Below, piece after piece: positions 1 to 64,000 of a DNA stretch of 64,000 bases (its first letter is position 1; every line of letters starts with the position of its first letter). The notes beneath the pieces are model-generated. The model saw only the letters and a program-made list of their open reading frames with translations. It was not told where the DNA came from and did no database searches. Position numbers and translations under genes: made by a program. The DNA is from an uncultured Bacteroidales bacterium (GTDB taxonomy: Bacteria > Bacteroidota > Bacteroidia > Bacteroidales > UBA932). The stretch is from positions 16,163 to 80,162 of the forward strand of contig CALVDO010000006.1 in assembly GCA_944326355.1 (NCBI GenBank). Direction: 5' to 3'.

Positions 1-55
1 GTTAAATCAAATCTGACTGCCCGGCCGAAATGCCGCCCGGACATAAAAGCCGCTG

Positions 56-940
56 TCACAGCTGAGTGACCACAGCGTCGTTGTTCTGCAATACTGAGGC
101 GTTCAGCGGGAAGGTAAGGAATTTTCCTGCATTGAAATCCACGAGAGACCTGGTCACGAAAGAGATCTCATGACGGTCCGTCCGGATGCTTATAGAGAAG
201 TCCTTGTCCTTATGGCTGCCCGGAGCGACCACGGCATAGGCCGTGATAATGTCCGTGACCTCAGGAGTGTGATAAAAAGTCAGGTTGAGCGCATTGGACA
301 CTGAAGTCCCGGACGCCATACGCAGCCCCGCGTCAAGATCGGTGAGGCTGTAGAGCCACTCCCCGGTGACCGGGTCACCAGTCGACTCGAGAGTGATGCT
401 CATGACCTTCTCATCCGGCGAGATGCCCTCCACCTCGTCAATGTCCACCTCGAATCTGAGCATTGACGCCATCTGCCTCAGTTTCATCACATATTCATTC
501 TCAGAAGTCTGAGAGATGCTCACAGAAGCCTTGACGTCATACTCCGACACGGAAGTCACGTTGACATACTCCTGATCCTGCGGAATGGAGACAGGGACGG
601 ACGAAATGTCCGTCACCGTCTCATCGTATGGATAGTAGGCATAGGCCGGGACATCCGACAGGCCGATCTCTCCCTGAAACACAGCCTGATAGGACGGCAC
701 AGTGGCCGTATTGGCCATGACGGCATTTGACGCCGAACCGCCGAACACCCCTATGCGGTCTCCGACTGACCACTCCATGAAAAGCTCTCCGGAAGAAATC
801 TCCCCTATCTGGGAGCGCGAGTCCGGGGAGGTCTCTGCGGAAGCGGTGATCCTCACCACTCGCATATCCGCAGACCCGTTTTTGGAGCATCCCGCCGCAA
901 GCAGGGAAACGGCCGCCAGAAGCAGTAACCTGTTCTTCAT
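56..940 (-). CDS. fimbrillin-like surface lipoprotein (hypothetical)
   Basis: ORF 56..1015. The internal ATG at 940 gives MKNRLLLLAAVSLLAAGC, a signal peptide plus lipobox. The N-terminal pattern TSPDSRSQIG...W.VGDRIGVF resembles Bacteroidales fimbrillin-like lipoproteins. It starts 4 nt after the stop of the upstream gene. Confidence 0.45.
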   Translation of the reverse strand: MKNRLLLLAAVSLLAAGCSKNGSADMRVVRITASAETSPDSRSQIGEISSGELFMEWSVGDRIGVFGGSASNAVMANTATVPSYQAVFQGEIGLSDVPAYAYYPYDETVTDISSVPVSIPQDQEYVNVTSVSEYDVKASVSISQTSENEYVMKLRQMASMLRFEVDIDEVEGISPDEKVMSITLESTGDPVTGEWLYSLTDLDAGLRMASGTSVSNALNLTFYHTPEVTDIITAYAVVAPGSHKDKDFSISIRTDRHEISFVTRSLVDFNAGKFLTFPLNASVLQNNDAVVTQL

Positions 941-944
941 ACCT

Positions 945-3458
945 TTACTGGATTGCCGAGCCTTCGGAATCATATCCCGAAGCGTTACTACGGTTACTTG
1001 AAGTTGCCAACGCAAACTTGAAGTTGTTGGTCATGATGAGCGACGGGAGCCGAGTTCCTTCAACATTGTATGTGGTACCATTAAATGTGACTTGATCCAC
1101 TCCCGCGAAATTCATATAGACGACCCCGAGCGGAGTACGGCCTTCGTTCACCAGATTATATATCAAATTAGCGGCATACGGATTAATATACTGCGCAAGC
1201 AAAGCGTTGTTACCACCTTCACCTCTCGACGATCCTGAACCGGGATCAACATTCAGCCAAATCTGACCATCACTGCCACTTGGTTCAGAACCATTTATTG
1301 TCAAATAGTCATGTTTTGTATTGACGGCAGTCTGATAATCGATTATGTCAAAGGACCCTCTATTCCGCCAATACCCACCGAATATCCACGTATATTCATA
1401 TCTTGTAACAGTTGCATATCCAGTACTTAAATGTTCTGAATCGTTGACAACGCAAAATCCGCCCAAGTCATTAATATAAAGATTATTGGTCCGCTGATCT
1501 CCAGTTGTGGCATTATTGGTCCTGGATCTTTCGAACAATTCTGCAATCAAACCCTGCTTGGTCCGAATCAGATCCAGACTTACATCGTTATCCAAGGCGT
1601 AAGCCTCTGTAATGAAATACGGACACAAGCCTACACCATCATATCCGGACAGAGTCGGATTGTTCATCTGCTGCAGATCTTGCAGAGTGACATGTCCACT
1701 ACCTCTATTGCTGCCGATATTCATTTCATGCAAAGTCAAATTCTGGACGCTCGTCCCATAATTTGTAAGGACATTCACATGATTTGAGCTTACTGTCGGC
1801 GAATCCCCCAAATCAGTTGGACAATGTATCATGACGCCGATACCATGTCTCATGGCACCGACTGTTGTAGTGGAAACGATTTCTCGAAAATAGTCAGTAT
1901 CTCCATCATTCTCAGTTGAACCGTCCGCTACTGTATCAGTTCTCGTAGGACTCCATGCATTTACTGCTGAGCATACCGCGTTAAGCCAGTCCTGAGCGCT
2001 ATGGCGCTGCACATAATTGACACCGATTATGACAAACTCTGTAGGCGCGCTGTCAAGTTTGTCCTTAATTGTTGTCAACATTTGAGAAAATGTAATATTA
2101 ACCGGATGACCGGCAATATAAATATAAAGTCCAGGGGTATCTATGCCATAGTCTCTGACATTTCTCAGGTCATCCCTAGTAATATTGTCCAGTTTAACAT
2201 CAAAAGCTCTTACGCCAGCATCGAACTGCTGATCAATATCAATAGTCTGAAATGTCTGCATCCGATCTGTTGCCGGATCATACGAGCCTGCTTCATCATT
2301 ATAAAGCTGGTAAGTGTAGGAATGTTTTGTGCCAGGGAGAGAGAGCTGCGAAGCGAAGAGGACATCGTTGTCAATCATGCTCATCCAGTTGGATGTCTGA
2401 GCAGGATTAATCTTCGGCGTACGCACTTTGATGATCTTTCCATGGACAAGAGTGGGATCTTCTTGATTGCCTGCAGGCACGAGTCGCTGACTAATGGTCT
2501 GCCCGTTCTCAAGAAGCACCGATACCGTAAGTTCACTCGCTTTAATGTCCTGAGGAAGGAGGAAAAACTTTACGTTGAGCTTCTCTCCAGGATTAAGTTC
2601 CAGAGCCACTCCGTTCTCCTGGCAGTCTACCCACGCCAGCCTGTTGCTGTCAGAACCAGGTGACGTGTATGTGAAGTCACCGTTTGCAACATCATAGTTA
2701 AAACTTCCGACAATAGGCTGACTATCGCTTCTTACAGATACGCCAAGAATGTCATACTTCGTACCTCCGGCATTGACCACGACATCAAGCACAAGTACGA
2801 TGGGCTCGAAAGTCAGGGAGACATTTCTCGGCGACTGATCTACATCCGCCGTAGTCGGAGACCATGTTCCGTGTCCGGCCATCATGGCATAAGTCATGTT
2901 CGGAGCGACTATTTTCCAAGTCACGCCACCATTCGTCTTTGTTTGTATATTTCCTCTTTCCTGAGCCACAGGGATGGTAGCAGAAACAACGGTATTCTCT
3001 GTGAGGCCGCTGATTGAGCTCATTCCTCCTGTAGCGTCGTCCACGGTAAGCGGATAGAAGGCATAGAACTCATGCTGCTGAGAGACATCGCCCCAACGGA
3101 CGCCGACTTCACCGTTCTTCTGGAGATAATATCCCGTATTCTCACCAGTGCTCATCACCGTGTAGTCTGCCGACTTGCACTCCTCTGAAGCCTGAGGGCT
3201 GTACACCCTCACCTGATCCTGATTTGCGAGCCAGTTTATCTCCAATGAAGAGTAATTCTGATAATCTCCCGGATCACCATAAATCGTGCGCGTCTGCGGA
3301 GTGTCGGAGGTGTCCTCATTGACAACTGCTCCGAACGCGACCTCGCCTTCATTGACGGTCGGAGGCGTGACGACCTTCTGCTCCAGCTGCTCCTCTACGC
3401 AGCCGGAGAGAACAAGCGCAAGGCTTGAAGCCAAGCATATTCCGATTCTTTTCATCAT
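945..3458 (-). CDS. lipoprotein with a fimbrillin-like N-terminal region fused to a PI-PLC-like (PLC-X TIM barrel) phosphodiesterase domain
   Basis: ORF 945..3503. The ATG at 3458 gives MMKRIGICLASSLALVLSGC (lipobox). The C-terminal ~480 aa (about 945..2396) align by eye with Bacillus PI-PLC: SNWMSMI..LSLPGTKHS, GVRAFDVKL, AGHP, LYINDLGG, YINPYAANLIY, GVVYMNF. Confidence 0.55.
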   Translation of the reverse strand: MMKRIGICLASSLALVLSGCVEEQLEQKVVTPPTVNEGEVAFGAVVNEDTSDTPQTRTIYGDPGDYQNYSSLEINWLANQDQVRVYSPQASEECKSADYTVMSTGENTGYYLQKNGEVGVRWGDVSQQHEFYAFYPLTVDDATGGMSSISGLTENTVVSATIPVAQERGNIQTKTNGGVTWKIVAPNMTYAMMAGHGTWSPTTADVDQSPRNVSLTFEPIVLVLDVVVNAGGTKYDILGVSVRSDSQPIVGSFNYDVANGDFTYTSPGSDSNRLAWVDCQENGVALELNPGEKLNVKFFLLPQDIKASELTVSVLLENGQTISQRLVPAGNQEDPTLVHGKIIKVRTPKINPAQTSNWMSMIDNDVLFASQLSLPGTKHSYTYQLYNDEAGSYDPATDRMQTFQTIDIDQQFDAGVRAFDVKLDNITRDDLRNVRDYGIDTPGLYIYIAGHPVNITFSQMLTTIKDKLDSAPTEFVIIGVNYVQRHSAQDWLNAVCSAVNAWSPTRTDTVADGSTENDGDTDYFREIVSTTTVGAMRHGIGVMIHCPTDLGDSPTVSSNHVNVLTNYGTSVQNLTLHEMNIGSNRGSGHVTLQDLQQMNNPTLSGYDGVGLCPYFITEAYALDNDVSLDLIRTKQGLIAELFERSRTNNATTGDQRTNNLYINDLGGFCVVNDSEHLSTGYATVTRYEYTWIFGGYWRNRGSFDIIDYQTAVNTKHDYLTINGSEPSGSDGQIWLNVDPGSGSSRGEGGNNALLAQYINPYAANLIYNLVNEGRTPLGVVYMNFAGVDQVTFNGTTYNVEGTRLPSLIMTNNFKFALATSSNRSNASGYDSEGSAIQ

Positions 3459-3471
3459 CTCTGCAAAATTT

Positions 3472-3657
3472 TCAGTTCCACTCTTGCTCATTGGAAAAAT
3501 CAAAAATGTTTTCCGTGTCCACCTGCTGATCTTGTATTTTCAGCGACTCGGTGTTTTCCGGCTTCTCATACACGGAGGCGGCCATAAACCCGTTCTCCAC
3601 CTCGACTTCCGTGCGGAAGGTCTGAGGCTTTTCATAATGATTCTTTTTCATACGCAT
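3472..3657 (-). CDS. small acidic hypothetical protein (61 aa)
   Basis: ATG at 3657 (alternative 3651) inside track ORF 3472..3804. The sequence is MRMKKNHYEKPQTFRTEVEVENGFMAASVYEKPENTESLKIQDQQVDTENIFDFSNEQEWN, with no signal peptide. It sits 19 nt after the wzc stop and 13 nt before the next start. Only the packing supports it as coding. Confidence 0.3.
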   Translation of the reverse strand: MRMKKNHYEKPQTFRTEVEVENGFMAASVYEKPENTESLKIQDQQVDTENIFDFSNEQEWN

Positions 3658-3676
3658 ATTGTTTTTATTGTTGATT

Positions 3677-6076
3677 TTAATTGTGTCTTTTCTTTCTGAA
3701 GAAATGTCTGATACGCTTCCATGCGCTCTTCTTCTCTGCGCCGTAGCCATAACCATAACCGTAGCCATAACCATAGCCGTAACCGTACCCATAGCCGTAG
3801 CCATTGCGGCTCAAGTCGGCGCCGTTAAGTACGAGCGCCATGTTGACAAGCTTCTTCTCACTGTACATCTTCCCGATGTCAGGAAGGGCACGGCGGTCGA
3901 GGCGCCCTGCACGCACTACGAATATCGTGAGATCGGCCACCCTGTTGGTGACCATGGCATCCGCCACCAGTCCGACAGGTACACCGTCTGCTATGATATA
4001 GTCATATCGTCGCTTGAGCTCGGCGAAAAGGTCGTCGAGACGGGAGGACAGAAGCAGCTCGGTAGGATTCGGAGCCGAAGATCCTGCCGTCACCATGTCA
4101 GGAACGCCGTGTACATCGCTCTTGTGGAGTATGTCGTCAGCCGTGAGCTTAGGGTTGGCGAGGTAGTCGGTCAGGCCCGTGCCCCGGTGCCCGAAGCTCT
4201 TTGAGAGCGTACCCTTGCGGATGTCAAGATCCACCATCACCACCTTCTTGCCCGTATAGGCAAGGCTCGCGGCAAGATTGACGGAGATGAACGTCTTTCC
4301 CGCACCCTCGTTAATCGAAGTGAGGGTGAACACCTGCGAACGGCCGTCCCTGTCGGTCATGAACGACATGTTGGTGCGCAGAATCCGGAACGCCTCGGAA
4401 AGCACGTCGCGGCTCTTCTCTTCCACTGCGGGGCCCGCCTGATCCCTTTTTCGCTTCAGATGCCTGTCCAGAGGTATCTCTCCGAGGAAAGGTATGTCCA
4501 CGGCATCCTCTATGTCCTTGCGCGTGTGCACCCTCGTGTCGAGAAAGAGCATCATCAGGAAGATGATTCCCGGCACGGCGAGGCCAGCGAGCGCCCCCAG
4601 AATCAGAATCTTGTTGCGGCTCGGAGATACGGGCGACATGCTTCCGTCCGCCTCGTCGATAACCCTCGCGTTGTTGTCGGCCATCGCCTGCGAGAGCGCA
4701 TTCTCCTCACGCCTGTTGAGGAGGAACATGTAGAGGCTCTCCTTTATCTTCTGCTGACGCTCTATCGAGAGCATCTCTCTCTGCTGAGTCGGGATGGAGG
4801 TCATGCGCTCCTGCGCCCTCTGCTCACGGCTGCGCACATCGTTGAGCCGCACGTTGAGACTCACTATCATATTGTCCACGGCGCGGATGATGGTCTGCTT
4901 CATGGCCCTGAGCGAATTGTTGAGCTCCTGCACCACTGGGTTCATCTCGCTGCTGTCGTCTATCAGCTTGTCGCGGCGGAGCTTGATGGCGTTGTACTGG
5001 TTGATCTGCGACTCAATGTTCATGTCGCTGATGCCGGTGTTGGCCGGAATCAGGTCAACTTCCTTCGTCGGGTCGGTCAGATAGCTCTTGATGTAGTCGG
5101 CAAGTTCGAGCTGTGTCTCGAGCTCAAGCACGCTGGAGGTGTATTTCTGCGTCTCCTGCATATACATTCCGGCTGTCGATGAGATGTCGACGACCTGATT
5201 GTCCTTCTTGAATGACTCGAGGTCGGTCTCCACGGAGCCGAGTTCGCGCTCGATGATGATGAGCCTGTCGTTGATGAAATTGGCAGTATTGATGGCCACC
5301 TGGTTCTTGTCGTTGATCGCGTCCTCGTTGTAGACCGTGATGAGCATGTTGAGCACATCCCGGGCGCGCATCGGGGATGCGTCTCTGATTGAAAGGTTGA
5401 GGATGGAAGATTCCTCCCCTTCCTGTCTGATGCCGATAGCGCCCCGGTAGTAAGCCACCATCGACTCGACCGGCATCTTGGTCACAAAGATGTCCCGGCC
5501 TTTCCATGAGCTGTTGTAGTAGTTGGTGCGTGTCACAACCGCACGCACGCCGTCTCCTATGCTGAGAGTGTCGCTGACGGCGGCTGTCATGGCAATGCTC
5601 TTCTTGCCCTGAGGGATGGAGACTCTCACTGAGTCGGCCGTCAGAGGAGTGACTGTCATCGACACCCATCTTCCCGGGATGGCGTCGATGAAGTTGACCG
5701 CCAGCGGAGACTGGGTATAGAGCTCACGCTCGCGAAGCCTGTCCTCCACCTTGTAGCTGACGTCGGCGTGTACCCTTTCGACCACATCCCGAAGCAGCTT
5801 CTTCGAACGGAACTGAAGTATCTCGTTGGCGACATTGACCTTGTTGATGAAATTGTCATAACGGTCAAGTCCTGCCGTGGAGGTCTTGTTGGACGGATCC
5901 TTGATGATCACCGTAGCAGAAGCAAAATACACGAAAGGACGGCTCGCATAGACTATCCATGCCAGGCCCACGAACACCACAAGAGACAGGACGAACCACC
6001 TCCACTTGGAGAGGAGGTACATGAAAAGGTCAATTATGTTGATCTCGTTTTTTCCCGACTGATTCTTTGACTGCAT
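3677..6076 (-). CDS. wzc: polysaccharide co-polymerase / tyrosine autokinase (Wzc-like, PCP2a)
   Basis: 799 aa. It has an N-terminal TM segment, a Wzz-type periplasmic coiled-coil region, a second TM segment and a Walker A motif (SINEGAGKTFISVNLA). VMVDLDIRKG and DYIIADGVPVG are also present, and the C-terminal tail is Tyr-rich. Confidence 0.9.
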   Translation of the reverse strand: MQSKNQSGKNEINIIDLFMYLLSKWRWFVLSLVVFVGLAWIVYASRPFVYFASATVIIKDPSNKTSTAGLDRYDNFINKVNVANEILQFRSKKLLRDVVERVHADVSYKVEDRLRERELYTQSPLAVNFIDAIPGRWVSMTVTPLTADSVRVSIPQGKKSIAMTAAVSDTLSIGDGVRAVVTRTNYYNSSWKGRDIFVTKMPVESMVAYYRGAIGIRQEGEESSILNLSIRDASPMRARDVLNMLITVYNEDAINDKNQVAINTANFINDRLIIIERELGSVETDLESFKKDNQVVDISSTAGMYMQETQKYTSSVLELETQLELADYIKSYLTDPTKEVDLIPANTGISDMNIESQINQYNAIKLRRDKLIDDSSEMNPVVQELNNSLRAMKQTIIRAVDNMIVSLNVRLNDVRSREQRAQERMTSIPTQQREMLSIERQQKIKESLYMFLLNRREENALSQAMADNNARVIDEADGSMSPVSPSRNKILILGALAGLAVPGIIFLMMLFLDTRVHTRKDIEDAVDIPFLGEIPLDRHLKRKRDQAGPAVEEKSRDVLSEAFRILRTNMSFMTDRDGRSQVFTLTSINEGAGKTFISVNLAASLAYTGKKVVMVDLDIRKGTLSKSFGHRGTGLTDYLANPKLTADDILHKSDVHGVPDMVTAGSSAPNPTELLLSSRLDDLFAELKRRYDYIIADGVPVGLVADAMVTNRVADLTIFVVRAGRLDRRALPDIGKMYSEKKLVNMALVLNGADLSRNGYGYGYGYGYGYGYGYGYGYGAEKKSAWKRIRHFFRKKRHN
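3740..3802 (-). repeat. degenerate hexanucleotide repeat encoding (GY)10G in the Wzc tail
   Basis: Codon-by-codon reading gives G-Y x10 using mixed synonymous codons (ggc/ggt/ggg, tac/tat). A basic tail AEKKSAWKRIRHFFRKKRHN follows. Confidence 0.9.
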
Positions 6077-6127
6077 CTCAACTTGGATTTTTGAAGGTCA
6101 GATTGAGGATCGGCAGCTGCCTGTCCG

Positions 6128-6931
6128 TCATTTGTATGAATTTATCGCCCAGAGCACCGAACATACGGCCGTGACGACGGACAGCACAGTCGTGCCGATC
6201 TGCCATCCGCGGTCTTCCGCGTCTTTCTTGAGATACTTAGGCTCCACATATACTATGTCGTTCTGCTGCAGATAGTAGCATGGCGAGTTGAACACTTCCT
6301 TCGTACGGAGGTCCGCCACATACATCTGCCTGCTGTCTCCAACTTCCCGGATCACCGCCACTCTGTCGAGCTTTGCCTTCTGAGTCAGCCCCCCGGCCCT
6401 GGCTATGGCCTCGAACAGAGTCACCCTGTCGCCGGACACGTTATAGTTGCCCTCGCTCCCGACGGCCCCCAGAACCGTGTACTTGAAGTTGAGGAACTCG
6501 ATGGACACAAGCGGGTCCTTCATATAGTTGCCCTGCACGATCCTGTCTCTGATGAAAGCGATGGCCTGTCCTACGGTCATGCCGCCGAGATGAAGCTTGC
6601 CGAGAATGGGAAAGTCGATGTTGCCGTCGACATCCACACGGTAGCCTTCCTCCCTGAGCGAAGAGGCATTGGAATAGGTGCTGATGCTCCCGTCCGCACC
6701 CACCCGGAAACTCCCCTCATGGATGTTGAAAGGGATGGCGAGCTCCGGATTCTTACTGTTGACCGTTATCTTCAGCCTGTCGTCGCTCATGATCACCGCC
6801 TCGTGCTTTATGTCGACAGGATACGGCTCACCCGGAACCATGTCCTGAAGGTACAGAAATGTCTTCGGCGATGCGCACGAACTGAGCAGCAAAGATACTA
6901 CTAAAATTTTGAAAATCAAACCTTTTACCAT
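6128..6931 (-). CDS. wza: polysaccharide export outer-membrane lipoprotein (Wza/BexD family)
   Basis: 267 aa with lipobox LLLSSC. It shows a Poly_export-like region (YLQDM..Y.V...D.L.I.V) and a SLBB-like segment (GAVGSEGNYNVSGDRVTLFEAIARAGG). It lies directly upstream of wzc. Confidence 0.85.
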   Translation of the reverse strand: MVKGLIFKILVVSLLLSSCASPKTFLYLQDMVPGEPYPVDIKHEAVIMSDDRLKITVNSKNPELAIPFNIHEGSFRVGADGSISTYSNASSLREEGYRVDVDGNIDFPILGKLHLGGMTVGQAIAFIRDRIVQGNYMKDPLVSIEFLNFKYTVLGAVGSEGNYNVSGDRVTLFEAIARAGGLTQKAKLDRVAVIREVGDSRQMYVADLRTKEVFNSPCYYLQQNDIVYVEPKYLKKDAEDRGWQIGTTVLSVVTAVCSVLWAINSYK

Positions 6932-6949
6932 ATCAAAAATATCGTTTTT

Positions 6950-7936
6950 TCAATCTAAGTCACCGGCATTCCCGGCACAAGCCCCGCAGGGCTCTTCCGG
7001 CAAGCCAAGCCCCTTGCGGCAGACGGCCACGGCATCGGCATCAGGACGGCATTCGAGAATCCCGACAGGGATCATCTCCGACATCTCCACAAGGGTATCG
7101 CAGAGACAGTCGTACAGCCTCCTGTCTTTTCTTATGACAGAACATCCCGGGAGAAGCACCGAGAAGGCCTCAACGTCACTTTTGGGGACAAACCGGTTCT
7201 CCGACGCCTGCCTGAGACGGACGAGCCCCGCCACGGGAGCCTTCTCATTTCGATAACAGGGAGTCTTTCCGCTCCATGGTGTTCCGAAGGCCACTGCCCG
7301 GCCATTCTCAATGCGCAGAAACGGGTTATCGTCGTTCAGCAGCGTCGCGCCGGGCACAGTCCTGAGCCAAAGCGATGAATGCGTACTCTTGCCGATGCCG
7401 CTTCTGCCGGTGAAGAGATACGCCCTGCCTCCGCAGAGCACAGCCGAGGCATGAATTGACACAGCGCCATGCGGAAGCACAGCCTGCGAGCACGCTATCC
7501 TGAGCATCGAGGAAAGAGTCTGTCCGGCAAAGACGTCGGCCATATCCGTCGATATCACGACCGACTCAAACCTTCTGTCGGCCGTCATCACACAGGCCGC
7601 AGCACCCGGTCTCGAGGTCAGCTCCACCGTATAGCGGTCTCCGTCGGCGAAGAGCGTAGCCCTGCCCATGTCGTTGCTCGTCTCCTCAAGAACTACAGCC
7701 TCCCGGGAGGCTGTCCCGACAGCTGGCTCTGCCGAGGCAGCTACATCCGCGACAAAGAGAGGCTTCTCCCCCTCTTCCGGGACGGCCCTGAACGGGACGA
7801 ACGAGGGCAGCAGTCTGTCGATCACGGCATAGCCCGGCAAAGACGCTCCTTCCGCCCGGCTGAATCCGTCCGCCAGAGCCACTCCGAACAGGAATCCGGC
7901 CACTCTGTAAAAATGTATGTTGTCAGCAGATGCCAT
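6950..7936 (-). CDS. HPr kinase-related (HprK C-terminal/PEPCK-fold) P-loop kinase
   Basis: 328 aa. IHASAVLCGGRAYLFTGRSGIGKSTHSSLW...LLNDDN parallels the HprK segment HGVLVDV.G.GVLI.G.SGIGKSE..L...LVADD. The P-loop is at about 7382..7408. Confidence 0.6.
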   Translation of the reverse strand: MASADNIHFYRVAGFLFGVALADGFSRAEGASLPGYAVIDRLLPSFVPFRAVPEEGEKPLFVADVAASAEPAVGTASREAVVLEETSNDMGRATLFADGDRYTVELTSRPGAAACVMTADRRFESVVISTDMADVFAGQTLSSMLRIACSQAVLPHGAVSIHASAVLCGGRAYLFTGRSGIGKSTHSSLWLRTVPGATLLNDDNPFLRIENGRAVAFGTPWSGKTPCYRNEKAPVAGLVRLRQASENRFVPKSDVEAFSVLLPGCSVIRKDRRLYDCLCDTLVEMSEMIPVGILECRPDADAVAVCRKGLGLPEEPCGACAGNAGDLD

Positions 7937-7940
7937 TGTG

Positions 7941-9062
7941 TCAGTCGGCGCTTCTTCTCTGTCCGGACAGGAGTTCCAGAAAGACCGACAGGGTCTCTTC
8001 CGGAGCCACAGTCATCGAAAAGCCGCTGTTGCGAAGAAATGACGCAGCGGTATTGATCTTGCGTCTGAGCGAAGACGCCTCTCCGTCTGCCGCCTCCGGA
8101 ACGAACCTCCCGAAATTTCCTCCGCTGATTATCAGGTCGAGAAGAGCGTCAGGACTTGCCGAGAAGTCCTGATACGGAAGCAGCCCGGGGTCAAGGCCGA
8201 GACAGCCGACCATGAACGACTGCAGCACACGGGTCCATTTCCGTATTCCGGCCCGGCGGATCAGAGACTCAGCCTCATTCCCGTCTATCTCATCGTGCAG
8301 GAAGGCGCAGGCCACGGCCATGTCGCACACCTGTCTCAGCCCTACTCCCCTACCTACCGCGTGCTTGAGTATATGCAGATTGAGCATCAGAAGCTTAAGC
8401 ATCGGGCTCGGCACTCTGACAAGCACTCTCGATCCGGATGCAGCCCCCGCTACGATCTGACTGTCCTCAAATCCGTATTCAGACTCAAGCCTCTCAGCAA
8501 CTTTCTTTCTGAACGGGCTGTATATGTCGAGAAGCCGCCTGTGATGCTCTACCGGAATGCCATTCCACGAATAGCAGTCACTTCCGTCGGGAGCGCGTCT
8601 CACCCGGCATCCGTGTCCGGAAACAATGGCTGAAGCCTCGGCCTGCTCTTCCTCAGAGGTAAAGTAGAAATCTATGTCGCCGCACTCGCGCAACATCGGA
8701 TGAGCATACATCGCAGCCACGTCATGTCCCTTCTGGAGCACGGGAGAAATGCCGTTCTGACGGAACAGCAGACACAACTCGCCGAGAGCTTCGCCCATTC
8801 TCGCATTCCTGCGCTCAATAGCGTCGGCCTTGGCTGCCCATCTGACGAGAATCCCCACAGGCGGCTCCATAGGCTCTGGCAGGTGATGAAGTCCGAGATA
8901 TGCGACTCCTGTCACTGTCTGCCTTTCAGCCAGAGCAAGCACCTCTTCCCAAGCCTTCCCAGACAGAGGTCGGGCGGCAGGCAGCGAGGCATCAGGACGT
9001 CCCCAGAGTCCCGACCGAAGCAGAGAAAAAAGCATATCGATATTTCCGTCAGTCCTTTTCAT
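7941..9062 (-). CDS. uncharacterised nucleotidyltransferase family protein (PF14907/NTP_transf_5-like)
   Basis: ORF 7941..9086, with a probable start at 9062 or 9035. The motif LQKGHDVAAMYAHPMLRECGDIDFYF matches the LKG...Y....R..GDID hallmark of this family. The rest of the protein is helical. Confidence 0.6.
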   Translation of the reverse strand: MKRTDGNIDMLFSLLRSGLWGRPDASLPAARPLSGKAWEEVLALAERQTVTGVAYLGLHHLPEPMEPPVGILVRWAAKADAIERRNARMGEALGELCLLFRQNGISPVLQKGHDVAAMYAHPMLRECGDIDFYFTSEEEQAEASAIVSGHGCRVRRAPDGSDCYSWNGIPVEHHRRLLDIYSPFRKKVAERLESEYGFEDSQIVAGAASGSRVLVRVPSPMLKLLMLNLHILKHAVGRGVGLRQVCDMAVACAFLHDEIDGNEAESLIRRAGIRKWTRVLQSFMVGCLGLDPGLLPYQDFSASPDALLDLIISGGNFGRFVPEAADGEASSLRRKINTAASFLRNSGFSMTVAPEETLSVFLELLSGQRRSAD

Positions 9063-9366
9063 TGTCTTTCTCAGACACAAGACCATACTCCATCCAACGG
9101 GCGAGAATCTCCCTGACGTCGGCCAGGGCCATGTCCGATCCTATGCCATATTCGTCACTGAGCCATGCCGCGAGCGTCTCCTCCGTAAAGCAGGACGTCT
9201 CGGCGTGACGCCAGAGCGCCGCAGCCGTATCGTTCAGAGTGAAAACATCGGTCATGTTCACTCTCGTGTCGTCCACTTTGACTATCATGTGGCGACGTCC
9301 GACCGTCCTCAGTCTGAGGCCCGGATTCGTTTTCATCTTCTTCATTGCAAGATTCCCCATTCTCAA
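9049..9366 (-). CDS. PqqD-family protein (RRE-like peptide chaperone fold)
   Basis: About 100 aa (alternative start 9345). RLRTVGRRHMIVKVDD...VFTLNDTAAALWRHA...EETLAAWLSDEYGI....ADVREILARWMEYGLV is a typical PqqD-family length and pattern. Confidence 0.65.
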   Translation of the reverse strand: MRMGNLAMKKMKTNPGLRLRTVGRRHMIVKVDDTRVNMTDVFTLNDTAAALWRHAETSCFTEETLAAWLSDEYGIGSDMALADVREILARWMEYGLVSEKDNEKD

Positions 9367-9400
9367 AATCTTCCCTTCGGGGCAGACTACCTGTCCGGAA

Positions 9401-10060
9401 TCAGAATTTCCTGCCGGAAATTATGCTGACGGCCGTCATCCAGATTATCTTGACGTCAAACCTCAGCGAATATTCTCTGATATACTTCAGATCAAGCCTC
9501 AGACGCTCCAGCATCTTGTCCATCGTGTCCGTATAGCCGTTGAATAGAGTCGCCTCTGAAAACAGCCCGGGTCTCATCCCGTACAGATACTCATAGTCGG
9601 GGTTATGCTCCATAATCATATCCACGAAGCACTGTCTCTCAGGTCTGTATCCAACAAAGGACATATCTCCCTTCAGGACGTTCCACAGCTGCGGCAGCTC
9701 ATCGACATGATGCTCCCTGAGGAATTTCCCTATGCGGGTGAGCCTGTCGTCATCCTCCTGGCAGAGCTGAGGCACACCGTCCTTCTCCGCATCAATCGCC
9801 ATCGAGCGGAACTTGTAGATGGTGAAGGGTCTGCCTCTGTAGCCGACTCTTTCCTGCGAAAAAATTATCGGGCCACCGTCTTCTCTCTTGATCTTAAATG
9901 CTATCCACGCGAAAAGAGGAGAAAAGACCAGCATGCCGATAATCGAGCAAACGATGTCAAAAATCCTTTTGACACAAGCCTCGAACGGCGATATACGGTA
10001 AATGTCTGATGATGCCATCTCTTTCATAGTAATGTCTTTCTGCCTCAGAGGTAAATCCAT
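9401..10060 (-). CDS. initiating undecaprenyl-phosphate sugar phosphotransferase (bacterial sugar transferase, WbaP/EpsL-type C-terminal domain)
   Basis: ORF 9401..10099. Motifs seen are KRIFDIVCS, SPLF..IAFKIK, RPFTIYKFRSM and DELPQLWNVLKGDMSFVGYRPE. The start is ambiguous between 10060 and 10027. Confidence 0.9.
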   Translation of the reverse strand: MDLPLRQKDITMKEMASSDIYRISPFEACVKRIFDIVCSIIGMLVFSPLFAWIAFKIKREDGGPIIFSQERVGYRGRPFTIYKFRSMAIDAEKDGVPQLCQEDDDRLTRIGKFLREHHVDELPQLWNVLKGDMSFVGYRPERQCFVDMIMEHNPDYEYLYGMRPGLFSEATLFNGYTDTMDKMLERLRLDLKYIREYSLRFDVKIIWMTAVSIISGRKF

Positions 10061-10076
10061 TGCGACGGATTCAGTT

Positions 10077-11195
10077 TCAACACTGACACAATTTTTCATA
10101 TACTCTTAAACTATCGTTCAACATTTTCTGTCTGGTAAACAATGCCTTGTAGCGGCTCAAGGCATTTTCTGAATATCTTGCATAAGTCTCCGCATCTTTA
10201 GTCACCGCACGGATTGCTCCGGCAAGCGCATCAGCGTCACCGGGATCGGCATTCAGGCCGGAGACGCCATGCTCGTTGACCCATGAGGTGCCGGAGCCCG
10301 GTATGTTGGTGGCTACGACCGGCTTTCCGCATGACATGGCCTCAATCTGGGCGATTCCGAACGCCTCTGTCTTCTGTATTGAACTCAGACAGAAGACGTC
10401 GCACGCATGGAACACCGACGGCAGGTCGCAGTCGCTGATGAAGCCGAGCAGCTTCACCTTGTCCTGAAGGCCGGATTCCCTGATCTGGGCCTCGAGACCT
10501 GTCCTGAGCGGTCCCTCACCGCCGATGAGCACCACATAGTCGTCCCCGAGATGCCTCGCGGCCTCTATGAGCGTACTGTGTCCCTTGTACTTAACCAGAC
10601 GGCCAAGCGAAAAGACTATCTTTTTTCCGGGATACCTCGCCCTGACCGCCGCGGCAGCATCACGGTCATAAGGGAGGGGCAGCACCCCGATCGGGATGCA
10701 GCGCGATTTGGCGCGGGCCTTCTTGAGGTCCGGGGATTGCTCTATGTATACCGGAGATGTTCCGATGATGACGTCGGCCCTGTCTATGAGCCAGGACTGC
10801 AGCGGACGGTACAGCGTTCCGAGAATCCTCTGTCTGAGGATATCGCTGTGCCAGTGCAGCACCACCCTGCCCCTGTAGCCTGAACGGCGCAGGGCAAGGC
10901 ATGCCATCGGATCGGGATGGTGGACATGGATTATGTCGTAATCACCGCATCTGCTCCTGAGAGTCGAAAGCAGGGAAGGAGAGATTGTAGTCGAAGCCAG
11001 AGTGCAGAGAGTCCTGCAGCATATCAGCTCCGCATGGCCGTTCTGCCGTATCACACGAGTGCCCCCCCCGTCGGCACAGGCGCACATCATGTCGCAGTCG
11101 ACGCCCATCTCAGACAGTCCTTTCATAAGGTCATACATCACCTTTTCAACTCCTCCCTTGACGGGATAGAATTTTCCAAGCTGGAGTATCTTCAT
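10077..11195 (-). CDS. glycosyltransferase family 4 (GT-B)
   Basis: 372 aa. MKILQLGKFYPVKGGVE at the N-terminus and the E(x7)E region TEAFGIAQIEAMSCGKPVVATNIPGSG. Confidence 0.85.
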   Translation of the reverse strand: MKILQLGKFYPVKGGVEKVMYDLMKGLSEMGVDCDMMCACADGGGTRVIRQNGHAELICCRTLCTLASTTISPSLLSTLRSRCGDYDIIHVHHPDPMACLALRRSGYRGRVVLHWHSDILRQRILGTLYRPLQSWLIDRADVIIGTSPVYIEQSPDLKKARAKSRCIPIGVLPLPYDRDAAAAVRARYPGKKIVFSLGRLVKYKGHSTLIEAARHLGDDYVVLIGGEGPLRTGLEAQIRESGLQDKVKLLGFISDCDLPSVFHACDVFCLSSIQKTEAFGIAQIEAMSCGKPVVATNIPGSGTSWVNEHGVSGLNADPGDADALAGAIRAVTKDAETYARYSENALSRYKALFTRQKMLNDSLRVYEKLCQC

Positions 11196-11258
11196 AACTT
11201 GTCAGAATAGTCAGATATAAGGATTAATATGAAAAATGTTCAGATGTAGACAAGACAA

Positions 11259-12365
11259 TCAGGCAAGGATCAGGTCGAACAGCTCTTTCCACGACCTCGT
11301 CACCGGCGGCTCTATGTCGAGGCAAGGCACAGGATGCAGGAAAGATCCGTCGTTCTGAATCAGTCTTTTCATCATGTTTTTCAGTTCCATATGGTCATCC
11401 GGGGAGAAAAAGGCCGTCATCCGGCTTCCTGCCGCCGTCTCATGCGCATAAGGCAGATCCGCCAGAAGCATCGGCTTCCCGAACGCCGCAAATTCCGAGA
11501 TCGGCAGTCCCCATGTCTCCACTAAAGACGGGAATATCAGACAGTCGGACCTGCCGTAAAGTTCATAAAGCTTCTCCTTAGGCATGAATCCGGCGAAATC
11601 TATCGAAGAGACTCCTCCCCACCTGCTGCAGAGCCATCTCGTGTATCTGTTCTCGTCTCGGGAGACTGTCATGACTACCCTGAATTTCCCGGTTCCGACC
11701 TCCCGCTCAAGGCATTCAGCCGCCTTGCACACAGTCTCGAAGTTCTTGTGCACGTCGCAGTAGGACGGGAAGATGAAAGTGTAGCGGCCAGACCGTTCCG
11801 CATTCACGGACTGTCCCGCCACGGCGGATGATGACGCAGGAAGCGCCACGGCTATCCTGGACGGGTCCAGACGGAACATGGAGACGAACGCATTTCTGAT
11901 CCACTGCTGCTGCACCAGCACGAGGTCATTCTTACGGATGTTTATCCTGTAGATGTACCGCGAGAAGCAGGCAAAACAGAATATCCTGTAATTCAAGAAG
12001 ATATCCTTCACCTTCAATTTATAGAACGGGAACGGATTGTGACAGTAGACGGCTCTCTTCGCCGCCTTCACATTGGGTGTGGCGTCATGCAGCGAAAGCC
12101 ACAGATATACCGGCGACAGACGCTTTGAGATGCTGTTCATAGTCACATATTCGCACCAAAGTCTCTTCAGCCAGCTCGACGCGACATCGGGCATCTCAAT
12201 GAACTCAATGCCCTCGAACGGGGTCAGGTCCTTCCTGTGGACCAGGGCGATGACCTCATACTCCCCTGTCCGAGCCAGCCCGGAGAGATATTCCAGACAG
12301 TCGCGCAATATCGTCAGGGTGCCGCCCTTGCGCAGATTTACGGCTGAAACGACGATCTTTTTCAT
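11259..12365 (-). CDS. glycosyltransferase, GT-B fold (family 1/4-like)
   Basis: 368 aa. The C-terminal region LIFPSLVETWGLPISEFAAFGKPMLLADLPYAHE is typical of Glycos_transf_1. Confidence 0.75.
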   Translation of the reverse strand: MKKIVVSAVNLRKGGTLTILRDCLEYLSGLARTGEYEVIALVHRKDLTPFEGIEFIEMPDVASSWLKRLWCEYVTMNSISKRLSPVYLWLSLHDATPNVKAAKRAVYCHNPFPFYKLKVKDIFLNYRIFCFACFSRYIYRINIRKNDLVLVQQQWIRNAFVSMFRLDPSRIAVALPASSSAVAGQSVNAERSGRYTFIFPSYCDVHKNFETVCKAAECLEREVGTGKFRVVMTVSRDENRYTRWLCSRWGGVSSIDFAGFMPKEKLYELYGRSDCLIFPSLVETWGLPISEFAAFGKPMLLADLPYAHETAAGSRMTAFFSPDDHMELKNMMKRLIQNDGSFLHPVPCLDIEPPVTRSWKELFDLILA

Positions 12366-13138
12366 TTCTTCATCAGGAAAAGAAGAAACTTCATATAATG
12401 GATCAGCTTCTCGACAGGAGACTTCCTGACCCAGCTGTTCTCACAATAGTGTATCGCATACGATGCAGGTGTGGCTTCACGCCTGTTGCCGGCGAAGATT
12501 TCGGAGCGATAGATCATGACTCCGTCATCAAGAGCCTGATCCTCATCCTTGTACAGGAATCCGTACTTTTCCGCCGCCCTCGCGTATATCTGAGGGGCGA
12601 TCACCTTCATGCCGACCATCTGCCCGTCCCGGACGAAATGCCTGTCGGCGTATGAGTCGAGGATGTCCTTCACGAATCCGCATCCCTTTTCCGCGCCCAT
12701 GACCGCCGCCTGTATCTGAATCCCTGAGACATAGCCGTCCACAAGCCTGTGTCCCTCTGCGTCGATCTTTGATGCAGTCCCCTCCTGCTCCACCTCAAAA
12801 GGGTGATGCTCAACGCAAGAGAAGAAACGCGAGCCGAGAAAACGGTCAAACCTCTTCAGCACCTTCACATCGGAGTCCAGATAGATTCCGCCCTCGGTGT
12901 AGAGAGCATAGAGCCTTATGTAGTCCGCCACGAAAGCCCATTTCCTCTGGGCGAACGCCTCCTTGACATAAGGCACACTTCCCTCTATGTCAAAATTTTC
13001 CGTCGACCACAGCTTTATCTCGTAGTCCGGCATGACCTCTTTCCATGAAGCCATGCAGTCGCGGATCTTCTCCGGGTACGGGTCACCGCTCAGCCAGCAG
13101 TAATGTATCACTTTCGGTATCATCTCCGATTTCATCAA
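12362..13138 (-). CDS. glycosyltransferase family 32-like (Gly_transf_sug, DXD)
   Basis: 258 aa. IPKVIHYCWLSG, ADYIRLYALYTEGGIYLDSDV (DxD) and AIHYCENSW. Confidence 0.75.
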   Translation of the reverse strand: MMKSEMIPKVIHYCWLSGDPYPEKIRDCMASWKEVMPDYEIKLWSTENFDIEGSVPYVKEAFAQRKWAFVADYIRLYALYTEGGIYLDSDVKVLKRFDRFLGSRFFSCVEHHPFEVEQEGTASKIDAEGHRLVDGYVSGIQIQAAVMGAEKGCGFVKDILDSYADRHFVRDGQMVGMKVIAPQIYARAAEKYGFLYKDEDQALDDGVMIYRSEIFAGNRREATPASYAIHYCENSWVRKSPVEKLIHYMKFLLFLMKK

Positions 13139-14384
13139 ATATGCTTTCCGTCACCACATTGTCCTCCACATCCAGCAGGAGAAGCAGCGCGTAGACGAGG
13201 AAAATGTCAGTAGAAATCTTCACCCATACAGCCAGCACAAGAATAAACATGAGCACGAAAAGCATTCTGTCTGACCGGTATCTTTTCATCAGCGTCCATG
13301 TGCATGTCATGAAAAAGATGATGAACATGGACAGGCCCATAAGCCCGCAATAGAAAATGAAGCGCAGATAGCCGACGTCGGTGAACATATAGAATCCCCT
13401 GCCCAAAGGATCGTCGAACCATCCGTCTCCGATGAGCCATGTCTTGGCATTGTCAGGGAAGACGACCATTGACTGCAATCGGTCGGTCGAGGAAGTCGAC
13501 CAGTCACCGGTCTCAAAGAAGTTGATGAATCCTTCGAAACCATATTCGAAGTAACGTCTGAATCCCGGCATGGCCGAATATGCCGAATAGACGACTATCG
13601 CCAGCACCGCAAGGGAGACGACGACAGGCATGACTTTCTTCATGTCGTCAACCAGAGCCGTATCCGAATCTCTGAATCTCTGAATAAGCATGTAGACCAG
13701 AGACAGACCCAGACCCACAACGGTGGTCCTTGACATGACGCTGCCGAGAATCACTATGACGGCGAAGAGAAGCCAGTACCATTTGCGCCACATCGATGAG
13801 ACTCCGTGGGTCAGAAGCCAGCCAAGTCCGAGAAGGGCGCATGAGAAACGTATTCCCGCAGTGTCAAAATATGCGCCTATGCCATAAAGCCTGTGCGTTT
13901 TATGAAGATACTCAACATTCTGCGACACGACGCTGTCGACAAACATCTGCAGAGACGGAATATTGTCTATCATTATCCCGAGCACGGACTGGACGGCACA
14001 CACCCAGGCCATGTAATGGAAGATGAGCCTCATCCCGGCAGAGCCGTGAACGGCCCGAATCAGGGAGACTATCGCGTATGCACCTGATAGCCAGACAATC
14101 ATACTCACGATATAAGTGGCATAGGCATAGTCGTCCGTAGTGTTGTATGCCACCGAAGCGAATGAGACGAGAGAGAACAGCAGCGCCCAGCAATATATCC
14201 AGACAAAGCCGCTGTCCATGGTCAGTTTCCTGCCGTTTTTGATCCTGTTCCATACGAAGCACACGGCTCCGAACACGGCAAGCACCATCTTGGTGTTGAG
14301 CCCGGGCAGCGCGACGAGCTCGAACGGGAAATAGTACATGCTGAACACTATTCCCACGAATATGGCTTTCAGAAGATTGATCAT
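13083..14384 (-). CDS. O-antigen/capsule repeat-unit polymerase (Wzy-like) polytopic membrane protein
   Basis: 433 aa with about 10-12 hydrophobic segments and no soluble-domain motifs. It is the only polymerase-like membrane protein in a locus that also has Wzx. Confidence 0.6.
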   Translation of the reverse strand: MINLLKAIFVGIVFSMYYFPFELVALPGLNTKMVLAVFGAVCFVWNRIKNGRKLTMDSGFVWIYCWALLFSLVSFASVAYNTTDDYAYATYIVSMIVWLSGAYAIVSLIRAVHGSAGMRLIFHYMAWVCAVQSVLGIMIDNIPSLQMFVDSVVSQNVEYLHKTHRLYGIGAYFDTAGIRFSCALLGLGWLLTHGVSSMWRKWYWLLFAVIVILGSVMSRTTVVGLGLSLVYMLIQRFRDSDTALVDDMKKVMPVVVSLAVLAIVVYSAYSAMPGFRRYFEYGFEGFINFFETGDWSTSSTDRLQSMVVFPDNAKTWLIGDGWFDDPLGRGFYMFTDVGYLRFIFYCGLMGLSMFIIFFMTCTWTLMKRYRSDRMLFVLMFILVLAVWVKISTDIFLVYALLLLLDVEDNVVTESIFDEIGDDTESDTLLLAER

Positions 14385-15367
14385 CTGTACAGCACTCCGT
14401 AGACGAATTTGAACAGGACTCTGTAGTAGAGCTTCAGCAGAATGTCACAATGATGCCTTGCGAACGACTGGAGCATCTTGTTCCTGAGCGGCTGCCGAGG
14501 ATTCATCCATACGGACCGGTCGGCCTCAGGAAAAGTCTCGCGCCACAGGTCGTAGCAGCGGGAATCGTCCGTCACAAGCAGCGGGAACTTCACGTTAAGC
14601 TTAAGGAAATCCAGTCCAAGCTCGTACTTGTCACCGAAACGGCTGCGGAAGAAATCCGACACCGAATCCACATTCCGGCGCACCATGTCCAGCTGCGTCT
14701 GCTGCGCCATATTGGTCAAAGACGCGACATTATATTTCACATGGTGATACAAGGGCTCTGAAATGTGCCCGTATGACCGGGCAAACGCAAGGCACTTCAC
14801 CAGAGCCGCCATATCCTCTCCTATGTCCGCTCCCTCAATAAACGTCACGCCATTGTCTGCAAACAGACTTCTGCGTATCATGAACGCCCAGAGATACCAC
14901 CTCATGCTTCCGCAGAACATAGCCTCAAGGGCGGCCTCGGAACTTGTGCAGGCAGGCTGCCTCAGCACGCGGCTGCTCTTTCCGAACTCCAGATGCCAGT
15001 CGCAGCCGACAAAGTCCAGATTGCCGGATTCCGCAAGCGAATACATCCTGCTGAACATGTCCGGCTCCACCCAGTCGTCAGCATCAGCGAAGGCGACATA
15101 CTCTCCGGATGCTGCGGAAAGTCCCGTATTGCGGGCCGCCGCCACACCCCTGTTCGTCTCATGCCTGAGAATCCGCACATCCGCCGCCCTTGACGGGTAC
15201 TCCGCTACGGCCTTAGAAAGCACCTCCATCGAAGCGTCCGGAGAGCAGTCGTCGACGAATATGAACTCAATGCCCTCCATATCAGAGGCAAAGAGCGAGC
15301 GGCAGCACTGCTGAAGATACCCTTCCGCTTTATATACAGGAGTTATGACTGAAAGTCTGTAATTCAT
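14381..15367 (-). CDS. glycosyltransferase family 2
   Basis: LSVITPVYKAEGYL..C..S......IEFIFVDDCSPD ... ARNTGL..A.GEYVAFADADDW. Confidence 0.85.
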   Translation of the reverse strand: MNYRLSVITPVYKAEGYLQQCCRSLFASDMEGIEFIFVDDCSPDASMEVLSKAVAEYPSRAADVRILRHETNRGVAAARNTGLSAASGEYVAFADADDWVEPDMFSRMYSLAESGNLDFVGCDWHLEFGKSSRVLRQPACTSSEAALEAMFCGSMRWYLWAFMIRRSLFADNGVTFIEGADIGEDMAALVKCLAFARSYGHISEPLYHHVKYNVASLTNMAQQTQLDMVRRNVDSVSDFFRSRFGDKYELGLDFLKLNVKFPLLVTDDSRCYDLWRETFPEADRSVWMNPRQPLRNKMLQSFARHHCDILLKLYYRVLFKFVYGVLYR

Positions 15368-15370
15368 GAC

Positions 15371-16390
15371 CTATAACAGCGCTCCCTGCACCTTTCTGTG
15401 CGCAAGCCGATAAAACACAAGGTAATAAGCCCGGTTGAAAGCCCTTCCAGGCCCGAGCGGGAGACAATAGTGAAAGTCTCTGACAAAATGACTGAATCCC
15501 GTAACATGATGACTGAGAGCCGAAAACGGAGATATGCGGCGCATCTGCCGGATCACGCGGTAGGCTTCTCTGTGAAGCTCTGTCTCTCCCTTTTCCAGCA
15601 GAGACAGCAGCAGAGTGTTCTTCCTGCCCTCAAGTATCTCATACTCATCATGTCCGAAGGCTCGTCCGTCGCTGACGACAAAGTCTGTCATCGCTCTGAA
15701 AGCCTTGAGGTAGGCGTCGACATCATGTCTTATCGTCATCGCCGTCATTATCGAGGACTCGCGGACATGATAGCGATATACATATTTTCTGTTCACATAC
15801 ATCGTAGCCGCCCTGCAGGCCAGCCTGAAGCTCCAGATGACGTCCTCGTGCAGAAGCCCCTCTTCAAAGAAGAGGTCGTTATCGAGAAGAAACTGCCTGC
15901 GGCACAACTTGTTCCACGCCATCATATACCATTTCCCCTCGGCATACGAATGAAGTATGCCAGCATTACCGAGCACCGCGCCCTCCGGCAGTGAAAGCGA
16001 CGGATATTCCCTGTCGCTGCCGACCGTCCCGTAATCCGAGATGACGAAATCATACCTGCACTCCGACAGCGGAGCCACCGCGCTTTTCAATGAGTCCGGC
16101 ACCATCTCGTCGTCACTGTCAAGGAAATACACATATTCTCCAGTCGCGGCGGACAGGCCGGTATTTCTCGCGGCGGACAGCCCTCTGTTGCGCTCATGCG
16201 CGATTATCCTGCATTCCGGAAAATCATGTGTGGCGACATATTCCCTGGCAAGTGCGACGCTTTCGTCCGTTCCGCAGTCGTCCACGAGAATCACCTCCAT
16301 ATCTACACCCGACTGTCCGGACACGGACTCCAGACACCTCACTATGTAAGGAGCCACATTGTACACCGGTATGACAACTGACACTTTCAT
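15371..16390 (-). CDS. glycosyltransferase family 2
   Basis: VSVVIPVYNVAPYI..C..SV..Q.....EVILVDDCGTD ... ARNTGL..A.GEYVYFLDSDD. Confidence 0.85.
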   Translation of the reverse strand: MKVSVVIPVYNVAPYIVRCLESVSGQSGVDMEVILVDDCGTDESVALAREYVATHDFPECRIIAHERNRGLSAARNTGLSAATGEYVYFLDSDDEMVPDSLKSAVAPLSECRYDFVISDYGTVGSDREYPSLSLPEGAVLGNAGILHSYAEGKWYMMAWNKLCRRQFLLDNDLFFEEGLLHEDVIWSFRLACRAATMYVNRKYVYRYHVRESSIMTAMTIRHDVDAYLKAFRAMTDFVVSDGRAFGHDEYEILEGRKNTLLLSLLEKGETELHREAYRVIRQMRRISPFSALSHHVTGFSHFVRDFHYCLPLGPGRAFNRAYYLVFYRLAHRKVQGALL

Positions 16391-16425
16391 GCTTTCATGC
16401 CTTCATCCGCATTCTGCCGACAGCC

Positions 16426-17547
16426 TCACTTTCTTCCCGCCACTACCTTGAGGAGCCCCGGGAAATACCTGCGCAGCAGCCAGAAAGCCCCGAGCAGGGA
16501 AATGACTATAAATACCTCGGCCCCAATATATGTGAATATGATCTCTAAATCCGTATCAGGCCGCAAAATCATGAAGAAGATTTTGACCATTCGGTTGCAT
16601 ATCAAAGCGTGCGAGACATATATGAAGAAGCTCGCTGAAGCGAGAAACGGACTCACGGACACATACGACTTCTTCAGCAGCCAGGCTGCCAGATTGTATG
16701 CCAGAAGCAGCGACACGAACACATTGGCCAATTTGATGATTTTCACCAGCTCTACATTGTCATGAAAACACATGTGCGCGATGCCGAGAAGCGGATACAA
16801 TATCAGAGTCCATTTGAAATACGGACTGAAAGATGTGAAGATGTCCTTCCTGTTTATGCTCATATACGCTCCCCACGAAAAGAAGAAGAATGCGTTTGCG
16901 AGCAGATTGAACCTCCAGTTCAACGGCAGGATGAGACACACGCCCATGATCAGCAGCGGCCATCATTTCGCCCTCTTGAGCATCCAATACAGCAGCGGAG
17001 TAGTCAGGACTACAGTCATGAGATCCCTTAAAAACCACAGCGGGATGACCAGAGGATACGGAGATCCGGCATAGTCCGGCTCTCCCGGACCGACAAGAAG
17101 CCCTCCGTGATAAACCCAGTAGCACGACAGAATCGTCTTGAAATCCAGATTGACCCGCGTGTCCGGATAGGCAACGAAATCGCTGAATGCCGGAAGTGAT
17201 CTCACGAGAATGAGCACCAGTTCCAGCGTAATCCATATCAGATACGGGATAAGCAGAGTCTTTGTCCTGTTCTTCAGCTTCTTGAGCCATACGGCCGGCG
17301 TGAAGTCGTCCACATTCACAAAGAACACATATCCGGAAATGAAAAAGTATATCGGCACACTTATCCCCCGGAGGAACGCGTCTATGAACCTGCTGACCGA
17401 CATGAACATCGGACTGGATGCGGGATCAAACTGCTCGCCGCCGAAAGCCATGCCGCCGGAATTGAAGACATGTACCGTCACGACAATTACCGCCAGCGGG
17501 AAACGCAGCAGATCCAGACTCTGTGTTCTGAGATTACTCTGCCCCAT
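16426..17547 (-). pseudogene. acyltransferase family 3 (O-acyltransferase) interrupted by one in-frame TGA
   Basis: Track ORFs 16963..17547 and 16426..16947 are in the same frame. Reading through gives ...LYWMLKRAK-TGA-WPLLIMGVCLILPLNW..., about 373 aa in total, which is a normal length for this family. The N-terminus SLDLLRFPLAVIVVTVHVF is typical of acyltransferase_3. Confidence 0.7.
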
Positions 17548-18686
17548 CAGCCTAAAACTTCGTAAATCTGCGACATCGCATTCGCCACATCAAATCCTCG
17601 GGAATATTCCAACGCCCTTTCGGAACACCTTTTCCGCAAGGTTTCATCGTCTATCATCTGCCTGACTTTCCGATAAATGTCTTCAACATCGTCTCCTGCA
17701 AGCAATCCGCCGCCAGACTGGCCGATAAGCTCCGTCGGGCCTGCAGTCGCCGTACTTACCGCAGGGACACCAAGACAGAACGCCTCGCATAAGGTCAATG
17801 AAAAGCCTTCTGCATCTGAAGTGCTCAAATAGATGTCTGAAGACCTCATTATGGCGTAAGGCGACTTTACAAACCCAAGAAACAGGAATGAGTCTTCAAT
17901 ATGAAGCTCTTTCGCCTTCCGTGTGAGTTCTGTCTGCAATTCTCCCTCGCCCAACACCCAGAAGTCAATATCATATCCATCTCTCTTCAATCTGACGGCT
18001 ACCTCCAATGCCCTGTCATACCGCTTTTGAGCATTCAGTCTTCCGACCATACAGACTGTGAATTTCCTTTTCTCGCGCTTCTGACCGCTCTCAGACAGCC
18101 TGACAATCTTTTCCCTGTCAATGGGATTGTATATTACGGCACATCTGTCAGCCAGTTCCGGATAGAGATCTTCGAACGCACTCCTGACATCTTCCGACAC
18201 GCAGACTATCCTGTTCATCAGATGATACGCTTTCTTCTCCTCCTCGGCATCCTTGAAAAAGTCCAGAGACCAGTGCTTCTTTTTGAGGTCGATGTGTACC
18301 CACGAAACATTCTTCTTCGCGTTTCCCGCCACATAAGAATGATATTTCAACGCATTTCCTTCCATAAAGGAGACAATCGCGTCAAACGACTTTCCTCTCA
18401 CTACGGAAGATATTGCCCGACGACAGAACAGCGAATGAAAAAGTCCATACAGACGGAACATCCGCAGGAGGCGGAAGAGGCGTTCATGACGCATGGCAAG
18501 GCGGCCCCACATGGAATGAACACTGACATTTTCCGGAATGCTGTCGACATACACGCCGTCACGAAATTCGAGAAACAGGGAGACGTCGTATCTCGAATAG
18601 TCGAAATTCCTCAGCACGTCGATCAGCACCTTTTCGGCGCCGCCGCCGGGAAGATATGGCATTATGAAAAGTATGCTCTTCTTCAT
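17547..18686 (-). CDS. glycosyltransferase family 4 (GT-B)
   Basis: 379 aa. ILFIMPYLPGGGAEKV at the N-terminus and YLSTSDAEGFSLTLCEAFCLGVPAVSTATAGPTELI near the C-terminus. Confidence 0.85.
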   Translation of the reverse strand: MKKSILFIMPYLPGGGAEKVLIDVLRNFDYSRYDVSLFLEFRDGVYVDSIPENVSVHSMWGRLAMRHERLFRLLRMFRLYGLFHSLFCRRAISSVVRGKSFDAIVSFMEGNALKYHSYVAGNAKKNVSWVHIDLKKKHWSLDFFKDAEEEKKAYHLMNRIVCVSEDVRSAFEDLYPELADRCAVIYNPIDREKIVRLSESGQKREKRKFTVCMVGRLNAQKRYDRALEVAVRLKRDGYDIDFWVLGEGELQTELTRKAKELHIEDSFLFLGFVKSPYAIMRSSDIYLSTSDAEGFSLTLCEAFCLGVPAVSTATAGPTELIGQSGGGLLAGDDVEDIYRKVRQMIDDETLRKRCSERALEYSRGFDVANAMSQIYEVLG

Positions 18687-19654
18687 CTTACCTTTGGAAG
18701 CAACTGATACTCAGGAGTTCTTATAAAACTGAGCCCTGAAGAAAGTCCGTCCTTGAAGGCCCTCGCCTTGTCCTTCTTTCCGAGCAGAAACATCATGCCA
18801 TATTTAATTGCCTGTACTCCATAAGTATATGCAAGCGCAACGATGCTCCATGCCTTCACAAGCGGATTCCTCTCAGGAAGGAAAATGAACCTGTGCCAGA
18901 ATATCAGCTTGTTCCTGTATTCCGAGTACACTATCCTTACGGTCTTTTCCTCCGAGTCGCTTACCGTCGAACTGGCGTCCATGTGGACTATGCCGGAATC
19001 GAACGAAGTCAGAATCTTCAGTCCGCACCTGAACATCTTATAGAACATCACCTGATCGTCAGGGAAAGCGTAATAAGCCTTGTCGAGCCACATCTCGTCC
19101 TCATAATGGATCTTCAGAAAGTCCTCTTTCCTACAGAAGAAACATGGGCCTCCGTTGGTCTGCGACTCATACACAGGCTTCACCGGGTGATTGTTGTACG
19201 AAAATCCTCCGTTGCGCATCACCTTGTAGCCCCATCTCCGGCCGAACGGACGACACACTTCCCGCCCGAGCAGGGTCAGACGCACCTTGTCTTTGAGCGG
19301 CACCGCATGGTTGGCGAACACTGAAGGCGAGATCACCTGCGCGTCATTCTCCGACAATTCCCTGTACAAGGTCTCAACAGCCTTCGGAGGGAGATAGACG
19401 TCATCGTCAAGGAAAAGGCAATACTCGGTCTTCACCTCGTCGTATCTCAAAGCCCTCTGAGCCACCATGCCTTTCTTGACATAGACATAGCGCTCTTTTC
19501 CGACAGTCTCCTGAGGCAGAGGATAAGACTCCGCGATGTAGACGACGATTTCAGCTGGCGTCAAGGTCTGCTCCAGCAGCGAGACAAGCATCTTGCGATA
19601 CATCTCACCGCCCTTGCCCAAAGTCCTTATGACAGCCGTATATTCCATCAGCAT
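18683..19654 (-). CDS. glycosyltransferase, GT-A fold (family 2-like)
   Basis: The start is placed at ATG 19654, where TGATG overlaps the upstream stop. MLMEYTAVIRTLGKGG...LEQTLTPAEIVVYI...YCLFLDDDVYL (DxD). Confidence 0.65.
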   Translation of the reverse strand: MLMEYTAVIRTLGKGGEMYRKMLVSLLEQTLTPAEIVVYIAESYPLPQETVGKERYVYVKKGMVAQRALRYDEVKTEYCLFLDDDVYLPPKAVETLYRELSENDAQVISPSVFANHAVPLKDKVRLTLLGREVCRPFGRRWGYKVMRNGGFSYNNHPVKPVYESQTNGGPCFFCRKEDFLKIHYEDEMWLDKAYYAFPDDQVMFYKMFRCGLKILTSFDSGIVHMDASSTVSDSEEKTVRIVYSEYRNKLIFWHRFIFLPERNPLVKAWSIVALAYTYGVQAIKYGMMFLLGKKDKARAFKDGLSSGLSFIRTPEYQLLPKVR

Positions 19655-20610
19655 CAGAGTCTGATCATCGACTTGCCGTTCACGACAAGGTTGACGCCAA
19701 GATAAAATCCGCCGTACAGACAGCCCAACAGGATCCTGTCCCGCCATCCCAAAGACATGTCCTTAATCTTCAGATTCTTCAGAAACGAGCGGCTGAACCA
19801 CTCTCCCAGAATCTTCTTCTTGTCTCCGGATGAATATCCGTCCGCCTTGTAGAGGCCACGTATAAGATGCACTGCGTCCTTGACATACTTGGCATACGGA
19901 ACATCCTGCCCTCCGGCAAAATCCCTGACACACTCCTGTATGCGCTCAAGATCATCAAAGCGTCTGACATTAAAGCCATGCGTCAGGGAGTGCATGTTGA
20001 ACACCTCATGACGGTATGGAGCAGCAGTTATAAACGATATCCGGTCGCAGCCTTTGAGGTAATTCAGCGAGAAAATGAGATCTTCGCCGAAGGACTGTCC
20101 CTCAGGATAGCATGAAAGAATCTTAGACTTTTTATATATCTTGTTCACCGACGTGCTCAACAGTTCCGTATTCAGCCAATAGGCAAAATCCCGTCTGAAA
20201 TCCTCAGCAGAGGCATAGTCCGCATTTTTCTGAGGCCTCCAGATGAATCCATGAGTCTGATTCAGACCGCAGATGACGCAGTCTGCGTCTTTCTCCCGCA
20301 TAGTGCCGAGCATGAGGTCACACGCATCCGGATCAAAATAATCATCGCTGTCCAGCATCATCACATGGCTGCCGCGCGCCACGGCAAGTCCGGCGTTCCG
20401 TGCTGCCGAGACCCCTCTGTTCTGCTGGCTTATCAGCACAATCCGTCCGTCCTTTTTCTGCCAATCTTCACATATCCGCAGACTGCCGTCTGTCGAACCG
20501 TCGTTGACGAGAATTATCTCTATATCGGGATAAGTCTGCGCCACTACGCTGCCGATGCAGCGATCGAGATAAGCCTCAGCGTTATATACCGGTATTATGA
20601 TTGAAACCAT
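19654..20610 (-). CDS. glycosyltransferase family 2
   Basis: VSIIIPVYNAEAYLDRCIGSVVAQTYPDIEIILVNDGSTDGS ... ARNAGL..A.GSHVMMLDSDD. Confidence 0.85.
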   Translation of the reverse strand: MVSIIIPVYNAEAYLDRCIGSVVAQTYPDIEIILVNDGSTDGSLRICEDWQKKDGRIVLISQQNRGVSAARNAGLAVARGSHVMMLDSDDYFDPDACDLMLGTMREKDADCVICGLNQTHGFIWRPQKNADYASAEDFRRDFAYWLNTELLSTSVNKIYKKSKILSCYPEGQSFGEDLIFSLNYLKGCDRISFITAAPYRHEVFNMHSLTHGFNVRRFDDLERIQECVRDFAGGQDVPYAKYVKDAVHLIRGLYKADGYSSGDKKKILGEWFSRSFLKNLKIKDMSLGWRDRILLGCLYGGFYLGVNLVVNGKSMIRL

Positions 20611-20626
20611 GATAAAAAGCCTGTCT

Positions 20627-21691
20627 TCACTTCACCGGTTCCACTGAAATGCGGAAAATTCTGAATGCCGCCTTGCGCAAGGGAACTGAAAGCCGCGCCA
20701 TAAGCATCTCCACAAAATATGCACACACAATTATCAGAACTATAGAAAGGATGACATTCAGCCATGTCGGCAAAACCGTCACTTTTGACGTGAAGTGCAG
20801 TATAAGACCATGAAACATATATACGGACATCGACAGTTTCCCGAGCATGAGCAGCCATCTGTTCGTCAGGAATTGCGACACATGTCCCTTTGCGAGAGAA
20901 AATATGGCCACTGCGCCTAAAATCACAGGATAACGGGGCATCATATAATCATTCAGCCTGATCAGCGGATGCCACATCATGAACAGGAACATCAGCCCGA
21001 GAAGCACTATTTCCGCCGCCGTATAGAGAGCAGGGGACAATCCCTTCTTTCCCTGTGTCCAAGTCTTTATCTCTCCCCAATACAATCCGAGAACCATTCC
21101 CGCCGAATAGTCCAGCAGTCTTGCCGCCGGATTTATATATGTGAGCCAGGTTCTTCCGATCGTGTCCGGCAGAATCAGGAGAAACACGACGAAACATGAC
21201 GTCAGAAGAGCGAGCAGGACTGCGAAAAGCCCTCTGTGCCTTCTGGCAAATCCCAGAAGAAGAGGGGTACACAAGTAGCAGACGAACAGACTTGACAAAA
21301 ACCATGAAGGAGTGTTCATCGAGAAAAATATCTGCCATTTGGGCACGAACGACTGTGTCAGAGTGAGGTGAAACGGAACTGCCCACATCGTGACAACGGA
21401 TATTCCGAACACAAGACACAGCAGGACAGTAAGCCACTGGAGCGGAAATATCTTTACGCATCTTTCAGCCATAAACCGCTTTGCCGAGCCGGAAATCCGG
21501 TCTTTCCAGGACAGTGTTATGCCGAAACCGCTCAGTACGAAGAAGAACAGCACGACTGTGTTGCCGAAACTGAAATCATAAGGTATTCCGTACATCGGAG
21601 CCAGATGATGCCAGACAATCAGCAAGGCAAAAATTCCACGCAGTCCGTCTGTCGGCCTCTTATTAATATTCTGCCCTAAAATACTTGACAT
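20627..21691 (-). CDS. acyltransferase family 3 (O-acetyltransferase), intact
   Basis: 354 aa. DGLRGIFALLIVWHHL followed by about 10 TM segments. Confidence 0.8.
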   Translation of the reverse strand: MSSILGQNINKRPTDGLRGIFALLIVWHHLAPMYGIPYDFSFGNTVVLFFFVLSGFGITLSWKDRISGSAKRFMAERCVKIFPLQWLTVLLCLVFGISVVTMWAVPFHLTLTQSFVPKWQIFFSMNTPSWFLSSLFVCYLCTPLLLGFARRHRGLFAVLLALLTSCFVVFLLILPDTIGRTWLTYINPAARLLDYSAGMVLGLYWGEIKTWTQGKKGLSPALYTAAEIVLLGLMFLFMMWHPLIRLNDYMMPRYPVILGAVAIFSLAKGHVSQFLTNRWLLMLGKLSMSVYMFHGLILHFTSKVTVLPTWLNVILSIVLIIVCAYFVEMLMARLSVPLRKAAFRIFRISVEPVK

Positions 21692-22679
21692 ACAAAGCTA
21701 ATAATCCTGTCGCACCTGCTTTCGCCAGAAAATCGAATATGTGCCTGCGTTCACCCTTATTCATGTTCTTTCTGTCGTCCCACAAATATTTCAGACATCC
21801 GTCTTTTACAAGAGGTTCTAAACCTTTCTTCACAAAAGACCAGGACTGCCCTCTCAAATACGACAGATATTTATTGACACGGCTCTCACAGAGCAGGCAG
21901 CGGAATTTCATCAGTGAGACTCCAAAGGTATTCTCAAGACTGTCCACGACAGAGCAGACCCGAGAAAGCAGATAATGGTGGTCTCTTTCCCAATCCGTCC
22001 CCTTCTTTACGGACAGGGCGTCGGGATTATCTCCTACCGTATGGTGGTACATCTCTGCTGAAATCAGACGCATCGTCCGCACATGAAGCAGATATTCAAA
22101 TGAGAACAGGGTGTCCTCACCGGAGGACAATGCCTCATCGAACCTCAGATGCCGAGTCTGTATAATCTCTCGCCTGAACAGTTTACAATACGGCACCACA
22201 AACGTTATCTTATCCAGATAAACAGGCAGAATCTCCTGAAAATCCTCTCTCTTCGTGCACATCCTGTCCGGCAGCCTCGAATCTTCCGCCCAGACACACG
22301 AAAACATCAGCAGATCCATGTCGTTGTGTGCGAAACGATCCTGAAGACAAATACTGAGCGTATCCGGCTCTATCCAGTCGTCAGCGTCAAGAAACATCAC
22401 CCAAAATCCTGATGCCTTGTCAAGTCCGGCATTTCTCGCCGAACTTACCCCGCCGTTCTGTTTGTGAAACACTTTCACTCTGTCGTCCGTCAAAGCATAA
22501 TCATCGCATATCCCGACAGAGCCGTCGGTACTCCCGTCATCAATCAGCAGCAGTTCGAAATTCTGATAAGTCTGCCGCAGTACACTTTCAATGCAGCGTG
22601 CAAGGACTCCTTCCGCATTATACACCGGAACGATGACAGAAACCATGTCTATGACACTATTTTCCATGTCAAGAGTCAT
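21663..22679 (-). CDS. glycosyltransferase family 2
   Basis: VSVIVPVYNAEGVLARCIESVLRQTYQNFELLLIDDGSTDGS ... ARNAGL..A.GFWVMFLDADDW. An alternative start at 22667 avoids overlap with the upstream gene. Confidence 0.85.
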   Translation of the reverse strand: MTLDMENSVIDMVSVIVPVYNAEGVLARCIESVLRQTYQNFELLLIDDGSTDGSVGICDDYALTDDRVKVFHKQNGGVSSARNAGLDKASGFWVMFLDADDWIEPDTLSICLQDRFAHNDMDLLMFSCVWAEDSRLPDRMCTKREDFQEILPVYLDKITFVVPYCKLFRREIIQTRHLRFDEALSSGEDTLFSFEYLLHVRTMRLISAEMYHHTVGDNPDALSVKKGTDWERDHHYLLSRVCSVVDSLENTFGVSLMKFRCLLCESRVNKYLSYLRGQSWSFVKKGLEPLVKDGCLKYLWDDRKNMNKGERRHIFDFLAKAGATGLLALYVKYFRAEY

Positions 22680-23616
22680 ATCTATTCAACTGGCTGCTGT
22701 CCAGCAACTTGTTAAAAAGAAACTTATTCAGCATCATCTTGGTTGTAAACGAGAAGCCGAAATGCCTCGACAGGATTCGAGAGACTTCACACATCATTCC
22801 TATGTGCTTCAGCATCCATCTCCTGCCGATGTTTCTCGCGAATTCCGACAAGATGAAGGTCGCCGCCTCATCACTTTTCTCTCTGTCATAAATGTCGAGC
22901 CTTATGTCAAACTCCATCTTCCTCTGCCTGTCCAGCGCTATCTTTGACCATACTCCGCCAGAGTGAATCCGATAGACCGCCATCACATCCGGAAGACAAT
23001 ATCCTTTACCCTGCTTCAGCAACTCATAGAACAGCACGACATCTATGGCGTACTTATAGGTGAACCGATCCAGATCTAACGCATCTCGTCTATAGACGAC
23101 TGTCAAAGGCTGAAAAAACCATTTGCCATGCACCAGTGTGTTCAAGTCATACTCCACGCCAGACTCAGGAAACTCAGCAATTTCAGAAAATGCATCTTCA
23201 GTCTGCATATACTCACGCCACCTGTGCGAACACATCACATAGCCCGGATGGCTCTCCAGAAAATCCACCTGCTTCTGAAGTTTGTACGGGTCCGTCCAGT
23301 AGTCGTCGCCCTCGCAGATGGCGACATACTTTCCATGAGTATTCGCATACATGACCCGTCTGAGCGAGCCATCCCGCTTGGAATACAGGTTCTCCTTCTC
23401 AAATATCGGCTTTATGATTTCCGGGTATTTCTCGGCATATTCCCGAATTATCGCCGCCGAGCCGTCAGTCGATGCGTCATCATGCACAATCGCCTCAAAC
23501 CTGAAATTGGTTTTCTGCATCACGAAGCCGTCCATACATTGCCTCAGAAACGACTCGTGATTATAAACCGTACATTGTATGGTAACCTTCAGACCGGAAT
23601 CTTCCATCTTCTTCAA
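22669..23616 (-). CDS. glycosyltransferase family 2
   Basis: VTIQCTVYNHESFLRQCMDGFVMQKTNFRFEAIVHDDASTDGS ... YVAICEGDDYW. Confidence 0.85.
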   Translation of the reverse strand: MKKMEDSGLKVTIQCTVYNHESFLRQCMDGFVMQKTNFRFEAIVHDDASTDGSAAIIREYAEKYPEIIKPIFEKENLYSKRDGSLRRVMYANTHGKYVAICEGDDYWTDPYKLQKQVDFLESHPGYVMCSHRWREYMQTEDAFSEIAEFPESGVEYDLNTLVHGKWFFQPLTVVYRRDALDLDRFTYKYAIDVVLFYELLKQGKGYCLPDVMAVYRIHSGGVWSKIALDRQRKMEFDIRLDIYDREKSDEAATFILSEFARNIGRRWMLKHIGMMCEVSRILSRHFGFSFTTKMMLNKFLFNKLLDSSQLNRYDS

Positions 23617-24386
23617 TCGTTTTGATATCTGGCCACTTTTGCGGGAACTCCAAGCACTACCGCATAATCCGGAACATCCTTAGTAACAACGGCTCCGGCA
23701 CCTACTCTGGCATATCTACCGATGCGGTTGCAAGAGGCAAGAATCACCGCCCCTACTCCAATGACAACACCCTCCTCTACAACAAGATCGGAAGGAAATA
23801 TCTCTGACCGTGACCGTCTGTAGTCGCTATGCTGAGCATGTGCATGTGTTTCTATAACAACACTATGCGTAAGCTGAACATTATCCTTGAGCACTACGCC
23901 ACCGGAATAGTCAATGAACACATGCTTCGCCAGCAGTACATTGTCTCCGATGCTTATTGTCCCCTCAAGATAATGCTGCCGACTTATGTTGACATCGTAT
24001 TCCACCATGAGGTTCTTGCCGGCATTGTAACGACGCTGATAAGCTCTCATCCTTTCGTCCCGCTTTCGACCGACTTCATATTTCACATCTCCGTATTTCA
24101 CCAGAAACTTTCTGTTCTCCATGAAGTCCTCATACCACAAGTCCCTCTTGATGCCGGCCTCTCTATATTTCTGTCCAAGTTCAAGTCTTCTTTCCTTCGG
24201 AAGAGAATGGAAATGTTCCTTCAGATACTGATTCGTCCACATCCTGTAAGTGCGCCAGCAATACAACATGTCCGCAAAGATACGCATACGGCTCAAAAGC
24301 CCTCTCTTTTCTGAAAGCGCAATCTCAGCTGAGTGAAGCCAGCCATAATGCAGCACTTGTCTCAACCGCCTGAAGTTCATTCTCAA
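23613..24386 (-). CDS. left-handed beta-helix (hexapeptide-repeat) acyl/acetyltransferase
   Basis: The C-terminal half carries hexapeptide repeats: ISIGDNVLLAKHVFI..SGGVVLKDNVQL...VVIGVGAVIL....IGRYARVGAGAVVTKDVPDYAVVLGVPAKV. Confidence 0.75.
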   Translation of the reverse strand: MRMNFRRLRQVLHYGWLHSAEIALSEKRGLLSRMRIFADMLYCWRTYRMWTNQYLKEHFHSLPKERRLELGQKYREAGIKRDLWYEDFMENRKFLVKYGDVKYEVGRKRDERMRAYQRRYNAGKNLMVEYDVNISRQHYLEGTISIGDNVLLAKHVFIDYSGGVVLKDNVQLTHSVVIETHAHAQHSDYRRSRSEIFPSDLVVEEGVVIGVGAVILASCNRIGRYARVGAGAVVTKDVPDYAVVLGVPAKVARYQND

Positions 24387-24407
24387 TCTAATACACGAAA
24401 GTAAAAC

Positions 24408-25319
24408 TTATAGGTAAATCCCCCCCCCAAGATGCAATTCGAAAAGAGAAATGACCATGTCTTCAATCGACATGCGCGGCGACCACGAAAAAGTCTCCAT
24501 GAACCTGCCGCTGTCCATACCAACTTCATAACTCAGATCCGACGGCACCTGTTCCAGTTTCACATCCAGTCCGTAACGCTCCGTCCCTACCTTCTTCACA
24601 ATTTCAGCAAGTTCCTGCACCGAATGCATCTTGCCCGTACCGAGATTGTAGACAGGAGCGAACTTCACTTCAGAAGCACTGTCAATCAGAGCTGTAAGGG
24701 CCTCAGCCGCATCACGGACATCAATAAACGAGCACTTCTGACTGCCGCCGAAGACCTTTATAGGAATCCCTGCAAGGGCATTCTTGACAAATATACTGAG
24801 GAATCTCGCATTTTCACACACGGAAGACAGACGTATGCTGGTATAATTCACATCTGACTTCTGATTAAGTGCAGCCTCAGTGATAACCTCCGATGCTGAC
24901 TTCGCCAACGCATACATAGACTCAGGCGTAACTGGAGAATCTTCATTCCAGAGAGGCGGATTCTTCATCCCGTATACACCTTGTGATGAAATGTTCACAA
25001 AAGAATGTATATGATAGTTCAGGACAAGTTCCAACACAGATTTCTGATACTCAAGTGAACTCATCAGAGATTTCCCGTCCTCACTTCGAGCAAAAGCAGT
25101 ATGAATCAAAGCATCAAACTCCAGATTCCTTTGTCCTGCAAAACTTGAGAAATCCTCAAGTGAGAAACACCTGACACGCCTCCTGTCTTCATATCTCGGC
25201 TCAAGTCTCTGCGGATCAGTCGACAGGAGATATAGCGAGATGTCCTCACATTTCAAAAGATTGAAGGCAAGTTCAGTGGCGACCATGCCGCCCGCACCTG
25301 TAATGATAATGTTCCTCAT
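24408..25319 (-). CDS. NAD-dependent epimerase/dehydratase (SDR extended family)
   Basis: MRNIIITGAGGMVATEL is a Rossmann GxxGxxG motif, and YALAKSASE is YxxxK. A G9 run encodes the GGG near the C-terminus. Confidence 0.8.
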   Translation of the reverse strand: MRNIIITGAGGMVATELAFNLLKCEDISLYLLSTDPQRLEPRYEDRRRVRCFSLEDFSSFAGQRNLEFDALIHTAFARSEDGKSLMSSLEYQKSVLELVLNYHIHSFVNISSQGVYGMKNPPLWNEDSPVTPESMYALAKSASEVITEAALNQKSDVNYTSIRLSSVCENARFLSIFVKNALAGIPIKVFGGSQKCSFIDVRDAAEALTALIDSASEVKFAPVYNLGTGKMHSVQELAEIVKKVGTERYGLDVKLEQVPSDLSYEVGMDSGRFMETFSWSPRMSIEDMVISLFELHLGGGIYL

Positions 25320-25331
25320 CTGATTCTATTC

Positions 25332-26579
25332 TCAATTTATGAGATCCGAGTAAGCATAATCCTTTATCAGCATATCCTTACCACATGCATCAATCACCTG
25401 AATCAGTTCCTTGACACGATCCATTTTCTCTATCAGACCACGCCTATTGTCCGCAGTCAGCAAGACTCTAACTGCAACCTGCGCCAAAGTCCCGACAACA
25501 TTTTCCCGAATCTCTGTGCCTACCGGATATGATGTGAACACATGCAGAACTCCATCGAGACTTCTGACATCATCCAATCCGCGGTATTCTTCGATAACGC
25601 CCGGAGTAAGAAGGAGAGTGACATTGGCGAGTGCTCCTTTCTGTGGATCTATCAGATTGAATGCAGCATCGTCAATCTCATTCCCGACCGCAAAGTTCAC
25701 CATAGTTTCCATCGGATTGAAACCTGTGGCATGAGCTATAAGATGATGCTCCAATGAGCCGGTCAATCTGTACCCCATCTCGTAAATCACATATTCACCG
25801 TCTTCAACAAAAGACTGTATGAAGGCCATACCTTCATTAATGCCAATCGACCTGAACATCTCTCTGAGCCTCCCATCTGTGCGACTTTCAAATTCAGGAA
25901 GAGAAGCCGAAGGGAACACATATCCTACAGGAAGCGGAAGCTTATTCTGATTGAATCTCAGCATGATGCGGTCGCCTACGCCCATGAGATATGCCTTTCC
26001 TTTGTGGAAGAAATAAAAAATCGTGGATTCTTTCCCGTTTACATATCTTTCAATGAGGACTCTTCCCGATGATGAATATGCCAAAGCCTGTGCATATCTC
26101 TCGACAAACTCCTCTTCATTTCGGCAAATGAACACTCCGCGTGCGCCGCTGTTGTCCACAGGCTTGACCAGCAGAGGATACCTGACGCTTCCGCTCATTA
26201 CTTCCTCGTACCCATATTCTTCTACTACCGATACCGAGTGATTTCTGCACAAAGACTTGAATCTGAATTTGTCCGTCGTGGCAGCTATCTGTTCCTCTGT
26301 CGCATAGCATGGAAGTCCCGCCTTTTCGCAGATTCTGACATAATAAGGAAGCAGCAGATCCACATATCCCGTCAGGATTCCATCCACCTTCTCGTCCTCA
26401 ATCAGCTTAACAACGGAATCAACATCCGTTGCACTTACCATGAAACTATTGTCCGCAAAAGGCTTGGCAGGAGAATCCGCAAGATAGTCCGTCACATCGA
26501 CATGAATACCCATGCGCCTTGCCTGCTCAATAATTTCTCTGGACAGCGCTATTCCTCCCAATATCAGCAGCTTCTTCAT
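25332..26579 (-). CDS. ATP-grasp domain ligase
   Basis: 415 aa. MKKLLILGG..., YPLLVKPVDNSGARGVFIC, EMGYRLTG. It is a paralogue of 27580..28800. Confidence 0.75.
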   Translation of the reverse strand: MKKLLILGGIALSREIIEQARRMGIHVDVTDYLADSPAKPFADNSFMVSATDVDSVVKLIEDEKVDGILTGYVDLLLPYYVRICEKAGLPCYATEEQIAATTDKFRFKSLCRNHSVSVVEEYGYEEVMSGSVRYPLLVKPVDNSGARGVFICRNEEEFVERYAQALAYSSSGRVLIERYVNGKESTIFYFFHKGKAYLMGVGDRIMLRFNQNKLPLPVGYVFPSASLPEFESRTDGRLREMFRSIGINEGMAFIQSFVEDGEYVIYEMGYRLTGSLEHHLIAHATGFNPMETMVNFAVGNEIDDAAFNLIDPQKGALANVTLLLTPGVIEEYRGLDDVRSLDGVLHVFTSYPVGTEIRENVVGTLAQVAVRVLLTADNRRGLIEKMDRVKELIQVIDACGKDMLIKDYAYSDLIN

Positions 26580-27553
26580 TTGCTTCGGATGATTTTCACC
26601 ATTCTTTCCATATCAGACTCGTCATATCGCTGATCCACCGGCAAAAAGATCATGTGTGACATGAGAGAGCCCTCGACCGAAGTGTCGTCGCACCAATTTT
26701 TAACATTGCTCCAATACGTAGGGACATATATTCTTTGCAAAATCAACGACTCATACACACTGTCCCGTCTTTCGGTATAATAAGGGTATATTAGCGGCAC
26801 ATCGTCCGATGCCAGTTCAAATGTCATCATTCCGGAAAGATTCGTCTGCAGAAACGAGAAATTGTCCCTGCGCCGCTCTTTTACCATCTCATAGTCAATA
26901 TTTTCCAGCAATCTTTCTGTCAGTTCAGACATTCTCATTACCGGGAGATTGTCAAGCATCTCCTCATCACTATGAAATGTAGAATATCCTTGCTCTGGAC
27001 CATCCTCTATTCTCTGCATCAGATGCTTCATTCTTGCCACAGACTTATCCTGCTGCAGTTCCAGTTCACACTCACAGTCAGTATACAGATAGCCTCCGTC
27101 CGGGACTCCGAAAAATTTTCTCGGAGAATAAAATGTGTCAACTCCATCAGGTCTCGGCGCATAAAACGCCTGTGAGTCATCTACAATCAGCTGATCTCCA
27201 TAAACTTGAACCAGATTTCTCACATAAGCCTGCTTGATGCCGAAATAATTTGTATACAGAAAGGCCTCTCCTTCTTTCAGTGCCGGAAGCGTTACCGGCT
27301 CAAGCCTTTCATTTATATGATAGAACTCATATTCGACGCCATGTCTATGGAGCGGCTGCAGCATTACTTCGCAAGTATAATACGGGATATAAACTTTCCT
27401 GTATTTCCGAGCCAGAAGGACATACTCAAAACAGTTGCGTGCAGTGTTAAGACGCATGGCACCTTCATGATAATGTCTTCCGCGCCTGAGTTCCAGCTCA
27501 AAATACCCGCCTATGGCTCTTCGTCCATGAGATGATTTTTCAGGGCAATTCAT
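26576..27553 (-). CDS. divergent DegT/DnrJ/EryC1-like (PLP-fold) protein
   Basis: 325 aa. GGYFELE, NTARNCFEYVLL, LIVDDSQAF and YSPRKFFGVPDGGYL line up loosely with DegT-family blocks, including a candidate Schiff-base Lys. The assignment is tentative. Confidence 0.45.
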   Translation of the reverse strand: MNCPEKSSHGRRAIGGYFELELRRGRHYHEGAMRLNTARNCFEYVLLARKYRKVYIPYYTCEVMLQPLHRHGVEYEFYHINERLEPVTLPALKEGEAFLYTNYFGIKQAYVRNLVQVYGDQLIVDDSQAFYAPRPDGVDTFYSPRKFFGVPDGGYLYTDCECELELQQDKSVARMKHLMQRIEDGPEQGYSTFHSDEEMLDNLPVMRMSELTERLLENIDYEMVKERRRDNFSFLQTNLSGMMTFELASDDVPLIYPYYTERRDSVYESLILQRIYVPTYWSNVKNWCDDTSVEGSLMSHMIFLPVDQRYDESDMERMVKIIRSK

Positions 27554-27579
27554 ATCTATCCATCATCTCATTAATATCG

Positions 27580-28800
27580 TCAACAGAATTGAACATCGTC
27601 CAAAAGTTTGAATATTGTCGATTGATGTTCAAGAGCATAGTAAAGCTCCTTCTCTGAGTCAAATTTCATGACAAGTGTGCCGATAGTGTTATTGGCACCT
27701 TTAAATCCATGAATTATGTCACCCTTGTTTACCCACAAATCTGTTTCGACTACATATTCTTTCACTTCATCGTCGACTCTCATTCCCTGGAATATACCTT
27801 CCCCCTCGGAATGAAGGATCAGTTCAGCCCAATAGCCTTTATAAGGTTTCTGCTCAATATGCTGATGCTCATCCCCAACCGCAGCACACACTGCCGCATC
27901 AATCAAATCCGTTCCTGTTGAAAAACGAATCATTTCTGCCAAACGATTTCCGCCGCCACGAGGCGAAACTTCCATTATATATGGCTTTCCGTCAAGGCCA
28001 ATGCGCGTCTCAACATTATATATTGAGGTGCCCATATTGAGAAGGGACAGCAGCCGCTGCAGTTCTGATGTCAATTCCTCTTCCTGAGCATGAGTAAATG
28101 TAGATGGCCAACTGAATGCGGCAGGTGTATAAGGATTCGGTGCCTTGTCATCAAATCTCTGCGCCGAAAAAGAAACATACACCAGCTTCCCGTCCACGGA
28201 AAAGCATTCAGAGTCAGAGGAACAGCCTTGTTTTTCTATAAACTCCTCGACTATCACTCGGCCTGATATGGAATGCTTTTTCGCATATTCAAATGCGGAC
28301 TCAAATCCGTCTGCCGAATCCACTTTCGTCACACCCTTGCTGCCGGCTGAATCCACTGGCTTTACTATGATAGGAAACCTGTATCCGGCAAGATCATTCA
28401 ACGCGTCTTTCGCGTTATCATAGCCTTTTGCTTTCGGAGCATTGAAACCATTGTCTGACAAGAATTTCCTGAACCTGTCCTTGTTCTGCAGTATACATAC
28501 CGACTCATAAGGTCCAGCTTGTGGAAGGCCCAGCTTTTCTTGGACATAAGCAGCTGTAACTACACCCGGGTCAACTGCAAACGACATTATTCCGTCAATC
28601 TTCTTTTCCTTTGCGACGGCCAGTACCGCTTCCTTGTCAACTATGCTCACATTACAATATTCATCTGAATATCTGTGGGCGACATTATCCGGCAGATAAT
28701 CACATGTGATCACATAATAGCCATGTTTATGCGCTGCCTCTATCACAGGAATGAGATACCTCAGACCTCCGAGCAACATAAGTCTCTTCTGCTTCATCAT
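27580..28800 (-). CDS. ATP-grasp domain ligase
   Basis: 406 aa. RLMLLGG, FPIIVKPVDSAGSKGVTKV, YIMEVSPRGGGNR. Confidence 0.75.
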   Translation of the reverse strand: MMKQKRLMLLGGLRYLIPVIEAAHKHGYYVITCDYLPDNVAHRYSDEYCNVSIVDKEAVLAVAKEKKIDGIMSFAVDPGVVTAAYVQEKLGLPQAGPYESVCILQNKDRFRKFLSDNGFNAPKAKGYDNAKDALNDLAGYRFPIIVKPVDSAGSKGVTKVDSADGFESAFEYAKKHSISGRVIVEEFIEKQGCSSDSECFSVDGKLVYVSFSAQRFDDKAPNPYTPAAFSWPSTFTHAQEEELTSELQRLLSLLNMGTSIYNVETRIGLDGKPYIMEVSPRGGGNRLAEMIRFSTGTDLIDAAVCAAVGDEHQHIEQKPYKGYWAELILHSEGEGIFQGMRVDDEVKEYVVETDLWVNKGDIIHGFKGANNTIGTLVMKFDSEKELYYALEHQSTIFKLLDDVQFC

Positions 28801-29906
28801 CTTGCTATCTGCTCAATAATCCTGTCTACATCCTCATCCGTCAGCCCGTAATACATCGGCAGGCAGATGACCTGCTCAGCCTTTTCTGTAGCCACTGGAA
28901 GATTTTCCTTAGTGGCTGATTCAAGGCCCCTATAGGTACTGAAAGTGCTGATCAGAGGGTAGAAGTAGCGGCGGCCGTAAATGTTGTGCCTCTTCATCTC
29001 CTCATAGAGCGCGTCGCGGGACATGCCGTACTGCTCCTCGTCCACGAATATCGGGAAATATGAGTAGTTGTGGGTCACGCCCGGGACATCGTTCATGAAT
29101 GTGATGCCCGGAATGTCCTTCAGAGCCTCACGGTATCTGTCAGCCACATGATGACGCGCCTCGATGGCCTTGTCCACCTGCTTCAGATTGACCAGACCGT
29201 ATGCGGCGCGGACTTCGTCCATCTTGCTGTTGATGCCGGGGGCTACCACCGTCGTCTCTCCTGCAAAGCCGAAGTTCTTGAGATAGTCAATCCGCTTCTT
29301 CGTCTGCTCGTCATGCACCACCAGAGCCCCGCCCTCAACTGTATTGTAGACTTTCGTCGCATGGAAGCTCAGTGTGGACATGTCACCGGCATTCAGTACA
29401 CTTTCTCCGTTTACTTTCACACCGAAGGCATGGGCGGCGTCATAGATGACCTTCAGCCCGTATTTGTCGGCTATCTCCTGAATGCGCACCGTGTCGCACG
29501 GCTGCCCATAGACATGCACCGGCATTATCGCCGTCGTATGTGGAGTTATAGCCGCCTCGATCTTGTCCGGGTCAAGATTGCAGGTGACAGGATCTATGTC
29601 GACGAACACCGGCTTGATGCCGTTCCACCACAGCGAGTGGGTCGTGGCCACGAAGCTGAACGGAGTCGTTATCACCTCTCCGGTGATGCGCAGCGCCTGA
29701 AGCGCCGTTATCAGAGGCAGCGTGCCGTTGGTGAAGAGGCTGATGTAAGGCACTCCGAGATAGCCGCACAGCGCCTGTTCGAGCTCCTTGTGATAATATC
29801 CGTTGTTGGTCAGCCACTTCCTGCTCCAGATATCCTGCAGATAGACGTTCAGCTCGTCCAGAGAGGGCATCAGCGGCGATGTCACCGTTATCTTCTTCTC
29901 TTCCAT
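28797..29906 (-). CDS. DegT/DnrJ/EryC1/StrS family sugar aminotransferase
   Basis: 369 aa. NGTLPLITALQAL, IYDAAHAFG, STLSFHATKVYNTVEGGALV (PLP Lys) and CLPMYYGLTDEDVDRI. Confidence 0.9.
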   Translation of the reverse strand: MEEKKITVTSPLMPSLDELNVYLQDIWSRKWLTNNGYYHKELEQALCGYLGVPYISLFTNGTLPLITALQALRITGEVITTPFSFVATTHSLWWNGIKPVFVDIDPVTCNLDPDKIEAAITPHTTAIMPVHVYGQPCDTVRIQEIADKYGLKVIYDAAHAFGVKVNGESVLNAGDMSTLSFHATKVYNTVEGGALVVHDEQTKKRIDYLKNFGFAGETTVVAPGINSKMDEVRAAYGLVNLKQVDKAIEARHHVADRYREALKDIPGITFMNDVPGVTHNYSYFPIFVDEEQYGMSRDALYEEMKRHNIYGRRYFYPLISTFSTYRGLESATKENLPVATEKAEQVICLPMYYGLTDEDVDRIIEQIAR

Positions 29907-29910
29907 TTCT

Positions 29911-31362
29911 TTATTTGTCTTTGCGTCGGCGCAGAAGCGCGATCATCTCATCCAGTTCCTCAAACCGCATCAGTCTGGCCCCTACGAGGTAATAAACAGC
30001 TCCGACCGCCACACCTACCGTCAGCTGAAGCCAAAGCGAAGGAAGGACATGCACGATGATGAGCACGATGGCCCACATCACAAGAGTGTGCGCGAGAATC
30101 GGAAGCAGATCCTTCATCTGAGCGCCTATTCCGTAGCCTATCAGCCTGCGCGTGTAGTATGTGTTGTATATCAGACACAGCAGAGAGGACACTATCTTGC
30201 CGTAGCACATGGCCACAAGCCCGAGAGGAATCGTGATGCACAGCACGATCACGCCCTGTATCTTCTTTATCACCTCCAGCTTCAGAAAGAAGTCCGAACG
30301 CCCCTCGACCTGCAGAAGGTTGAGGTTGATGGCATGGACGGGGTACCACATCATTGCAAAGCAGATGATCTGCAGCAGGTAGATCGCCCCTTCCCATTTG
30401 TCAGTCAGGACGATTCTGATGAGCGGGTCTGCCACCGCCGAAAGCCCCGTCATGAGAGGGAAGACGATGAACGCCGCCATCTTGAGGACTCTTCGGTACG
30501 CTCCGGCAAGACGCTCCGGCTCGTTCTGGATGGAGCTCAGGACCGGAAAAGTGACACCCTGCAGCACACCCGTGATGTTTGACGAAGGGTACTGCGCCAG
30601 GCTGTCCGCCCGGGAATACACTCCCAGCGCCGAAGATGAGAAGAACTTTCCGATCACAAGCGTATATAAGTTATTATAAGCGGTGTCAAGCAGCGCGGAG
30701 GCGAGCATTTTGGAGCCGAACGAGAACATCTCCCTAAATGACTTCATCGAGAACACCAGCTGAGGCATCCAGCGGACGAAAATCCACAGCAGCACGGTCC
30801 GAAGGAAGGAAGAAGTCACCGCCTGCACGGCCAGAGCCCACACTCCGTATCCGGCGTATGCCATCCATAGGCCGACAGCTCCAGTCACCAGAGCGACTAT
30901 TATCGAGATGATGGCCTTTGTCCTGAAGTCTATCTCTATGGCCAGCCTGGTGCCGTGGACGCCCGAAAGCGAGCCGAACACCAGAGTCAGCGAGATCACC
31001 CGCGTGATGTCCTTCAGCAGCGGGATATCGTAGAACGAGGCTATAAGAGGTGACGTCAGCCACAGTATGCAGTAGAAGGCCAGCGCTACGGCGATGTTGA
31101 AATAGAACACCGTGCTGCAGTCCGTCTCCGTCCTGTCCGGCTTGCGTATCAGCGCCGTGCCGAATCCGCTGTCGATGAAGGTCTGCGAGATTGCCAGAAA
31201 GATGTTCAGCATCGCCACCGTACCATAGTCGGACGGCAGCAGTATCCTCGCTATAAGAATACTGAAGATGAACTGTATGCCTTGCGAAGAAAATCTGTCG
31301 ATGGAACTCCATACGACTCCGTTGAATGTCTTTTCCTTAAGCGACATTCTAAAGGACTTCAA
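29911..31362 (-). CDS. wzx: Wzx-type oligosaccharide flippase (MOP superfamily polysaccharide biosynthesis protein)
   Basis: 483 aa with about 12-14 TM segments. The N-terminus NGVVWSSIDRFSSQGIQFIFSILIARILLPSDYG is typical of this family. Confidence 0.85.
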   Translation of the reverse strand: MKSFRMSLKEKTFNGVVWSSIDRFSSQGIQFIFSILIARILLPSDYGTVAMLNIFLAISQTFIDSGFGTALIRKPDRTETDCSTVFYFNIAVALAFYCILWLTSPLIASFYDIPLLKDITRVISLTLVFGSLSGVHGTRLAIEIDFRTKAIISIIVALVTGAVGLWMAYAGYGVWALAVQAVTSSFLRTVLLWIFVRWMPQLVFSMKSFREMFSFGSKMLASALLDTAYNNLYTLVIGKFFSSSALGVYSRADSLAQYPSSNITGVLQGVTFPVLSSIQNEPERLAGAYRRVLKMAAFIVFPLMTGLSAVADPLIRIVLTDKWEGAIYLLQIICFAMMWYPVHAINLNLLQVEGRSDFFLKLEVIKKIQGVIVLCITIPLGLVAMCYGKIVSSLLCLIYNTYYTRRLIGYGIGAQMKDLLPILAHTLVMWAIVLIIVHVLPSLWLQLTVGVAVGAVYYLVGARLMRFEELDEMIALLRRRKDK

Positions 31363-31882
31363 TCAGCTCGGGGCTGATGGTGGCGAGGGCCACGGCGACT
31401 ACTCCTTCGATGGAGATGACGACCCTGCGGTCGCGTGCGCCTTTCACCTTAAGGAAGATGCCCTCATAGCCTTCGAAATCTCCGCCGGTGACCCGGACTC
31501 TCGTGCCCTTGGCAAGATTGAGTTCATCTCCTCCGAAATACAGCAGGTTCTCATTGCCAATACTTGTGACGGCAATGAACAGCCGCATCTGGTCGTCAGG
31601 CACGATTATCTTCTCGCCTGTGCGCCTGTTGGTCATGTACTGAAAATATGGAAGAGGGGTCTTGACACGCTGAATCTCGCTGAGAGTGGTGCGGACAAAC
31701 ACTATCCCGCGCACGACCGGCACTGTCTCCTTGACCCGCCGAGACCGCCTCAGACGGATAGTCTGACGCACTGGGATATAATTTTCAATGCCTTCCCCGT
31801 CAAGAATTTCCTTTATCTTGAATTCACGTCTATAAGTCACGCGCATCGCAAACCAGGACAAAGTCTCTACCACAGCATTCAT
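31349..31882 (-). CDS. UpxY-family (NusG-like) capsule operon transcription antiterminator
   Basis: 177 aa. WFAMRVTYRREFKIKE..., VPVVRGIVFV, and a KOW-like GTRVRVTGGDFEGYEGIF. It is the first gene of the locus. Confidence 0.85.
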   Translation of the reverse strand: MNAVVETLSWFAMRVTYRREFKIKEILDGEGIENYIPVRQTIRLRRSRRVKETVPVVRGIVFVRTTLSEIQRVKTPLPYFQYMTNRRTGEKIIVPDDQMRLFIAVTSIGNENLLYFGGDELNLAKGTRVRVTGGDFEGYEGIFLKVKGARDRRVVISIEGVVAVALATISPELIEVL

Positions 31883-32035
31883 CGGTCTTCATTCTAGTTG
31901 TCCACTTATGCCAAAACATGACTCGGGGGCTACTATACTCGCACATCATCCTGTCTGACAACGACTTACAGAAACCGATGACATGTTCAAATATAATATG
32001 AAACATTTATTTGCCTCCGTCTTACCAAGTCGTTG

Positions 32036-32066
32036 CAAAAATAAGCATAAAAAAGCAATCCACAAA
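32036..32066 (-). promoter_or_regulatory. candidate Bacteroides-type sigma-A promoter of the capsule operon
   Basis: On the minus strand there is TATTTTTG (plus-strand caaaaata, 32036..32043), which fits the -7 consensus TAnnTTTG. A TTTG (32063..32066) lies 19 nt upstream, matching the published 19-21 nt spacing. This would give a ~150-nt leader before upxY. Confidence 0.4.
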
Positions 32067-32198
32067 ATTCCAATCTGTTCGCAATCAGCGACAAAAGTTA
32101 TAAATCATTATGGAAATCCCCCCCCCAGCACCCCTCTGAAGCCTTTTTCCCGGGGAGAGAGAGCCGATGATTTTTTTTAAAATAATTTTTTGCAGAAA

Positions 32199-32253
32199 AG
32201 TCCGGACGGTCATTTCCCCGTGCGCATGAAGTCGGGAAAATGACAGCCGGACT
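32199..32253 (-). terminator. large imperfect hairpin downstream of the GH3 gene (possible terminator of the PUL operon)
   Basis: agtccggacggtcatttccccg (32199..32220) pairs with cgggaaaatgacagccggact (32233..32253). The stem is about 19 bp with one internal bulge and a 12-nt loop. On the minus strand only a short CTTTTC follows, so the U-tract is weak. Confidence 0.35.
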
Positions 32254-32260
32254 CTTTATC

Positions 32261-32320
32261 GGACAGCCTCTGTCGGACAGCCTCTGTCGGACAGCCTCTG
32301 TCGGACAGCCTCTGTCGGAC
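32261..32320. repeat. 14-nt tandem repeat, 4.3 copies, each unit internally palindromic
   Basis: ggacagcctctgtc occurs at 32261, 32275, 32289 and 32303, followed by a partial ggac. All four copies are perfect. Each unit contains GACAG-cct-CTGTC. Confidence 0.9.
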
Positions 32321-32344
32321 TGGCAGACATGGACAGCGGAAGTC

Positions 32345-34600
32345 TCAGCGGATGACGCGGAAATTGACAGACTCTCCAGAAGCACTGTCGCCCGCCACCC
32401 AGAGGCTGAACTCTCCTGGCTCGACTTTCTTTTTCATGTCAAGGCCCACGAAGGCAAGCTCGGACACAGGCAGTTCAAACACCTGCTCGGAACTTTCGCC
32501 GGGAGCAAGAGTAACACGCCTGAATCCCTTGAGTTCCTTGACAGGGCGGGTGACAGATCCCACGAGATCCCTGACATACAGTTGCGCCACCTCCGTAGCC
32601 TCAGCCTTGCCCTTGTTGGTGAGGGTAAAGGACACCCGGATGACGTCTCCGTCTGAATATTCCTGTCTGTCAAGCGTCGGAAGCGAGTATTCGAAAGCCG
32701 AATATGTCAGACCGTAACCGAACGGATACAGCGGATTGAATCCGGCGTCAAGCATATACGAAGTGTTGCCGAGAGAAGTCTGGGCGGCTTCGAGCGGTAT
32801 GTCGTAGAGCATGGTCTCGTCGCCGCGGAACGGTCTTCCGGTATTGTTGTGGCTATAGTAGCACGGGACCTGTCCGGATGCCGCAGGGAATGTGGACGGA
32901 AGCCTGCCGCTCGGCGACGCCTTGCCGCTGAGCAGGTCAGCTATTGCAGGTCCTCCCATAGTGCCGGGATGGAAAGAGAAGAGAATGGCATCCGCTATCT
33001 CCGACTCCATGTCCAGGACAAGTGGTCTGCCGGCCATTATGTTGAGTACGAGAGGCTTCCCTGATGCGGCGAGGGCTTCGATCATCTCTCGCTGTCCGCC
33101 TTTGAGGGTGATGTCCGCAAGGCAGTGCGCCTCACCAGACATTATGGCCTCCTCTCCCATAAACGCCAGAATCACGTCTGCGCGACGGGCGGCTTCCGCA
33201 GCCCTCGCAACGCCTCGGGAATTAAATTCACGACAATATGAGAGTCCCGGTTCATAGATCACCTCCACATCGTCGCCCCAGCTCTCTCTGATGGCGTCAA
33301 GAGGAGTGATGGTATGCTCTTTCTGGCCGTCAAAAGTCCATGTGCCCATCTGGTCGTGCGGAGCGTCCGCCATCGGCCCGGTCACGAGAACACGACGGAT
33401 CTTCGACCTGTCGAGCGGCAGGACTCCGTTGTTCTTGAGCAGGACGGCGCTTTCAAGGGCTGTCCTGTATGCCGCAGTCATCACGGAATCGTTGTACTGC
33501 ACCTCAAGAGCCTTTCCGACATCCACATACGGATTGTCGAAGAGACCGAGGCGGAACTTGACTCTCAGGATATTGCGCACAGCGGAATCGATGTCCGACT
33601 CCTTCACCTCACCTCTTTTCACGAGGTCTTCGAGATAAGCGGAATATACATTGGACATCATGTCCATGTCGACCCCGGCATTCATCGCCAGAGATGCCGC
33701 ATGACGGCCGTCAGAGGCGAAGCCGTGCGGGATCATCTCGGCTGCGGAAGCCCAGTCGGTCACAACGAAGCCGTCGAAACCCCATTCTCCTCTGAGGACA
33801 TCCTTGAGCAGCTCGGCATTCCCTGTTCCCGGTACTCCGTCATTGTCGTTGAAAGAGGTCATCAGTGTAAGGGCCCCGGCCTTGACGGCGGTCTCGAACG
33901 GAGGCAGATAGACATTTCTCATGGCTCTCGGAGGAATCCATGTGGAATTGTAGTCACGTCCTGATTCTGCTGCGCCGTAGCCCACAAAATGCTTGGCGCA
34001 GGCAGCAAGGGAGGTGGAATCGCTCAAATCGCCCTGATACCCTCTCACCATCGCCGCGCCCATGACGGCATTAAGATAGGTGTCCTCACCGGAACTCTCC
34101 GCGATTCTGCCCCAGCGTGCGTCTCTGGAGACGTCAAGCATCGGTGAGAAAGTCCAGCGGATGCCGCTTGCAGTCACTTCCTCAGCCGTAAGCCGGGCTC
34201 CACGCTCGACGAGCTCCGGGTCGAAGGTGGCGGCCATCCCGAGCGGAATCGGGAAGACGGTCCTGTAGCCGTGGATGACGTCGCGGGCCACGAGAAGTGG
34301 GATGCCGAGCCGGCTCTCTTCCACCGCGATGCGCTGATATTCATTGATGACAGCGGGATCGGTCTCGTTGAGGATGGAGCCCGTCGCACCTCTACGTATG
34401 TCATCAGCCACCTTCTGAGAGAATCCGCTGACGGACAACTGGTTCATCTGTCCAATCTTCTCCCGGAGAGTCATCTGCGAAAGCAGCTCGTCAATCCGCG
34501 CTTCCGTCTCATCCTCCTGACCGCAAGAAACGGCCATGAAAGCCAAAGCAGGAAGAGCAAGGCATGACAATATTGTGTTTCTGATTCTTTTCATATTCAT
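32345..34600 (-). CDS. bglX: GH3 beta-glucosidase (periplasmic, BglX-like)
   Basis: ORF 32345..34738. The ATG at 34600 gives MNMKRIRNTILSCLALPALAFMAVSC. Motifs seen are KIGQMNQ, KHFVGYGAAESGRDYN and GFVVTDWASA (nucleophile Asp region). A C-terminal FnIII-like domain is present. Confidence 0.9.
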   Translation of the reverse strand: MNMKRIRNTILSCLALPALAFMAVSCGQEDETEARIDELLSQMTLREKIGQMNQLSVSGFSQKVADDIRRGATGSILNETDPAVINEYQRIAVEESRLGIPLLVARDVIHGYRTVFPIPLGMAATFDPELVERGARLTAEEVTASGIRWTFSPMLDVSRDARWGRIAESSGEDTYLNAVMGAAMVRGYQGDLSDSTSLAACAKHFVGYGAAESGRDYNSTWIPPRAMRNVYLPPFETAVKAGALTLMTSFNDNDGVPGTGNAELLKDVLRGEWGFDGFVVTDWASAAEMIPHGFASDGRHAASLAMNAGVDMDMMSNVYSAYLEDLVKRGEVKESDIDSAVRNILRVKFRLGLFDNPYVDVGKALEVQYNDSVMTAAYRTALESAVLLKNNGVLPLDRSKIRRVLVTGPMADAPHDQMGTWTFDGQKEHTITPLDAIRESWGDDVEVIYEPGLSYCREFNSRGVARAAEAARRADVILAFMGEEAIMSGEAHCLADITLKGGQREMIEALAASGKPLVLNIMAGRPLVLDMESEIADAILFSFHPGTMGGPAIADLLSGKASPSGRLPSTFPAASGQVPCYYSHNNTGRPFRGDETMLYDIPLEAAQTSLGNTSYMLDAGFNPLYPFGYGLTYSAFEYSLPTLDRQEYSDGDVIRVSFTLTNKGKAEATEVAQLYVRDLVGSVTRPVKELKGFRRVTLAPGESSEQVFELPVSELAFVGLDMKKKVEPGEFSLWVAGDSASGESVNFRVIR

Positions 34601-34629
34601 CCGTTTTACTGATTCTTCACTGCCGTGGG

Positions 34630-35922
34630 TCAATCTATCAGCAGCCAGTTGAGACACACTCCTGACGAGCCAGTCCCGGCCACGCTGACCGTAGAGCGGC
34701 CTGCCGGAAGCTCTATCTGCGCCGTCACTGTACGCCATTCGTTTCCGGTGTTCTCAAGGTCAAGAGTACAGACACCTTCTGAAGTCGAGATCTCAACGGA
34801 AGAGTCTGCAAACGACGAGTATCTCAGCTGGAGCCCGAAACTGCCGGCCGAAGCCGCCTCGACCTGATAAGTAAGGCTGTTGCCCGTTCTCAGGTTGTAG
34901 ACCTCCAGAATGCCGGAGACATCCGTGACCGGCCTGAGATGAATGCTGCCGGAAGCCGAGCGATAGTGTTCGGCGGGGATGACAGTTCCTGTCTCATAAT
35001 ACAGGGAGGCGTCCTGAGTGGACATATTTACAAAGACAGCCCCCAGATCGGTAAGCTCTATCGGGACACGGCTCGTAAGCAGCGAATTGTGAACTTCCGA
35101 CTCTCCGTTTCCTCTCGGTATGAACCATGCATAGCGGAACACGTCTTCGTCAGCCTCCAGAAGGTTGATCGCCTCGACCATATACTCCATCTGGGATACG
35201 GCGGATATATTGTTCCTGTCCCATGCACAGAATTCGGTCAGCCACAGAGGTTTGCCATATTTCTTGAATCCGTCCAGATAGGACTTCAGGGCAGACGCGC
35301 TGCCCATATAGCAGTGGACGGCGATTCCGTCCACGTCGTCGACCGACACTCCGGGCTGCGCAAAAAACTCGTCAAGCCACAGATAAGGATCACCGTAGCC
35401 CTCGAGCGTGCCGTAGTTCATAGCCGGAGAGATGAGCCCCATGCCGAGCTCTTCGGCCAAGGCCTTCACTTCAGGCCAGTACTCTGCGGCCTGGGAAGGC
35501 GTCATGTTGGCCTGGTCGGTGAGGTTGGGCTCGTTGAACGCGAGAATATATTTCGCGTCGGGATGCGTACGGCAGAACGTCCTGATGTTTTCCGGGTCGT
35601 ATGAGCCGTTCCATATCATCGGACAGAACTCGATGCCATACTGCTCCATGTACGAATCCACGGTCTCTGACGGAACTACGGACGACCAGTCATAATACCA
35701 TGATACGGCATCGCCGAGCAGAGGGAAATCATAGTCGGCGAGCTGGGCAAAATTGAAACTCACTCCCCTCTTCGGACTCTTGGCCTGAAGAGTCTCGTAT
35801 TCAACGATTTCATCGGCCGGATCACTATCCCCGCCCCCGTCCGGACCCTCCTTCTGACACGAGGCGGAGAGTAGCGGAAGCATGGATACGACAAGGCCGA
35901 CGACAAATCCGCCGGCCCTCAT
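34630..35922 (-). CDS. clan GH-A endo-beta-1,3-glucanase-like lipoprotein (Glyco_hydro_cc; GH128/GH158-like) with a C-terminal beta-sandwich domain
   Basis: The start at 35922 gives MRAGGFVVGLVVSMLPLLSASC. KRGVSFNF, YYDWS, ILAFNEPNL (acid/base Glu) and LWLTEFCAW (nucleophile Glu) are seen. The C-terminal ~110 aa look CBM-like. I cannot decide the family number by eye. Confidence 0.6.
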   Translation of the reverse strand: MRAGGFVVGLVVSMLPLLSASCQKEGPDGGGDSDPADEIVEYETLQAKSPKRGVSFNFAQLADYDFPLLGDAVSWYYDWSSVVPSETVDSYMEQYGIEFCPMIWNGSYDPENIRTFCRTHPDAKYILAFNEPNLTDQANMTPSQAAEYWPEVKALAEELGMGLISPAMNYGTLEGYGDPYLWLDEFFAQPGVSVDDVDGIAVHCYMGSASALKSYLDGFKKYGKPLWLTEFCAWDRNNISAVSQMEYMVEAINLLEADEDVFRYAWFIPRGNGESEVHNSLLTSRVPIELTDLGAVFVNMSTQDASLYYETGTVIPAEHYRSASGSIHLRPVTDVSGILEVYNLRTGNSLTYQVEAASAGSFGLQLRYSSFADSSVEISTSEGVCTLDLENTGNEWRTVTAQIELPAGRSTVSVAGTGSSGVCLNWLLID

Positions 35923-35932
35923 TCTGACGGGT

Positions 35933-36922
35933 TCAGCCGTTTTTCTGATAGACTTTGACATAATTGACATACATACTGGCTTCGTCACCGTCCTCAGGAA
36001 GTGCCGTTATAAGAGAAGCATTGTGAATCCCCGGGAAATTTCCGCCCACGGCGAGATTGAAGATGATGAAGAAGTCATGGTGAAAATATGGACTTGTGCC
36101 TCCCCACTCGTCGTCCGTGCTGGTTATTCCCATTTCATAATACGGACTCGCGTCAGGATATTTGTCGAGATCGAGATACATTCTCAGATACTCCTCGTCC
36201 CACACGAGGGTGAACAGGTGGTACTGCCCGTCCTGAAGGCTGTATGCCGCCGTCGTCGATCTCGCGTAATTCGGATACTGGTTCTGAGAATTGTAGAAGC
36301 CCCAGTGCGCCGCTCCGTTGAAATACCTGTCCTGAGTGCCGTTTCTGATGCCGTCCGCATGGCCCATCTCCATGATGTCTATCTCGCCGCAGCGTGGCCA
36401 CGAATTGGTCTGATAGTCAGCCCCGAGAAGCCAGAAGGCCGGCCAGAGTCCGTTTGCGGTGGAAGGAATCATTATGCTCGCCTCGACCTTGCCGTGGGTA
36501 AATTTCATCTTTCCGCTCGTATTGACCCTGCCTGAAGTGAAATAGTGTCCCAGGTGCTCTTCCCTCCTCGCGGTCAGGATGAGGCAGCCGTTGCCGTTCC
36601 CGTCCCTGCCGACAGAGACATTCTCTTCGACATAATACTGCATCTCGGAGTTGCCTCCTCCGTCTCCGTTCACTTCGATATTCCATGTGCCGGAATCGAG
36701 GGCGTCGCCGTCAAAGAGATCCTGCCACACGAGGACATAGCCGTCAGCCTCGCCGGACCCCTGCTGGGCATCGTCATATTCCGGAGGAGTCGTCGAGCCT
36801 CCGTTGTCCCCTACTCCGTTGTCAGTGCCCGTGTTCCCGTCCGTATCGATGGATGAGCACGAGCAGGCGCACGCCATGAACAAGCCTGACAGCAGAATGA
36901 GCATCACATATCTTGTCTTCAT
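35933..36922 (-). CDS. GH16 endo-beta-1,3(4)-glucanase (laminarinase-like) lipoprotein
   Basis: 329 aa. The signal is LLSGLFMACAC. The catalytic motif is GEIDIMEMG (ExDxxE), and WPAFWLLG is also present. Confidence 0.85.
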   Translation of the reverse strand: MKTRYVMLILLSGLFMACACSCSSIDTDGNTGTDNGVGDNGGSTTPPEYDDAQQGSGEADGYVLVWQDLFDGDALDSGTWNIEVNGDGGGNSEMQYYVEENVSVGRDGNGNGCLILTARREEHLGHYFTSGRVNTSGKMKFTHGKVEASIMIPSTANGLWPAFWLLGADYQTNSWPRCGEIDIMEMGHADGIRNGTQDRYFNGAAHWGFYNSQNQYPNYARSTTAAYSLQDGQYHLFTLVWDEEYLRMYLDLDKYPDASPYYEMGITSTDDEWGGTSPYFHHDFFIIFNLAVGGNFPGIHNASLITALPEDGDEASMYVNYVKVYQKNG

Positions 36923-37047
36923 TTTTCCTGTTTTTGCATTATATGCCCGGCATTTGCGGGCACCGCGCTTCCGGCGGCAGTCCGGTCACCCTGCGCGGAG
37001 GCCGGAAACTGCCGTCTGTCAAGCGCAAAGCCGTCTTGCGGTCAGAT

Positions 37048-37863
37048 TCATTTCTTGTAGATGAACACTGCGTCAAGATCGAGCGTAGTGCCGGCTACTC
37101 CGCCGCTGAGGAAGGCAAAGAGGTTGATTGCGGCCTTCATAGGCTCCTGACTGAAGTCGAGGTTCATGGTGTTGAGAGGAATCTCATATTCATTCCACTC
37201 TCCCACTACGAACTCGCCGCCTACAGGAAGTACAGGCTCGTATGAAATCTCTCCGTCGACATAAGGAGTGTCAGGATCACCGAAAGCGAAGTGAGTTCCG
37301 GCATAGTCGGCTGAAGGCCAGCACATATAAGCCATGTGGGACTTGCCTTCCTGATTGGTCTTGTAGGCAAAGTGGAGATAATAGCTGTCGAGGTCTTCAG
37401 CGATAGCAGGCACATTCTCAACGCCAGGGACATCAACCACACCGTTGTAGAGATCCCACGCTCCGCCAGACCAGCCGCTGCCGCCGACTACGAATGATAC
37501 CCAGCCTGTAGCCGCACCATAGAAGCCGAGCCCGGAGTTGGTGCCGCCGGTGTAGGTTCCGTCCCATACGTCGATGTTGACCACGGCCTGACCATCCTCA
37601 GTAGTCGACGGCCTGAAGTCAGAGACCACCTTGTCCTCGATGGCGGCATACGAATCATCGTCAAGGAAGAGGACATAGTAGTTCGATCCCTGAAGAGAGG
37701 CATGGAGCTCGGTGTCGCCTCCGTTGTCGCCTCCATTGTCGTCTCCGCCTCCCGGAATAAGAGAGCCGTCATCGTTTCCGTTCTCGCCGTCCTTCTCGCA
37801 TGAAGTGAAGGTCAGTCCTGCGATACATGCTCCAGTAAGGAGCAACCAAGTAATCTTTTTCAT
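37048..37863 (-). CDS. SusE/F-position surface glycan-binding-like lipoprotein (hypothetical)
   Basis: The start at 37863 gives MKKITWLLLTGACIAGLTFTSC. A Gly/Asp-rich linker follows. It sits immediately downstream of susD. The functional call rests on position only. Confidence 0.4.
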   Translation of the reverse strand: MKKITWLLLTGACIAGLTFTSCEKDGENGNDDGSLIPGGGDDNGGDNGGDTELHASLQGSNYYVLFLDDDSYAAIEDKVVSDFRPSTTEDGQAVVNIDVWDGTYTGGTNSGLGFYGAATGWVSFVVGGSGWSGGAWDLYNGVVDVPGVENVPAIAEDLDSYYLHFAYKTNQEGKSHMAYMCWPSADYAGTHFAFGDPDTPYVDGEISYEPVLPVGGEFVVGEWNEYEIPLNTMNLDFSQEPMKAAINLFAFLSGGVAGTTLDLDAVFIYKK

Positions 37864-37997
37864 AACTATCATTAATTAAATGGGTTAATAAAAATTTTCC
37901 TGTTTCTGGCAGCTGCCGTAAAGGCAGGCCGGGGGCTATCGATGCAGTGGTGCATCGGCATATCCGGCATCTTGCGCCGAGCCGGCATGACGCCGGA

Positions 37998-39662
37998 TCA
38001 ATATCCTGGATTCTGCTGAAGCTGTCCGATGCGCACCTCCTCGTCCGGAATCGGGAAGAGCTCGTGCTTGCCCGTCACGAAGTCGGACATTTCTGCACGT
38101 ACCTCATCCGACTCGGAGGCTTTGTAGGCAGCCATCACGTCAGCGGCGATTCCCCAGCGGCAGAGGTCGAACCAGCGGTGTCCCTCCATCGCGAGCTCCA
38201 CTCTGCGCTCGTGGCGGATGGCAAGCTCCAGATCTTCGTCTGTGTCAGTGAGCTGACGTGAAGCGTAGCCGTCCGCATAGTCGGGGATGGAATAGTCCGG
38301 GAAAGCGGGGAGCACATCGTCAGAGCCCGTGACCATCGCTCTCGACCTTGCCCGCACATATTCCAGATAAGTCTTTGCCGTCCCCGGGTCGGAGCATTTC
38401 AGACACGCCTCGGCATACATGAGGTAGACGTCGGCAAGACGGATCACCACATTGTTGATCGGAGAGCGCATATCATTGTCTATCGCATCCGGATAAGTCC
38501 TCGTGACCGGATCGAAGAGAGTCCTCTTCAGAGTCACATACCTGCATCCGAGATAGTTCTCCTGTGCCGGGTTGCCTATCTCATCATCGGCAGGCACGAG
38601 AATGGTGAGGTCTCTGCGCGGGTCTCCGCTTTCATATTCGTCGTAAAGATTCTGTGTCGGGCGGTTGAATCCCCAACCGACATTGACGAAGGCGGAAGAT
38701 CGGGAACGCATGAGAATGGTGGCGAAAGTTCCCCGCTGAAAGCCGTTTCCCTCACCGTAATCGGTGGTCTGCTCCTTCATGTACTGGATCTCGAAGACCG
38801 ATTCCGGCCCGTTTTCTCCGGCAAGGGTGAAATTGTCCGCGTAATCAGCGCAGAGAGAATATTCAGCCGCCTGCTCCGTCATGAAGGTGGCGCCCCAGGT
38901 CTTTGCGTCAGAATAGCACGAGGACGGGTCCTGACCGTTGTTTTCCCTATAGTTGCCCCAGTAGAGATATGCCTTGAGAAGCATCGCCTGAGCCGCACCC
39001 TGAGTGGCTCTGCCCATGTCTGACGCATCATATTCGCTCTTCTTCGGAAGCGCGGGGGCAGCCTCCTTGAGGTCATCGGTGATGAGGGTAAAGATGTCGT
39101 CTGCGCTTGCCCTCGGCCGAATCCAGTCTTCGCTGCTGTAGACGGGCTCTGTGACTTCCGGAACGCCGCCGAACATCCTTACGAGACGGAAATAGTAGAA
39201 TGCCCTGAGAAATTTCGCTTCGGCTATCAGCCTTGAACGGTACTCCTCAGTAAAGGCCTCGTCCGTGCCCGACTCCATCTCCGTGACCTGCTCAATGGCA
39301 AGGTTGGCGCGTGCTATCCCTTGATATTGAGCTCTGTAATACTCGAGAATCAGGCCGTTGTTGGCGATGGCCTTGAAATTTTCAAGATCGTAGGCGTCAG
39401 CCATGTCGGAGGTGTTCTGCCCGCCTTTGAGGGCGTCATCCGAGACGACGTCGCCGATAAAGAATTCCGAATAGTAGGTATTGTTGTACTCCCACATGAG
39501 AGGCACATATGCGGCGGTCACCACCTCAAGAGCCGCCTCAGAACTGGTGAAATAGTCTTCCACCTTGTTCAGCATCGGACTTTCCTCCCTGAGCCAGTCG
39601 CTGCAGGATACGGCCGCGAGCAGAGAAAGGAGAGCCGCTCCTTTCAAAATGTATCTTTTCAT
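37998..39662 (-). CDS. susD: SusD/RagB-family nutrient-binding outer-membrane lipoprotein
   Basis: 554 aa. MKRYILKGAALLSLLAAVSC signal, FLRAFYYFRLVRMFGGVP, RHERRVELAMEGHRWFDLCRW and PIPDEEV. Confidence 0.9.
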   Translation of the reverse strand: MKRYILKGAALLSLLAAVSCSDWLREESPMLNKVEDYFTSSEAALEVVTAAYVPLMWEYNNTYYSEFFIGDVVSDDALKGGQNTSDMADAYDLENFKAIANNGLILEYYRAQYQGIARANLAIEQVTEMESGTDEAFTEEYRSRLIAEAKFLRAFYYFRLVRMFGGVPEVTEPVYSSEDWIRPRASADDIFTLITDDLKEAAPALPKKSEYDASDMGRATQGAAQAMLLKAYLYWGNYRENNGQDPSSCYSDAKTWGATFMTEQAAEYSLCADYADNFTLAGENGPESVFEIQYMKEQTTDYGEGNGFQRGTFATILMRSRSSAFVNVGWGFNRPTQNLYDEYESGDPRRDLTILVPADDEIGNPAQENYLGCRYVTLKRTLFDPVTRTYPDAIDNDMRSPINNVVIRLADVYLMYAEACLKCSDPGTAKTYLEYVRARSRAMVTGSDDVLPAFPDYSIPDYADGYASRQLTDTDEDLELAIRHERRVELAMEGHRWFDLCRWGIAADVMAAYKASESDEVRAEMSDFVTGKHELFPIPDEEVRIGQLQQNPGY

Positions 39663-39676
39663 CGTAATGATCGCTA

Positions 39677-42600
39677 TTAGAAGTTAATGTTGAGACCGAG
39701 CATGAATGTCCTCGACTGAGGATAGTTGCCGTAGTCGACTCCGCCGCCCACCTCCGGGTCATAACCGGTGTATCTGGTGACAGTGAAGAGATTGCTGCCG
39801 GACAGATAGATCCTGAGCCTGCTCATTCCTATCTTGCTTATCCACCTCTGAGGCAGGGAGTAGCCTATCTGGAGATTCTTCAGTCTGAGATACGAGCCGT
39901 CCTCTATGAATCTGTCGCTGTCTTCCCTGTTCATGGCGCTTCCGTTCGGGTTCGGTATCGATCCGTCCGGGTTGGAGGTGGTCCACACGTCTCGCATCGT
40001 GGTGCTGAGCGTGGCCTCGTTGCCGGTGCCCTCAGTCCTCAGACGCACGGCATTGTAGATCTCGTTGCCGTAGACCCCCTGAAAGAAGAGGGACAGGTCA
40101 AGGCCCTTCCACTCTGCGGACAGGTTGATTCCGTAGGTGAGCCACGGGAACGGGTTGCCGAGTGCGGTGCGGTCGGATTCGTCTATCTTGCCGTCACCGT
40201 TCAGATCCACATACCTGACGTCACCCGGAGAATAAGTGCCGGCGTCCTCGGCCCAGAGGTATTCGGAGATCTCCTCCTCCGACCTGAATATGCCGTCGTA
40301 TTTATAGCCCCAGAAGGTGTAGAGAGGCAGGCCTTCGTCCGAAATGACCTTGTCGCCATAGACCCTCTGACCCCCGTTGAGCGCCGTCAGCTCGTTGCCG
40401 ATGAATGAGACGTTGCCTCCTATCGAGTAGTCCACCTGGCCTATCCTGTTGCGGTGGTTGAGCGTCACCTCTATTCCCTTGTTGCGCACAGTGCCGACAT
40501 TAGCCGTCGCCGCATATCTGTTGCCCACATGAGCCGGAGCGGTCACGCTCAAAAGCATGTCCTTCGTGTCTCGGAGGAAGAGGTCAACTGTACCGGTCAG
40601 CCTGTTGTTGAGTACGCCGAAGTCGATTCCCGCATTCCACTGCTCGGTCGTCTCCCACTTTCCGCCGTTGTTGACATAAGTGAGGATGGTCGAGCCGGAG
40701 GCAAGGGCCTGGTCTCCTGTCCCGAGAGGGTAATCCACGAAAGTAGGTCCGGTGTTCATCATGCTGAGGATGAAGCTGTCGTCTCCGATCTGGTCGTTTC
40801 CGATGCTTCCCCATCCGGCCCTTATCTTGAGGTCGTCAAGCCATGTCACGCTCTTCATCCACGGCTCGCCGCTTATTCTCCAGGCGAGGGCTGTCGACGG
40901 GAAATATCCCCATGTGTTCTCCGGGAATTTGCTGGAGCCGTCCGCACGGAAATTGACCGTTATCAGATACCTGCTGTCGTATGAATAGTGTACGCGGCCG
41001 AGAAACGAGAGTCTGCGTGAGCGCGAGGCTGCGTCTGAAGCCTCTGTCCTGTCTTCAGTGGCCTGAGAGAGATACCAGTTTCTCTCCTCCGGATTGAGGA
41101 TTGAAGAGCCCGAGCCGCTGATGCTGTAGTAGTTGTACTCCTCGTTGGTCTGGCCGACCATCACCGAGAAGCTGTGCTTCTTTATGTCTCTGGCGTATGT
41201 GAGCGTATTCTCAACAATGACTGTGGAATACCTCGACATACTGCGCTCGATGAAATTCTTTTCGTTGCGGTCGTACTCGGAATACTGGTAGGCGTAGTTG
41301 AAGAGCCTGTGTCTTGTGTTGGTGAGGTCGAGGCTGACATCAGAGCGGAAAGTGAGACCTTTGACCGGGGTTATCTCGAGAAAGACGTCCCCGACCCACC
41401 TCTCGGTCTTGTCGAGAGGCTCGGAATTCTCCACCATCGACAGCGGATTTGTGACATTCTTGAAGTTGGATGCCGCACTTATCCGGCCTCCGAGATCTTC
41501 TCCTGCACTGTTGACGCTGCCTTCCGGATAGCGGGCGGGATCCCACGGAGCCATGGCAAGCGCCGCAGAGATGACTGAGGCTGAAGGAGAGCTGTTGTTG
41601 TTCATGGCGTTACGGCCCTGCGACATCATGAACGTGAGGTTTTCTCCCACTTTCAGCCATTTGGCCACCTGATGAGAGGAGTTGGCCCTGACCGTGGCCC
41701 TGTTGAAGTCAGAGCCGATTATGGTTCCCTGCTGATTGAAATAGCTGCCGCTCAAGGACCACTGGCTCTTCTCATTACCGCCGTTGATAGACACGTGATA
41801 GTTCTGTATGGCGGCGGAGCGGAAGATCACGTCCTGCCAGTCAGTATCTATGGCCGAATAATTGAGATTGCTCGGGAAATATCGGGAAGTACCTATCAGA
41901 TACTGCCTTACCCAGGCGTTCAGGCCGTTCTCCTGAAGATAGCTGAGCTGAGATGCGCTCGTGAGGGACGCGAGAGTAGCAGCAAACTCCGAGGCGTTCA
42001 TCAGGTCGAGCTTGCGCCACGGCGTCTGGACTCCGGCGTAGGCGTCTATCGACACGTTTATCTTTCCGTCAGTGCTCCCTTTCTTAGTCGTTATGAGAAT
42101 CACTCCGTTGGCGCCTCTCGACCCGTAGATTGCGGTGGCGGAGGCGTCCTTAAGTATTTCCGTCGACTTGATGTCGTTAGGGTTGACGAATGAGATGTCA
42201 TCGACAATGACGCCGTCAACAACATATATAGGTGCACTGTTGTTGACTGTGCCGATGCCTCGGATACGCACTTCTGCGGCAGCGCCCGGCTGTCCTGTGC
42301 TTGAATTGACCGTGACACCTGCGGCAAGTCCCTGAAGAGCCTGGTCAAGATTGGCGGCAGGCGTCTTCTGAAGCTGGTCAGCCTTTACTGATGATACCGA
42401 GCCCGTGAGGTCGCTCTTTTTCATCACGCCATATCCGATGGCGACGACCTCGTCCAGCATCACCGCGTCGGTCTTCAGCACGACATTTATCGTACCCCCC
42501 CTCTGAAACGGTGAATGTCTGGTCTACAAATCCTATTGAAGTGAACAGAAGAGTCTGGCCCTGCCGGACAGAAATCGAATATCTGCCGTCAAGATCGGTG

Positions 42601-42761
42601 GAAGTGCCCTGAGTCGTGCCTTGAACGACTACTGATACGCCGGGGAGAGGAAGTCCGTCATCTTCGGAAGTCACCGTGCCCGACACCGTCAAAGTCTGCG
42701 CTGAGACAACTTGCATCGCAGACAGCAGAACAGCTGACAATAATAGAAGCAATTTCTTCAT
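39677..42761 (-). pseudogene. susC: SusC-family TonB-dependent transporter with its frame broken in a G7 run (frameshift, phase-OFF state or assembly error)
   Basis: The N-terminal part (42761 down to about 42495) encodes MKKLLLLLSAVLLSAMQVVSAQ followed by a CarbopepD_reg-like domain, in one frame. The remainder (track ORF 39677..42481: LKTDAVMLDEVVAIGYGVMKKSDLTGSV... ending ...TFMLGLNINF) is in another frame. Removing one G from the run at 42495..42501 gives the continuous reading ...FTVSEGGTINVVLKTDAVMLDEVV... Confidence 0.85.
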
Positions 42762-43009
42762 AACAGTGTCACTAATCATGTGCTTTGGTTTCGTGCAAAT
42801 ATACGTGTGATGAGACTCCGCTGATGCGAAAACCATCTCACAAAAACTCAACATCATCAAATAATTATTACGACAATACCTCTACATAAAATATTTACTT
42901 TAGTATTAATCAATAAATTATAAAATAAGTCCACCTAAATGTGATTATATTGCGAAAAGCGACACCACTCTACAAGACAATTTTTAACTTTGCAGAAAAC
43001 ACTGAAACG

Positions 43010-45940
43010 ATGAGAAGACCGCTGTTCATTGCGGCGCTTGCCCTGCTGTCCGCCGCCCTCTTTCCTTACGATGCGCTCGCGCTGTACCCTTCCGTGCGCA
43101 ATTTCACCAAGACTGACTACAAGGCCGGCACACAGAACTGGTGCATAACGGAAAACGGATCAAGATTCATGTACTTCGCCAACAACAGCGGGATGCTGGA
43201 ATACGACGGAAAGAACTGGATTCTGACACCTATATCCAACTTCTCGAACGTGAGGTCCGTAATGTATGATGAAAGGACAGGCAGGATATACGCAGGGGCA
43301 TTCAACGAATTCGGCTGGTACTCTCTGAGCGCACGCGGGGAAATGACCTATACCTCCATGAGAGACAGGCTGGCAGAGGAACGCGACATGTCGGAGGTAT
43401 GGAGAATCGTCAAAGCGGGAGACGACATATACCTGCATGACGACTACAGCGTTTACAGACTCGATACGGACTCGATACGGACAGTCTTCAGCAGCGGAGC
43501 GAAAATCAATTCCATGGCGGCAGCCGGGCCGAAAGTGACATTTTCAGCGATCGGATCAGGGCTCATGCAGATTTCGGAAAACGGGGAAATATCCCGTATC
43601 AGGGGATGCGAATCCCTTAAAGACAAGAGAATATGCGCAATATTACCTTATGCCGGCTCGACAGAGCGACTGATCGTCACCGAATTTGACGGGGTATATC
43701 TGTGGATCGGGGGCCAACTCAGAAGGCTAAGACCGGAAATGGAGATGGAGATAATGAGGGCACAGGTATTCTGCGCCGCGACTGACGGCGAGCATCTCGC
43801 CTTGGGCACAATATCGGACGGAGTGTTCATAATCAGTCTGGACAGCATGTCCTGTACACACCTCAACACATTTTCAGGACTTCAGAACAATTCAGTGCTT
43901 AGCATGTTCTTCGATTCGGCCGGCAATCTCTGGCTCGGACTTGACAAGGGCATAGACTATGTCACGCTCAATTCCCCGGAAAAGTCGGTCTTCAACACTG
44001 ACAGGCTCTACGGGACCGGATACTGCTCCCTCTTCCATAACGGCAGGCTCTATCTCGGGACCAATCAGGGACTATACTTCACAGGTTCTGACCCTTCGGA
44101 GGACACAGGATTCGGCAGGACCGGAGAGAGAATAATGCAGGTCAACGGGCTAAAGGGACAGGTGTGGTGTCTGGAAGAAATCTGCGGCACGATTTTCTGC
44201 GGACATGACCACGGTCTCTTCGTGATAGAGGGCGATGAGGCAAAGCGCATCAAAGGCGTCAGCGGCATCTGGAAAATAAGCGAAAACCCGTTCATCCCGG
44301 GCGAGATCCTCGGCTGTTCGTACAACGGGCTGTTCAGACTCGAAAAGATAAACGGGCAGTGGACACCGCACATGATAGGCGGTGAGCATGATTCGAGCAG
44401 CATCTTTGAGCCAGACTCCGACGGGACGATATGGCTTTATCACTGGATGAAGGGGCTGTTCAGGCTCACTCTCGACGAAAGGCGCGACTCAATCGTAAGG
44501 ACAGAATATTTCTCCAGAGAGAAAGGGTTTCCGACCGACAGGAACAATATGCCGAACAGATACGGAGACATGATGGTATTCTCCTCTGAAGGAGGATTTT
44601 ATGTCTTTGACAGGCAAGATGGCAAGATGAAGCCCTACGACAGATTCAACAGGCTCTTCAGCCGGCCTCCGGTGGCAGTGAAGATCCACGAGTCGCCTTA
44701 TGGAGACATCCTCTTCCTGTCAGGCGCCATACAGACTCTGGCCACAAGGGAAAACGGAGAATACCGCATCGACAGCATGTCCCTGAAGTTTCTGCAAAAC
44801 AGGAGAATTCCGGGCTTCGACGACATCACATGGGTAAATCCGGGACAATTCATCATCAATACAGAAGACGGATTCTCGTGGATAGACATTCAGAAGCCAG
44901 AGGGACATCCGAATCCGCCAGATGGAAAAACGACCATAAAAAGCGTCCGCGTGACAGCCGGAAAAGACTCGCTAATCTTCGGAACGAGACAGTCTCTGCC
45001 GGATTCCTCCGCATTGAAGAGACTCAGACTGCCGTACAGGGATAATTCCCTGAGATTTGAATTCATACGGCCGCAATATGCCGGAAATGACGCCGTGGAA
45101 TACAGATGGATTCTCGAACGGTATGACAGAGACTGGTCAGGATGGTCTACGCAGAATGTGAAGGAATACACGGGCCTGCCGCAGGGAAATTACGTGTTCC
45201 GTGCGGCATCCAGAGACACGGTGACAAGCGACGAGACTGAAAGCGCGTTCAGATTCACCATTCTGCCGCCGTGGTACCTGAGCAAGGCGGCGGTGGCCTG
45301 CTATGCAGCCCTGCTCGCCCTCGCGACCTATCTCCTCATCAGGCTCATCAGCTCCAGAGAGGAAAAGCAGGCCGAGGAAATCGAAAAGAGAAAACAGGAG
45401 GAGATGAAGGCGCAGCAGGCGAAATACGAAGAAGAGGCGAGAGAAAAGGAGAAAGAGATAGTGATGCTGCGCAACCAGACTCTGGAGGCGGACCTGAAGC
45501 TCAAGTCACAGGATCTGGCCAACTCCACAATGAACCTCATCCGCAAAAACGAGATCCTGATAAAGATCAAGAACGATCTCGGGAAGGTCCAGACGGAGAT
45601 GGAGGAAAACAATGACAAGGCCAAGGCGATGAAGAGACTGATGAAGATACAGGCGGACATCAGGGAGAACATCGGCCACGATGACGACTGGCTGAAGTTC
45701 GAACAGAACTTCGACATGGTATATGAGGACTATCTGAAGCGGCTGAAGCATGAGTTTCCGAAGCTAACCGCCGGCGATATGCGGCTCTGTGCATACCTGA
45801 AGCTGGACTTGTCGTCCAAAGACATCGCCTCCATGATGAACATGTCTGTCAGGAGCGTGGAAATGGCAAGATACAGGCTCAGACAGAAAATCGGCCTGAC
45901 AAGAGAAGACAATCTCTCCGACTTCCTCCAGAACTTCTGA
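43010..45940 (+). CDS. transmembrane one-component regulator: two-component-regulator propeller repeats + Y_Y_Y domain + TM + coiled coil + LuxR-type HTH
   Basis: The ATG at 43010 gives MRRPLFIAALALLSAALF. Repeated beta-propeller-like segments follow. The Y_Y_Y region is VEYRWILERYDRDWSGWSTQNVKEYTGLPQGNYVFRAASRD and the TM segment is AAVACYAALLALATYLLIRLI. A Lys/Glu coiled coil follows. The C-terminus LTAGDMRLCAYLKLDLSSKDIASMMNMSVRSVEMARYRLRQKIG is LuxR/GerE-like. No HisKA/HATPase or REC motifs were seen. Confidence 0.8.
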   Translation: MRRPLFIAALALLSAALFPYDALALYPSVRNFTKTDYKAGTQNWCITENGSRFMYFANNSGMLEYDGKNWILTPISNFSNVRSVMYDERTGRIYAGAFNEFGWYSLSARGEMTYTSMRDRLAEERDMSEVWRIVKAGDDIYLHDDYSVYRLDTDSIRTVFSSGAKINSMAAAGPKVTFSAIGSGLMQISENGEISRIRGCESLKDKRICAILPYAGSTERLIVTEFDGVYLWIGGQLRRLRPEMEMEIMRAQVFCAATDGEHLALGTISDGVFIISLDSMSCTHLNTFSGLQNNSVLSMFFDSAGNLWLGLDKGIDYVTLNSPEKSVFNTDRLYGTGYCSLFHNGRLYLGTNQGLYFTGSDPSEDTGFGRTGERIMQVNGLKGQVWCLEEICGTIFCGHDHGLFVIEGDEAKRIKGVSGIWKISENPFIPGEILGCSYNGLFRLEKINGQWTPHMIGGEHDSSSIFEPDSDGTIWLYHWMKGLFRLTLDERRDSIVRTEYFSREKGFPTDRNNMPNRYGDMMVFSSEGGFYVFDRQDGKMKPYDRFNRLFSRPPVAVKIHESPYGDILFLSGAIQTLATRENGEYRIDSMSLKFLQNRRIPGFDDITWVNPGQFIINTEDGFSWIDIQKPEGHPNPPDGKTTIKSVRVTAGKDSLIFGTRQSLPDSSALKRLRLPYRDNSLRFEFIRPQYAGNDAVEYRWILERYDRDWSGWSTQNVKEYTGLPQGNYVFRAASRDTVTSDETESAFRFTILPPWYLSKAAVACYAALLALATYLLIRLISSREEKQAEEIEKRKQEEMKAQQAKYEEEAREKEKEIVMLRNQTLEADLKLKSQDLANSTMNLIRKNEILIKIKNDLGKVQTEMEENNDKAKAMKRLMKIQADIRENIGHDDDWLKFEQNFDMVYEDYLKRLKHEFPKLTAGDMRLCAYLKLDLSSKDIASMMNMSVRSVEMARYRLRQKIGLTREDNLSDFLQNF

Positions 45941-45948
45941 AAAAAAAC

Positions 45949-45976
45949 GGAGCGTGACGGCCGGCCGTCACGCTCC
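45949..45976. terminator. intrinsic terminator hairpin between convergent genes (strongest for ompA-family gene on the minus strand)
   Basis: There is a perfect 28-nt palindrome ggagcgtgacggcc/ggccgtcacgctcc. On the minus strand G+T8 follows it (plus-strand A8 at 45940..45947). On the plus strand only ttctt follows. Confidence 0.6.
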
Positions 45977-46028
45977 TTCTTATCTGTATGTATCTGCGGC
46001 GAAAGAATGCGCCGTCGGAACAGTCATG

Positions 46029-47225
46029 CTACTCGATGACTACGCATCTGTTGAGAAGCGGATCGCCCCATCTGTCCACCTCGCTGCCGGCAGCCTTGAT
46101 CACAAGTCTGTCCGCAGACACTCCGTACTTGGTCTGGAGAAGATTATAGACATATTCCACTCTCAGCTTGCTGAGCTCCTGATTACGCTTCTTGGAACCT
46201 GTCTGCCTGTCGGCATATCCGGTAAGAGTGAAGACCTTGTCTGCATCCTGAGCGATCACGTTCTTGAGATAGAAGTCGAGATGGAAAAGCTCCTGCGGAG
46301 AAAGCTCAGTCTGACCGATCTCGAAGAACACGGCGCCCGGAGTGACGTCGAGCATGACTTTCTCAACTTTTGCAGGCTTTGCCTGAAGAGTCTCAACCGC
46401 CTCCCTGAGGGCGGCATTCTCAGCCGCGAGCTCGGCCTTGTCGTTCTCCACGTCCGCCTTCTCGTTCTCGAGAGCGTCATTGAGAGTCTGGAGTGTGGCT
46501 ATGCGGCCTGCGTACTCGTCAGTGTGAGAGCGCTTGAAACCCGTTCTGCCGAGCTTGAACGATACTCCGAACGTCGCCGACGTCATTCCGGCCACTCCTC
46601 CGACAGGAGAAGAGTCATAGCCCTGCTTCACGATGAGCTGGCGCACCTCAAGCGTGAGATCGACCCTGTTGCTTACCCTGATGTTGTTCAGGAGGCCGAC
46701 TCCGGCGGCAAACTCATTGTTGGCAAAACCGTTCTTGAACGAACGGGCGAGACCTGCCGTAAGGAACGGGACGAAATTCCATGTCCTGGTCTCCTTATAG
46801 CCGCTGAACGCGTTGGAAATGTTCCAGAGCACGTCTCCATGGACATAGGCGGTGTTGAACGCGTTTTTATAGCGTCCGTCATCACCCATTCTCTTAAAAT
46901 ACGGATACTGGGCGGAAGTCCAGCTCGAGGCGGTCAGCCCCTGATATCCGATCCTTAATCCGACACTTGGAGTCACCCACTTTCCGATGTTGATGTCAAG
47001 AGCCGGATTGATGCCGCCGGCATCGGTAAATGAATTCTCAAACAAGTTGATACCGCCGGCAACGCCGATCCAGACATTGTCAAAGAGTCTGTTCGTTTCA
47101 TACGGACCTCTGACGACCTTACCGTTCTCGTCACGGTTGTTGTTCTCCTGAGCATACAGGCTCAGACCGGCCGCACAAATCATGACTGCGACTGCCACGG
47201 CCCTGAGAAAAGAATTAGTTTTCAT
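46029..47225 (-). CDS. OmpA-family outer-membrane protein (beta-barrel + coiled coil + OmpA_C peptidoglycan-binding domain)
   Basis: 398 aa. The signal is AVAVMICAAGLSLYAQ. The coiled coil is LENEKADVENDKAELAAENAALREAVETLQ. The C-terminal region FEIGQTEL...TGYADRQTGSKKRNQELSKLRVEYV matches OmpA_C. Confidence 0.8.
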   Translation of the reverse strand: MKTNSFLRAVAVAVMICAAGLSLYAQENNNRDENGKVVRGPYETNRLFDNVWIGVAGGINLFENSFTDAGGINPALDINIGKWVTPSVGLRIGYQGLTASSWTSAQYPYFKRMGDDGRYKNAFNTAYVHGDVLWNISNAFSGYKETRTWNFVPFLTAGLARSFKNGFANNEFAAGVGLLNNIRVSNRVDLTLEVRQLIVKQGYDSSPVGGVAGMTSATFGVSFKLGRTGFKRSHTDEYAGRIATLQTLNDALENEKADVENDKAELAAENAALREAVETLQAKPAKVEKVMLDVTPGAVFFEIGQTELSPQELFHLDFYLKNVIAQDADKVFTLTGYADRQTGSKKRNQELSKLRVEYVYNLLQTKYGVSADRLVIKAAGSEVDRWGDPLLNRCVVIE

Positions 47226-47366
47226 ACCTCTGAGTTAAATTCGTCAAAAAACCTTGCAATAGTCGTTTGCACGACTCGCAAATATAGGACAATTTATCCA
47301 AATACCGAATAATTAGAATCTTTTATTTCTTTTGTGCCTTTTTCGACAGAATGAGGCGAACTTCAT

Positions 47367-48221
47367 TCATTCGGCGCCGCATCTTTTCAGGAAACACTCG
47401 ATGGTATTCTCCATAAGGCAGCAGATGGTCATCGGCCCTACGCCTCCGGGAACCGGAGTTATGAGCGAGGCCTTCGGCTCAACCGCAGCGAAGTCCACAT
47501 CGCCGCAGAGCTTGCCGGTCTCAGGATCCCGGTTGACCCCGACATCTATCACAGCGGCCCCTTCAGCCACCATATCGGCAGTCACGAATCTCGGACGCCC
47601 GATGGCCACCACCAGAATCTCCGCCTGTCTGGTCAGTGAAGCGAGGTCCTTAGTGCGGCTGTGAGCGATCGTAACCGTAGCGTTCTCGTCCAGAAGCAGC
47701 TTCGCCACCGGAAGGCCCACGATATTGCTCCTGCCTATGACGACAGCACGTTTGCCGGCAATCTCCACTCCCGCAGTCTTAAGCATACGGATGATGCCTT
47801 TCGGAGTACACGGGAGCACGCACGGCTGCTTCTGCCACAGTGCCGCCACATTGAGAGGATGGAAGCCGTCCACGTCCTTCTCCTTTGCTATGGCTTCTAT
47901 TACCTTTGCCTCATTGATGTGCGCAGGCAAAGGAAGCTGCACAAGAATCCCGTCAACCCCGTCATCGGCATTAAGTCCGGCTATCATCTCCAGAAGCTCA
48001 TGCTCGGACACCGACTCCGGCATCCGCACAGTAGTGTTTCTTATCCCGACAGCCTCTGAAGCCTTGGCCTTACCCGTGACGTATGAGACGCTTGCGGGGT
48101 CATCACCGACAAGCACTACCACCAGATGCGGCACACGGCCGTATTTTTCAGGAAACGTGGCCACCTGAATGGCCATTTCCGCCTTCAGCCTCGCTGAAAG
48201 CTCTTTACCGCTTATGATCAT
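47367..48221 (-). CDS. folD: bifunctional 5,10-methylene-THF dehydrogenase / 5,10-methenyl-THF cyclohydrolase
   Basis: 284 aa. MIISGKELS..., LVVVLVGDDPASVSYV, GILVQLPLP, CTPKGI, AVVIGRSNIVGLPVA and PVPGGVGPMT. Confidence 0.9.
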   Translation of the reverse strand: MIISGKELSARLKAEMAIQVATFPEKYGRVPHLVVVLVGDDPASVSYVTGKAKASEAVGIRNTTVRMPESVSEHELLEMIAGLNADDGVDGILVQLPLPAHINEAKVIEAIAKEKDVDGFHPLNVAALWQKQPCVLPCTPKGIIRMLKTAGVEIAGKRAVVIGRSNIVGLPVAKLLLDENATVTIAHSRTKDLASLTRQAEILVVAIGRPRFVTADMVAEGAAVIDVGVNRDPETGKLCGDVDFAAVEPKASLITPVPGGVGPMTICCLMENTIECFLKRCGAE

Positions 48222-48243
48222 GTAAAATGTTTTAAATTCAGAT

Positions 48244-49515
48244 TCACTCCATCACTCTCCAGCCTATGTCCCTGCGCCAGAACAGATCGGCGCATCTTAT
48301 CTTCCCTACGGCCTCGAGAGCCTTGTCGTGAGCCTGACGGAGAGTGTCGGCGAAGCCTATGACCATAAGCACACGGCCTCCATTGACGCATGTCATGCCA
48401 TCCTTCATGGCCGTTCCCATGTGGTATATCCTCACGTCAGGATCGCTGAGGGCGTCCTCAAGACCTTCAATCGGACAACCCTTCCGATAAGATCCGGGAT
48501 AGCCCTTCGAAGCCATCACAAAGCCCATCGAAGCCCTGTCCGACCATACGAGCTCAGGCATCGGCGTGCCGTCGGCGACTGCCGAGAACACGTCATAGGC
48601 ATCCGTCTGAAGCAGCGGCAGCACGACTTCCGTCTCCGGATCTCCGAAACGGCAGTTGAACTCTATCACCTTTATGCCTGAAGGAGTCTTCATGAGTCCG
48701 CCGTAAAGCACTCCGCTGAACGGAATGCCCTCTGCGACCATCTCTCCGGCCACCGGCTTCATGATATGCTCGAGCGCATATTCCCTGTCCTCAGGAGTTA
48801 TGAACGGAAGCGGAGAATATGCCCCCATGCCTCCAGTATTGGGTCCCTTGTCTCCCTCGTATGCCCGCTTGTGGTCCTGCGAAAGGGCCATAGGCCATAC
48901 TTTCTCGCCATCCACAAAGCACATGAACGAGAATTCAGGTCCTGTCAGAAATTCCTCCACGACCACCTTGCCCTTGCCGAACCTGTCGTCCAGCAGCATG
49001 TCCTTCAATGCGGCTTCCGCCTCCTGCGGAGTCTCCGCTATCACGACGCCCTTCCCTGCCGCAAGACCGTCATACTTGAGCACCACCGGAAAAGAGCCCT
49101 TCATGACATGCTCATGAGCCTCGGCATAGTCCGAAAATGTCCTGTAGCCGGCGGTAGGCACTCCGCACTTGCTCATCAGCCTCTTGGCGAAGTCCTTGCT
49201 GGACTCTATCGCGGCTGCGGCCCGGGTCGGTCCGAAGATTCTGAGCCCGGCGGAGCGGAAGACGTCCGTGATCCCTGCGGCAAGGGCAGACTCCGGACCT
49301 ACAACTGTCAGATCGATGCCGTTGGCCAGAGCGAAATCCCTGAGGTCGTCCACCTGCACGTCCTTGACAGGAACGCACTCCGCCTGAGCGGCGATGCCGG
49401 CGTTTCCAGGAGCGCAATATATCTTTTCAACTTTCGGAGAACGCGACAGCGCGTCAACTATGGCATGACAGCGTCCTCCGCCGCCCACCACCAGAACTTT
49501 ATGTCCCATAGTCAA
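48244..49515 (-). CDS. purD: phosphoribosylamine--glycine ligase
   Basis: 423 aa. KVLVVGGGGRCHAI, PGNAG, VVLKYDGLAAGKGVVIA, VIEFNCRFGDPE and GGRVL. Confidence 0.95.
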   Translation of the reverse strand: MTMGHKVLVVGGGGRCHAIVDALSRSPKVEKIYCAPGNAGIAAQAECVPVKDVQVDDLRDFALANGIDLTVVGPESALAAGITDVFRSAGLRIFGPTRAAAAIESSKDFAKRLMSKCGVPTAGYRTFSDYAEAHEHVMKGSFPVVLKYDGLAAGKGVVIAETPQEAEAALKDMLLDDRFGKGKVVVEEFLTGPEFSFMCFVDGEKVWPMALSQDHKRAYEGDKGPNTGGMGAYSPLPFITPEDREYALEHIMKPVAGEMVAEGIPFSGVLYGGLMKTPSGIKVIEFNCRFGDPETEVVLPLLQTDAYDVFSAVADGTPMPELVWSDRASMGFVMASKGYPGSYRKGCPIEGLEDALSDPDVRIYHMGTAMKDGMTCVNGGRVLMVIGFADTLRQAHDKALEAVGKIRCADLFWRRDIGWRVME

Positions 49516-49566
49516 ATGTCAATTATAAATTATCGGCATCGTCCGGCTTCCGCCGGCAGAAATGTC

Positions 49567-51117
49567 TCAGTGCTTGAAGTGGCGGCTGCCGGTGAAGAGC
49601 ATCGAGATTCCGCACTCATCGGCCTTCGCTATCGAATCATTGTCCCTTATGCTTCCGCCGGGCTGTACGATGGACTTGACTCCATACTGCGCCGCAAGAG
49701 CCACGCAGTCGTCAAACGGGAAGAATCCGTCCGAGGCGAGCACCAGCCCCTCCTCCTCAATCTTCCTGCCACCTTCCGCGAGAGTTGCAGATGCCTGCTT
49801 CAGAGCTATTTCAGCCGAGCCGATTCGGTTCATCTGACCTGCGCCGACTCCGTATGTCATTCCGTTCTTCACCACCACAATGGCGTTGGACTTCACATGC
49901 TTGACTATTCTCCAGGCGAAATTGAGGTCGCTCATGTCTTCAGCGGCCGGAGCGGCTTTGGTGACACACATCGAAGGAGTTACAGTCTCTGTCACAAGAT
50001 CCTGATCCTGAACGAGAAGACCGCCATTGACACTCACATACTGGCTTCTCTCCCTTCCGTCTCTGGTCATGTCGACCTTCAGCAGACGGAGATTTTTCTT
50101 TGTGCGGAGAAGCTCGAGAGCCTCGTCAGAGAAGGACGGCGCCATGATTATTTCCAGAAACACAGGCTTCATGAGCTGCGCCGTCGCAAGGTCGATCTCG
50201 CGGTTAGTTGCGACGATGCCGCCGAAGATGCTCACCTTGTCGGCCTCGAAAGCCTTTTTCCACGCCTCGGTCACGTCTGCGCCTACGGCTGCCCCGCACG
50301 GATTCATGTGCTTGAGCCCCACGCAGAACGGCTCGTCAAACTCCCTTACGATGTTGAGAGCCGCATTGGCGTCCTGTATATTATTGTATGAAAGCTCCTT
50401 GCCATTGAGCTGCTCTGCCGATGCGAGAGAATACGGCTCCTTTTCCTGCGCCGCATAGAATTTGGCATGCTGATGAGGGTTCTCCCCATAACGGAGCGAC
50501 TGGAGAAGATCATATTCAAGAAAGAGCTTCTCGTTCAGCCCGGCCTGACGCCTCATGTAGGTGGCAATCATAATGTCATACTCAGCAGTATGGGTGTATG
50601 CCTTGGCGGAAAGCCTGAGTCTGGTCTCGGCAGAGACGGAACCGGATGTCTTCAGCTCGTCAATGACAATGTCATAGTCTTCAGGATGGCACACGACGGT
50701 GACGTCCTTCCAGTTCTTTGCCGCACTGCGGAGCATCGACGGGCCGCCTATGTCGATGTTCTCGATAGCGTCCTCCATTGTCACGTCCGGCCTTGATATG
50801 GTCTGACGGAACGGGTAGAGATTGACGCAAACGAGGTCGATGTATTCTATGCCGTTCTCGGCGAGTTCCCTGCGGTGGCTTTCGAGATCCCTGCGGCCGA
50901 GAAGAGCCCCATGCACTTTCGGATGAAGAGTCTTCACCCTTCCGTCACAGATCTCGGGAAAACCTGTTACCTCGCTGATGTTTATCACTTTAAGTCCCGC
51001 TTCCTGCAGGAGCTTCATCGTGCCTCCGGTGGCTATGATCTCCCAACCGAGGGACACGAGACGGCTGGCGAACTCCACGACGCCGGTCTTGTCACTTACT
51101 GAAAATAACGCTCTCAT
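49567..51117 (-). CDS. purH: bifunctional AICAR formyltransferase / IMP cyclohydrolase
   Basis: 516 aa. MRALFSVSDKTG (MGS domain), GRVKTLHPKVHG, IDIGGPSMLRSAAKN, LRYGENPHQ and QPGGSIRD. Confidence 0.95.
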   Translation of the reverse strand: MRALFSVSDKTGVVEFASRLVSLGWEIIATGGTMKLLQEAGLKVINISEVTGFPEICDGRVKTLHPKVHGALLGRRDLESHRRELAENGIEYIDLVCVNLYPFRQTISRPDVTMEDAIENIDIGGPSMLRSAAKNWKDVTVVCHPEDYDIVIDELKTSGSVSAETRLRLSAKAYTHTAEYDIMIATYMRRQAGLNEKLFLEYDLLQSLRYGENPHQHAKFYAAQEKEPYSLASAEQLNGKELSYNNIQDANAALNIVREFDEPFCVGLKHMNPCGAAVGADVTEAWKKAFEADKVSIFGGIVATNREIDLATAQLMKPVFLEIIMAPSFSDEALELLRTKKNLRLLKVDMTRDGRERSQYVSVNGGLLVQDQDLVTETVTPSMCVTKAAPAAEDMSDLNFAWRIVKHVKSNAIVVVKNGMTYGVGAGQMNRIGSAEIALKQASATLAEGGRKIEEEGLVLASDGFFPFDDCVALAAQYGVKSIVQPGGSIRDNDSIAKADECGISMLFTGSRHFKH

Positions 51118-51216
51118 TGACGCTCTATAATATTTATTTGATTTTCTGAAGATTCAGACAGAAACGGCATCCGGTCACAGCCCGACAGCCGACTCCGGTC
51201 CGGATGCGGCCCGATC

Positions 51217-52269
51217 TCAGATGATCCGTACTCCGGGCTCTGAAGTGACCCTTCCGATCACCGACGCAGTCTCTCCGTGTGAAGCGAGGATGGATATCAC
51301 CCTGTCTGCCTCGGCAGCATCGACGGCGAGCACCATGCCGATACCCATATTGAAGATGTTGAACATCTCCCTGTGAGCAATCTTACCGTATTTCTCAAGG
51401 AAACGGAATATCGGAAGGATCTCCCACGAGCCTTCCTTCACCTCGATTCCCTGCCCTTCTTTGAGTATCCTCGGGATATTCTCATCGAAGCCGCCTCCGG
51501 TGATATGGGCCACACCATGCACGTCGCAGCTGCGGATGACGTCGAGAACAGGCTTGACATATATCCTGGTAGGAGTCAGCGCCACCTCCCCGAGAATCCT
51601 CCCGTCGAGCTCCGGATAAGGAGCCCTGATGTCCAGTTCATTGTCCGCAAATATCTTGCGCACAAGGCTGAAGCCGTTTGAATGAATGCCCGAAGAGGCG
51701 ATTCCGACAAGCACGTCCCCCGCCTTTACCTTGCTGCCGTCTATGAGTCTGGACTTCTCCACTACTCCGGTAGTGAAGCCGGCGATGTCGTATTCTCCGT
51801 CCTCATACATTCCGGGCATCTCGGCAGTCTCTCCGCCGACAAGCGCACAGCCTGCCTGACGGCAGCCCTCGGCCACGCCCGAGACTATGGCCTCAATCTT
51901 GGCCGGCTCATTGTGTCCCACAGCCACATAGTCAAGGAAGAAGAGCGGCTCCGCTCCCTGAGCGAGAACATCATTGACGCACATGGCGACAGCATCAATA
52001 CCGATGGTGTCATGCCTGTCCATTGCGAAGGCGAGCTTGAGCTTCGTGCCGACGCCGTCCGTGCCGCTGACGAGCACCGGCTCCCGGACGTCAAGCGATG
52101 AAAGGTCGAACATTCCCCCGAACGAGCCTATGTTGCCCATCACACCCTTTCGTGACGTTGACGCCACATGACTTTTGATCCTGCGGACCACCTCGTAACC
52201 TGCCTCAAGGTTTACTCCCGCCTTTTCGTAACTGACTGCCATATTATTATAATGTATATGATTTTTCAA
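51217..52269 (-). CDS. purM: phosphoribosylformylglycinamidine cyclo-ligase (AIR synthase)
   Basis: [33 protein letters not shown] and GIHSNGFSL. The start is probably 52242 ([10 protein letters not shown]). Confidence 0.95.
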
Positions 52270-52432
52270 AATCCGCCATTCCGGCCGTTAAGACCGGTCT
52301 TCAGGCTGAGCTTTCCTTCCGCCCGGAGGTCTCTGCAGACGGTCTGCCGACACATCCTGCAAATATATTACTTTTCCATCACATTGCCATGACTCCGGCC
52401 GCTCTCTGCCGTTCTCTGCCAGCCCCGTGCAA

Positions 52433-53251
52433 TCAGGGGCGAGAAGTGTAGCTGAGCGCGGCGCCTATGGCCGTGCGGTATTCGGGATACTCGGGTATGT
52501 GCATCCTGATGTCATACAGGGCCTCTATCCTGTCGAAGAGAGGACGGCTCTGCGGGAGCAGGGGAAGATTGCCGATGAGCACGAAATCACGGACGGAAGT
52601 ACTGAACGCCACGAGATTGGCGGCACTGCCTATCGTCTGGAGAATCATGTTGACTATGCCTGCGGCGATGTCGTCGGGAGCCGCGTTGGCTTCCGCCTTT
52701 CCGAAATTTGACGCCGTCACCCCGTGCGGAAGTCCAGGAATCTCTACTCTGGAGATGTCCCGGATCTGGAGATCCACTCTGGACGTGTCTCCGCGCATGG
52801 CCATATTGACCACATGGCTGATGTCATGCGAATGGAAAAGCACTCGGGAAAGTCCCTGAAGCGTGCCTCCTCCTATCGCCATACCTCCGATATGCTCGAT
52901 GTCGTCTCCGTCAACCCTTATGAACGACGTGCCGGTGCCCATGCTCACGACGATCATCCTGCTGAGCCCGCTGCGGAACTTCGCGCCGAGAGCATTCGCC
53001 AGGAACTCGTCCGTACGCGCTGTCGGAAGACCGTAGAGACTGCCCTCGACATAGGCGCTGCCCACTCCGGTGAGCATGACCTGCTCGACATCCTCGAGAT
53101 CTATCTGATTATCATAAATATATTTGCCGAAAGCTCCGAACAGGGAAGTTATCGGATCCGCGGCCGTGATGAACTGGGGCGACTTCACTTCGCCGTCCTC
53201 GATTCCCACTATCTTCGTGGTACTTCCGCCCACGTCTATTCCTATGACCAT
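52433..53251 (-). CDS. type II pantothenate kinase-like ASKHA kinase (CoaW-like)
   Basis: 272 aa. By-eye alignment to my recollection of Staphylococcus CoaW finds MVIGIDVGGSTTKIVG, VSMGTGTSF, IGGMAIGGGTLQGL, MAMRGDTSRVDLQIRDI, VTASNFG and AIGAAL, all in the same order. Confidence 0.6.
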   Translation of the reverse strand: MVIGIDVGGSTTKIVGIEDGEVKSPQFITAADPITSLFGAFGKYIYDNQIDLEDVEQVMLTGVGSAYVEGSLYGLPTARTDEFLANALGAKFRSGLSRMIVVSMGTGTSFIRVDGDDIEHIGGMAIGGGTLQGLSRVLFHSHDISHVVNMAMRGDTSRVDLQIRDISRVEIPGLPHGVTASNFGKAEANAAPDDIAAGIVNMILQTIGSAANLVAFSTSVRDFVLIGNLPLLPQSRPLFDRIEALYDIRMHIPEYPEYRTAIGAALSYTSRP

Positions 53252-53308
53252 AACAGCATTCTGTATTTTCCGCCGTCCATTCCCGGCATCAGGCTTAATC
53301 CTGCCATC

Positions 53309-55474
53309 TCAGAACTTTCCGTCCTTGTTGGCGTCTTCGACGGCCTGATACAGATCCGTCGGATACCGGCCGTTGAAACATGCAGTGCACATGTCCTGCC
53401 GATGCCCCGCCCTGAACAGCGCATCTTCAGAGAGAAACGCGAGCGAATCTGCGCCTATGGCCTCACGGGCCTCATCGACTGACCGTCTTGCGCAGAGAAG
53501 CTCATCATAGGTGGATATGTCCACCCCGTAGAAACACGGCATCCTGATGGCCGGGCTCGCGATGCGCAGATGCACCTCCAGTGCCCCCGCCTCCCTCAGC
53601 ATCGTCACTATCCTGCGGGAAGTAGTCCCCCTGACGATGGAGTCGTCCACCAGCACCACCCTCTTGCCTCTGACTATCGTCTTTACGGCGGAGAGTTTCA
53701 TCCTGACGCCCTTCTCGCGCATCGACTGCGAAGGCTGGATGAATGTCCTTCCGATGTACTTGTTCTTTATCAGTCCCATCTCATAAGGAAGGCCGCTCGC
53801 CTCGCTGTAGCCCATCGCCGCACTGAGGCTCGAATCCGGCACACCCACCACGATGTCGGCGTCCGCGGGAGCTTCCTCAAACAGCAGCCGTCCGCTCTCT
53901 TTCCTGAAACTGTGGACGTTGCGCCCCTCGATATCGCTGTCGGGCCGGGCAAAATATACATATTCCATAGCGCACATCGCGTTGCGCCGGTATTCGGAAT
54001 ACTTGCGGCTCCTGAGTCCATGACCGTCAATGGTTATTATCTCTCCCGGCTCGACGTCCCGCAGAAATTCCGCCCCTATGACATCAAAGGCGCAGGTCTC
54101 GCTGCTGAGCACATACCCGTTTCCGAGCCGTCCTATCGAAAGCGGACGCAGGCCATATTTGTCCCTGCAGGCATATATACGGTTCGATGTCATTATGATG
54201 AAAGCGAATGCCCCCTCGATCATGTTCAGAGCCTCGGTGATGGCGAAGATTCGCGGCTTGCCGGACGATTCCTTCTTGATCAGATGGGCAAGTATCTCGC
54301 TGTCCGAAGTCGACTGGAACAGGCTGCCCCTGTTCTCAAGAAAACGCCTCAGAGGCGCCGAATTGACGAGGTTGCCGTTATGCGCCAGAGCGAAATCCCC
54401 GGTGTTGTGGCGGAAGAGGAATGGCTGCACGTTCTCGATTCCGCCTCCGCCAGTCGTCGAGTAGCGCACATGTCCTATGGCCATGTTTCCCTTCAGGCCG
54501 GCAAGACGCTCCTCATTGAACACCTCGGACACGAGCCCTTCTCCCTTGATCCGCTTCAGAGTGCCTCTCTCGTCGGCAGTGACGATTCCGCAGCCCTCCT
54601 GCCCCCTGTGCTGAAGAGAATGAAGCCCGTAATATGTCAGTTCAGCGGCGTCCGGCACTCCATATACCGCAAACACTCCGCATTCTTCATGAAGTCCGTC
54701 ACCGCCATCGGGGTCTCTGAAAAACGGAGAGACCTTCAGAAGTCTTGAATATATCTCCCTGTATGCGTCGCCGACCTTTCCCATGTCCCGGCGAAACCTG
54801 TCCCTGTCCAGCCGCTCGCCTGTGGCAATGTCCCAGAGTCGGGCATTGTCAGGTGTGATGCAGTCCGACAGGAGGATGCTTCCGTCGGGCAGACGCCCGA
54901 ATTCGAGCTTGAAGTCTATCAGATCGATGCCGATGCTCTTGAACAGAGGAGTAAGAATCGAATTGATCTGCCCGGCCTGCGAATACATTTCCTGCAGTTC
55001 GCCGTAGCCGGCAATGCCGAGGGCCACGGCATGATGGTCGTTGATGAGAATGTCATCAGCACCCTCGCGCTTGAGATTGAGGTCGAAGATGACGTTCCCG
55101 GGTCTCACCCCTTCCTCAATCCCGAGTCTCCGCGCCATGGAACCGGCTATCGCGTTGCGAACAATCACTTCGACAGGAACAGGCTCTGTCCTGAGGCACA
55201 GCTGCGAGTCGGATGAAATGACTCTGATGAAGGGGGTCTTCACCCCGCCGTTCTTGAGATGTCCGGCCACCATTGCGGCCACGGCATTGTTGATCCTGCC
55301 CTTGCCTGCGATCTTCGCCTTCTTTATCATGCCGTATGCGGTGATGTCGTCAGTAAACGTCACGACCTCCGTCGAGGAATCGTCGCCTTCATATACCCTC
55401 ATCGACATTTCGTCACGCAGAATCCGGCCGCCGGCATCCTGTCTCAGCCGTTCTCCCGTATCCAATCCATTCAT
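53309..55474 (-). CDS. purC-purF: fusion protein: SAICAR synthase (PurC, ~aa 1-248) + propeptide-type amidophosphoribosyltransferase (PurF, from Cys265)
   Basis: This is a single uninterrupted 721-aa ORF. PurC blocks are PVEVIVRNAIAGSMARRLGIEEG, IDFKLEFG, PDNARLWD and DRDRFRRDMG. PurF blocks are GLHEECGVFAVYG, YYGLHSLQHRGQEGCGIV, the PRTase motif VVLVDDSIVRGTT, and the Fe-S Cys residues CFYGVD / CTACFNGRYP. Confidence 0.85.
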   Translation of the reverse strand: MNGLDTGERLRQDAGGRILRDEMSMRVYEGDDSSTEVVTFTDDITAYGMIKKAKIAGKGRINNAVAAMVAGHLKNGGVKTPFIRVISSDSQLCLRTEPVPVEVIVRNAIAGSMARRLGIEEGVRPGNVIFDLNLKREGADDILINDHHAVALGIAGYGELQEMYSQAGQINSILTPLFKSIGIDLIDFKLEFGRLPDGSILLSDCITPDNARLWDIATGERLDRDRFRRDMGKVGDAYREIYSRLLKVSPFFRDPDGGDGLHEECGVFAVYGVPDAAELTYYGLHSLQHRGQEGCGIVTADERGTLKRIKGEGLVSEVFNEERLAGLKGNMAIGHVRYSTTGGGGIENVQPFLFRHNTGDFALAHNGNLVNSAPLRRFLENRGSLFQSTSDSEILAHLIKKESSGKPRIFAITEALNMIEGAFAFIIMTSNRIYACRDKYGLRPLSIGRLGNGYVLSSETCAFDVIGAEFLRDVEPGEIITIDGHGLRSRKYSEYRRNAMCAMEYVYFARPDSDIEGRNVHSFRKESGRLLFEEAPADADIVVGVPDSSLSAAMGYSEASGLPYEMGLIKNKYIGRTFIQPSQSMREKGVRMKLSAVKTIVRGKRVVLVDDSIVRGTTSRRIVTMLREAGALEVHLRIASPAIRMPCFYGVDISTYDELLCARRSVDEAREAIGADSLAFLSEDALFRAGHRQDMCTACFNGRYPTDLYQAVEDANKDGKF

Positions 55475-55632
55475 CTCTGGTTCTGAGTTTTATAGTTCGT
55501 TTTAATTCTTGTCTCCGCCCAGAAATACATATAATATATGCTCAGGCAATCGCCGGCCCTGACGGAACATCAGCCGCCTGATAAGACTTTGCCCGGCCTC
55601 GGACATCTGGGCGTCCGGACCGGGCCAAAGCG

Positions 55633-58600
55633 TCAGTTGCCTCTGAAATACCTTACGGCATTGTCAAATATCGGCTGCTCGAGTTCCTCCTCAATGTTCC
55701 GGAAGAGGTTTGGCTCGTACCTTTCGGTGTGTCCCATCTTGCCGAGGATCTGGCCGTCAGGACTCACTATGCCCTCTATCGCATAGTATGAGCCGTTCGG
55801 ATTGTAAGGGGATGTCATCGTCACCTCTTCAGCGACCGGGTCCACATATTGGAAAGCCACCTGGCCATTTGCAAACAGCTCTCTCGCAAGATCCTCATTT
55901 ACGACGAACTTGCCTTCGCCATGACTGACGGCCACCGTGTGCAGGTCTCCGACGGAGAATCCCGCGAGCCACGGAGAGTTGACGGAAGCCACCCGCGTCG
56001 TGACCATCTGGGATATGTGTCGGTTGATGTCGTTTCTGAACAGCACCGGAGAATCCTTCGTCACCATCCCGAGCCTTCCGTACGGCAGGAGTCCCGACTT
56101 CACGAGGGCCTGGAATCCGTTGCAGATGCCGAGGATGAGGCCTCCTCTGTCGAGGAGCTTATGTATTTCATCAGCTATATCCTTATTATTTAATACATTA
56201 GCTATAAACTTACCGCTACCGTCCGGCTCGTCTCCGGCAGAGAAGCCGCCGCACAGAGCAAGGATGTGGCACTCCGATATGTTCTTCTTCATCTCCGTTA
56301 TCGAGCTGAAGATGTCTTCAGCCGTCAGATTGCGGAAAACGCTCATCTTCACCTCAGCTCCGGCCTTACGGAAAGCCTTGGCGGTGTCGTAGTCACAGTT
56401 TGTGCCCGGGAACACGGGCAGATAGGCGAGAGGCCTCTCCACGGGTTCTCCCTTGTATCTCATCTCCGACCTCTTTCTCTTAAGCGGCCGCACCGTCTCC
56501 ATTCCCGAAGGCGCCACATCCGGATGGAAAGGCTCCTTTGTATCCGGGTATATCGAGGCGAACTTCACGGCGTTGGCCTCCATCATGTCGAAGATCGGAA
56601 CGGCAGTACCGTTGATGTGGAGCATTCCGTCCTCTCCGGAAGTGACTTCCCCGAGACATTCGGCGGCAGGATGGTCAAGAGGCTTCTCACATTCCACGAG
56701 AATCGATCCATAGCCATAGTTGAAGAGGTCATTCTCCGACACTTTGACATTGACTCCGAATGCGTTGCCGAACGACATCTTGCAGATGGCCTCTGCCACT
56801 CCGCCGAAGCCTATCGCATAGGCGGCCACGATATTGCCCGAGAGAATCTGCTCATGCACATATCTGAAGTTCTCCTTGAGCTGCGCCGTATCCGGCATAC
56901 GGTTCTTCAGAGGGGTGTGCCTTATGAGATAGAGTTTGTCACCGTCCCACTTGAGCTCCGGCGAGATCACTTTCCCGGCATTTACCGTGGTTATTCCGAA
57001 TGCCATGAGCATCGGGGGCACATTGATGTGTCCGAATGTGCCGCTCATTGAGTCTTTCCCGCCGATGGAAGGCAGTCCGAGCTCCACCTGCATCCTGATG
57101 GCGCCGAGAAGGGCGCTCAGCGGCTTGCCCCACGACTTCCTGTCGTGCATTCTTTCGAAGTATTCCTGATACGAGAATCTCATCTTCTCGTATGACGCTC
57201 CGGCTGACACTGCCTTTGCGCAAGCCTCCACAACGGAATATGCGGCTCCGTGGTAAGGACTCCAGGACGATATGTAAGGATTGTAGCCGAAGGTCATGAC
57301 GCTTGCCGTGTCGGTATAGCCGTCGGTCGGCAGCTTCTGGACTGATACCTGAGTCTCCGTAGTCTGCAGCAGTCCCCCGAACGGAAGCAGGACGGTGGAG
57401 CGCCCGACAGTTGAGTCGAACATCTCGATCAGCCCCTTCTGCGAGGTGACATTCCAGTCCTTGAGGTTGTTCTCCAGCCTCTGAGCGAGGGTGTCTCCCT
57501 CCACTTTCCTTTCAAACGGATCGATGTCAGGAACTGCGGAAACGGTGACGTCGGCGTAATGCTTCGCTCCAGCGCTGTCAATGAATTCACGAGAAAGGTC
57601 CACGATGAGCTTCCCCGCATTGTACATTCTGAGCCGTGCCGTGTCCGTGACGTCAGCCACATGTGTGACTTCGACATTTTCACTTGCGCAGAATGCCTTG
57701 AAGGCATCCATGTCGCCGGCCTCGACCACAACTGCCATCCTCTCCTGCGACTCGCTGATGGCAAGCTCGGTGGAGTTGAGTCCGCTGTACTTCACCGGCA
57801 CGCGGTCGAGATATATGTCGAGCCCGTCCGCAAGCTCGCCTATCGCCACGCTCACACCTCCTGCTCCGAAGTCATTGGACTTCTTGATGAGCCTGGTGAC
57901 TTCCGGCCTGCGGAAAAGCCTCTGCAGCTTTCTCTCCTCCGGAGCATTACCCTTCTGCACCTCGCTCCCGCAGGTCTCGAGGGAGGCCTCGGTGTGCTCC
58001 TTGGATGATCCTGTTGCGCCGCCGATGCCGTCGCGCCCGGTGCGTCCACCCAGAAGCAGGATCACGTCGCCCGGGGCAGGGCTCTCCCTGCGCACGTTCT
58101 CGGCCTTTACCGCACCGGCTACCGCACCCACCTCCAGACGCTTTGCCACATAGTCCGGATGATAGATCTCCCTGACATGGGTAGTGGCCAATCCTATCTG
58201 GTTGCCATAGCTGGAATATCCTGCGGCGGCCTTGCGGCTGATGACTTTCTGAGGCAGCTTGCCCGGCATGGTGTCGGACACCTTCTGATATATGTTTCCC
58301 GCTCCGGTGACACGCATTGCCTGATAGACATAGCTCCTTCCGGAGAGCGGGTCCCTGATGGCGCCTCCCAGACAGGTGGCAGCGCCTCCGAACGGCTCGA
58401 TCTCGGTAGGATGGTTGTGCGTCTCGTTCTTGAACTGAAGCAGCCATTTCTCTATCCTTCCGTCCACATCCACATCCACATATATGCTGCAGGCATTGTT
58501 CTCTTCGCTCACCTCCATGTCGTCAAGAAGGCCCCTGGACTTGAGATAGCGTGCTCCTATAGTAGCCATATCCATGAGATTGAGCCCCTTACCCTCTCTT

Positions 58601-59373
58601 CCGAGCTCGCTCCGCATCTTCAGATACATATTGAACGTCCCTTCAAGATCCTCCCTTATGAAGGAGTCCTCGAAGACGACGTCCTGAAGTTCGGTCGTAA
58701 ATGTCGTATGGCGGCAGTGGTCGCTCCAGTATGTGTCCAGAATCCTCAGTTCGGTCTCATACGGGTCGCGTCCCTCTCTGCGGAAGTAGCCGACCACCTC
58801 CCGGAGGTCATCGGCGTTCATCGCCAGCCCCATCGCGGAACAGTATGGAGCAAGATCCTCCTCCTTCATGGAAGTGAAGCCCTCCAGAACCGCTACCGGC
58901 TTCACCGGGGCCTGCTCCATGTCGCTGAGTACGGAAAGGTCCTTCTCGCGCGACTCCACCGAATTGATTGTGTATCGCCTTATCTTCTCAAGCTCCACGT
59001 CCGTCACCTCAGGGCCGAAGATCAGAAGTCTCGAGCTCTTTATGCGCACATCGGCCTTCGGATCAATCAGTCTCACGCAGTCGACCGCAGAAGCCGCCCT
59101 CTGGTCAAACTGCCCCGGAAGATACTCCACGGCGACATACCTGCATCCCGACAGGTCGCATTCATCCGTCACCCTGTCGGTCACGATCTCGCCGAAGACA
59201 CTGTAGCGGCTCTTTTCCAGAAGCTCCGGAGTGAAGCCGAAAAGGTCATAGACATTAAGCAGACGAAGACTTTTGAGCGAGAGCTGGAGATTCTCGTTCA
59301 GCTCATCCTTCAGACTCCTGGCTTCCACCTGAAACTCAGGATATTTTTCTACAAAGACACGGTAATTGCCCAT
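55633..59373 (-). CDS. purL: phosphoribosylformylglycinamidine synthase, single-chain large form (PurS-like + PurL + PurQ glutaminase domains)
   Basis: The start at 59373 gives MGNYRVFVEK. NETHNHPTEIEPFGGAATCLGG, two AIRS-like repeats, and a C-terminal GATase (GICNGFQAL, HGEG) are present. The protein is about 1246 aa. Confidence 0.95.
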   Translation of the reverse strand: MGNYRVFVEKYPEFQVEARSLKDELNENLQLSLKSLRLLNVYDLFGFTPELLEKSRYSVFGEIVTDRVTDECDLSGCRYVAVEYLPGQFDQRAASAVDCVRLIDPKADVRIKSSRLLIFGPEVTDVELEKIRRYTINSVESREKDLSVLSDMEQAPVKPVAVLEGFTSMKEEDLAPYCSAMGLAMNADDLREVVGYFRREGRDPYETELRILDTYWSDHCRHTTFTTELQDVVFEDSFIREDLEGTFNMYLKMRSELGREGKGLNLMDMATIGARYLKSRGLLDDMEVSEENNACSIYVDVDVDGRIEKWLLQFKNETHNHPTEIEPFGGAATCLGGAIRDPLSGRSYVYQAMRVTGAGNIYQKVSDTMPGKLPQKVISRKAAAGYSSYGNQIGLATTHVREIYHPDYVAKRLEVGAVAGAVKAENVRRESPAPGDVILLLGGRTGRDGIGGATGSSKEHTEASLETCGSEVQKGNAPEERKLQRLFRRPEVTRLIKKSNDFGAGGVSVAIGELADGLDIYLDRVPVKYSGLNSTELAISESQERMAVVVEAGDMDAFKAFCASENVEVTHVADVTDTARLRMYNAGKLIVDLSREFIDSAGAKHYADVTVSAVPDIDPFERKVEGDTLAQRLENNLKDWNVTSQKGLIEMFDSTVGRSTVLLPFGGLLQTTETQVSVQKLPTDGYTDTASVMTFGYNPYISSWSPYHGAAYSVVEACAKAVSAGASYEKMRFSYQEYFERMHDRKSWGKPLSALLGAIRMQVELGLPSIGGKDSMSGTFGHINVPPMLMAFGITTVNAGKVISPELKWDGDKLYLIRHTPLKNRMPDTAQLKENFRYVHEQILSGNIVAAYAIGFGGVAEAICKMSFGNAFGVNVKVSENDLFNYGYGSILVECEKPLDHPAAECLGEVTSGEDGMLHINGTAVPIFDMMEANAVKFASIYPDTKEPFHPDVAPSGMETVRPLKRKRSEMRYKGEPVERPLAYLPVFPGTNCDYDTAKAFRKAGAEVKMSVFRNLTAEDIFSSITEMKKNISECHILALCGGFSAGDEPDGSGKFIANVLNNKDIADEIHKLLDRGGLILGICNGFQALVKSGLLPYGRLGMVTKDSPVLFRNDINRHISQMVTTRVASVNSPWLAGFSVGDLHTVAVSHGEGKFVVNEDLARELFANGQVAFQYVDPVAEEVTMTSPYNPNGSYYAIEGIVSPDGQILGKMGHTERYEPNLFRNIEEELEQPIFDNAVRYFRGN

Positions 59374-59414
59374 ATATGTGTGTTGACTTGTTTTTTCAAT
59401 TTTCAGCAGCCGCG

Positions 59415-60674
59415 CTATACGAATCTCGAGGCCCACTCTGAATAATATTTCTCCGGAGTCATCGGCACGAAGGTCACATGACCCATCTTTCTCCTCGGAC
59501 GGGACTGGGTCTTGCCGTAGAGGTGCACAAACACTCCCCTTCCCGCTTCTCCGCAGAAAGCGTTGTCCACATCCTCCGGAGACGAGACCTCTATTCCAGG
59601 CCCCGCGCCTCTCAGAGATTCCGCCACAATCCGTTTCGCGGCGTCAAGATCCTGTCCGAGAATGTTCTTCATCACAGTCGGGGCGACAAGCTCCGGCCTG
59701 GTCAGAGGCATCCCGAGCAGAAAGTGGCAGAGCTCTCTGTATTGGCTTGTCGTGCAGCCTTCTATCGTATAATGCCCGCTGTTGTGCGGTCTCGGAGCCA
59801 TCTCGTTGAAGAGAAAGTCATCCCCCTTTATGAAAAGCTCAATCGCAAGAATCCCCCTGTAGCCGCAGCTTCTCATGAACGATTCGCAGGCCGAGACTAT
59901 CCTGCGGCAGGTCCCGTTCTCCTCCCCGTTCCTCTGAAGACCGGATGCCGGCACTATGCTCAGGTCGAGAATCCCGTCCCTGTGCACGTTTCTCGCGAGA
60001 GGGAAATGGATTATATCCTGTCCGTCGGAGACCATTATCACGCTCGCCTCGAAGTCGAAATCGACCATCTCCTCCAGAATGCACGGCACGGCAAGCAGGT
60101 CGGCGGCCTTTTCTATGTCCTTGAAGTCACGGATCACTGCCTGACCATGCCCGTCATAGCCGAATTTTCTCGTCTTGAGCACGCACGGCTTTCCCATACG
60201 GCCCACAGCGGAGGCAAGCTGCACAAGCCTCTCCTGAGGCGAAAGGGCGGCAGCCTCCTCTTCCGTCATCGGCTCGGCGGCAGAAGCGGCGAGAGCGCCC
60301 ATCCTGACCGGTAGCGCGGCATATTCCGGAGTCGGCAGCCCGTGAAGACGGGCATTGTCCTTCTCCCTCAGCCTGTCCTGTGAGTCGAACAGGGGTGCTA
60401 TACCCTGAGGGATGTCATACTTCGACTCGATATGCCGCAGCACCTCACCGGGGATGTTCTCAAACTCGTAGGTGATGACGTCTGAACTCTCTCCGAGACG
60501 CTCGAGCGCCTTCAGGTCATCGAACGCGCCGACTATCTTCGCGTCGGCCTCGGCAAAAGCCGGAGCATCGGCGGACGGATCCATGACGACCACCGACGCG
60601 TCGAGACGGTGAGCTTCCTGAGCTATCATGAGCCCAAGCTGCCCGCCGCCTATTATTCCTATCCTTTTCTTCAT
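59415..60674 (-). CDS. purK: N5-carboxyaminoimidazole ribonucleotide synthase (ATP-grasp)
   Basis: IGIIGGGQLGLMIAQEA, YEFENIP, CVLKTRKFGYDGHGQ, NEMAPRPHNSGHYT and RKMGHVT. It carries an extra Ala/Glu-rich insert. Confidence 0.9.
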   Translation of the reverse strand: MKKRIGIIGGGQLGLMIAQEAHRLDASVVVMDPSADAPAFAEADAKIVGAFDDLKALERLGESSDVITYEFENIPGEVLRHIESKYDIPQGIAPLFDSQDRLREKDNARLHGLPTPEYAALPVRMGALAASAAEPMTEEEAAALSPQERLVQLASAVGRMGKPCVLKTRKFGYDGHGQAVIRDFKDIEKAADLLAVPCILEEMVDFDFEASVIMVSDGQDIIHFPLARNVHRDGILDLSIVPASGLQRNGEENGTCRRIVSACESFMRSCGYRGILAIELFIKGDDFLFNEMAPRPHNSGHYTIEGCTTSQYRELCHFLLGMPLTRPELVAPTVMKNILGQDLDAAKRIVAESLRGAGPGIEVSSPEDVDNAFCGEAGRGVFVHLYGKTQSRPRRKMGHVTFVPMTPEKYYSEWASRFV

Positions 60675-60682
60675 GAAGATGT

Positions 60683-61150
60683 CTATATCTCAGCCTTCAG
60701 CACCGTCTCCGTCTGATTCTCACGGAATTTCTCAAGCCTCCGGGCCACCTCCGGATCCTGTAGAGAGAGTATCGAGGCGGCTATCAGAGCGGCATTCTTC
60801 GCTCCGTTGATCGCCACCGTGGCCACAGGCACTCCGGCCGGCATCTGAACTATCGAAAGCAGGGAGTCCAGCCCGTTCAGGGCGCGGGACTTCACCGGGA
60901 CTCCGATCACCGGAAGAGTCGTCATGGCGGCCACCATGCCAGGAAGATGGGCGGCTCCGCCTGCCCCCGCGATGATGACGCTTATGCCCCTTTCCCTCGC
61001 AGTATGCGCATATTCATACATGAGGTCCGGCGTCCTGTGGGCGCTGACCACGCGCTTCTCATAGTCTATACCCAGTTCCCCGAGCATCTCCACCGCGCCG
61101 GACATCACTTCATAGTCGCTCGTGGAGCCCATTATGATCCCTACTTTCAT
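60683..61150 (-). CDS. purE: N5-CAIR mutase
   Basis: The start at 61150 gives [36 protein letters not shown] and PVIGVPV are present. Confidence 0.9.
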
Positions 61151-61250
61151 ATTTCTGCAAAATCTTTGTGAATTTCCGCAAAAGTCCATACGAGTCAGAC
61201 GGTTGTGTCAGCCGTACATTTTCTCGGGAAAGCCTTTCGGCAAGCGATGG

Positions 61251-61283
61251 CAAAGGTAGTCAATTTTTCCGGCTTGAGGCAAA
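61251..61283 (-). promoter_or_regulatory. candidate Bacteroides-type promoter upstream of purE
   Basis: On the minus strand TACCTTTG (61251..61258) fits TAnnTTTG. A TTTG (61280..61283) lies 21 nt upstream. The evidence is motif match only. Confidence 0.3.
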
Positions 61284-61317
61284 TGATTCCGCAAAATAGC
61301 GAATAAAATCCTCGCGG

Positions 61318-62235
61318 TCACCGCAGCCTGGAGACGAGGCTCTGCGGAAGAAGAGGCATGGCGCCCGACTGCGTGCAGACATACGCTGAGACCTCCACCG
61401 CCAGCCGATGCGCCTCAGCCATGTCCAGGCCTTTAAGCATGCCTGAGACAAACGCCGCCGTAAAAGAATCCCCTGCGCCGACAGTATCGGCCACCTCCAC
61501 CTTCGGAGTAGCAAGAGACGAGACGCCGTCCGGTCCGAACACATGACTTCCGTTCACCCCGCACGTCAAGATCAGCATCCTTATGCCGAATCTCTCGCGC
61601 AGCTCCCGGCATCTTTCCTCCGCGCCATCTTCCGCGTAATCCGTCGCGGCGCCTCCCCTGCCGTCTCCCGACAGGCCGAGAAGTCCGCCGACCACCTCCA
61701 GCTCCTCATCATTTATCTTCAGCACGTTGCACTTCATGAAAGAATCCTCCAGAATTTCCCTCGAATAGAAATTCTGCCGCAGATTGACGTCAAATATCTT
61801 GAGCGCGTCATCAGGCATCGCGTCCAGAAAGCGCCCGATCGTCTTCCTCGAGACCGCTCCCCTCTGAGCGAGAGAGCCGAAGCAGACCGCCCGCGACTCC
61901 GAGGCAAGTGCCTCAAGAGCAGGAGTGTACGGAATGTTGTCCCATGCCGCCCCCTCCTTTATGTCATACCGCGGGATTCCGTCTCCTTCAAGAGTCACGC
62001 TCACCGTTCCCGTAGGATAAGGGACAGTCTCCACAAGGCATTTCAGTCCCTTCTCCCTGAATGTGTCGAGAATCTCTCGCCCGAGGTCATCTCTCCCCAC
62101 GGCGCTGGCCACACGGCCTTCAAGGCCGAACTGCGACACGTGATACGCGAAATTGGCCGGCGCTCCGCCGATTTTCCTTCCCTCGGGAAGCATATCCCAT
62201 AGAGCCTCCCCGATTCCTGTCACCAGATTCTTCAT
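61318..62235 (-). CDS. PfkB-family carbohydrate kinase (fructokinase-like)
   Basis: The start at 62235 gives MKNLVTGIGEALWDMLPEG. GGAPANFA is present, and the C-terminal motif is DTVGAGDSFTAAF. Confidence 0.8.
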   Translation of the reverse strand: MKNLVTGIGEALWDMLPEGRKIGGAPANFAYHVSQFGLEGRVASAVGRDDLGREILDTFREKGLKCLVETVPYPTGTVSVTLEGDGIPRYDIKEGAAWDNIPYTPALEALASESRAVCFGSLAQRGAVSRKTIGRFLDAMPDDALKIFDVNLRQNFYSREILEDSFMKCNVLKINDEELEVVGGLLGLSGDGRGGAATDYAEDGAEERCRELRERFGIRMLILTCGVNGSHVFGPDGVSSLATPKVEVADTVGAGDSFTAAFVSGMLKGLDMAEAHRLAVEVSAYVCTQSGAMPLLPQSLVSRLR

Positions 62236-62380
62236 TTTTACGAGATTTAATGTCTTAGCCATCTGACCCTCCGAACCACCTTCGCCCAGAGCCATCAGGC
62301 ATTTCCGCAGACAAACTTATATAAAATTCACAAAAAATTTACGACGGACAAAAATAAATGCTAACTTTGCCCCCACATAA

Positions 62381-62467
62381 GGAAAGATGCCGGAGTGGTC
62401 GATCGGGCCGCACTCGAAATGCGGTGAACGCGTAAGTGTTCCCAGAGTTCGAATCTCTGTCTTTCCG
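62381..62467 (+). tRNA. tRNA-Ser (anticodon CGA)
   Basis: Folded by hand. The acceptor stem is GGAAAGA/TCTTTCC, the D stem CCG/CGG and the anticodon stem CCGCA/TGCGG with loop CT-CGA-AA. A long variable arm (GAAC...GTTC) is present. The T arm is CAGAG-TTCGAAT-CTCTG and the discriminator is G. CCA is not encoded. Confidence 0.9.
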
Positions 62468-62605
62468 CAAAACTCGCGTAACCCACTGAGCCATAGCGAT
62501 TTACAAGAATCGGACAATAAAAACGGGACAGAGACGGGACATGCGAATTTTATTCATTCATTTTCTTTGTACAGAGCACTTTGCATTCTGTGCGAAGAAA
62601 AAAAA

Positions 62606-63763
62606 ATGAATATATTTCCTCCCACACGAGACATAGATTATATGCCGGCAAAGCTGTCTCAAGGCAAGGTCTGGTACATCTACTACTATGTCAAAGAGCC
62701 CTCCTCCAGAAAACTCAAGCGGTTTCGCATCAAGCTCGAGCGCTTCAAGACCAAAAAGGAGAAGAAGATTGCGGCTCAGATAATCATCAACAGGATCAAC
62801 GAGCAGCTCGCCCTCGGATGGAATCCGATAGTCGAGCAGGCTGCACCTAATTCCTACCATACGCTGCACGATGCACTTGACTCTTTCCTTTCGATAAAGG
62901 GAAGGGAAATGGAGGAAAACTCTATGCGGTGCTATCGTTCGTATGTCAAGTTTCTCAAGAAATGGCTCTCCGGAAAAGGATTCGACGAGAAGATGTATGC
63001 CTGCTCATTCTCCCGCCAGCTCGCGCTTGAGATCATGGACGACATAGATAATGACGAAAAGGTTTCTCCCCGGACATTCAACAACTACCTGATGTTCTAT
63101 CGGATTCTCTTCAACTGGATGGTCGACAAGGGGTACATCTCCGGAAATCCGTTTGAAGGCATAAAGAAGAAATCGAAGAAACTCACCCAAAAGACACGGC
63201 GGATCATGACCGATGATGAGCTGTCCCGCCTGTTCACTCATCTTCAGAGCGTCAACAGTCAGTACCTCGTCATCTGCCTGCTCTGCTACTGCTGCCTCAT
63301 GAGGCCGAAGGAAATAGCCCTGCTCAAATGCGGAGATGTGGACCTTGGACAGCAGCTCATCCATGTACGCGGAGAAATCGCGAAAAACGACAATGACTCA
63401 TACAGGACGATCCCGGATGACATGATGCCCTACATGAGGGAGCTTGACCTCTCGCATCCGGACTGGTATATTTTCGGGAGTCACCACGAATATGACTTCA
63501 GCCCCGGTCCGAAACAGATATGCAGCCGCAAGATAGCCAAATATTGGAGCGACCATCTGAGACACGACTGCGGGCTTCCGATGGAGCTGCAGTTCTATTC
63601 GCTGAAAGACACCGGAATCACCAATATGCTCGGCAGCGGCGTCCCCGTCTCATTCGTAAAGCAGCAGGCGGACCACAGCAGCCTCGCGATGACATCGATA
63701 TATCTCGGAAAACTTCAGGACAAAGCCAGCGAAGCAATCAGAAACGCAAATCTTATAAAATAA
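62606..63763 (+). CDS. tyrosine-type site-specific integrase (Bacteroidota Arm-domain type)
   Basis: The ATG at 62606 gives MNIFPP.... The N-terminal arm-type motif is KVWYIYYYVKEPSS..LKRFRIK. A SAM-like core-binding domain follows. The catalytic region is LLCYCCLMRPKEIALLK...YSLKDTGITNM...ADHSSLAMTSIYL (H...Y). Confidence 0.85.
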   Translation: MNIFPPTRDIDYMPAKLSQGKVWYIYYYVKEPSSRKLKRFRIKLERFKTKKEKKIAAQIIINRINEQLALGWNPIVEQAAPNSYHTLHDALDSFLSIKGREMEENSMRCYRSYVKFLKKWLSGKGFDEKMYACSFSRQLALEIMDDIDNDEKVSPRTFNNYLMFYRILFNWMVDKGYISGNPFEGIKKKSKKLTQKTRRIMTDDELSRLFTHLQSVNSQYLVICLLCYCCLMRPKEIALLKCGDVDLGQQLIHVRGEIAKNDNDSYRTIPDDMMPYMRELDLSHPDWYIFGSHHEYDFSPGPKQICSRKIAKYWSDHLRHDCGLPMELQFYSLKDTGITNMLGSGVPVSFVKQQADHSSLAMTSIYLGKLQDKASEAIRNANLIK

Positions 63764-63849
63764 TTTTCATATATCACGATGGAGTCAGGAAGTGAGGAAA
63801 GGCCTGATGAAGAATCGGGTTCTGACCCGATTTCCATAACCACGGATAA

Positions 63850-64000
63850 TTGGAAAAGAAATTTATTGTATCGATTGAAAAAGACAGCGACGGAACATAT
63901 GTCGCATACAACCAGAACGGAGACGGATATGTACTGATAGGGAGAGGCAACACCGTGACGGAGGCACGCGAAGATTTTGCCAATTCGATGAAGGAAGTCG
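63850..64000 (+). CDS. HicB-like (UPF0150) antitoxin-family protein, partial
   Basis: The frame opens right after a TAA, and the only start candidate is TTG 63850. (L/M)EKKFIVSIEKDSDGTYVAYNQNGDGYVLIGRGNTVTEAREDFANSMKEV matches the usual xIEKxxDGxYxAY...G.T..EA pattern. The window end truncates it. Confidence 0.45.
   Translation, partial: MEKKFIVSIEKDSDGTYVAYNQNGDGYVLIGRGNTVTEAREDFANSMKEV

Follow-up and report, generated by a model that had tools for sequence, protein, structure and literature searches.

The described systems closest to the cassette reported here are the gene clusters for phosphorylated and phosphoglycosylated lasso peptides, namely those of paeninodin (pade), pseudomycoidin (psm), and Bradymonas (bsf), with components A, B1, B2, C, D, K, and N. 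BsfK places a phosphate on Ser3 of the core peptide, a reaction that BsfB1, a RiPP recognition element (RRE), strongly stimulates, and the catalytic motif of the lasso kinases, H-x14-G-x2-G-x-G-K-S followed by D-D, is backed by mutagenesis in BsfK (PMC10368454). Mutation of the YxxPxL leader motif of BsfA still allowed phosphorylation. The pseudomycoidin N enzyme places one or two hexoses on the phosphate (PMC8498205), in agreement with the lasso kinase and nucleotidyltransferase precedents given in a first-pass annotation of the DNA analyzed here. PqqD-family proteins are peptide-binding domains in every characterized case (PMC7470986; PMC10368454).

Other described systems share some of these parts. 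The uncharacterized HPr-rel-A system pairs an HprK-related kinase (TIGR04352, HprK_rel_A) with a small PqqD protein (TIGR04353, PqqD_rel_X). In the SynChlorMet cassette, ScmC (TIGR04249/PF27840) is paired with the PqqD-like protein ScmD. The GAK system consists of an ATP-grasp protein, an amphi-Trp protein, and HprK_rel_B. Searches of the literature (PF14907, PqqD with capsule, HprK-related kinase, and RRE with exopolysaccharide) and of family libraries returned no description of the cassette presented below, nor does it appear in a paper devoted to RiPP mining in Bacteroidales.

A putative tailoring trio inside a capsule operon

The window, a 64,000-nucleotide stretch from an uncultured Bacteroidales bacterium (GenBank assembly GCA_944326355.1, contig CALVDO010000006.1), contains three real genes, all on the minus strand like every other feature given coordinates here. 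They encode a PqqD/RRE protein (9049-9366), a PF14907 nucleotidyltransferase (NTase; 7941-9086), and a P-loop kinase of 328 aa (6950-7936). The gene for the initiating phosphoglycosyl transferase (PGT; Bac_transf, 9401-10099; PF02397, 204 bits) lies immediately upstream of the PqqD gene, and the polysaccharide export gene wza (6128-6931; Poly_export and SLBB matches) immediately downstream of the kinase gene. Coordinates and sequences confirmed the three packed ORFs between a sugar transferase and wza that the first-pass annotation had described. The NTase and kinase genes are 4 nt apart. The longest ORFs (105 aa with a TTG start for PqqD; 381 aa for NTase) overlap by 38 nt, but this overlap probably arises because the ORFs were extended to start codons upstream of the real ones. 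In a different strain of the same organism (98.9% identity; locus L095), the gene calls for the two proteins are 103 aa, equivalent to 9049-9360, and 364 aa, equivalent to 7941-9035, leaving a gap of 13 nt. On this comparison, the real starts likely lie near 9360 and at 9035. The gap between the kinase gene and wza is 18 nt.

The frame of the operon is that of the UpxY-led Bacteroidales Wzx/Wzy capsule loci with Wza and Wzc. It includes a UpxY/NusG-like gene, a Polysacc_synt_3 flippase, DegT, two ATP-grasp genes, many glycosyltransferases, the PGT, Wza, and Wzc, a chain-length regulator and tyrosine autokinase (3677-6076; Wzz, GNVR, and AAA_31; TIGR01007, 142 bits). What sets the locus apart is the PqqD-NTase-kinase insert together with a downstream peptide gene, neither of which is mentioned in the literature searched on Bacteroidales capsules and RiPPs. 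The two ATP-grasp proteins, to which the first pass had drawn attention, showed no link to the cassette: their hits were generic ligase or PurT-like ones under the cut-offs, a distance of 16-20 kb separates their genes from the trio, and the other loci lack them. Membership in the GAK system was rejected, as TIGR04356 was not among the hits listed for these proteins.

Families and folds of the three proteins

Profile searches bore out two of the family assignments that had been made from the letters alone. The PqqD-like protein, which contains VFTLNDTAAALW, matched PF05402 at 46.1 bits (cut-off 23.4), and a profile built from 76 loci matched BsfB1, a lasso RRE characterized by experiment, at 30.6 bits; a sequence search against the PDB gave nothing significant. 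We predict that it is a discrete RRE with a putative role in leader binding. The NTase, which contains RECGDIDFYF, matched PF14907 (NTP_transf_5) at 128.2 bits (cut-off 31.2), and its pol-beta-type motif G119-D120-x-D122 was invariant among 28 homologues. A sequence search against the PDB returned nothing significant and no solved relative of the NTase, and the nearest solved folds to its AF2 model (pLDDT 89.9), all weak matches, were ANT(2'')-Ia (TM 0.60-0.67), TglT, and poly(A) polymerase.

The kinase contains GRSGIGKST...LLNDD. Eight of its residues (H161, G176, G179, G181, K182, S183, D201, and D202) were invariant among 26 homologues, and all eight match the BsfK motif H148-G163-G166-G168-K169-S170-D186-D187, so that the window kinase carries the motif of lasso-peptide precursor kinases of the PadeK/ThcoK/BsfK type. 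A profile of the kinase loci matched BsfK at 38.8 bits over the catalytic core. The first-pass description of an HprK-like kinase is thus borne out by the P-loop motif, the eight lasso-kinase residues, and the fold, and not by the HPr-kinase profile: neither PF07475 (Hpr_kinase_C) nor any other family in a local copy of Pfam matched at E<0.01, and a profile search against the PDB gave nothing significant, with HprK 1ko7 at an E of only 0.12. We call the protein HprK-like because of its motif and fold and not because of a PF07475 or HprK_rel_A score. In Foldseek searches with the AF2 model (pLDDT 87.3), the whole kinase resembled PEPCK (E 4.5e-7), and its C-terminal domain resembled HprK/P (1jb1 and 1kkm; 3tqf at TM 0.62). 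The window kinase shares the Walker A and DD motifs with both HprK/P and PEPCK, superposing on the former with its C-terminal domain and on the latter as a whole; unlike HprK/P, it lacks a PF07475 match and an HPr/PTS context, and its N-terminal domain differs.

The best NCBIfam matches of the kinase and PqqD were TIGR04352 and TIGR04353, the two members of HPr-rel-A, a system that the first-pass annotation had named. The scores were 15.9 bits against a cut-off of 200 for the kinase and 26.2 against 35 for PqqD; because both lie far under the cut-offs, we regard the window system as a different, distant family and reject HPr-rel-A membership. Homologues of the kinase bear precomputed PF27840 (ScmC) hits, marked weak or faint, and the kinase of one related locus (L042, of class B as defined below) matched TIGR04249 weakly at 19.7 bits. 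By homology, the window kinase appears to belong to the family now named ScmC in Pfam, although the protein itself has no hit in the local Pfam copy. SynChlorMet membership was rejected, as the ScmC hits are weak and the radical SAM/SPASM genes ScmE and ScmF occurred in no context seen.

These folds bear on the nature of the substrate. The best whole-protein folds for the kinase are PEPCK, enzymes that act on small molecules, which we count against a peptide substrate, and ANT(2''), the nearest fold to the NTase, nucleotidylates a sugar hydroxyl. The pair resembles LicA/LicC, in which a kinase and then a nucleotidyltransferase activate a small alcohol in the classical two steps. The enzymes might install a phosphate-linked substituent on a capsule repeat-unit sugar or on the undecaprenyl carrier, with PqqD acting as a scaffold only. 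Against this, the catalytic motif of the kinase is equal to that of peptide kinases, and characterized PqqD-family proteins, as set out above, all bind peptides.

Conservation of the cassette in Bacteroidota

To place the trio in its genomic context, we compared the 80 best kinase-anchored loci, all of which (80/80) were from Bacteroidota. In 74 of the 80, a PqqD gene lay no more than 4 kb from the kinase gene and in the same orientation, making the kinase-PqqD pair the invariant core. Two main layouts were found. In class A (34/80), as in the window, the order is PGT-PqqD-NTase-kinase-Wza-Wzc; the kinase gene stands immediately before wza-wzc in every class A locus, and the PGT gene immediately upstream of PqqD in most. 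Gene order and tight spacing are conserved across two classes of Bacteroidota, and Wza directly follows the kinase in 36/80 loci from Bacteroidales and Sphingobacteriales. In class B (40/80), the order is kinase-S24 peptidase-PqqD, and polysaccharide genes are absent.

The surveyed loci also contain parts that lie outside the window. In the second strain of the same organism, genes for an S24/S26 peptidase and an ABC exporter, the latter a half-transporter, lie just past the position of the window's left edge, ~6.5-8.5 kb beyond the peptide gene described below. Sphingobacteriales loci have S24 peptidase, PqqD, NTase, ABC exporter, kinase, Wza, and Wzc in one row, and of the 21 class A loci for which the downstream sequence extends to 9 kb or more, 11 have the S24 and ABC genes. 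In a Bacteroides MAG (L057), a single operon with overlapping stop and start codons encodes kinase, S24, PqqD, NTase, ABC, peptide, and lipoprotein, without wza or wzc. From these gene neighborhoods, the S24/S26-like peptidase and the ABC exporter appear to belong to the same system as the trio, and the cassette is not self-contained.

The survey speaks on both sides of a glycan or lipid-carrier substrate, an option raised in the first pass. In its favor, 34 loci, drawn from Bacteroidales as well as Sphingobacteriales, have the trio between wza and the gene for the initiating transferase. We nevertheless consider it unlikely, because 40 of the 80 loci hold kinase-PqqD with a peptidase and have no polysaccharide genes nearby; the Bacteroides operon, complete with peptide and exporter, argues in the same direction.

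The comparison with lasso clusters likewise shows both likeness and difference. Common to the two are a discrete PqqD-type RRE, a kinase with H...GxxGxGKS...DD, an NTase gene adjoining the kinase gene, an ABC half-transporter, and a short precursor that carries Y-x-x-P close to its N-terminus; the resemblance of this element to the lasso YxxPxL leader motif falls short of statistical significance. The window system differs in having neither the Asn-synthetase-like cyclase nor the transglutaminase-like B2 peptidase, with a soluble S24/S26-type peptidase instead, in its unrelated precursor family, in a kinase that falls below Pfam PF07475, and in its placement in a capsule initiation and export block followed by surface lipoprotein genes. 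In agreement with the first-pass statement that a lasso cyclase and leader peptidase are lacking, neither Asn_synthase (cyclase) nor Transglut_core3 (B2 peptidase) occurred in any Pfam-annotated context examined, and neither could fit into the gene order of class A; lasso cluster membership was rejected on this absence. That the trio is an inactive remnant of a lasso cluster that landed in a capsule locus would explain why B1, K, N, and D are the same kinds of part as in phosphorylated lasso clusters while the cyclase and B2 peptidase are missing. We think this very improbable: the kinase has more than 5,370 homologues at E < 0.001, with a relative in at least 596 species genomes, the catalytic residues of kinase and NTase are invariant, gene order and spacing are conserved as described above, and not one annotated context has a lasso cyclase.

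A candidate precursor peptide

The first-pass annotation saw no visible peptide substrate, yet offered a 61-aa ORF at 3472-3657 as one option. That option gained support, and the former statement proved incorrect: the ORF, directly after wzc, is a member of a conserved family that has an invariant block resembling a leader. Its translation is MRMKKNHYEKPQTFRTEVEVENGFMAASVYEKPENTESLKIQDQQVDTENIFDFSNEQEWN. The family was found by small-ORF clustering followed by HMM searches and comprises 146 clusters in the protein collection, of which the named ones are all called 'hypothetical'; no Pfam or NCBIfam model matched the peptide. Three residues never vary (Y8, P11, and E21), and a fourth, S28, is kept in at least 90% of members. 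The N-terminal 28 residues form a conserved Y-x-x-P...E...S block, and the tail is long, acidic, and variable, ending in W/F and then D/E/N/Q. Conserved N-terminus and variable acidic C-terminus match, by alignment, the usual layout of leader and core. All four Pro codons are in use at the invariant Pro, and differences were more frequent at codon position 3 (0.65) than at positions 1 and 2 (0.45 and 0.37); this codon pattern shows that selection acts on the protein. The locus thus has what defines a RiPP system, namely modifying enzymes and, beside them, a small gene-encoded peptide in which the recognition region is conserved and the core varies, with the modification itself putative.

Gene-neighborhood statistics, which the first-pass annotation had proposed, showed that the trio travels with wza/wzc and also with this small ORF, present in 14 of the 21 class A loci with sufficient downstream sequence. 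Look-ups that started from the peptide, and are free of the bias of the kinase search, placed its gene directly after wzc in many loci; PGT-PqqD-NTase-kinase-Wza-Wzc lay directly upstream, in at least one place each, in 8/8 peptide clusters that had upstream sequence. In L057 and L076, the peptide gene directly follows the ABC exporter or NTase gene.

The peptide gene is tied more tightly to a lipoprotein gene than to the trio. In ~30 loci, a gene for a predicted lipoprotein of 430-1100 aa always begins 0-94 nt after it. In the window this protein (945-3458; 837 aa, with the lipoprotein signal MMKRIGICLASSLALVLSGC at its start) gave no Pfam or NCBIfam match and is hypervariable between the window and the second strain; its relatives bear weak Mfa_like_1 hits. 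The lipoprotein may be a partner or cargo. Downstream of it is a fimbrillin-like Mfa_like_1 gene (56-943; PF13149, 33.4 bits against a cut-off of 27), which the second strain also has, followed there by an OmpA-family protein.

The peptide family is almost wholly missing from the 40 class B loci. A search for class B precursors, which combined clustering of all small ORFs against each other, an HMM of the leader alone, and a regex for the motif, gave nothing in Prevotella-type loci and only weak, motif-consistent matches in L041, L057, L072, and L001. Since the peptide is present in 14/21 class A loci and almost none of class B, it is not the sole substrate family.

This leaves some room for another target. 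The substrate could be a precursor with its gene at another genomic site, or it could be one end of Wzc, Wza, the transferase, or the lipoprotein as it is being synthesized; were it one of these proteins, the cassette would regulate export. HprK is a regulatory serine kinase, the kinase always stands right before wza-wzc in class A, class B loci have no peptide of the 61-aa family nearby, and L084 and L100 have the peptide-lipoprotein pair but no trio within 10 kb. Such a target is unlikely in our judgment: the 61-aa family shows a conserved leader and variable core, it co-localizes with the trio in every cluster examined, in two loci it directly follows exporter or NTase, and a dedicated peptidase and exporter suit a small secreted product better than a regulator.

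A possible phospho-peptide pathway

We propose, at a probability of about 0.55 and hence only slightly better than even odds, that the trio acts in the cytoplasm as the tailoring core for a RiPP-like phospho-peptide pathway that uses lasso B1/K/N parts, is free of a cyclase, and is genetically tied to capsule export. PqqD would bind the N-terminal block (Y8-x-x-P11 ... E21) of the 61-aa peptide, and the kinase would transfer a phosphate from ATP to the hydroxyl of a Ser or Thr, the best candidate being S28, just past this conserved block. The PF14907 enzyme would then add a further group to the peptide phosphate, which could be a nucleotide or, on the pseudomycoidin model, a hexose. Finally, the soluble S24/S26-type peptidase would trim the N-terminal block, and the ABC half-transporter would export the product. 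We infer all four steps from the gene families, catalytic residues, folds, and co-occurrence that were observed, and from the existence and conservation of the peptide.

The minimal reading of the placement in a capsule operon is co-expression with the capsule. The position from PGT to Wza in two classes suggests, however, a link to polysaccharide export beyond the peptide pathway as proposed. In a peptide-primed or peptide-tagged capsule, a peptide Ser would be phosphorylated, converted to a nucleoside-diphospho or sugar-phospho ester, and joined to the glycan by a phosphodiester, with the lipoproteins holding or displaying it. This would account for a cassette between transferase and Wza-Wzc in two classes, and we offer it as a speculative and quite improbable extension.

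Implications

If the proposed phospho-peptide pathway is correct, hundreds of Bacteroidota species, including common gut and rumen Bacteroidales and soil Sphingobacteriales, would harbor an unrecognized ribosomal-peptide pathway, the product of which would be a phosphorylated, further decorated acidic peptide with genes locked to capsule export and to hypervariable surface lipoproteins. It would add a cyclase-free branch to lasso-type kinase/nucleotidyltransferase chemistry and provide the first Bacteroidota substrate for PF14907 and for the ScmC-like kinase family. With a candidate substrate, a candidate phosphosite (S28), and several cultured strains carrying the locus now named, the finding is directly testable. 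It would also raise the question of how a secreted peptide, the capsule, and type V pilus-like lipoproteins act jointly on the cell surface, which bears on interactions with hosts and phages.

The cassette lies within a capsule operon

The trio sits in a long minus-strand operon that, by Pfam and profile annotation, starts with an UpxY/NusG-like gene (31349–31882, minus strand) and includes genes for a Polysacc_synt_3 flippase, a DegT protein, two ATP-grasp ligases, an epimerase, a hexapeptide transferase, and ~10 glycosyltransferases and acyltransferases in all. Its three closely packed ORFs encode a PqqD-family protein (9049–9366; PF05402, 46.1 bits), a PF14907 nucleotidyltransferase containing the motif RECGDIDFYF (7941–9086; 128.2 bits), and a 328-aa P-loop protein, the kinase, containing GRSGIGKST...LLNDD (6950–7936). 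They are flanked by the initiating Bac_transf gene (9401–10099), the last before the trio, and by wza (6128–6931) and wzc (3677–6076) downstream, all on the minus strand. The first-pass annotation had described three minus-strand ORFs between a sugar transferase and wza, and this description is correct, because the ORFs, family scores, and motifs are all present at these coordinates.

Several other features of the operon were observed. GC content is 0.445–0.48 at 20000–28000, mid-operon, versus about 0.55 on either side, which would fit a variable region subject to horizontal exchange. An ORF at 16963–17547 (minus strand) matches only positions 3–148 of the 326 in the Acyl_transf_3 profile, and the adjoining ORF (16426–16947, minus strand) had no match in a Pfam search; together (16426–17547) they look like a single acyltransferase gene broken by a frameshift or stop. 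The two ATP-grasp ligases lie with a 325-aa protein without a family match at 25332–28800 (minus strand), beside DegT. Matches in this region are to generic amino-acid-ligase/PurT-like families only, and the ligases probably decorate a capsule sugar with an amino acid, in which case they have no relation to the trio.

The kinase resembles lasso-peptide kinases

Profile searches bore out the PF05402 and PF14907 assignments; the kinase reached neither Pfam PF07475 nor the NCBIfam HprK_rel_A cut-off. The kinase family comprises more than 5,370 proteins at E < 0.001 among 8,000 candidates examined, many of which bear the recent Pfam family PF27840 (‘ScmC’). In Foldseek searches with an AlphaFold2 model (pLDDT 87.3), the whole kinase resembled PEP carboxykinase (E 4.5e-7) and its C-terminal domain resembled HprK/P (1jb1, 3tqf, 1kkm). 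Mutagenesis of BsfK, the kinase of a Bradymonas phosphorylated lasso cluster, defined lasso-peptide kinases by H148, G163, G166, G168, K169, S170, D186, and D187 (PMC10368454). The counterparts of these eight residues in our kinase, H161, G176, G179, G181, K182, S183, D201, and D202, are invariant in 26 homologues, and the kinase-family profile matched BsfK with 38.8 bits across the catalytic core. The PqqD profile likewise matched BsfB1, the RRE protein of the same cluster, with 30.6 bits. For the nucleotidyltransferase, sequence search detected no relative with a solved structure; its model (pLDDT 89.9) has a pol-beta-type core, with ANT(2'')-Ia, TglT, and poly(A) polymerase as the nearest, weak, structural matches.

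A kinase–PqqD pair in two main genomic contexts

Scanning one genome per species, we found a kinase relative in at least 596 genomes and analyzed the best 80 loci. All but one of these were from Bacteroidota, including Bacteroides, Phocaeicola, Alistipes, Ca. Cryptobacteroides, Muribaculaceae, Prevotella, Sphingobacterium, Pedobacter, and Olivibacter; the exception was L038, a short MAG contig carrying the label Flexilinea. Profiles made from the window proteins and run against all ORFs of the 80 loci placed a PqqD-family gene no more than 4 kb from the kinase, on the same strand, in 74 loci. An S24-like peptidase was adjacent to the kinase in 45 and anywhere in the flank in 54, and the PF14907 enzyme and an ABC half-transporter were near the kinase in 39 and 24, respectively.

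Three layouts were apparent. Class A, that of the window, runs from the initiating phosphoglycosyl transferase (PGT) as PGT-PqqD-NTase-kinase-Wza-Wzc, where NTase is the PF14907 enzyme, and class C, found in Sphingobacteriales, as S24 peptidase-PqqD-NTase-ABC exporter-kinase-Wza-Wzc; together they account for 34 of the 80. Class B (40 loci), chiefly from Prevotellaceae and Bacteroidaceae, consists of kinase-S24 peptidase-PqqD, often adjoining rpoD. Cultured carriers of the cassette include Bacteroides mediterraneensis Marseille-P2644T (L015), Bacteroides caecigallinarum An428a (L026), Sphingobacterium corticibacterium 30C10-4-7 (L076), and Pedobacter sp. AW31-3R (L051), and class B is represented in culture by Hoylesella marshii DSM 16973 and Prevotella veroralis DSM 19559. 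The first-pass annotation had asked whether the trio travels with wza/wzc or with a small ORF: wza lies directly 3' of the kinase in 36 of the 80 loci, and polysaccharide genes are absent from class B. Given these counts and layouts, the kinase–PqqD pair is the core, with the peptidase, nucleotidyltransferase, and exporter as recurrent partners, and the capsule setting is one of its two main contexts.

Compact kinase-S24 peptidase-PqqD cassettes beside rpoD were seen in Prevotella, Hoylesella, and related genera (L042 at 9833–11637, L054, L061, and 32 more loci). These have no nucleotidyltransferase, wza, or recognisable precursor, and in 22 of the 35 a ~167-aa secreted protein is encoded upstream.

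A conserved peptide family encoded 3' of wzc

Clustering the small intergenic ORFs of the surveyed loci yielded one conserved family, encoded on the operon strand immediately 3' of wzc. Its member in the window is the 61-aa ORF at 3472–3657 (minus strand; MRMKKNHYEKPQTFRTEVEVENGFMAASVYEKPENTESLKIQDQQVDTENIFDFSNEQEWN), which the first-pass annotation had offered as one possible substrate and which is the candidate substrate here. HMM searches found the family in 19 of the 80 loci, and it was present in 14 of the 21 class A loci whose downstream sequence extends for 9 kb or more; near class B loci no member was detectable. The first ~28 residues are conserved, with Y8, P11, and E21 invariant and S28 kept in at least 90% of members, and the rest is variable and acidic, mostly terminating in W/F followed by D/E/N/Q. 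All four codons, CCA, CCT, CCC, and CCG, are used about equally often for the invariant Pro, and differences are most frequent at codon position 3 (0.65 versus 0.45 and 0.37 at the other positions), which shows that the family is under protein-level selection. The peptide matched no Pfam or NCBIfam model, and its 146 clusters in a collection of 5.8 billion proteins are, where named, all ‘hypothetical’.

We also looked up eight peptide clusters starting from the peptide, independently of the kinase search. In every cluster having upstream sequence, PGT-PqqD-NTase-kinase-Wza-Wzc lay directly 5' of the peptide in at least one place. Two loci, L084 and L100, have no trio within 10 kb upstream; their peptides are identical to the copies at L082 and L099, respectively, the lipoprotein described below is present, and at L100 the pair remains immediately 3' of wza-wzc. 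A Bacteroides MAG (L057) has neither wza nor wzc in a compact operon of kinase, S24 peptidase, PqqD, nucleotidyltransferase, ABC exporter, peptide (a short variant, ...MEQYEAPRMEVIEMEIEGPILNLSGEDGYRQNW), and lipoprotein genes with overlapping stop and start codons, and at L076 the order is PqqD-kinase-NTase, then peptide.

Partner lipoproteins, peptidase, and exporter

In ~30 loci a gene for a 430–1100-aa protein begins 0–94 nt past the peptide gene. These proteins have a signal peptide and lipobox Cys, often followed by acidic residues, and some match Mfa_like_1 weakly. The lipoprotein of the window (945–3458, minus strand; 837 aa) is hypervariable relative to an otherwise 99%-identical strain of the same species (L095; 98.9% identity across 3803–13730): ~1153–2361 does not align, and 2361–3730, which runs from the lipoprotein's N-terminal part through the peptide gene into the end of wzc, is only 84.5% identical. 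The two peptides are 100% identical.

At L099 (15746–18883, minus strand) a second small ORF (73 aa) is followed by a 966-aa protein on the opposite strand, and the large lipoprotein occurs in tandem copies at several loci (L014, L020, L030), so that peptide/lipoprotein pairs may be multi-copy. The pair is repeatedly flanked by toxin-antitoxin (HipBA, Gp49/HTH) and AAA_14/DUF4143 genes (L082–L086, L097–L099), which hints at a recombination-prone spot.

A fimbrillin-like protein is encoded at 56–943 of the window (Mfa_like_1, 33.4 bits). The L095 contig, which continues past the window's left edge, encodes an 826-aa lipoprotein, the same fimbrillin-like protein, and an OmpA-family protein, followed on the opposite strand by a 546-aa ABC exporter and a 149-aa S24/S26 peptidase, which adjoin rpoC. 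At L087/88 and L092–94 this peptidase-exporter pair is on the operon strand, after the peptide, lipoprotein, and OmpA genes. The peptidase family has the serine motif GNSMxP, its nearest curated models (all below cut-off) are signal peptidase I, LexA, and the Ni-SOD maturation protease, and none of 60 members examined has a transmembrane segment; these features fit a soluble leader peptidase.

A proposed peptide-modification pathway

BsfK phosphorylates Ser3 of the core peptide and is strongly stimulated by BsfB1 (PMC10368454), and in pseudomycoidin the N enzyme puts hexoses on the phosphate (PMC8498205). By analogy with these phosphorylated lasso peptides, we propose that the PqqD-family protein would bind the peptide at the conserved N-terminal block, the kinase would phosphorylate a Ser/Thr, with S28 the best candidate, and the PF14907 enzyme would decorate the phosphate, after which the S24-like peptidase would cut off the N-terminal block and the ABC transporter would export the product. 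If Y8 is set at −17 as in lasso leaders, we infer a core starting at residue 25, of which S28 would be the fourth residue, near the Ser3 position in the precursor BsfA. The Y-x-x-P likeness of the peptide to BsfA is statistically not significant, and the BsfA leader motif could be dispensed with for phosphorylation.

The likeness to phosphorylated lasso clusters is to their K/N/B1/D part. Those clusters have a cyclase and a B2 peptidase; in the present system neither appeared in any Pfam-annotated context, and it is therefore not a lasso cluster. Membership in the NCBIfam HPr-rel-A, GAK, and SynChlorMet systems was also rejected by the criteria of each, on profile scores or missing partners. 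A full-text literature search, including a dedicated Bacteroidales RiPP-mining paper, found no description of the system.

The placement of the cassette between the initiating transferase and Wza-Wzc is conserved in two Bacteroidota classes, and at L082, L085, and L099 an UpxY-like gene lies immediately 5' of PGT-PqqD-NTase-kinase-Wza-Wzc. Co-regulation is the minimal explanation for this placement; a chemical bond between peptide and glycan is a much less likely possibility. The system is widespread and uncharacterised, and is now open to direct testing.

Follow-up and report, generated by a model that had tools for sequence, protein, structure and literature searches.

The window analysed here, a 64-kb stretch of DNA from a Candidatus Cryptobacteroides-like gut Bacteroidales bacterium, carries a pur operon on the minus strand in which purC and purF are joined in one ORF. 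The upstream block of the operon (55633..61189) holds purE, purK and a single-chain purL, and the downstream block (47367..53251) holds a type II pantothenate kinase gene, purM, purH, purD and folD, in a gene order that is repeated in relatives (Table 1). The ORF list and direct reading of the sequence both gave an unbroken 721-codon frame, as an earlier note on this DNA had described. Pfam domains were identified at residues 26-244 (SAICAR_synt, E 9.5e-59), 328-463 (GATase_6/7) and 533-636 (Pribosyltran). Between the two halves lie the linker SPFFRDPDGGDG and the junction LHEEC-GVFAVYG, both of which had been pointed out in the earlier note together with the Cys codon, read 54682..54680 on the minus strand. 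An AF2 model of the whole fusion, built on an alignment of 23 sequences, reached a mean pLDDT of 63 and a pTM of 0.40. The pLDDT was mostly 75-94 across the PurC domain and below 50 for residues 252-264, the linker being the sole low-confidence stretch between the domains. The PurF half was poorly modelled, so the geometry of the junction has no structural support from this model, of which only the PurC domain and the disordered linker can be interpreted.

Table 1 Features of the fused purC::purF ORF and the surrounding operon. A slash marks the predicted cleavage position.
Feature	Position	Strand	Details and basis
purE	60683-61189	-	upstream operon gene; NCBIfam scan
purK	59415-60674	-	upstream operon gene; NCBIfam scan
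purL, single-chain	55633-59436	-	upstream operon gene; NCBIfam scan
Fused purC::purF ORF	53309..55474	-	721 aa, 79.5 kDa, stop codon included; ORF list, sequence, domain scans, computed mass
PurC-like domain, SAICAR synthetase fold	54725..55429	-	residues ~16-250; PF01259, 3NUA match, AF2
Degenerate P-loop equivalent RDEMSMR	55397..55417	-	residues 20-26; canonical PurC has YEGKAK(K/Q) there; HMM alignment to 3NUA
Linker and retained propeptide remnant SPFFRDPDGGDGLHEE	54683..54730	-	residues 249-264; sequence, AF2, alignment to split locus L005
Predicted autoprocessing site LHEE/C	54680..54694	-	residues 261-265; conserved columns, propeptide comparison, TIGR01134 position 1
Cys265 codon tgc	54680..54682	-	would be Cys1 of mature PurF
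PurF proper, Ntn glutaminase and PRTase domains	53312..54682	-	residues 265-721, 50.5 kDa; TIGR01134, 1GPH alignment
Cys501, Fe-S ligand	53972..53974	-	1GPH alignment, invariant column
PRPP-binding loop VVLVDDSIVRGTT	53621..53659	-	residues 606-618; Pfam Pribosyltran, invariant columns
Cys647, Fe-S ligand	53534..53536	-	1GPH alignment, invariant column
Cys696-x-x-Cys699, Fe-S ligands	53378..53389	-	1GPH alignment, invariant columns
Type II pantothenate kinase	52433-53251	-	downstream operon gene; NCBIfam scan
purM	51217-52269	-	downstream operon gene; NCBIfam scan
purH	49567-51117	-	downstream operon gene; NCBIfam scan
purD	48244-49515	-	downstream operon gene; NCBIfam scan
folD	47367-48221	-	downstream operon gene; NCBIfam scan

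The fusion is genuine, lies inside the pur operon and is fixed in the species of the window. Among the matches listed, 15 variants of the 718-721-aa fused protein share one identical junction and come from dozens of contigs in independent assemblies and different studies. Four ENA scaffolds and one complete HiFi chromosome (OZ007033.1, with a fusion of the P0002 type) carry a fused orthologue of 82% identity in the same operon. A fused gene also occurs in Muribaculum sp. An289 (GCA_002159555.1), a cultured isolate, in the order purE-purL-purC::purF-purM-purN-purH-purD, and its full-length 698-aa protein (RefSeq WP_239383857.1, GenBank OUO36200.1, locus B5F83_09345) is named in RefSeq only 'amidophosphoribosyltransferase'. 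The search of related genomes for the same fusion, proposed in the earlier note, was thus successful in a sister species and in this isolate. A sequencing or assembly artefact, in the form of an overlooked stop codon or of an indel where the two halves meet, has a negligible probability. MAG-derived sequences can contain indels, and the fusion occurs in just 1 of 80 related species genomes; however, the independent contigs, the HiFi chromosome, the isolate genome and the finding that split strains differ by a clean 122-nt deletion rather than a 1-nt indel rule the artefact out. Literature searches for a PurC-PurF fusion (or 'purCF') found no report, and the fusion is uncharacterised; the earlier note likewise knew of no characterised example. 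It is not unique, having at least six origins and being already present in RefSeq.

Comparison with split relatives revealed how the fusion arose. The fused locus (L001) and a split locus (L005) share 99.0-99.8% DNA identity over about 13 kb, the span from purC start to purF stop is 122 nt shorter in the fused locus, and the window linker aligns at the point where about 120 nt present in L005 are missing. The fusion of the window is therefore recently derived, in frame, from neighbouring pur-operon genes. The deletion took out the stop codon of purC and the short spacer behind it, along with the start codon of purF and the greater part of its propeptide. Split Candidatus Cryptobacteroides pairs (Ca. 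C. merdavium MBO8445792.1/MBO8445793.1 and loci L005, L008 and L029) lie in the same operon, have the same short PurC with a degenerate P-loop, and encode a PurF 91-99.6% identical to the fused PurF halves. They differ from the window in having two ORFs, a stop codon, a 0-36-nt gap, a separate PurF start and a short propeptide, the window being about 120 nt shorter.

Similar joining events were found elsewhere. The Muribaculaceae proteins of 699-707 aa and WP_239383857.1 have the same PurC::PurF architecture, an IHEE/C junction and the same position in the pur operon. They represent an independent and older event, whose PurC half comes close to the canonical form (EGKSKQ or EGQSKQ), scores 217 bits and passes the purC cut-off; this one older fused clade is monophyletic, with PurF halves diverged by up to about 16%. 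Each PurF half of a fused protein either has its nearest relative among split proteins or is as close to split as to fused ones, and further PurC-PurF fusions (P0254 and P0214) are unrelated. The pattern of PurF identities rules out a single origin; at least six lineages became fused independently. Translation of purC and purF is already coupled in the split relatives, through an ATGA overlap or a 36-nt gap, the purC stop overlapping the purF start in some, and a single species contains both fused and split alleles, in strains 99% identical in DNA. Because of this prior coupling and this coexistence, the fusion looks nearly neutral and tolerated rather than selected, and we infer that selection hardly acts on it. 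On the same two grounds, it is unlikely to be an adaptation that secures the 1:1 stoichiometry mentioned in the earlier note.

The PurF half retains all features expected of an Fe-S-type enzyme. The NCBIfam purF profile TIGR01134 matches residues 265-705 over its positions 1-432 of 432 with 533.7 bits against a cut-off of 350, and profile position 1 is C265. Alignment with mature B. subtilis PurF (1GPH) runs end to end from Cys1 to Cys1 (E 8e-180), placing C265-GVFAVYG on Cys1. In an alignment of 23 fused and stand-alone proteins, H262, E263 and C265-G-V-F are invariant and E264 nearly so; the same full conservation holds for the glutaminase motifs Asn-Gly and SDSE, for the PRTase loop and for all four Fe-S cysteines. 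The earlier note had recognized the Fe-S cysteines and the PRTase motif, and C501, C647, C696, C699 and the PRPP-binding loop are indeed in place; the cysteines align with those of the B. subtilis motifs SICSMEY, HPCFYG and QCLACF, Cys501 and Cys647 corresponding to Cys236 and Cys382, and Cys696/Cys699 to Cys437/Cys440. The PurF half evolves with a dN/dS of 0.01-0.05. No second purF was found in the 64-kb window by tblastn with PurF, and the fused copy is the only purF in the operon and the window. In the species loci in which the motif (L/I)HEE/C was found, it closes propeptides of 9-30 aa in split relatives, and the spacing from the last PurC helix to the Cys, 11-39 residues in every fused form, is comparable to the length of these propeptides.

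The B. subtilis PurF precursor (1GPH/1AO0; MEROPS C44) shares with the window protein the Fe-S cysteines, an acidic ...EE/CGVFG junction and the requirement for a free N-terminal Cys. Its propeptide has 11 residues, whereas in the window protein the Cys is preceded by 264 residues that include an entire folded enzyme domain. Arabidopsis thaliana GPRAT2 (6LBP), an Fe-S-type PurF homologue (E 2e-137), also has a long N-terminal extension, but that extension is a transit peptide plus propeptide and not a second enzyme, and its processing may combine import cleavage with autoprocessing. To our knowledge, autoprocessing has been described only for short propeptides or unstructured extensions. Other Ntn hydrolases, such as penicillin G acylase, gamma-glutamyltranspeptidase and glycosylasparaginase, cut the internal bond before their nucleophile themselves, and the large N-terminal chain is released or kept. 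In these self-cut two-chain enzymes the N-terminal chain belongs to the same fold, whereas in the window protein it is an unrelated enzyme domain joined by a flexible linker.

Considering all these features, we read the locus as a genuine, recent, deletion-born fusion; it is probably tolerated because the precursor of Fe-S-type PurF processes itself, and the fusion product is expected to split at Glu264/Cys265. The PurF enzyme would fold first, after which the peptide bond between Glu264 and Cys265 would be cut autocatalytically, freeing the alpha-amino group needed by the Ntn glutaminase mechanism; any upstream sequence would simply be a longer leaving group. The 79.5-kDa product would thereby yield two proteins: a PurC-like one of 29 kDa that carries a C-terminal tail of 16 residues, and an ordinary PurF of 50.5 kDa. 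Cleavage would be recognizable by fragments of 29.1 kDa (residues 1-264) and 50.5 kDa and by a peptide starting at Cys265, CGVFAVYGVPDAAELTYYGLHSLQHR, and an uncleaved chain would give peptides spanning ...DGGDGLHEECGVF.... The cleavage motif, the glutaminase residues and the Fe-S features are kept in every fused lineage, which makes self-cleavage at EE/C the most economical reading, and autoproteolysis at Glu264/Cys265 is the most likely fate of the chain as judged from these conserved residues. Removal of PurF-type propeptides is described as autocatalytic (PMC7056826; MEROPS family C44, PMC5753285), those of GPRAT being 'autocatalytically cleaved', and Arabidopsis GPRAT2 made in E. coli exposes Cys87 (PMC7056826). 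Literature searches found no report of experimental cleavage of any PurC-PurF fusion. A folded, oligomerising 29-kDa domain could, before cleavage, sterically hinder assembly of the PurF tetramer. Since the lineages of the window and of P0002 were fused recently, conservation of the site there could reflect inertia rather than selection; the older Muribaculaceae clade argues against inertia, but its PurC half is more canonical.

Two other readings of the long ORF were considered. By the Ntn mechanism, an uncleaved PurF half is expected to be without glutaminase activity. It is very unlikely that the fusion stays intact as a covalent bifunctional enzyme whose PurF half uses free ammonia, the blocked Cys being unable to act as the Ntn nucleophile. 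Gut and rumen habitats are ammonia-rich and PurF enzymes accept NH3 in vitro, but no fused lineage, the old Muribaculaceae clade included, shows any change in the nucleophile, in (L/I)HEE or in the residues of the glutamine site, the dN/dS of the PurF half is very low, and no other purF accompanies it in the operon or the window. Equally improbable is that PurF is made separately by internal initiation, for example at Met239 of RRDMGKV, which would yield a 26-residue propeptide and make the long product irrelevant for PurF activity. Met239 is conserved in PurC, 26 residues lie within the natural range of 9-30 aa, and for two MAGs the NCBI pipeline let PurF begin at Met239 (P0150 and P0166, MGKVIEGY...). 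Against this, inspection revealed neither an ATG, GTG or TTG in frame on the way from Met239 to Cys265 nor any signal recognisable as one for initiation, RefSeq retains the full-length 698-aa protein for the isolate, and the Met239 product would need identical autoprocessing, so cleavage would still be required.

The PurC half is best matched among solved structures by C. perfringens PurC (3NUA, E 3.7e-62). The 'full SAICAR synthase' of the earlier note is borne out for the fold, by PF01259, 3NUA and AF2, but not for the active site, where the ATP loop is replaced and the TIGR00081 score falls below the cut-off (161.1 against 189.9 bits, with the first 14 profile positions unmatched); canonical fused homologues score 217-249 bits on the same profile. 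In the HMM alignment to 3NUA, DEMSMR (21-26) pairs with EGKAKK and TFTDD pairs with HYKDD. The canonical GKAK is therefore absent, as had been noted and more severely than supposed, but the register proposed at that time, pairing YEG-DDSS with YEG-KAK, is ruled out by the HMM and MAFFT alignments, the true equivalent being DEMSMR. Human PAICS binds ATP at Gly16, Lys17, Thr18 and Lys19, with ATP contacts from Lys19, Asn43 and Lys131 (PMC9376930). According to our site table, Gly16, Lys17, Lys19, Lys36 and Asn43 (human PAICS numbering) are all replaced in the PurC half, with E, M, M and G at the G16, K17, K19 and N43 positions. The loss of both P-loop lysines is common to the whole Cryptobacteroides-type PurC clade, in which 44 of 44 operon PurCs lack K17 and most lack K19, and the loop is freely variable (G-[EVGTD]-S-[VIKYFM]); GKxK is near-universal in 150 diverse PurC representatives.

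These substitutions lend weight to a tentative alternative, which we hold to be possible though less probable than not, that the PurC-like half is a pseudoenzyme serving as a pro-domain or regulator of PurF, either binding a CAIR/SAICAR-like ligand or acting as a folding or assembly chaperone, with the real PurC encoded by a long-form purC elsewhere. The window half is the most eroded and falls clearly short of the NCBI purC cut-off, and other clade members have lost Mg or catalytic residues (E97H, K131H, D137N and E193Q in P0018; K131Q and E193Q in L054/L069). The ratio of PurC to PurF divergence is 2.25 in this clade versus 0.92 in the canonical Alistipes clade, so that PurC evolves, relative to PurF, about 2.4 times faster than canonical PurC. 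Close relatives have a long-form GKVRD purC beside purF, or purE-purL-purF without any short purC. On the other side, tblastn with short-form, E. coli and long-form PurC found no second purC in the 64-kb window, and a search with the L084 PurC (MKAITKTDFNFPGQTARYTGKVRDVY...), saturated by close relatives, gave no long-form match tied to an operon-type genome; the two contigs examined for a long-form purC had the short purC only. The half also keeps the Mg/CAIR/aspartate-site residues E97, K131, D137, K191, E193, D207, D212 and R215, together with R101 and S107 and the CAIR-phosphate residues, and a pure pseudoenzyme needs no Mg ligands. Its dN/dS of 0.06-0.14, the nearly equal density of amino-acid polymorphism in the two halves within the species, and the great abundance of a clade that always occupies the purC slot of a full pur operon likewise speak against a pseudoenzyme. 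In a narrower and rather unlikely version, the half would be a pseudoenzyme that binds a ligand and partners PurF, either as a pro-domain that can be cut off or as a regulatory subunit that stays with it, and that senses a late intermediate of the CAIR/SAICAR type. If it were true, the first committed purine step would be controlled via a protein partner derived from another enzyme of the pathway, and the recurrence of the fusion would be a mark left in genomes by a physical partnership between PurC-like proteins and PurF. A recent human parallel for control of PurF by a protein partner is NUDT5, which is tethered to PPAT by purine nucleotides (PMC13421311).

Merging of pur genes is known from animal PAICS (PurC and PurE), GART (PurD-PurM-PurN), PurH and halobacterial PurN-PurH1. 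PurC often takes part in such mergers, and the fusions PurC-PurH (P0253) and PurB-PurC (P0289) were found as well. Fusions of the PAICS or GART type stay covalent and often join consecutive steps, whereas in the window the steps lie far apart and the C-terminal partner needs the connecting bond broken. Since an uncleaved PurF is expected to be inactive as a glutaminase, the window protein is not classed with these covalent multifunctional enzymes.

Under the self-cleavage reading, which we favour, the fusion offers a natural way to learn how large a 'propeptide' an Ntn amidotransferase is able to remove unaided, PurF being active only with an exposed N-terminal Cys. The cut would be readable on a gel as a shift from 80 to 29 and 50 kDa, which addresses both autocatalysis and its dependence on Fe-S cluster insertion, and one fused version is available in the cultured Muribaculum isolate. 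A self-cleaving N-terminus would make the gene a permissive acceptor of upstream fusions. Annotation pipelines either give such fusions no name but PurF or cut them back to start at an internal Met, and the Muribaculaceae proteins are entered just as 'amidophosphoribosyltransferase' or 'hypothetical protein'; the PurC part is thereby hidden and pathway reconstruction can be distorted. Because the ATP loop of the clade is degenerate, the release of PurC may mean the release of a protein with uncertain SAICAR-synthetase activity. The result that lasts longer than the fusion itself may be the existence, in gut Bacteroidales, of a very abundant and fast-evolving PurC clade without the canonical ATP-loop lysines.

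The continuous fused purC::purF frame read by the earlier note was recovered on the minus strand, both in the ORF list and by direct reading. Its product contains a SAICAR_synt domain at residues 26-244 (Pfam, E 9.5e-59), class-II glutamine amidotransferase domains at residues 328-463, and a phosphoribosyltransferase domain at residues 533-636. The PurF equivalog profile TIGR01134 of NCBIfam (cut-off 350 bits) scores 533.7 bits over residues 265-705, which span profile positions 1-432 of 432 and place Cys265 exactly at position 1. Cys1 of mature B. subtilis PurF (1GPH/1AO0) aligns with the first residue of the PurF half (E 8e-180), the Fe-S ligand cysteines align with C501, C647, C696, and C699, all of which are kept, and the PRPP loop VVLVDDSIVRGTT is present. 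The previously reported position of the Cys265 codon agrees with the sequence, and the reported retention of the Fe-S cysteines and the phosphoribosyltransferase motif is confirmed by the 1GPH alignment and an alignment of 23 fused and stand-alone sequences. The PurF half, with a dN/dS of 0.01-0.05, belongs fully to the Fe-S PurF family.

Features of the window and the basis of their assignment
Feature	Position	Strand	Basis
ORF, 852 aa	948-3503	-	
ORF, 433 aa	13086-14384	-	
Type II pantothenate kinase (eukaryote/Staphylococcus-type, Fumble family), between purF and purM	52433-53251	-	NF009842, 274.6 bits (cut-off 234)
Fused purC::purF ORF, 721 codons, no interruption	53309..55474	-	ORF list and sequence read directly
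Cys265 codon (tgc)	54682..54680	-	sequence
Degenerate-loop PurC region	54725-55429	-	
purK, between purE and purL	59415-60674	-	
PfkB-family sugar kinase, directly upstream of operon	61318-62295	-	
Tyrosine recombinase/integrase, 458 aa, upstream of operon	62387-63763	+	

An assembly or sequencing artefact can be excluded for practical purposes, as the same junction occurs in 15 listed variants, and equivalent fusions in a HiFi chromosome and an isolate. An identical 721-aa protein was recovered from a search of 5.8 billion proteins, and its 90% cluster holds 30 members. The 15 listed members (718-721 aa) come from many Logan, ENA, and NCBI contigs, all share the junction SPFFRDPD(G/D)GDGLHEEC, and are polymorphic at four PurC and six PurF sites, an approximately equal density. 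The fusion also occurs in related genomes, where the earlier note had proposed to look for it. An 82% identical fused orthologue (P0002/P0137) occupies this operon in four ENA scaffolds as well as in OZ007033.1, a complete HiFi MAG chromosome. A separate Muribaculaceae group has fused proteins of 699-707 aa, including that of the cultured isolate Muribaculum sp. An289 (OUO36200.1, RefSeq WP_239383857.1), whose operon reads purE-purL-purC::purF-purM-purN-purH-purD.

The NCBI annotation of fused genes varies. In two Ca. Merdivivens MAGs (P0150 and P0166; MBO8464399.1 and MBO8481343.1), the annotated PurF begins at a Met within the C-terminal helix of PurC (MGKVIEGY...), so that the PurC part goes unseen, and the isolate's 698-700-aa protein (P0164/P0165) is complete but labelled 'amidophosphoribosyltransferase' or 'hypothetical protein'. 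Over-long PurF ORFs in some split relatives (e.g. P0019, 645 aa) imitate partial fusions in gene calls; at split loci such as L066 and L089, the purF frame is open far upstream, over the purC 3' end in another frame.

Fe-S-type PurF is an Ntn amidotransferase synthesised with a propeptide. According to the structure paper on Arabidopsis GPRAT2, the propeptide 'is autocatalytically cleaved', and the recombinant enzyme from E. coli has Cys87 exposed (PMC7056826); MEROPS family C44 comprises self-processing precursors that include Fe-S-type PurF enzymes (PMC5753285). Across the 23 sequences, H262, E263, C265, G266, V267, and F268 are invariant, E264 is nearly so, and the glutaminase and Fe-S residues are likewise invariant. 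In all fused forms, 11-39 residues separate the last PurC helix from the Cys, resembling natural propeptide lengths. The AF2 model, weak overall, has a confident PurC domain and a low-confidence linker (252-264) between domains. From the conserved site, the PurF precedents, the low dN/dS, and the linker, we infer that the 79.5-kDa product would cut itself at Glu264|Cys265, giving a PurC-like protein and PurF with calculated masses of 29.1 and 50.5 kDa. Old fused lineages have kept the Ntn site strictly conserved, which speaks against an uncleaved enzyme running on ammonia only. A separate translation start for PurF at Met239 is improbable; the NCBI pipeline annotates this start in two MAGs, but the resulting PurF would still need the same processing.

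Most relatives have the same operon with purC and purF as two genes, whose stop and start overlap (L008/L009) or are separated by a 36-nt gap (L005); PurF there carries a propeptide of 9-30 residues that ends in (L/I)HEE|C. DNA identity between the fused locus L001 and the split locus L005 is 99.0-99.8% across about 13 kb, and the span from purC start to purF stop is 122 nt shorter in L001. The segment absent from L001 runs from the purC tail and its stop codon through the spacer and the purF start into the propeptide, most of which is gone. The window junction has a similar-sized gap with a different remnant (RDPDGGDG versus EKG), and its PurF half is 91% identical both to fused L001 and to the split sister strains of L001. 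Given this equal distance, the window fusion most simply would have arisen separately. The sequences point to at least six origins in total, including P0003, P0004 (Alistipes-type), P0018, a monophyletic Muribaculaceae clade, and the unrelated P0254 and P0214 of the representative library. That library also holds PurC-PurH (P0253, 714 aa) and PurB-PurC (P0289, 690 aa) fusions, and the PurF half of P0254 is without Fe-S cysteines, with the junction KEEC|GV.

Only one of the 80 GTDB species genomes nearest the query is fused, and the top 120 clusters of this PurC type consist entirely of stand-alone proteins. Such fusions are rare and recurrent, at times polymorphic within a species, and in one clade old and retained. 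A self-cleaving N-terminus would explain why in-frame deletions joining an upstream gene are repeatedly tolerated. A benefit from the 1:1 stoichiometry suggested earlier is unlikely, since translation of the two genes is already coupled in split relatives, and fused and split alleles occur side by side at 99% identity; we therefore regard the fusion as near neutral rather than as a stoichiometry adaptation.

The PurC half belongs to the fold family, as the earlier reading of a full SAICAR synthase implied, but falls short on two defining features, its equivalog score being too low and its ATP loop degenerate. It scores 161 bits with TIGR00081 (cut-off 189.9), the lowest value beside six relatives at 188-249 bits. 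The canonical GKAK is indeed missing, although not in the register proposed (YEGDDSS for YEGKAK): HMM alignment to C. perfringens PurC pairs DEMSMR (21-26) with EGKAKK and TFTDD with HYKDD. At active-site positions mapped from the human PAICS list (PMC9376930), G16, K17, and K19 are E, M, and M, K36 is T, and N43 is G, while E97, K131, D137, K191, E193, D207, D212, and R215 are retained. Nearly all of 150 diverse PurC representatives have GKxK, and Alistipes/Rikenellaceae PurCs at the same operon position keep YEGKAK. None of the 44 Cryptobacteroides-type operon PurCs, whether fused or stand-alone, has K17, and most also lack K19 in a variable loop; the loss is thus not peculiar to the fusion.

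PurC diverges at 2.25 times the PurF rate in the degenerate clade and 0.92 times in the canonical clade, and P0018, L054, L069, and L042 have also lost Mg-binding or catalytic residues. The PurC half is under purifying selection (dN/dS 0.06-0.14), and degenerate-loop PurC is invariably found at the purC position of a full operon. On this sequence evidence, the PurC half may still make SAICAR, with an atypical ATP loop. For the clade, a non-catalytic partner of PurF is a real but minority possibility, and one with a regulatory function is less probable still.

The degenerate short-form clade (the window's PurC region, L001-L016, L029-L057, L069, L072, L083, and L085) is large and abundant in Cryptobacteroides-type gut Bacteroidales. 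At a minimum, the top 120 clusters at 90% identity, one comprising 1328 sequences, have lost G-K-x-K and carry T in place of K36. Measured against PurF, the clade's rate of evolution is about 2.4 times that of canonical PurC, and every member is annotated as ordinary purC. Relatives with another arrangement have a long-form GKVRD-type purC beside purF, or in one case purE-purL-purF and no short purC (L037, with no purC between). Their PurF is 72-78% identical (L053, L056, L058-L065, L068, L071, L073, L080, L084, L086, and L088), and most carry purB and the long-form purC divergently upstream of purF, while in L053 it lies downstream. Two non-orthologous PurC types alternate within the lineage.

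The nearest named relatives are Candidatus Cryptobacteroides MAGs (Bacteroidales incertae sedis). The co-directional operon comprises purE, purK, single-chain purL, purC::purF, type II pantothenate kinase, purM, purH, purD, and folD. No second purC or purF, including the stand-alone purF that the earlier note had considered, was found within the 64-kb window. The kinase, which belongs to the CoA pathway, occurs in only a subset of related operons and in none of the Alistipes-type ones. The purK position is shared with the P0002-type operon; purK is missing there in L008/L009 (L090 was also compared) and in the Muribaculum operon. The orthologous L001 locus has GntR and MFS genes in place of the integrase, which suggests a mobile-element insertion or rearrangement boundary. 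The remaining window holds a SusC/SusD pair, a GH3 glycosidase, and a capsule or exopolysaccharide locus, in or beside which lie the 852-aa and 433-aa ORFs, neither matching a Pfam family at E <= 1e-5.

The PurC-PurF architecture is already in public databases as 'amidophosphoribosyltransferase', and, in line with the earlier note, our literature search found no paper describing or testing it. Unlike PAICS- and GART-type fusions, its C-terminal enzyme needs the chain to be cut before it can function, a requirement shared with the two-chain Ntn hydrolases. The fusion is a natural experiment on Ntn autoprocessing that is directly testable, and the question of the PurC-like half may be more interesting than the fusion itself.
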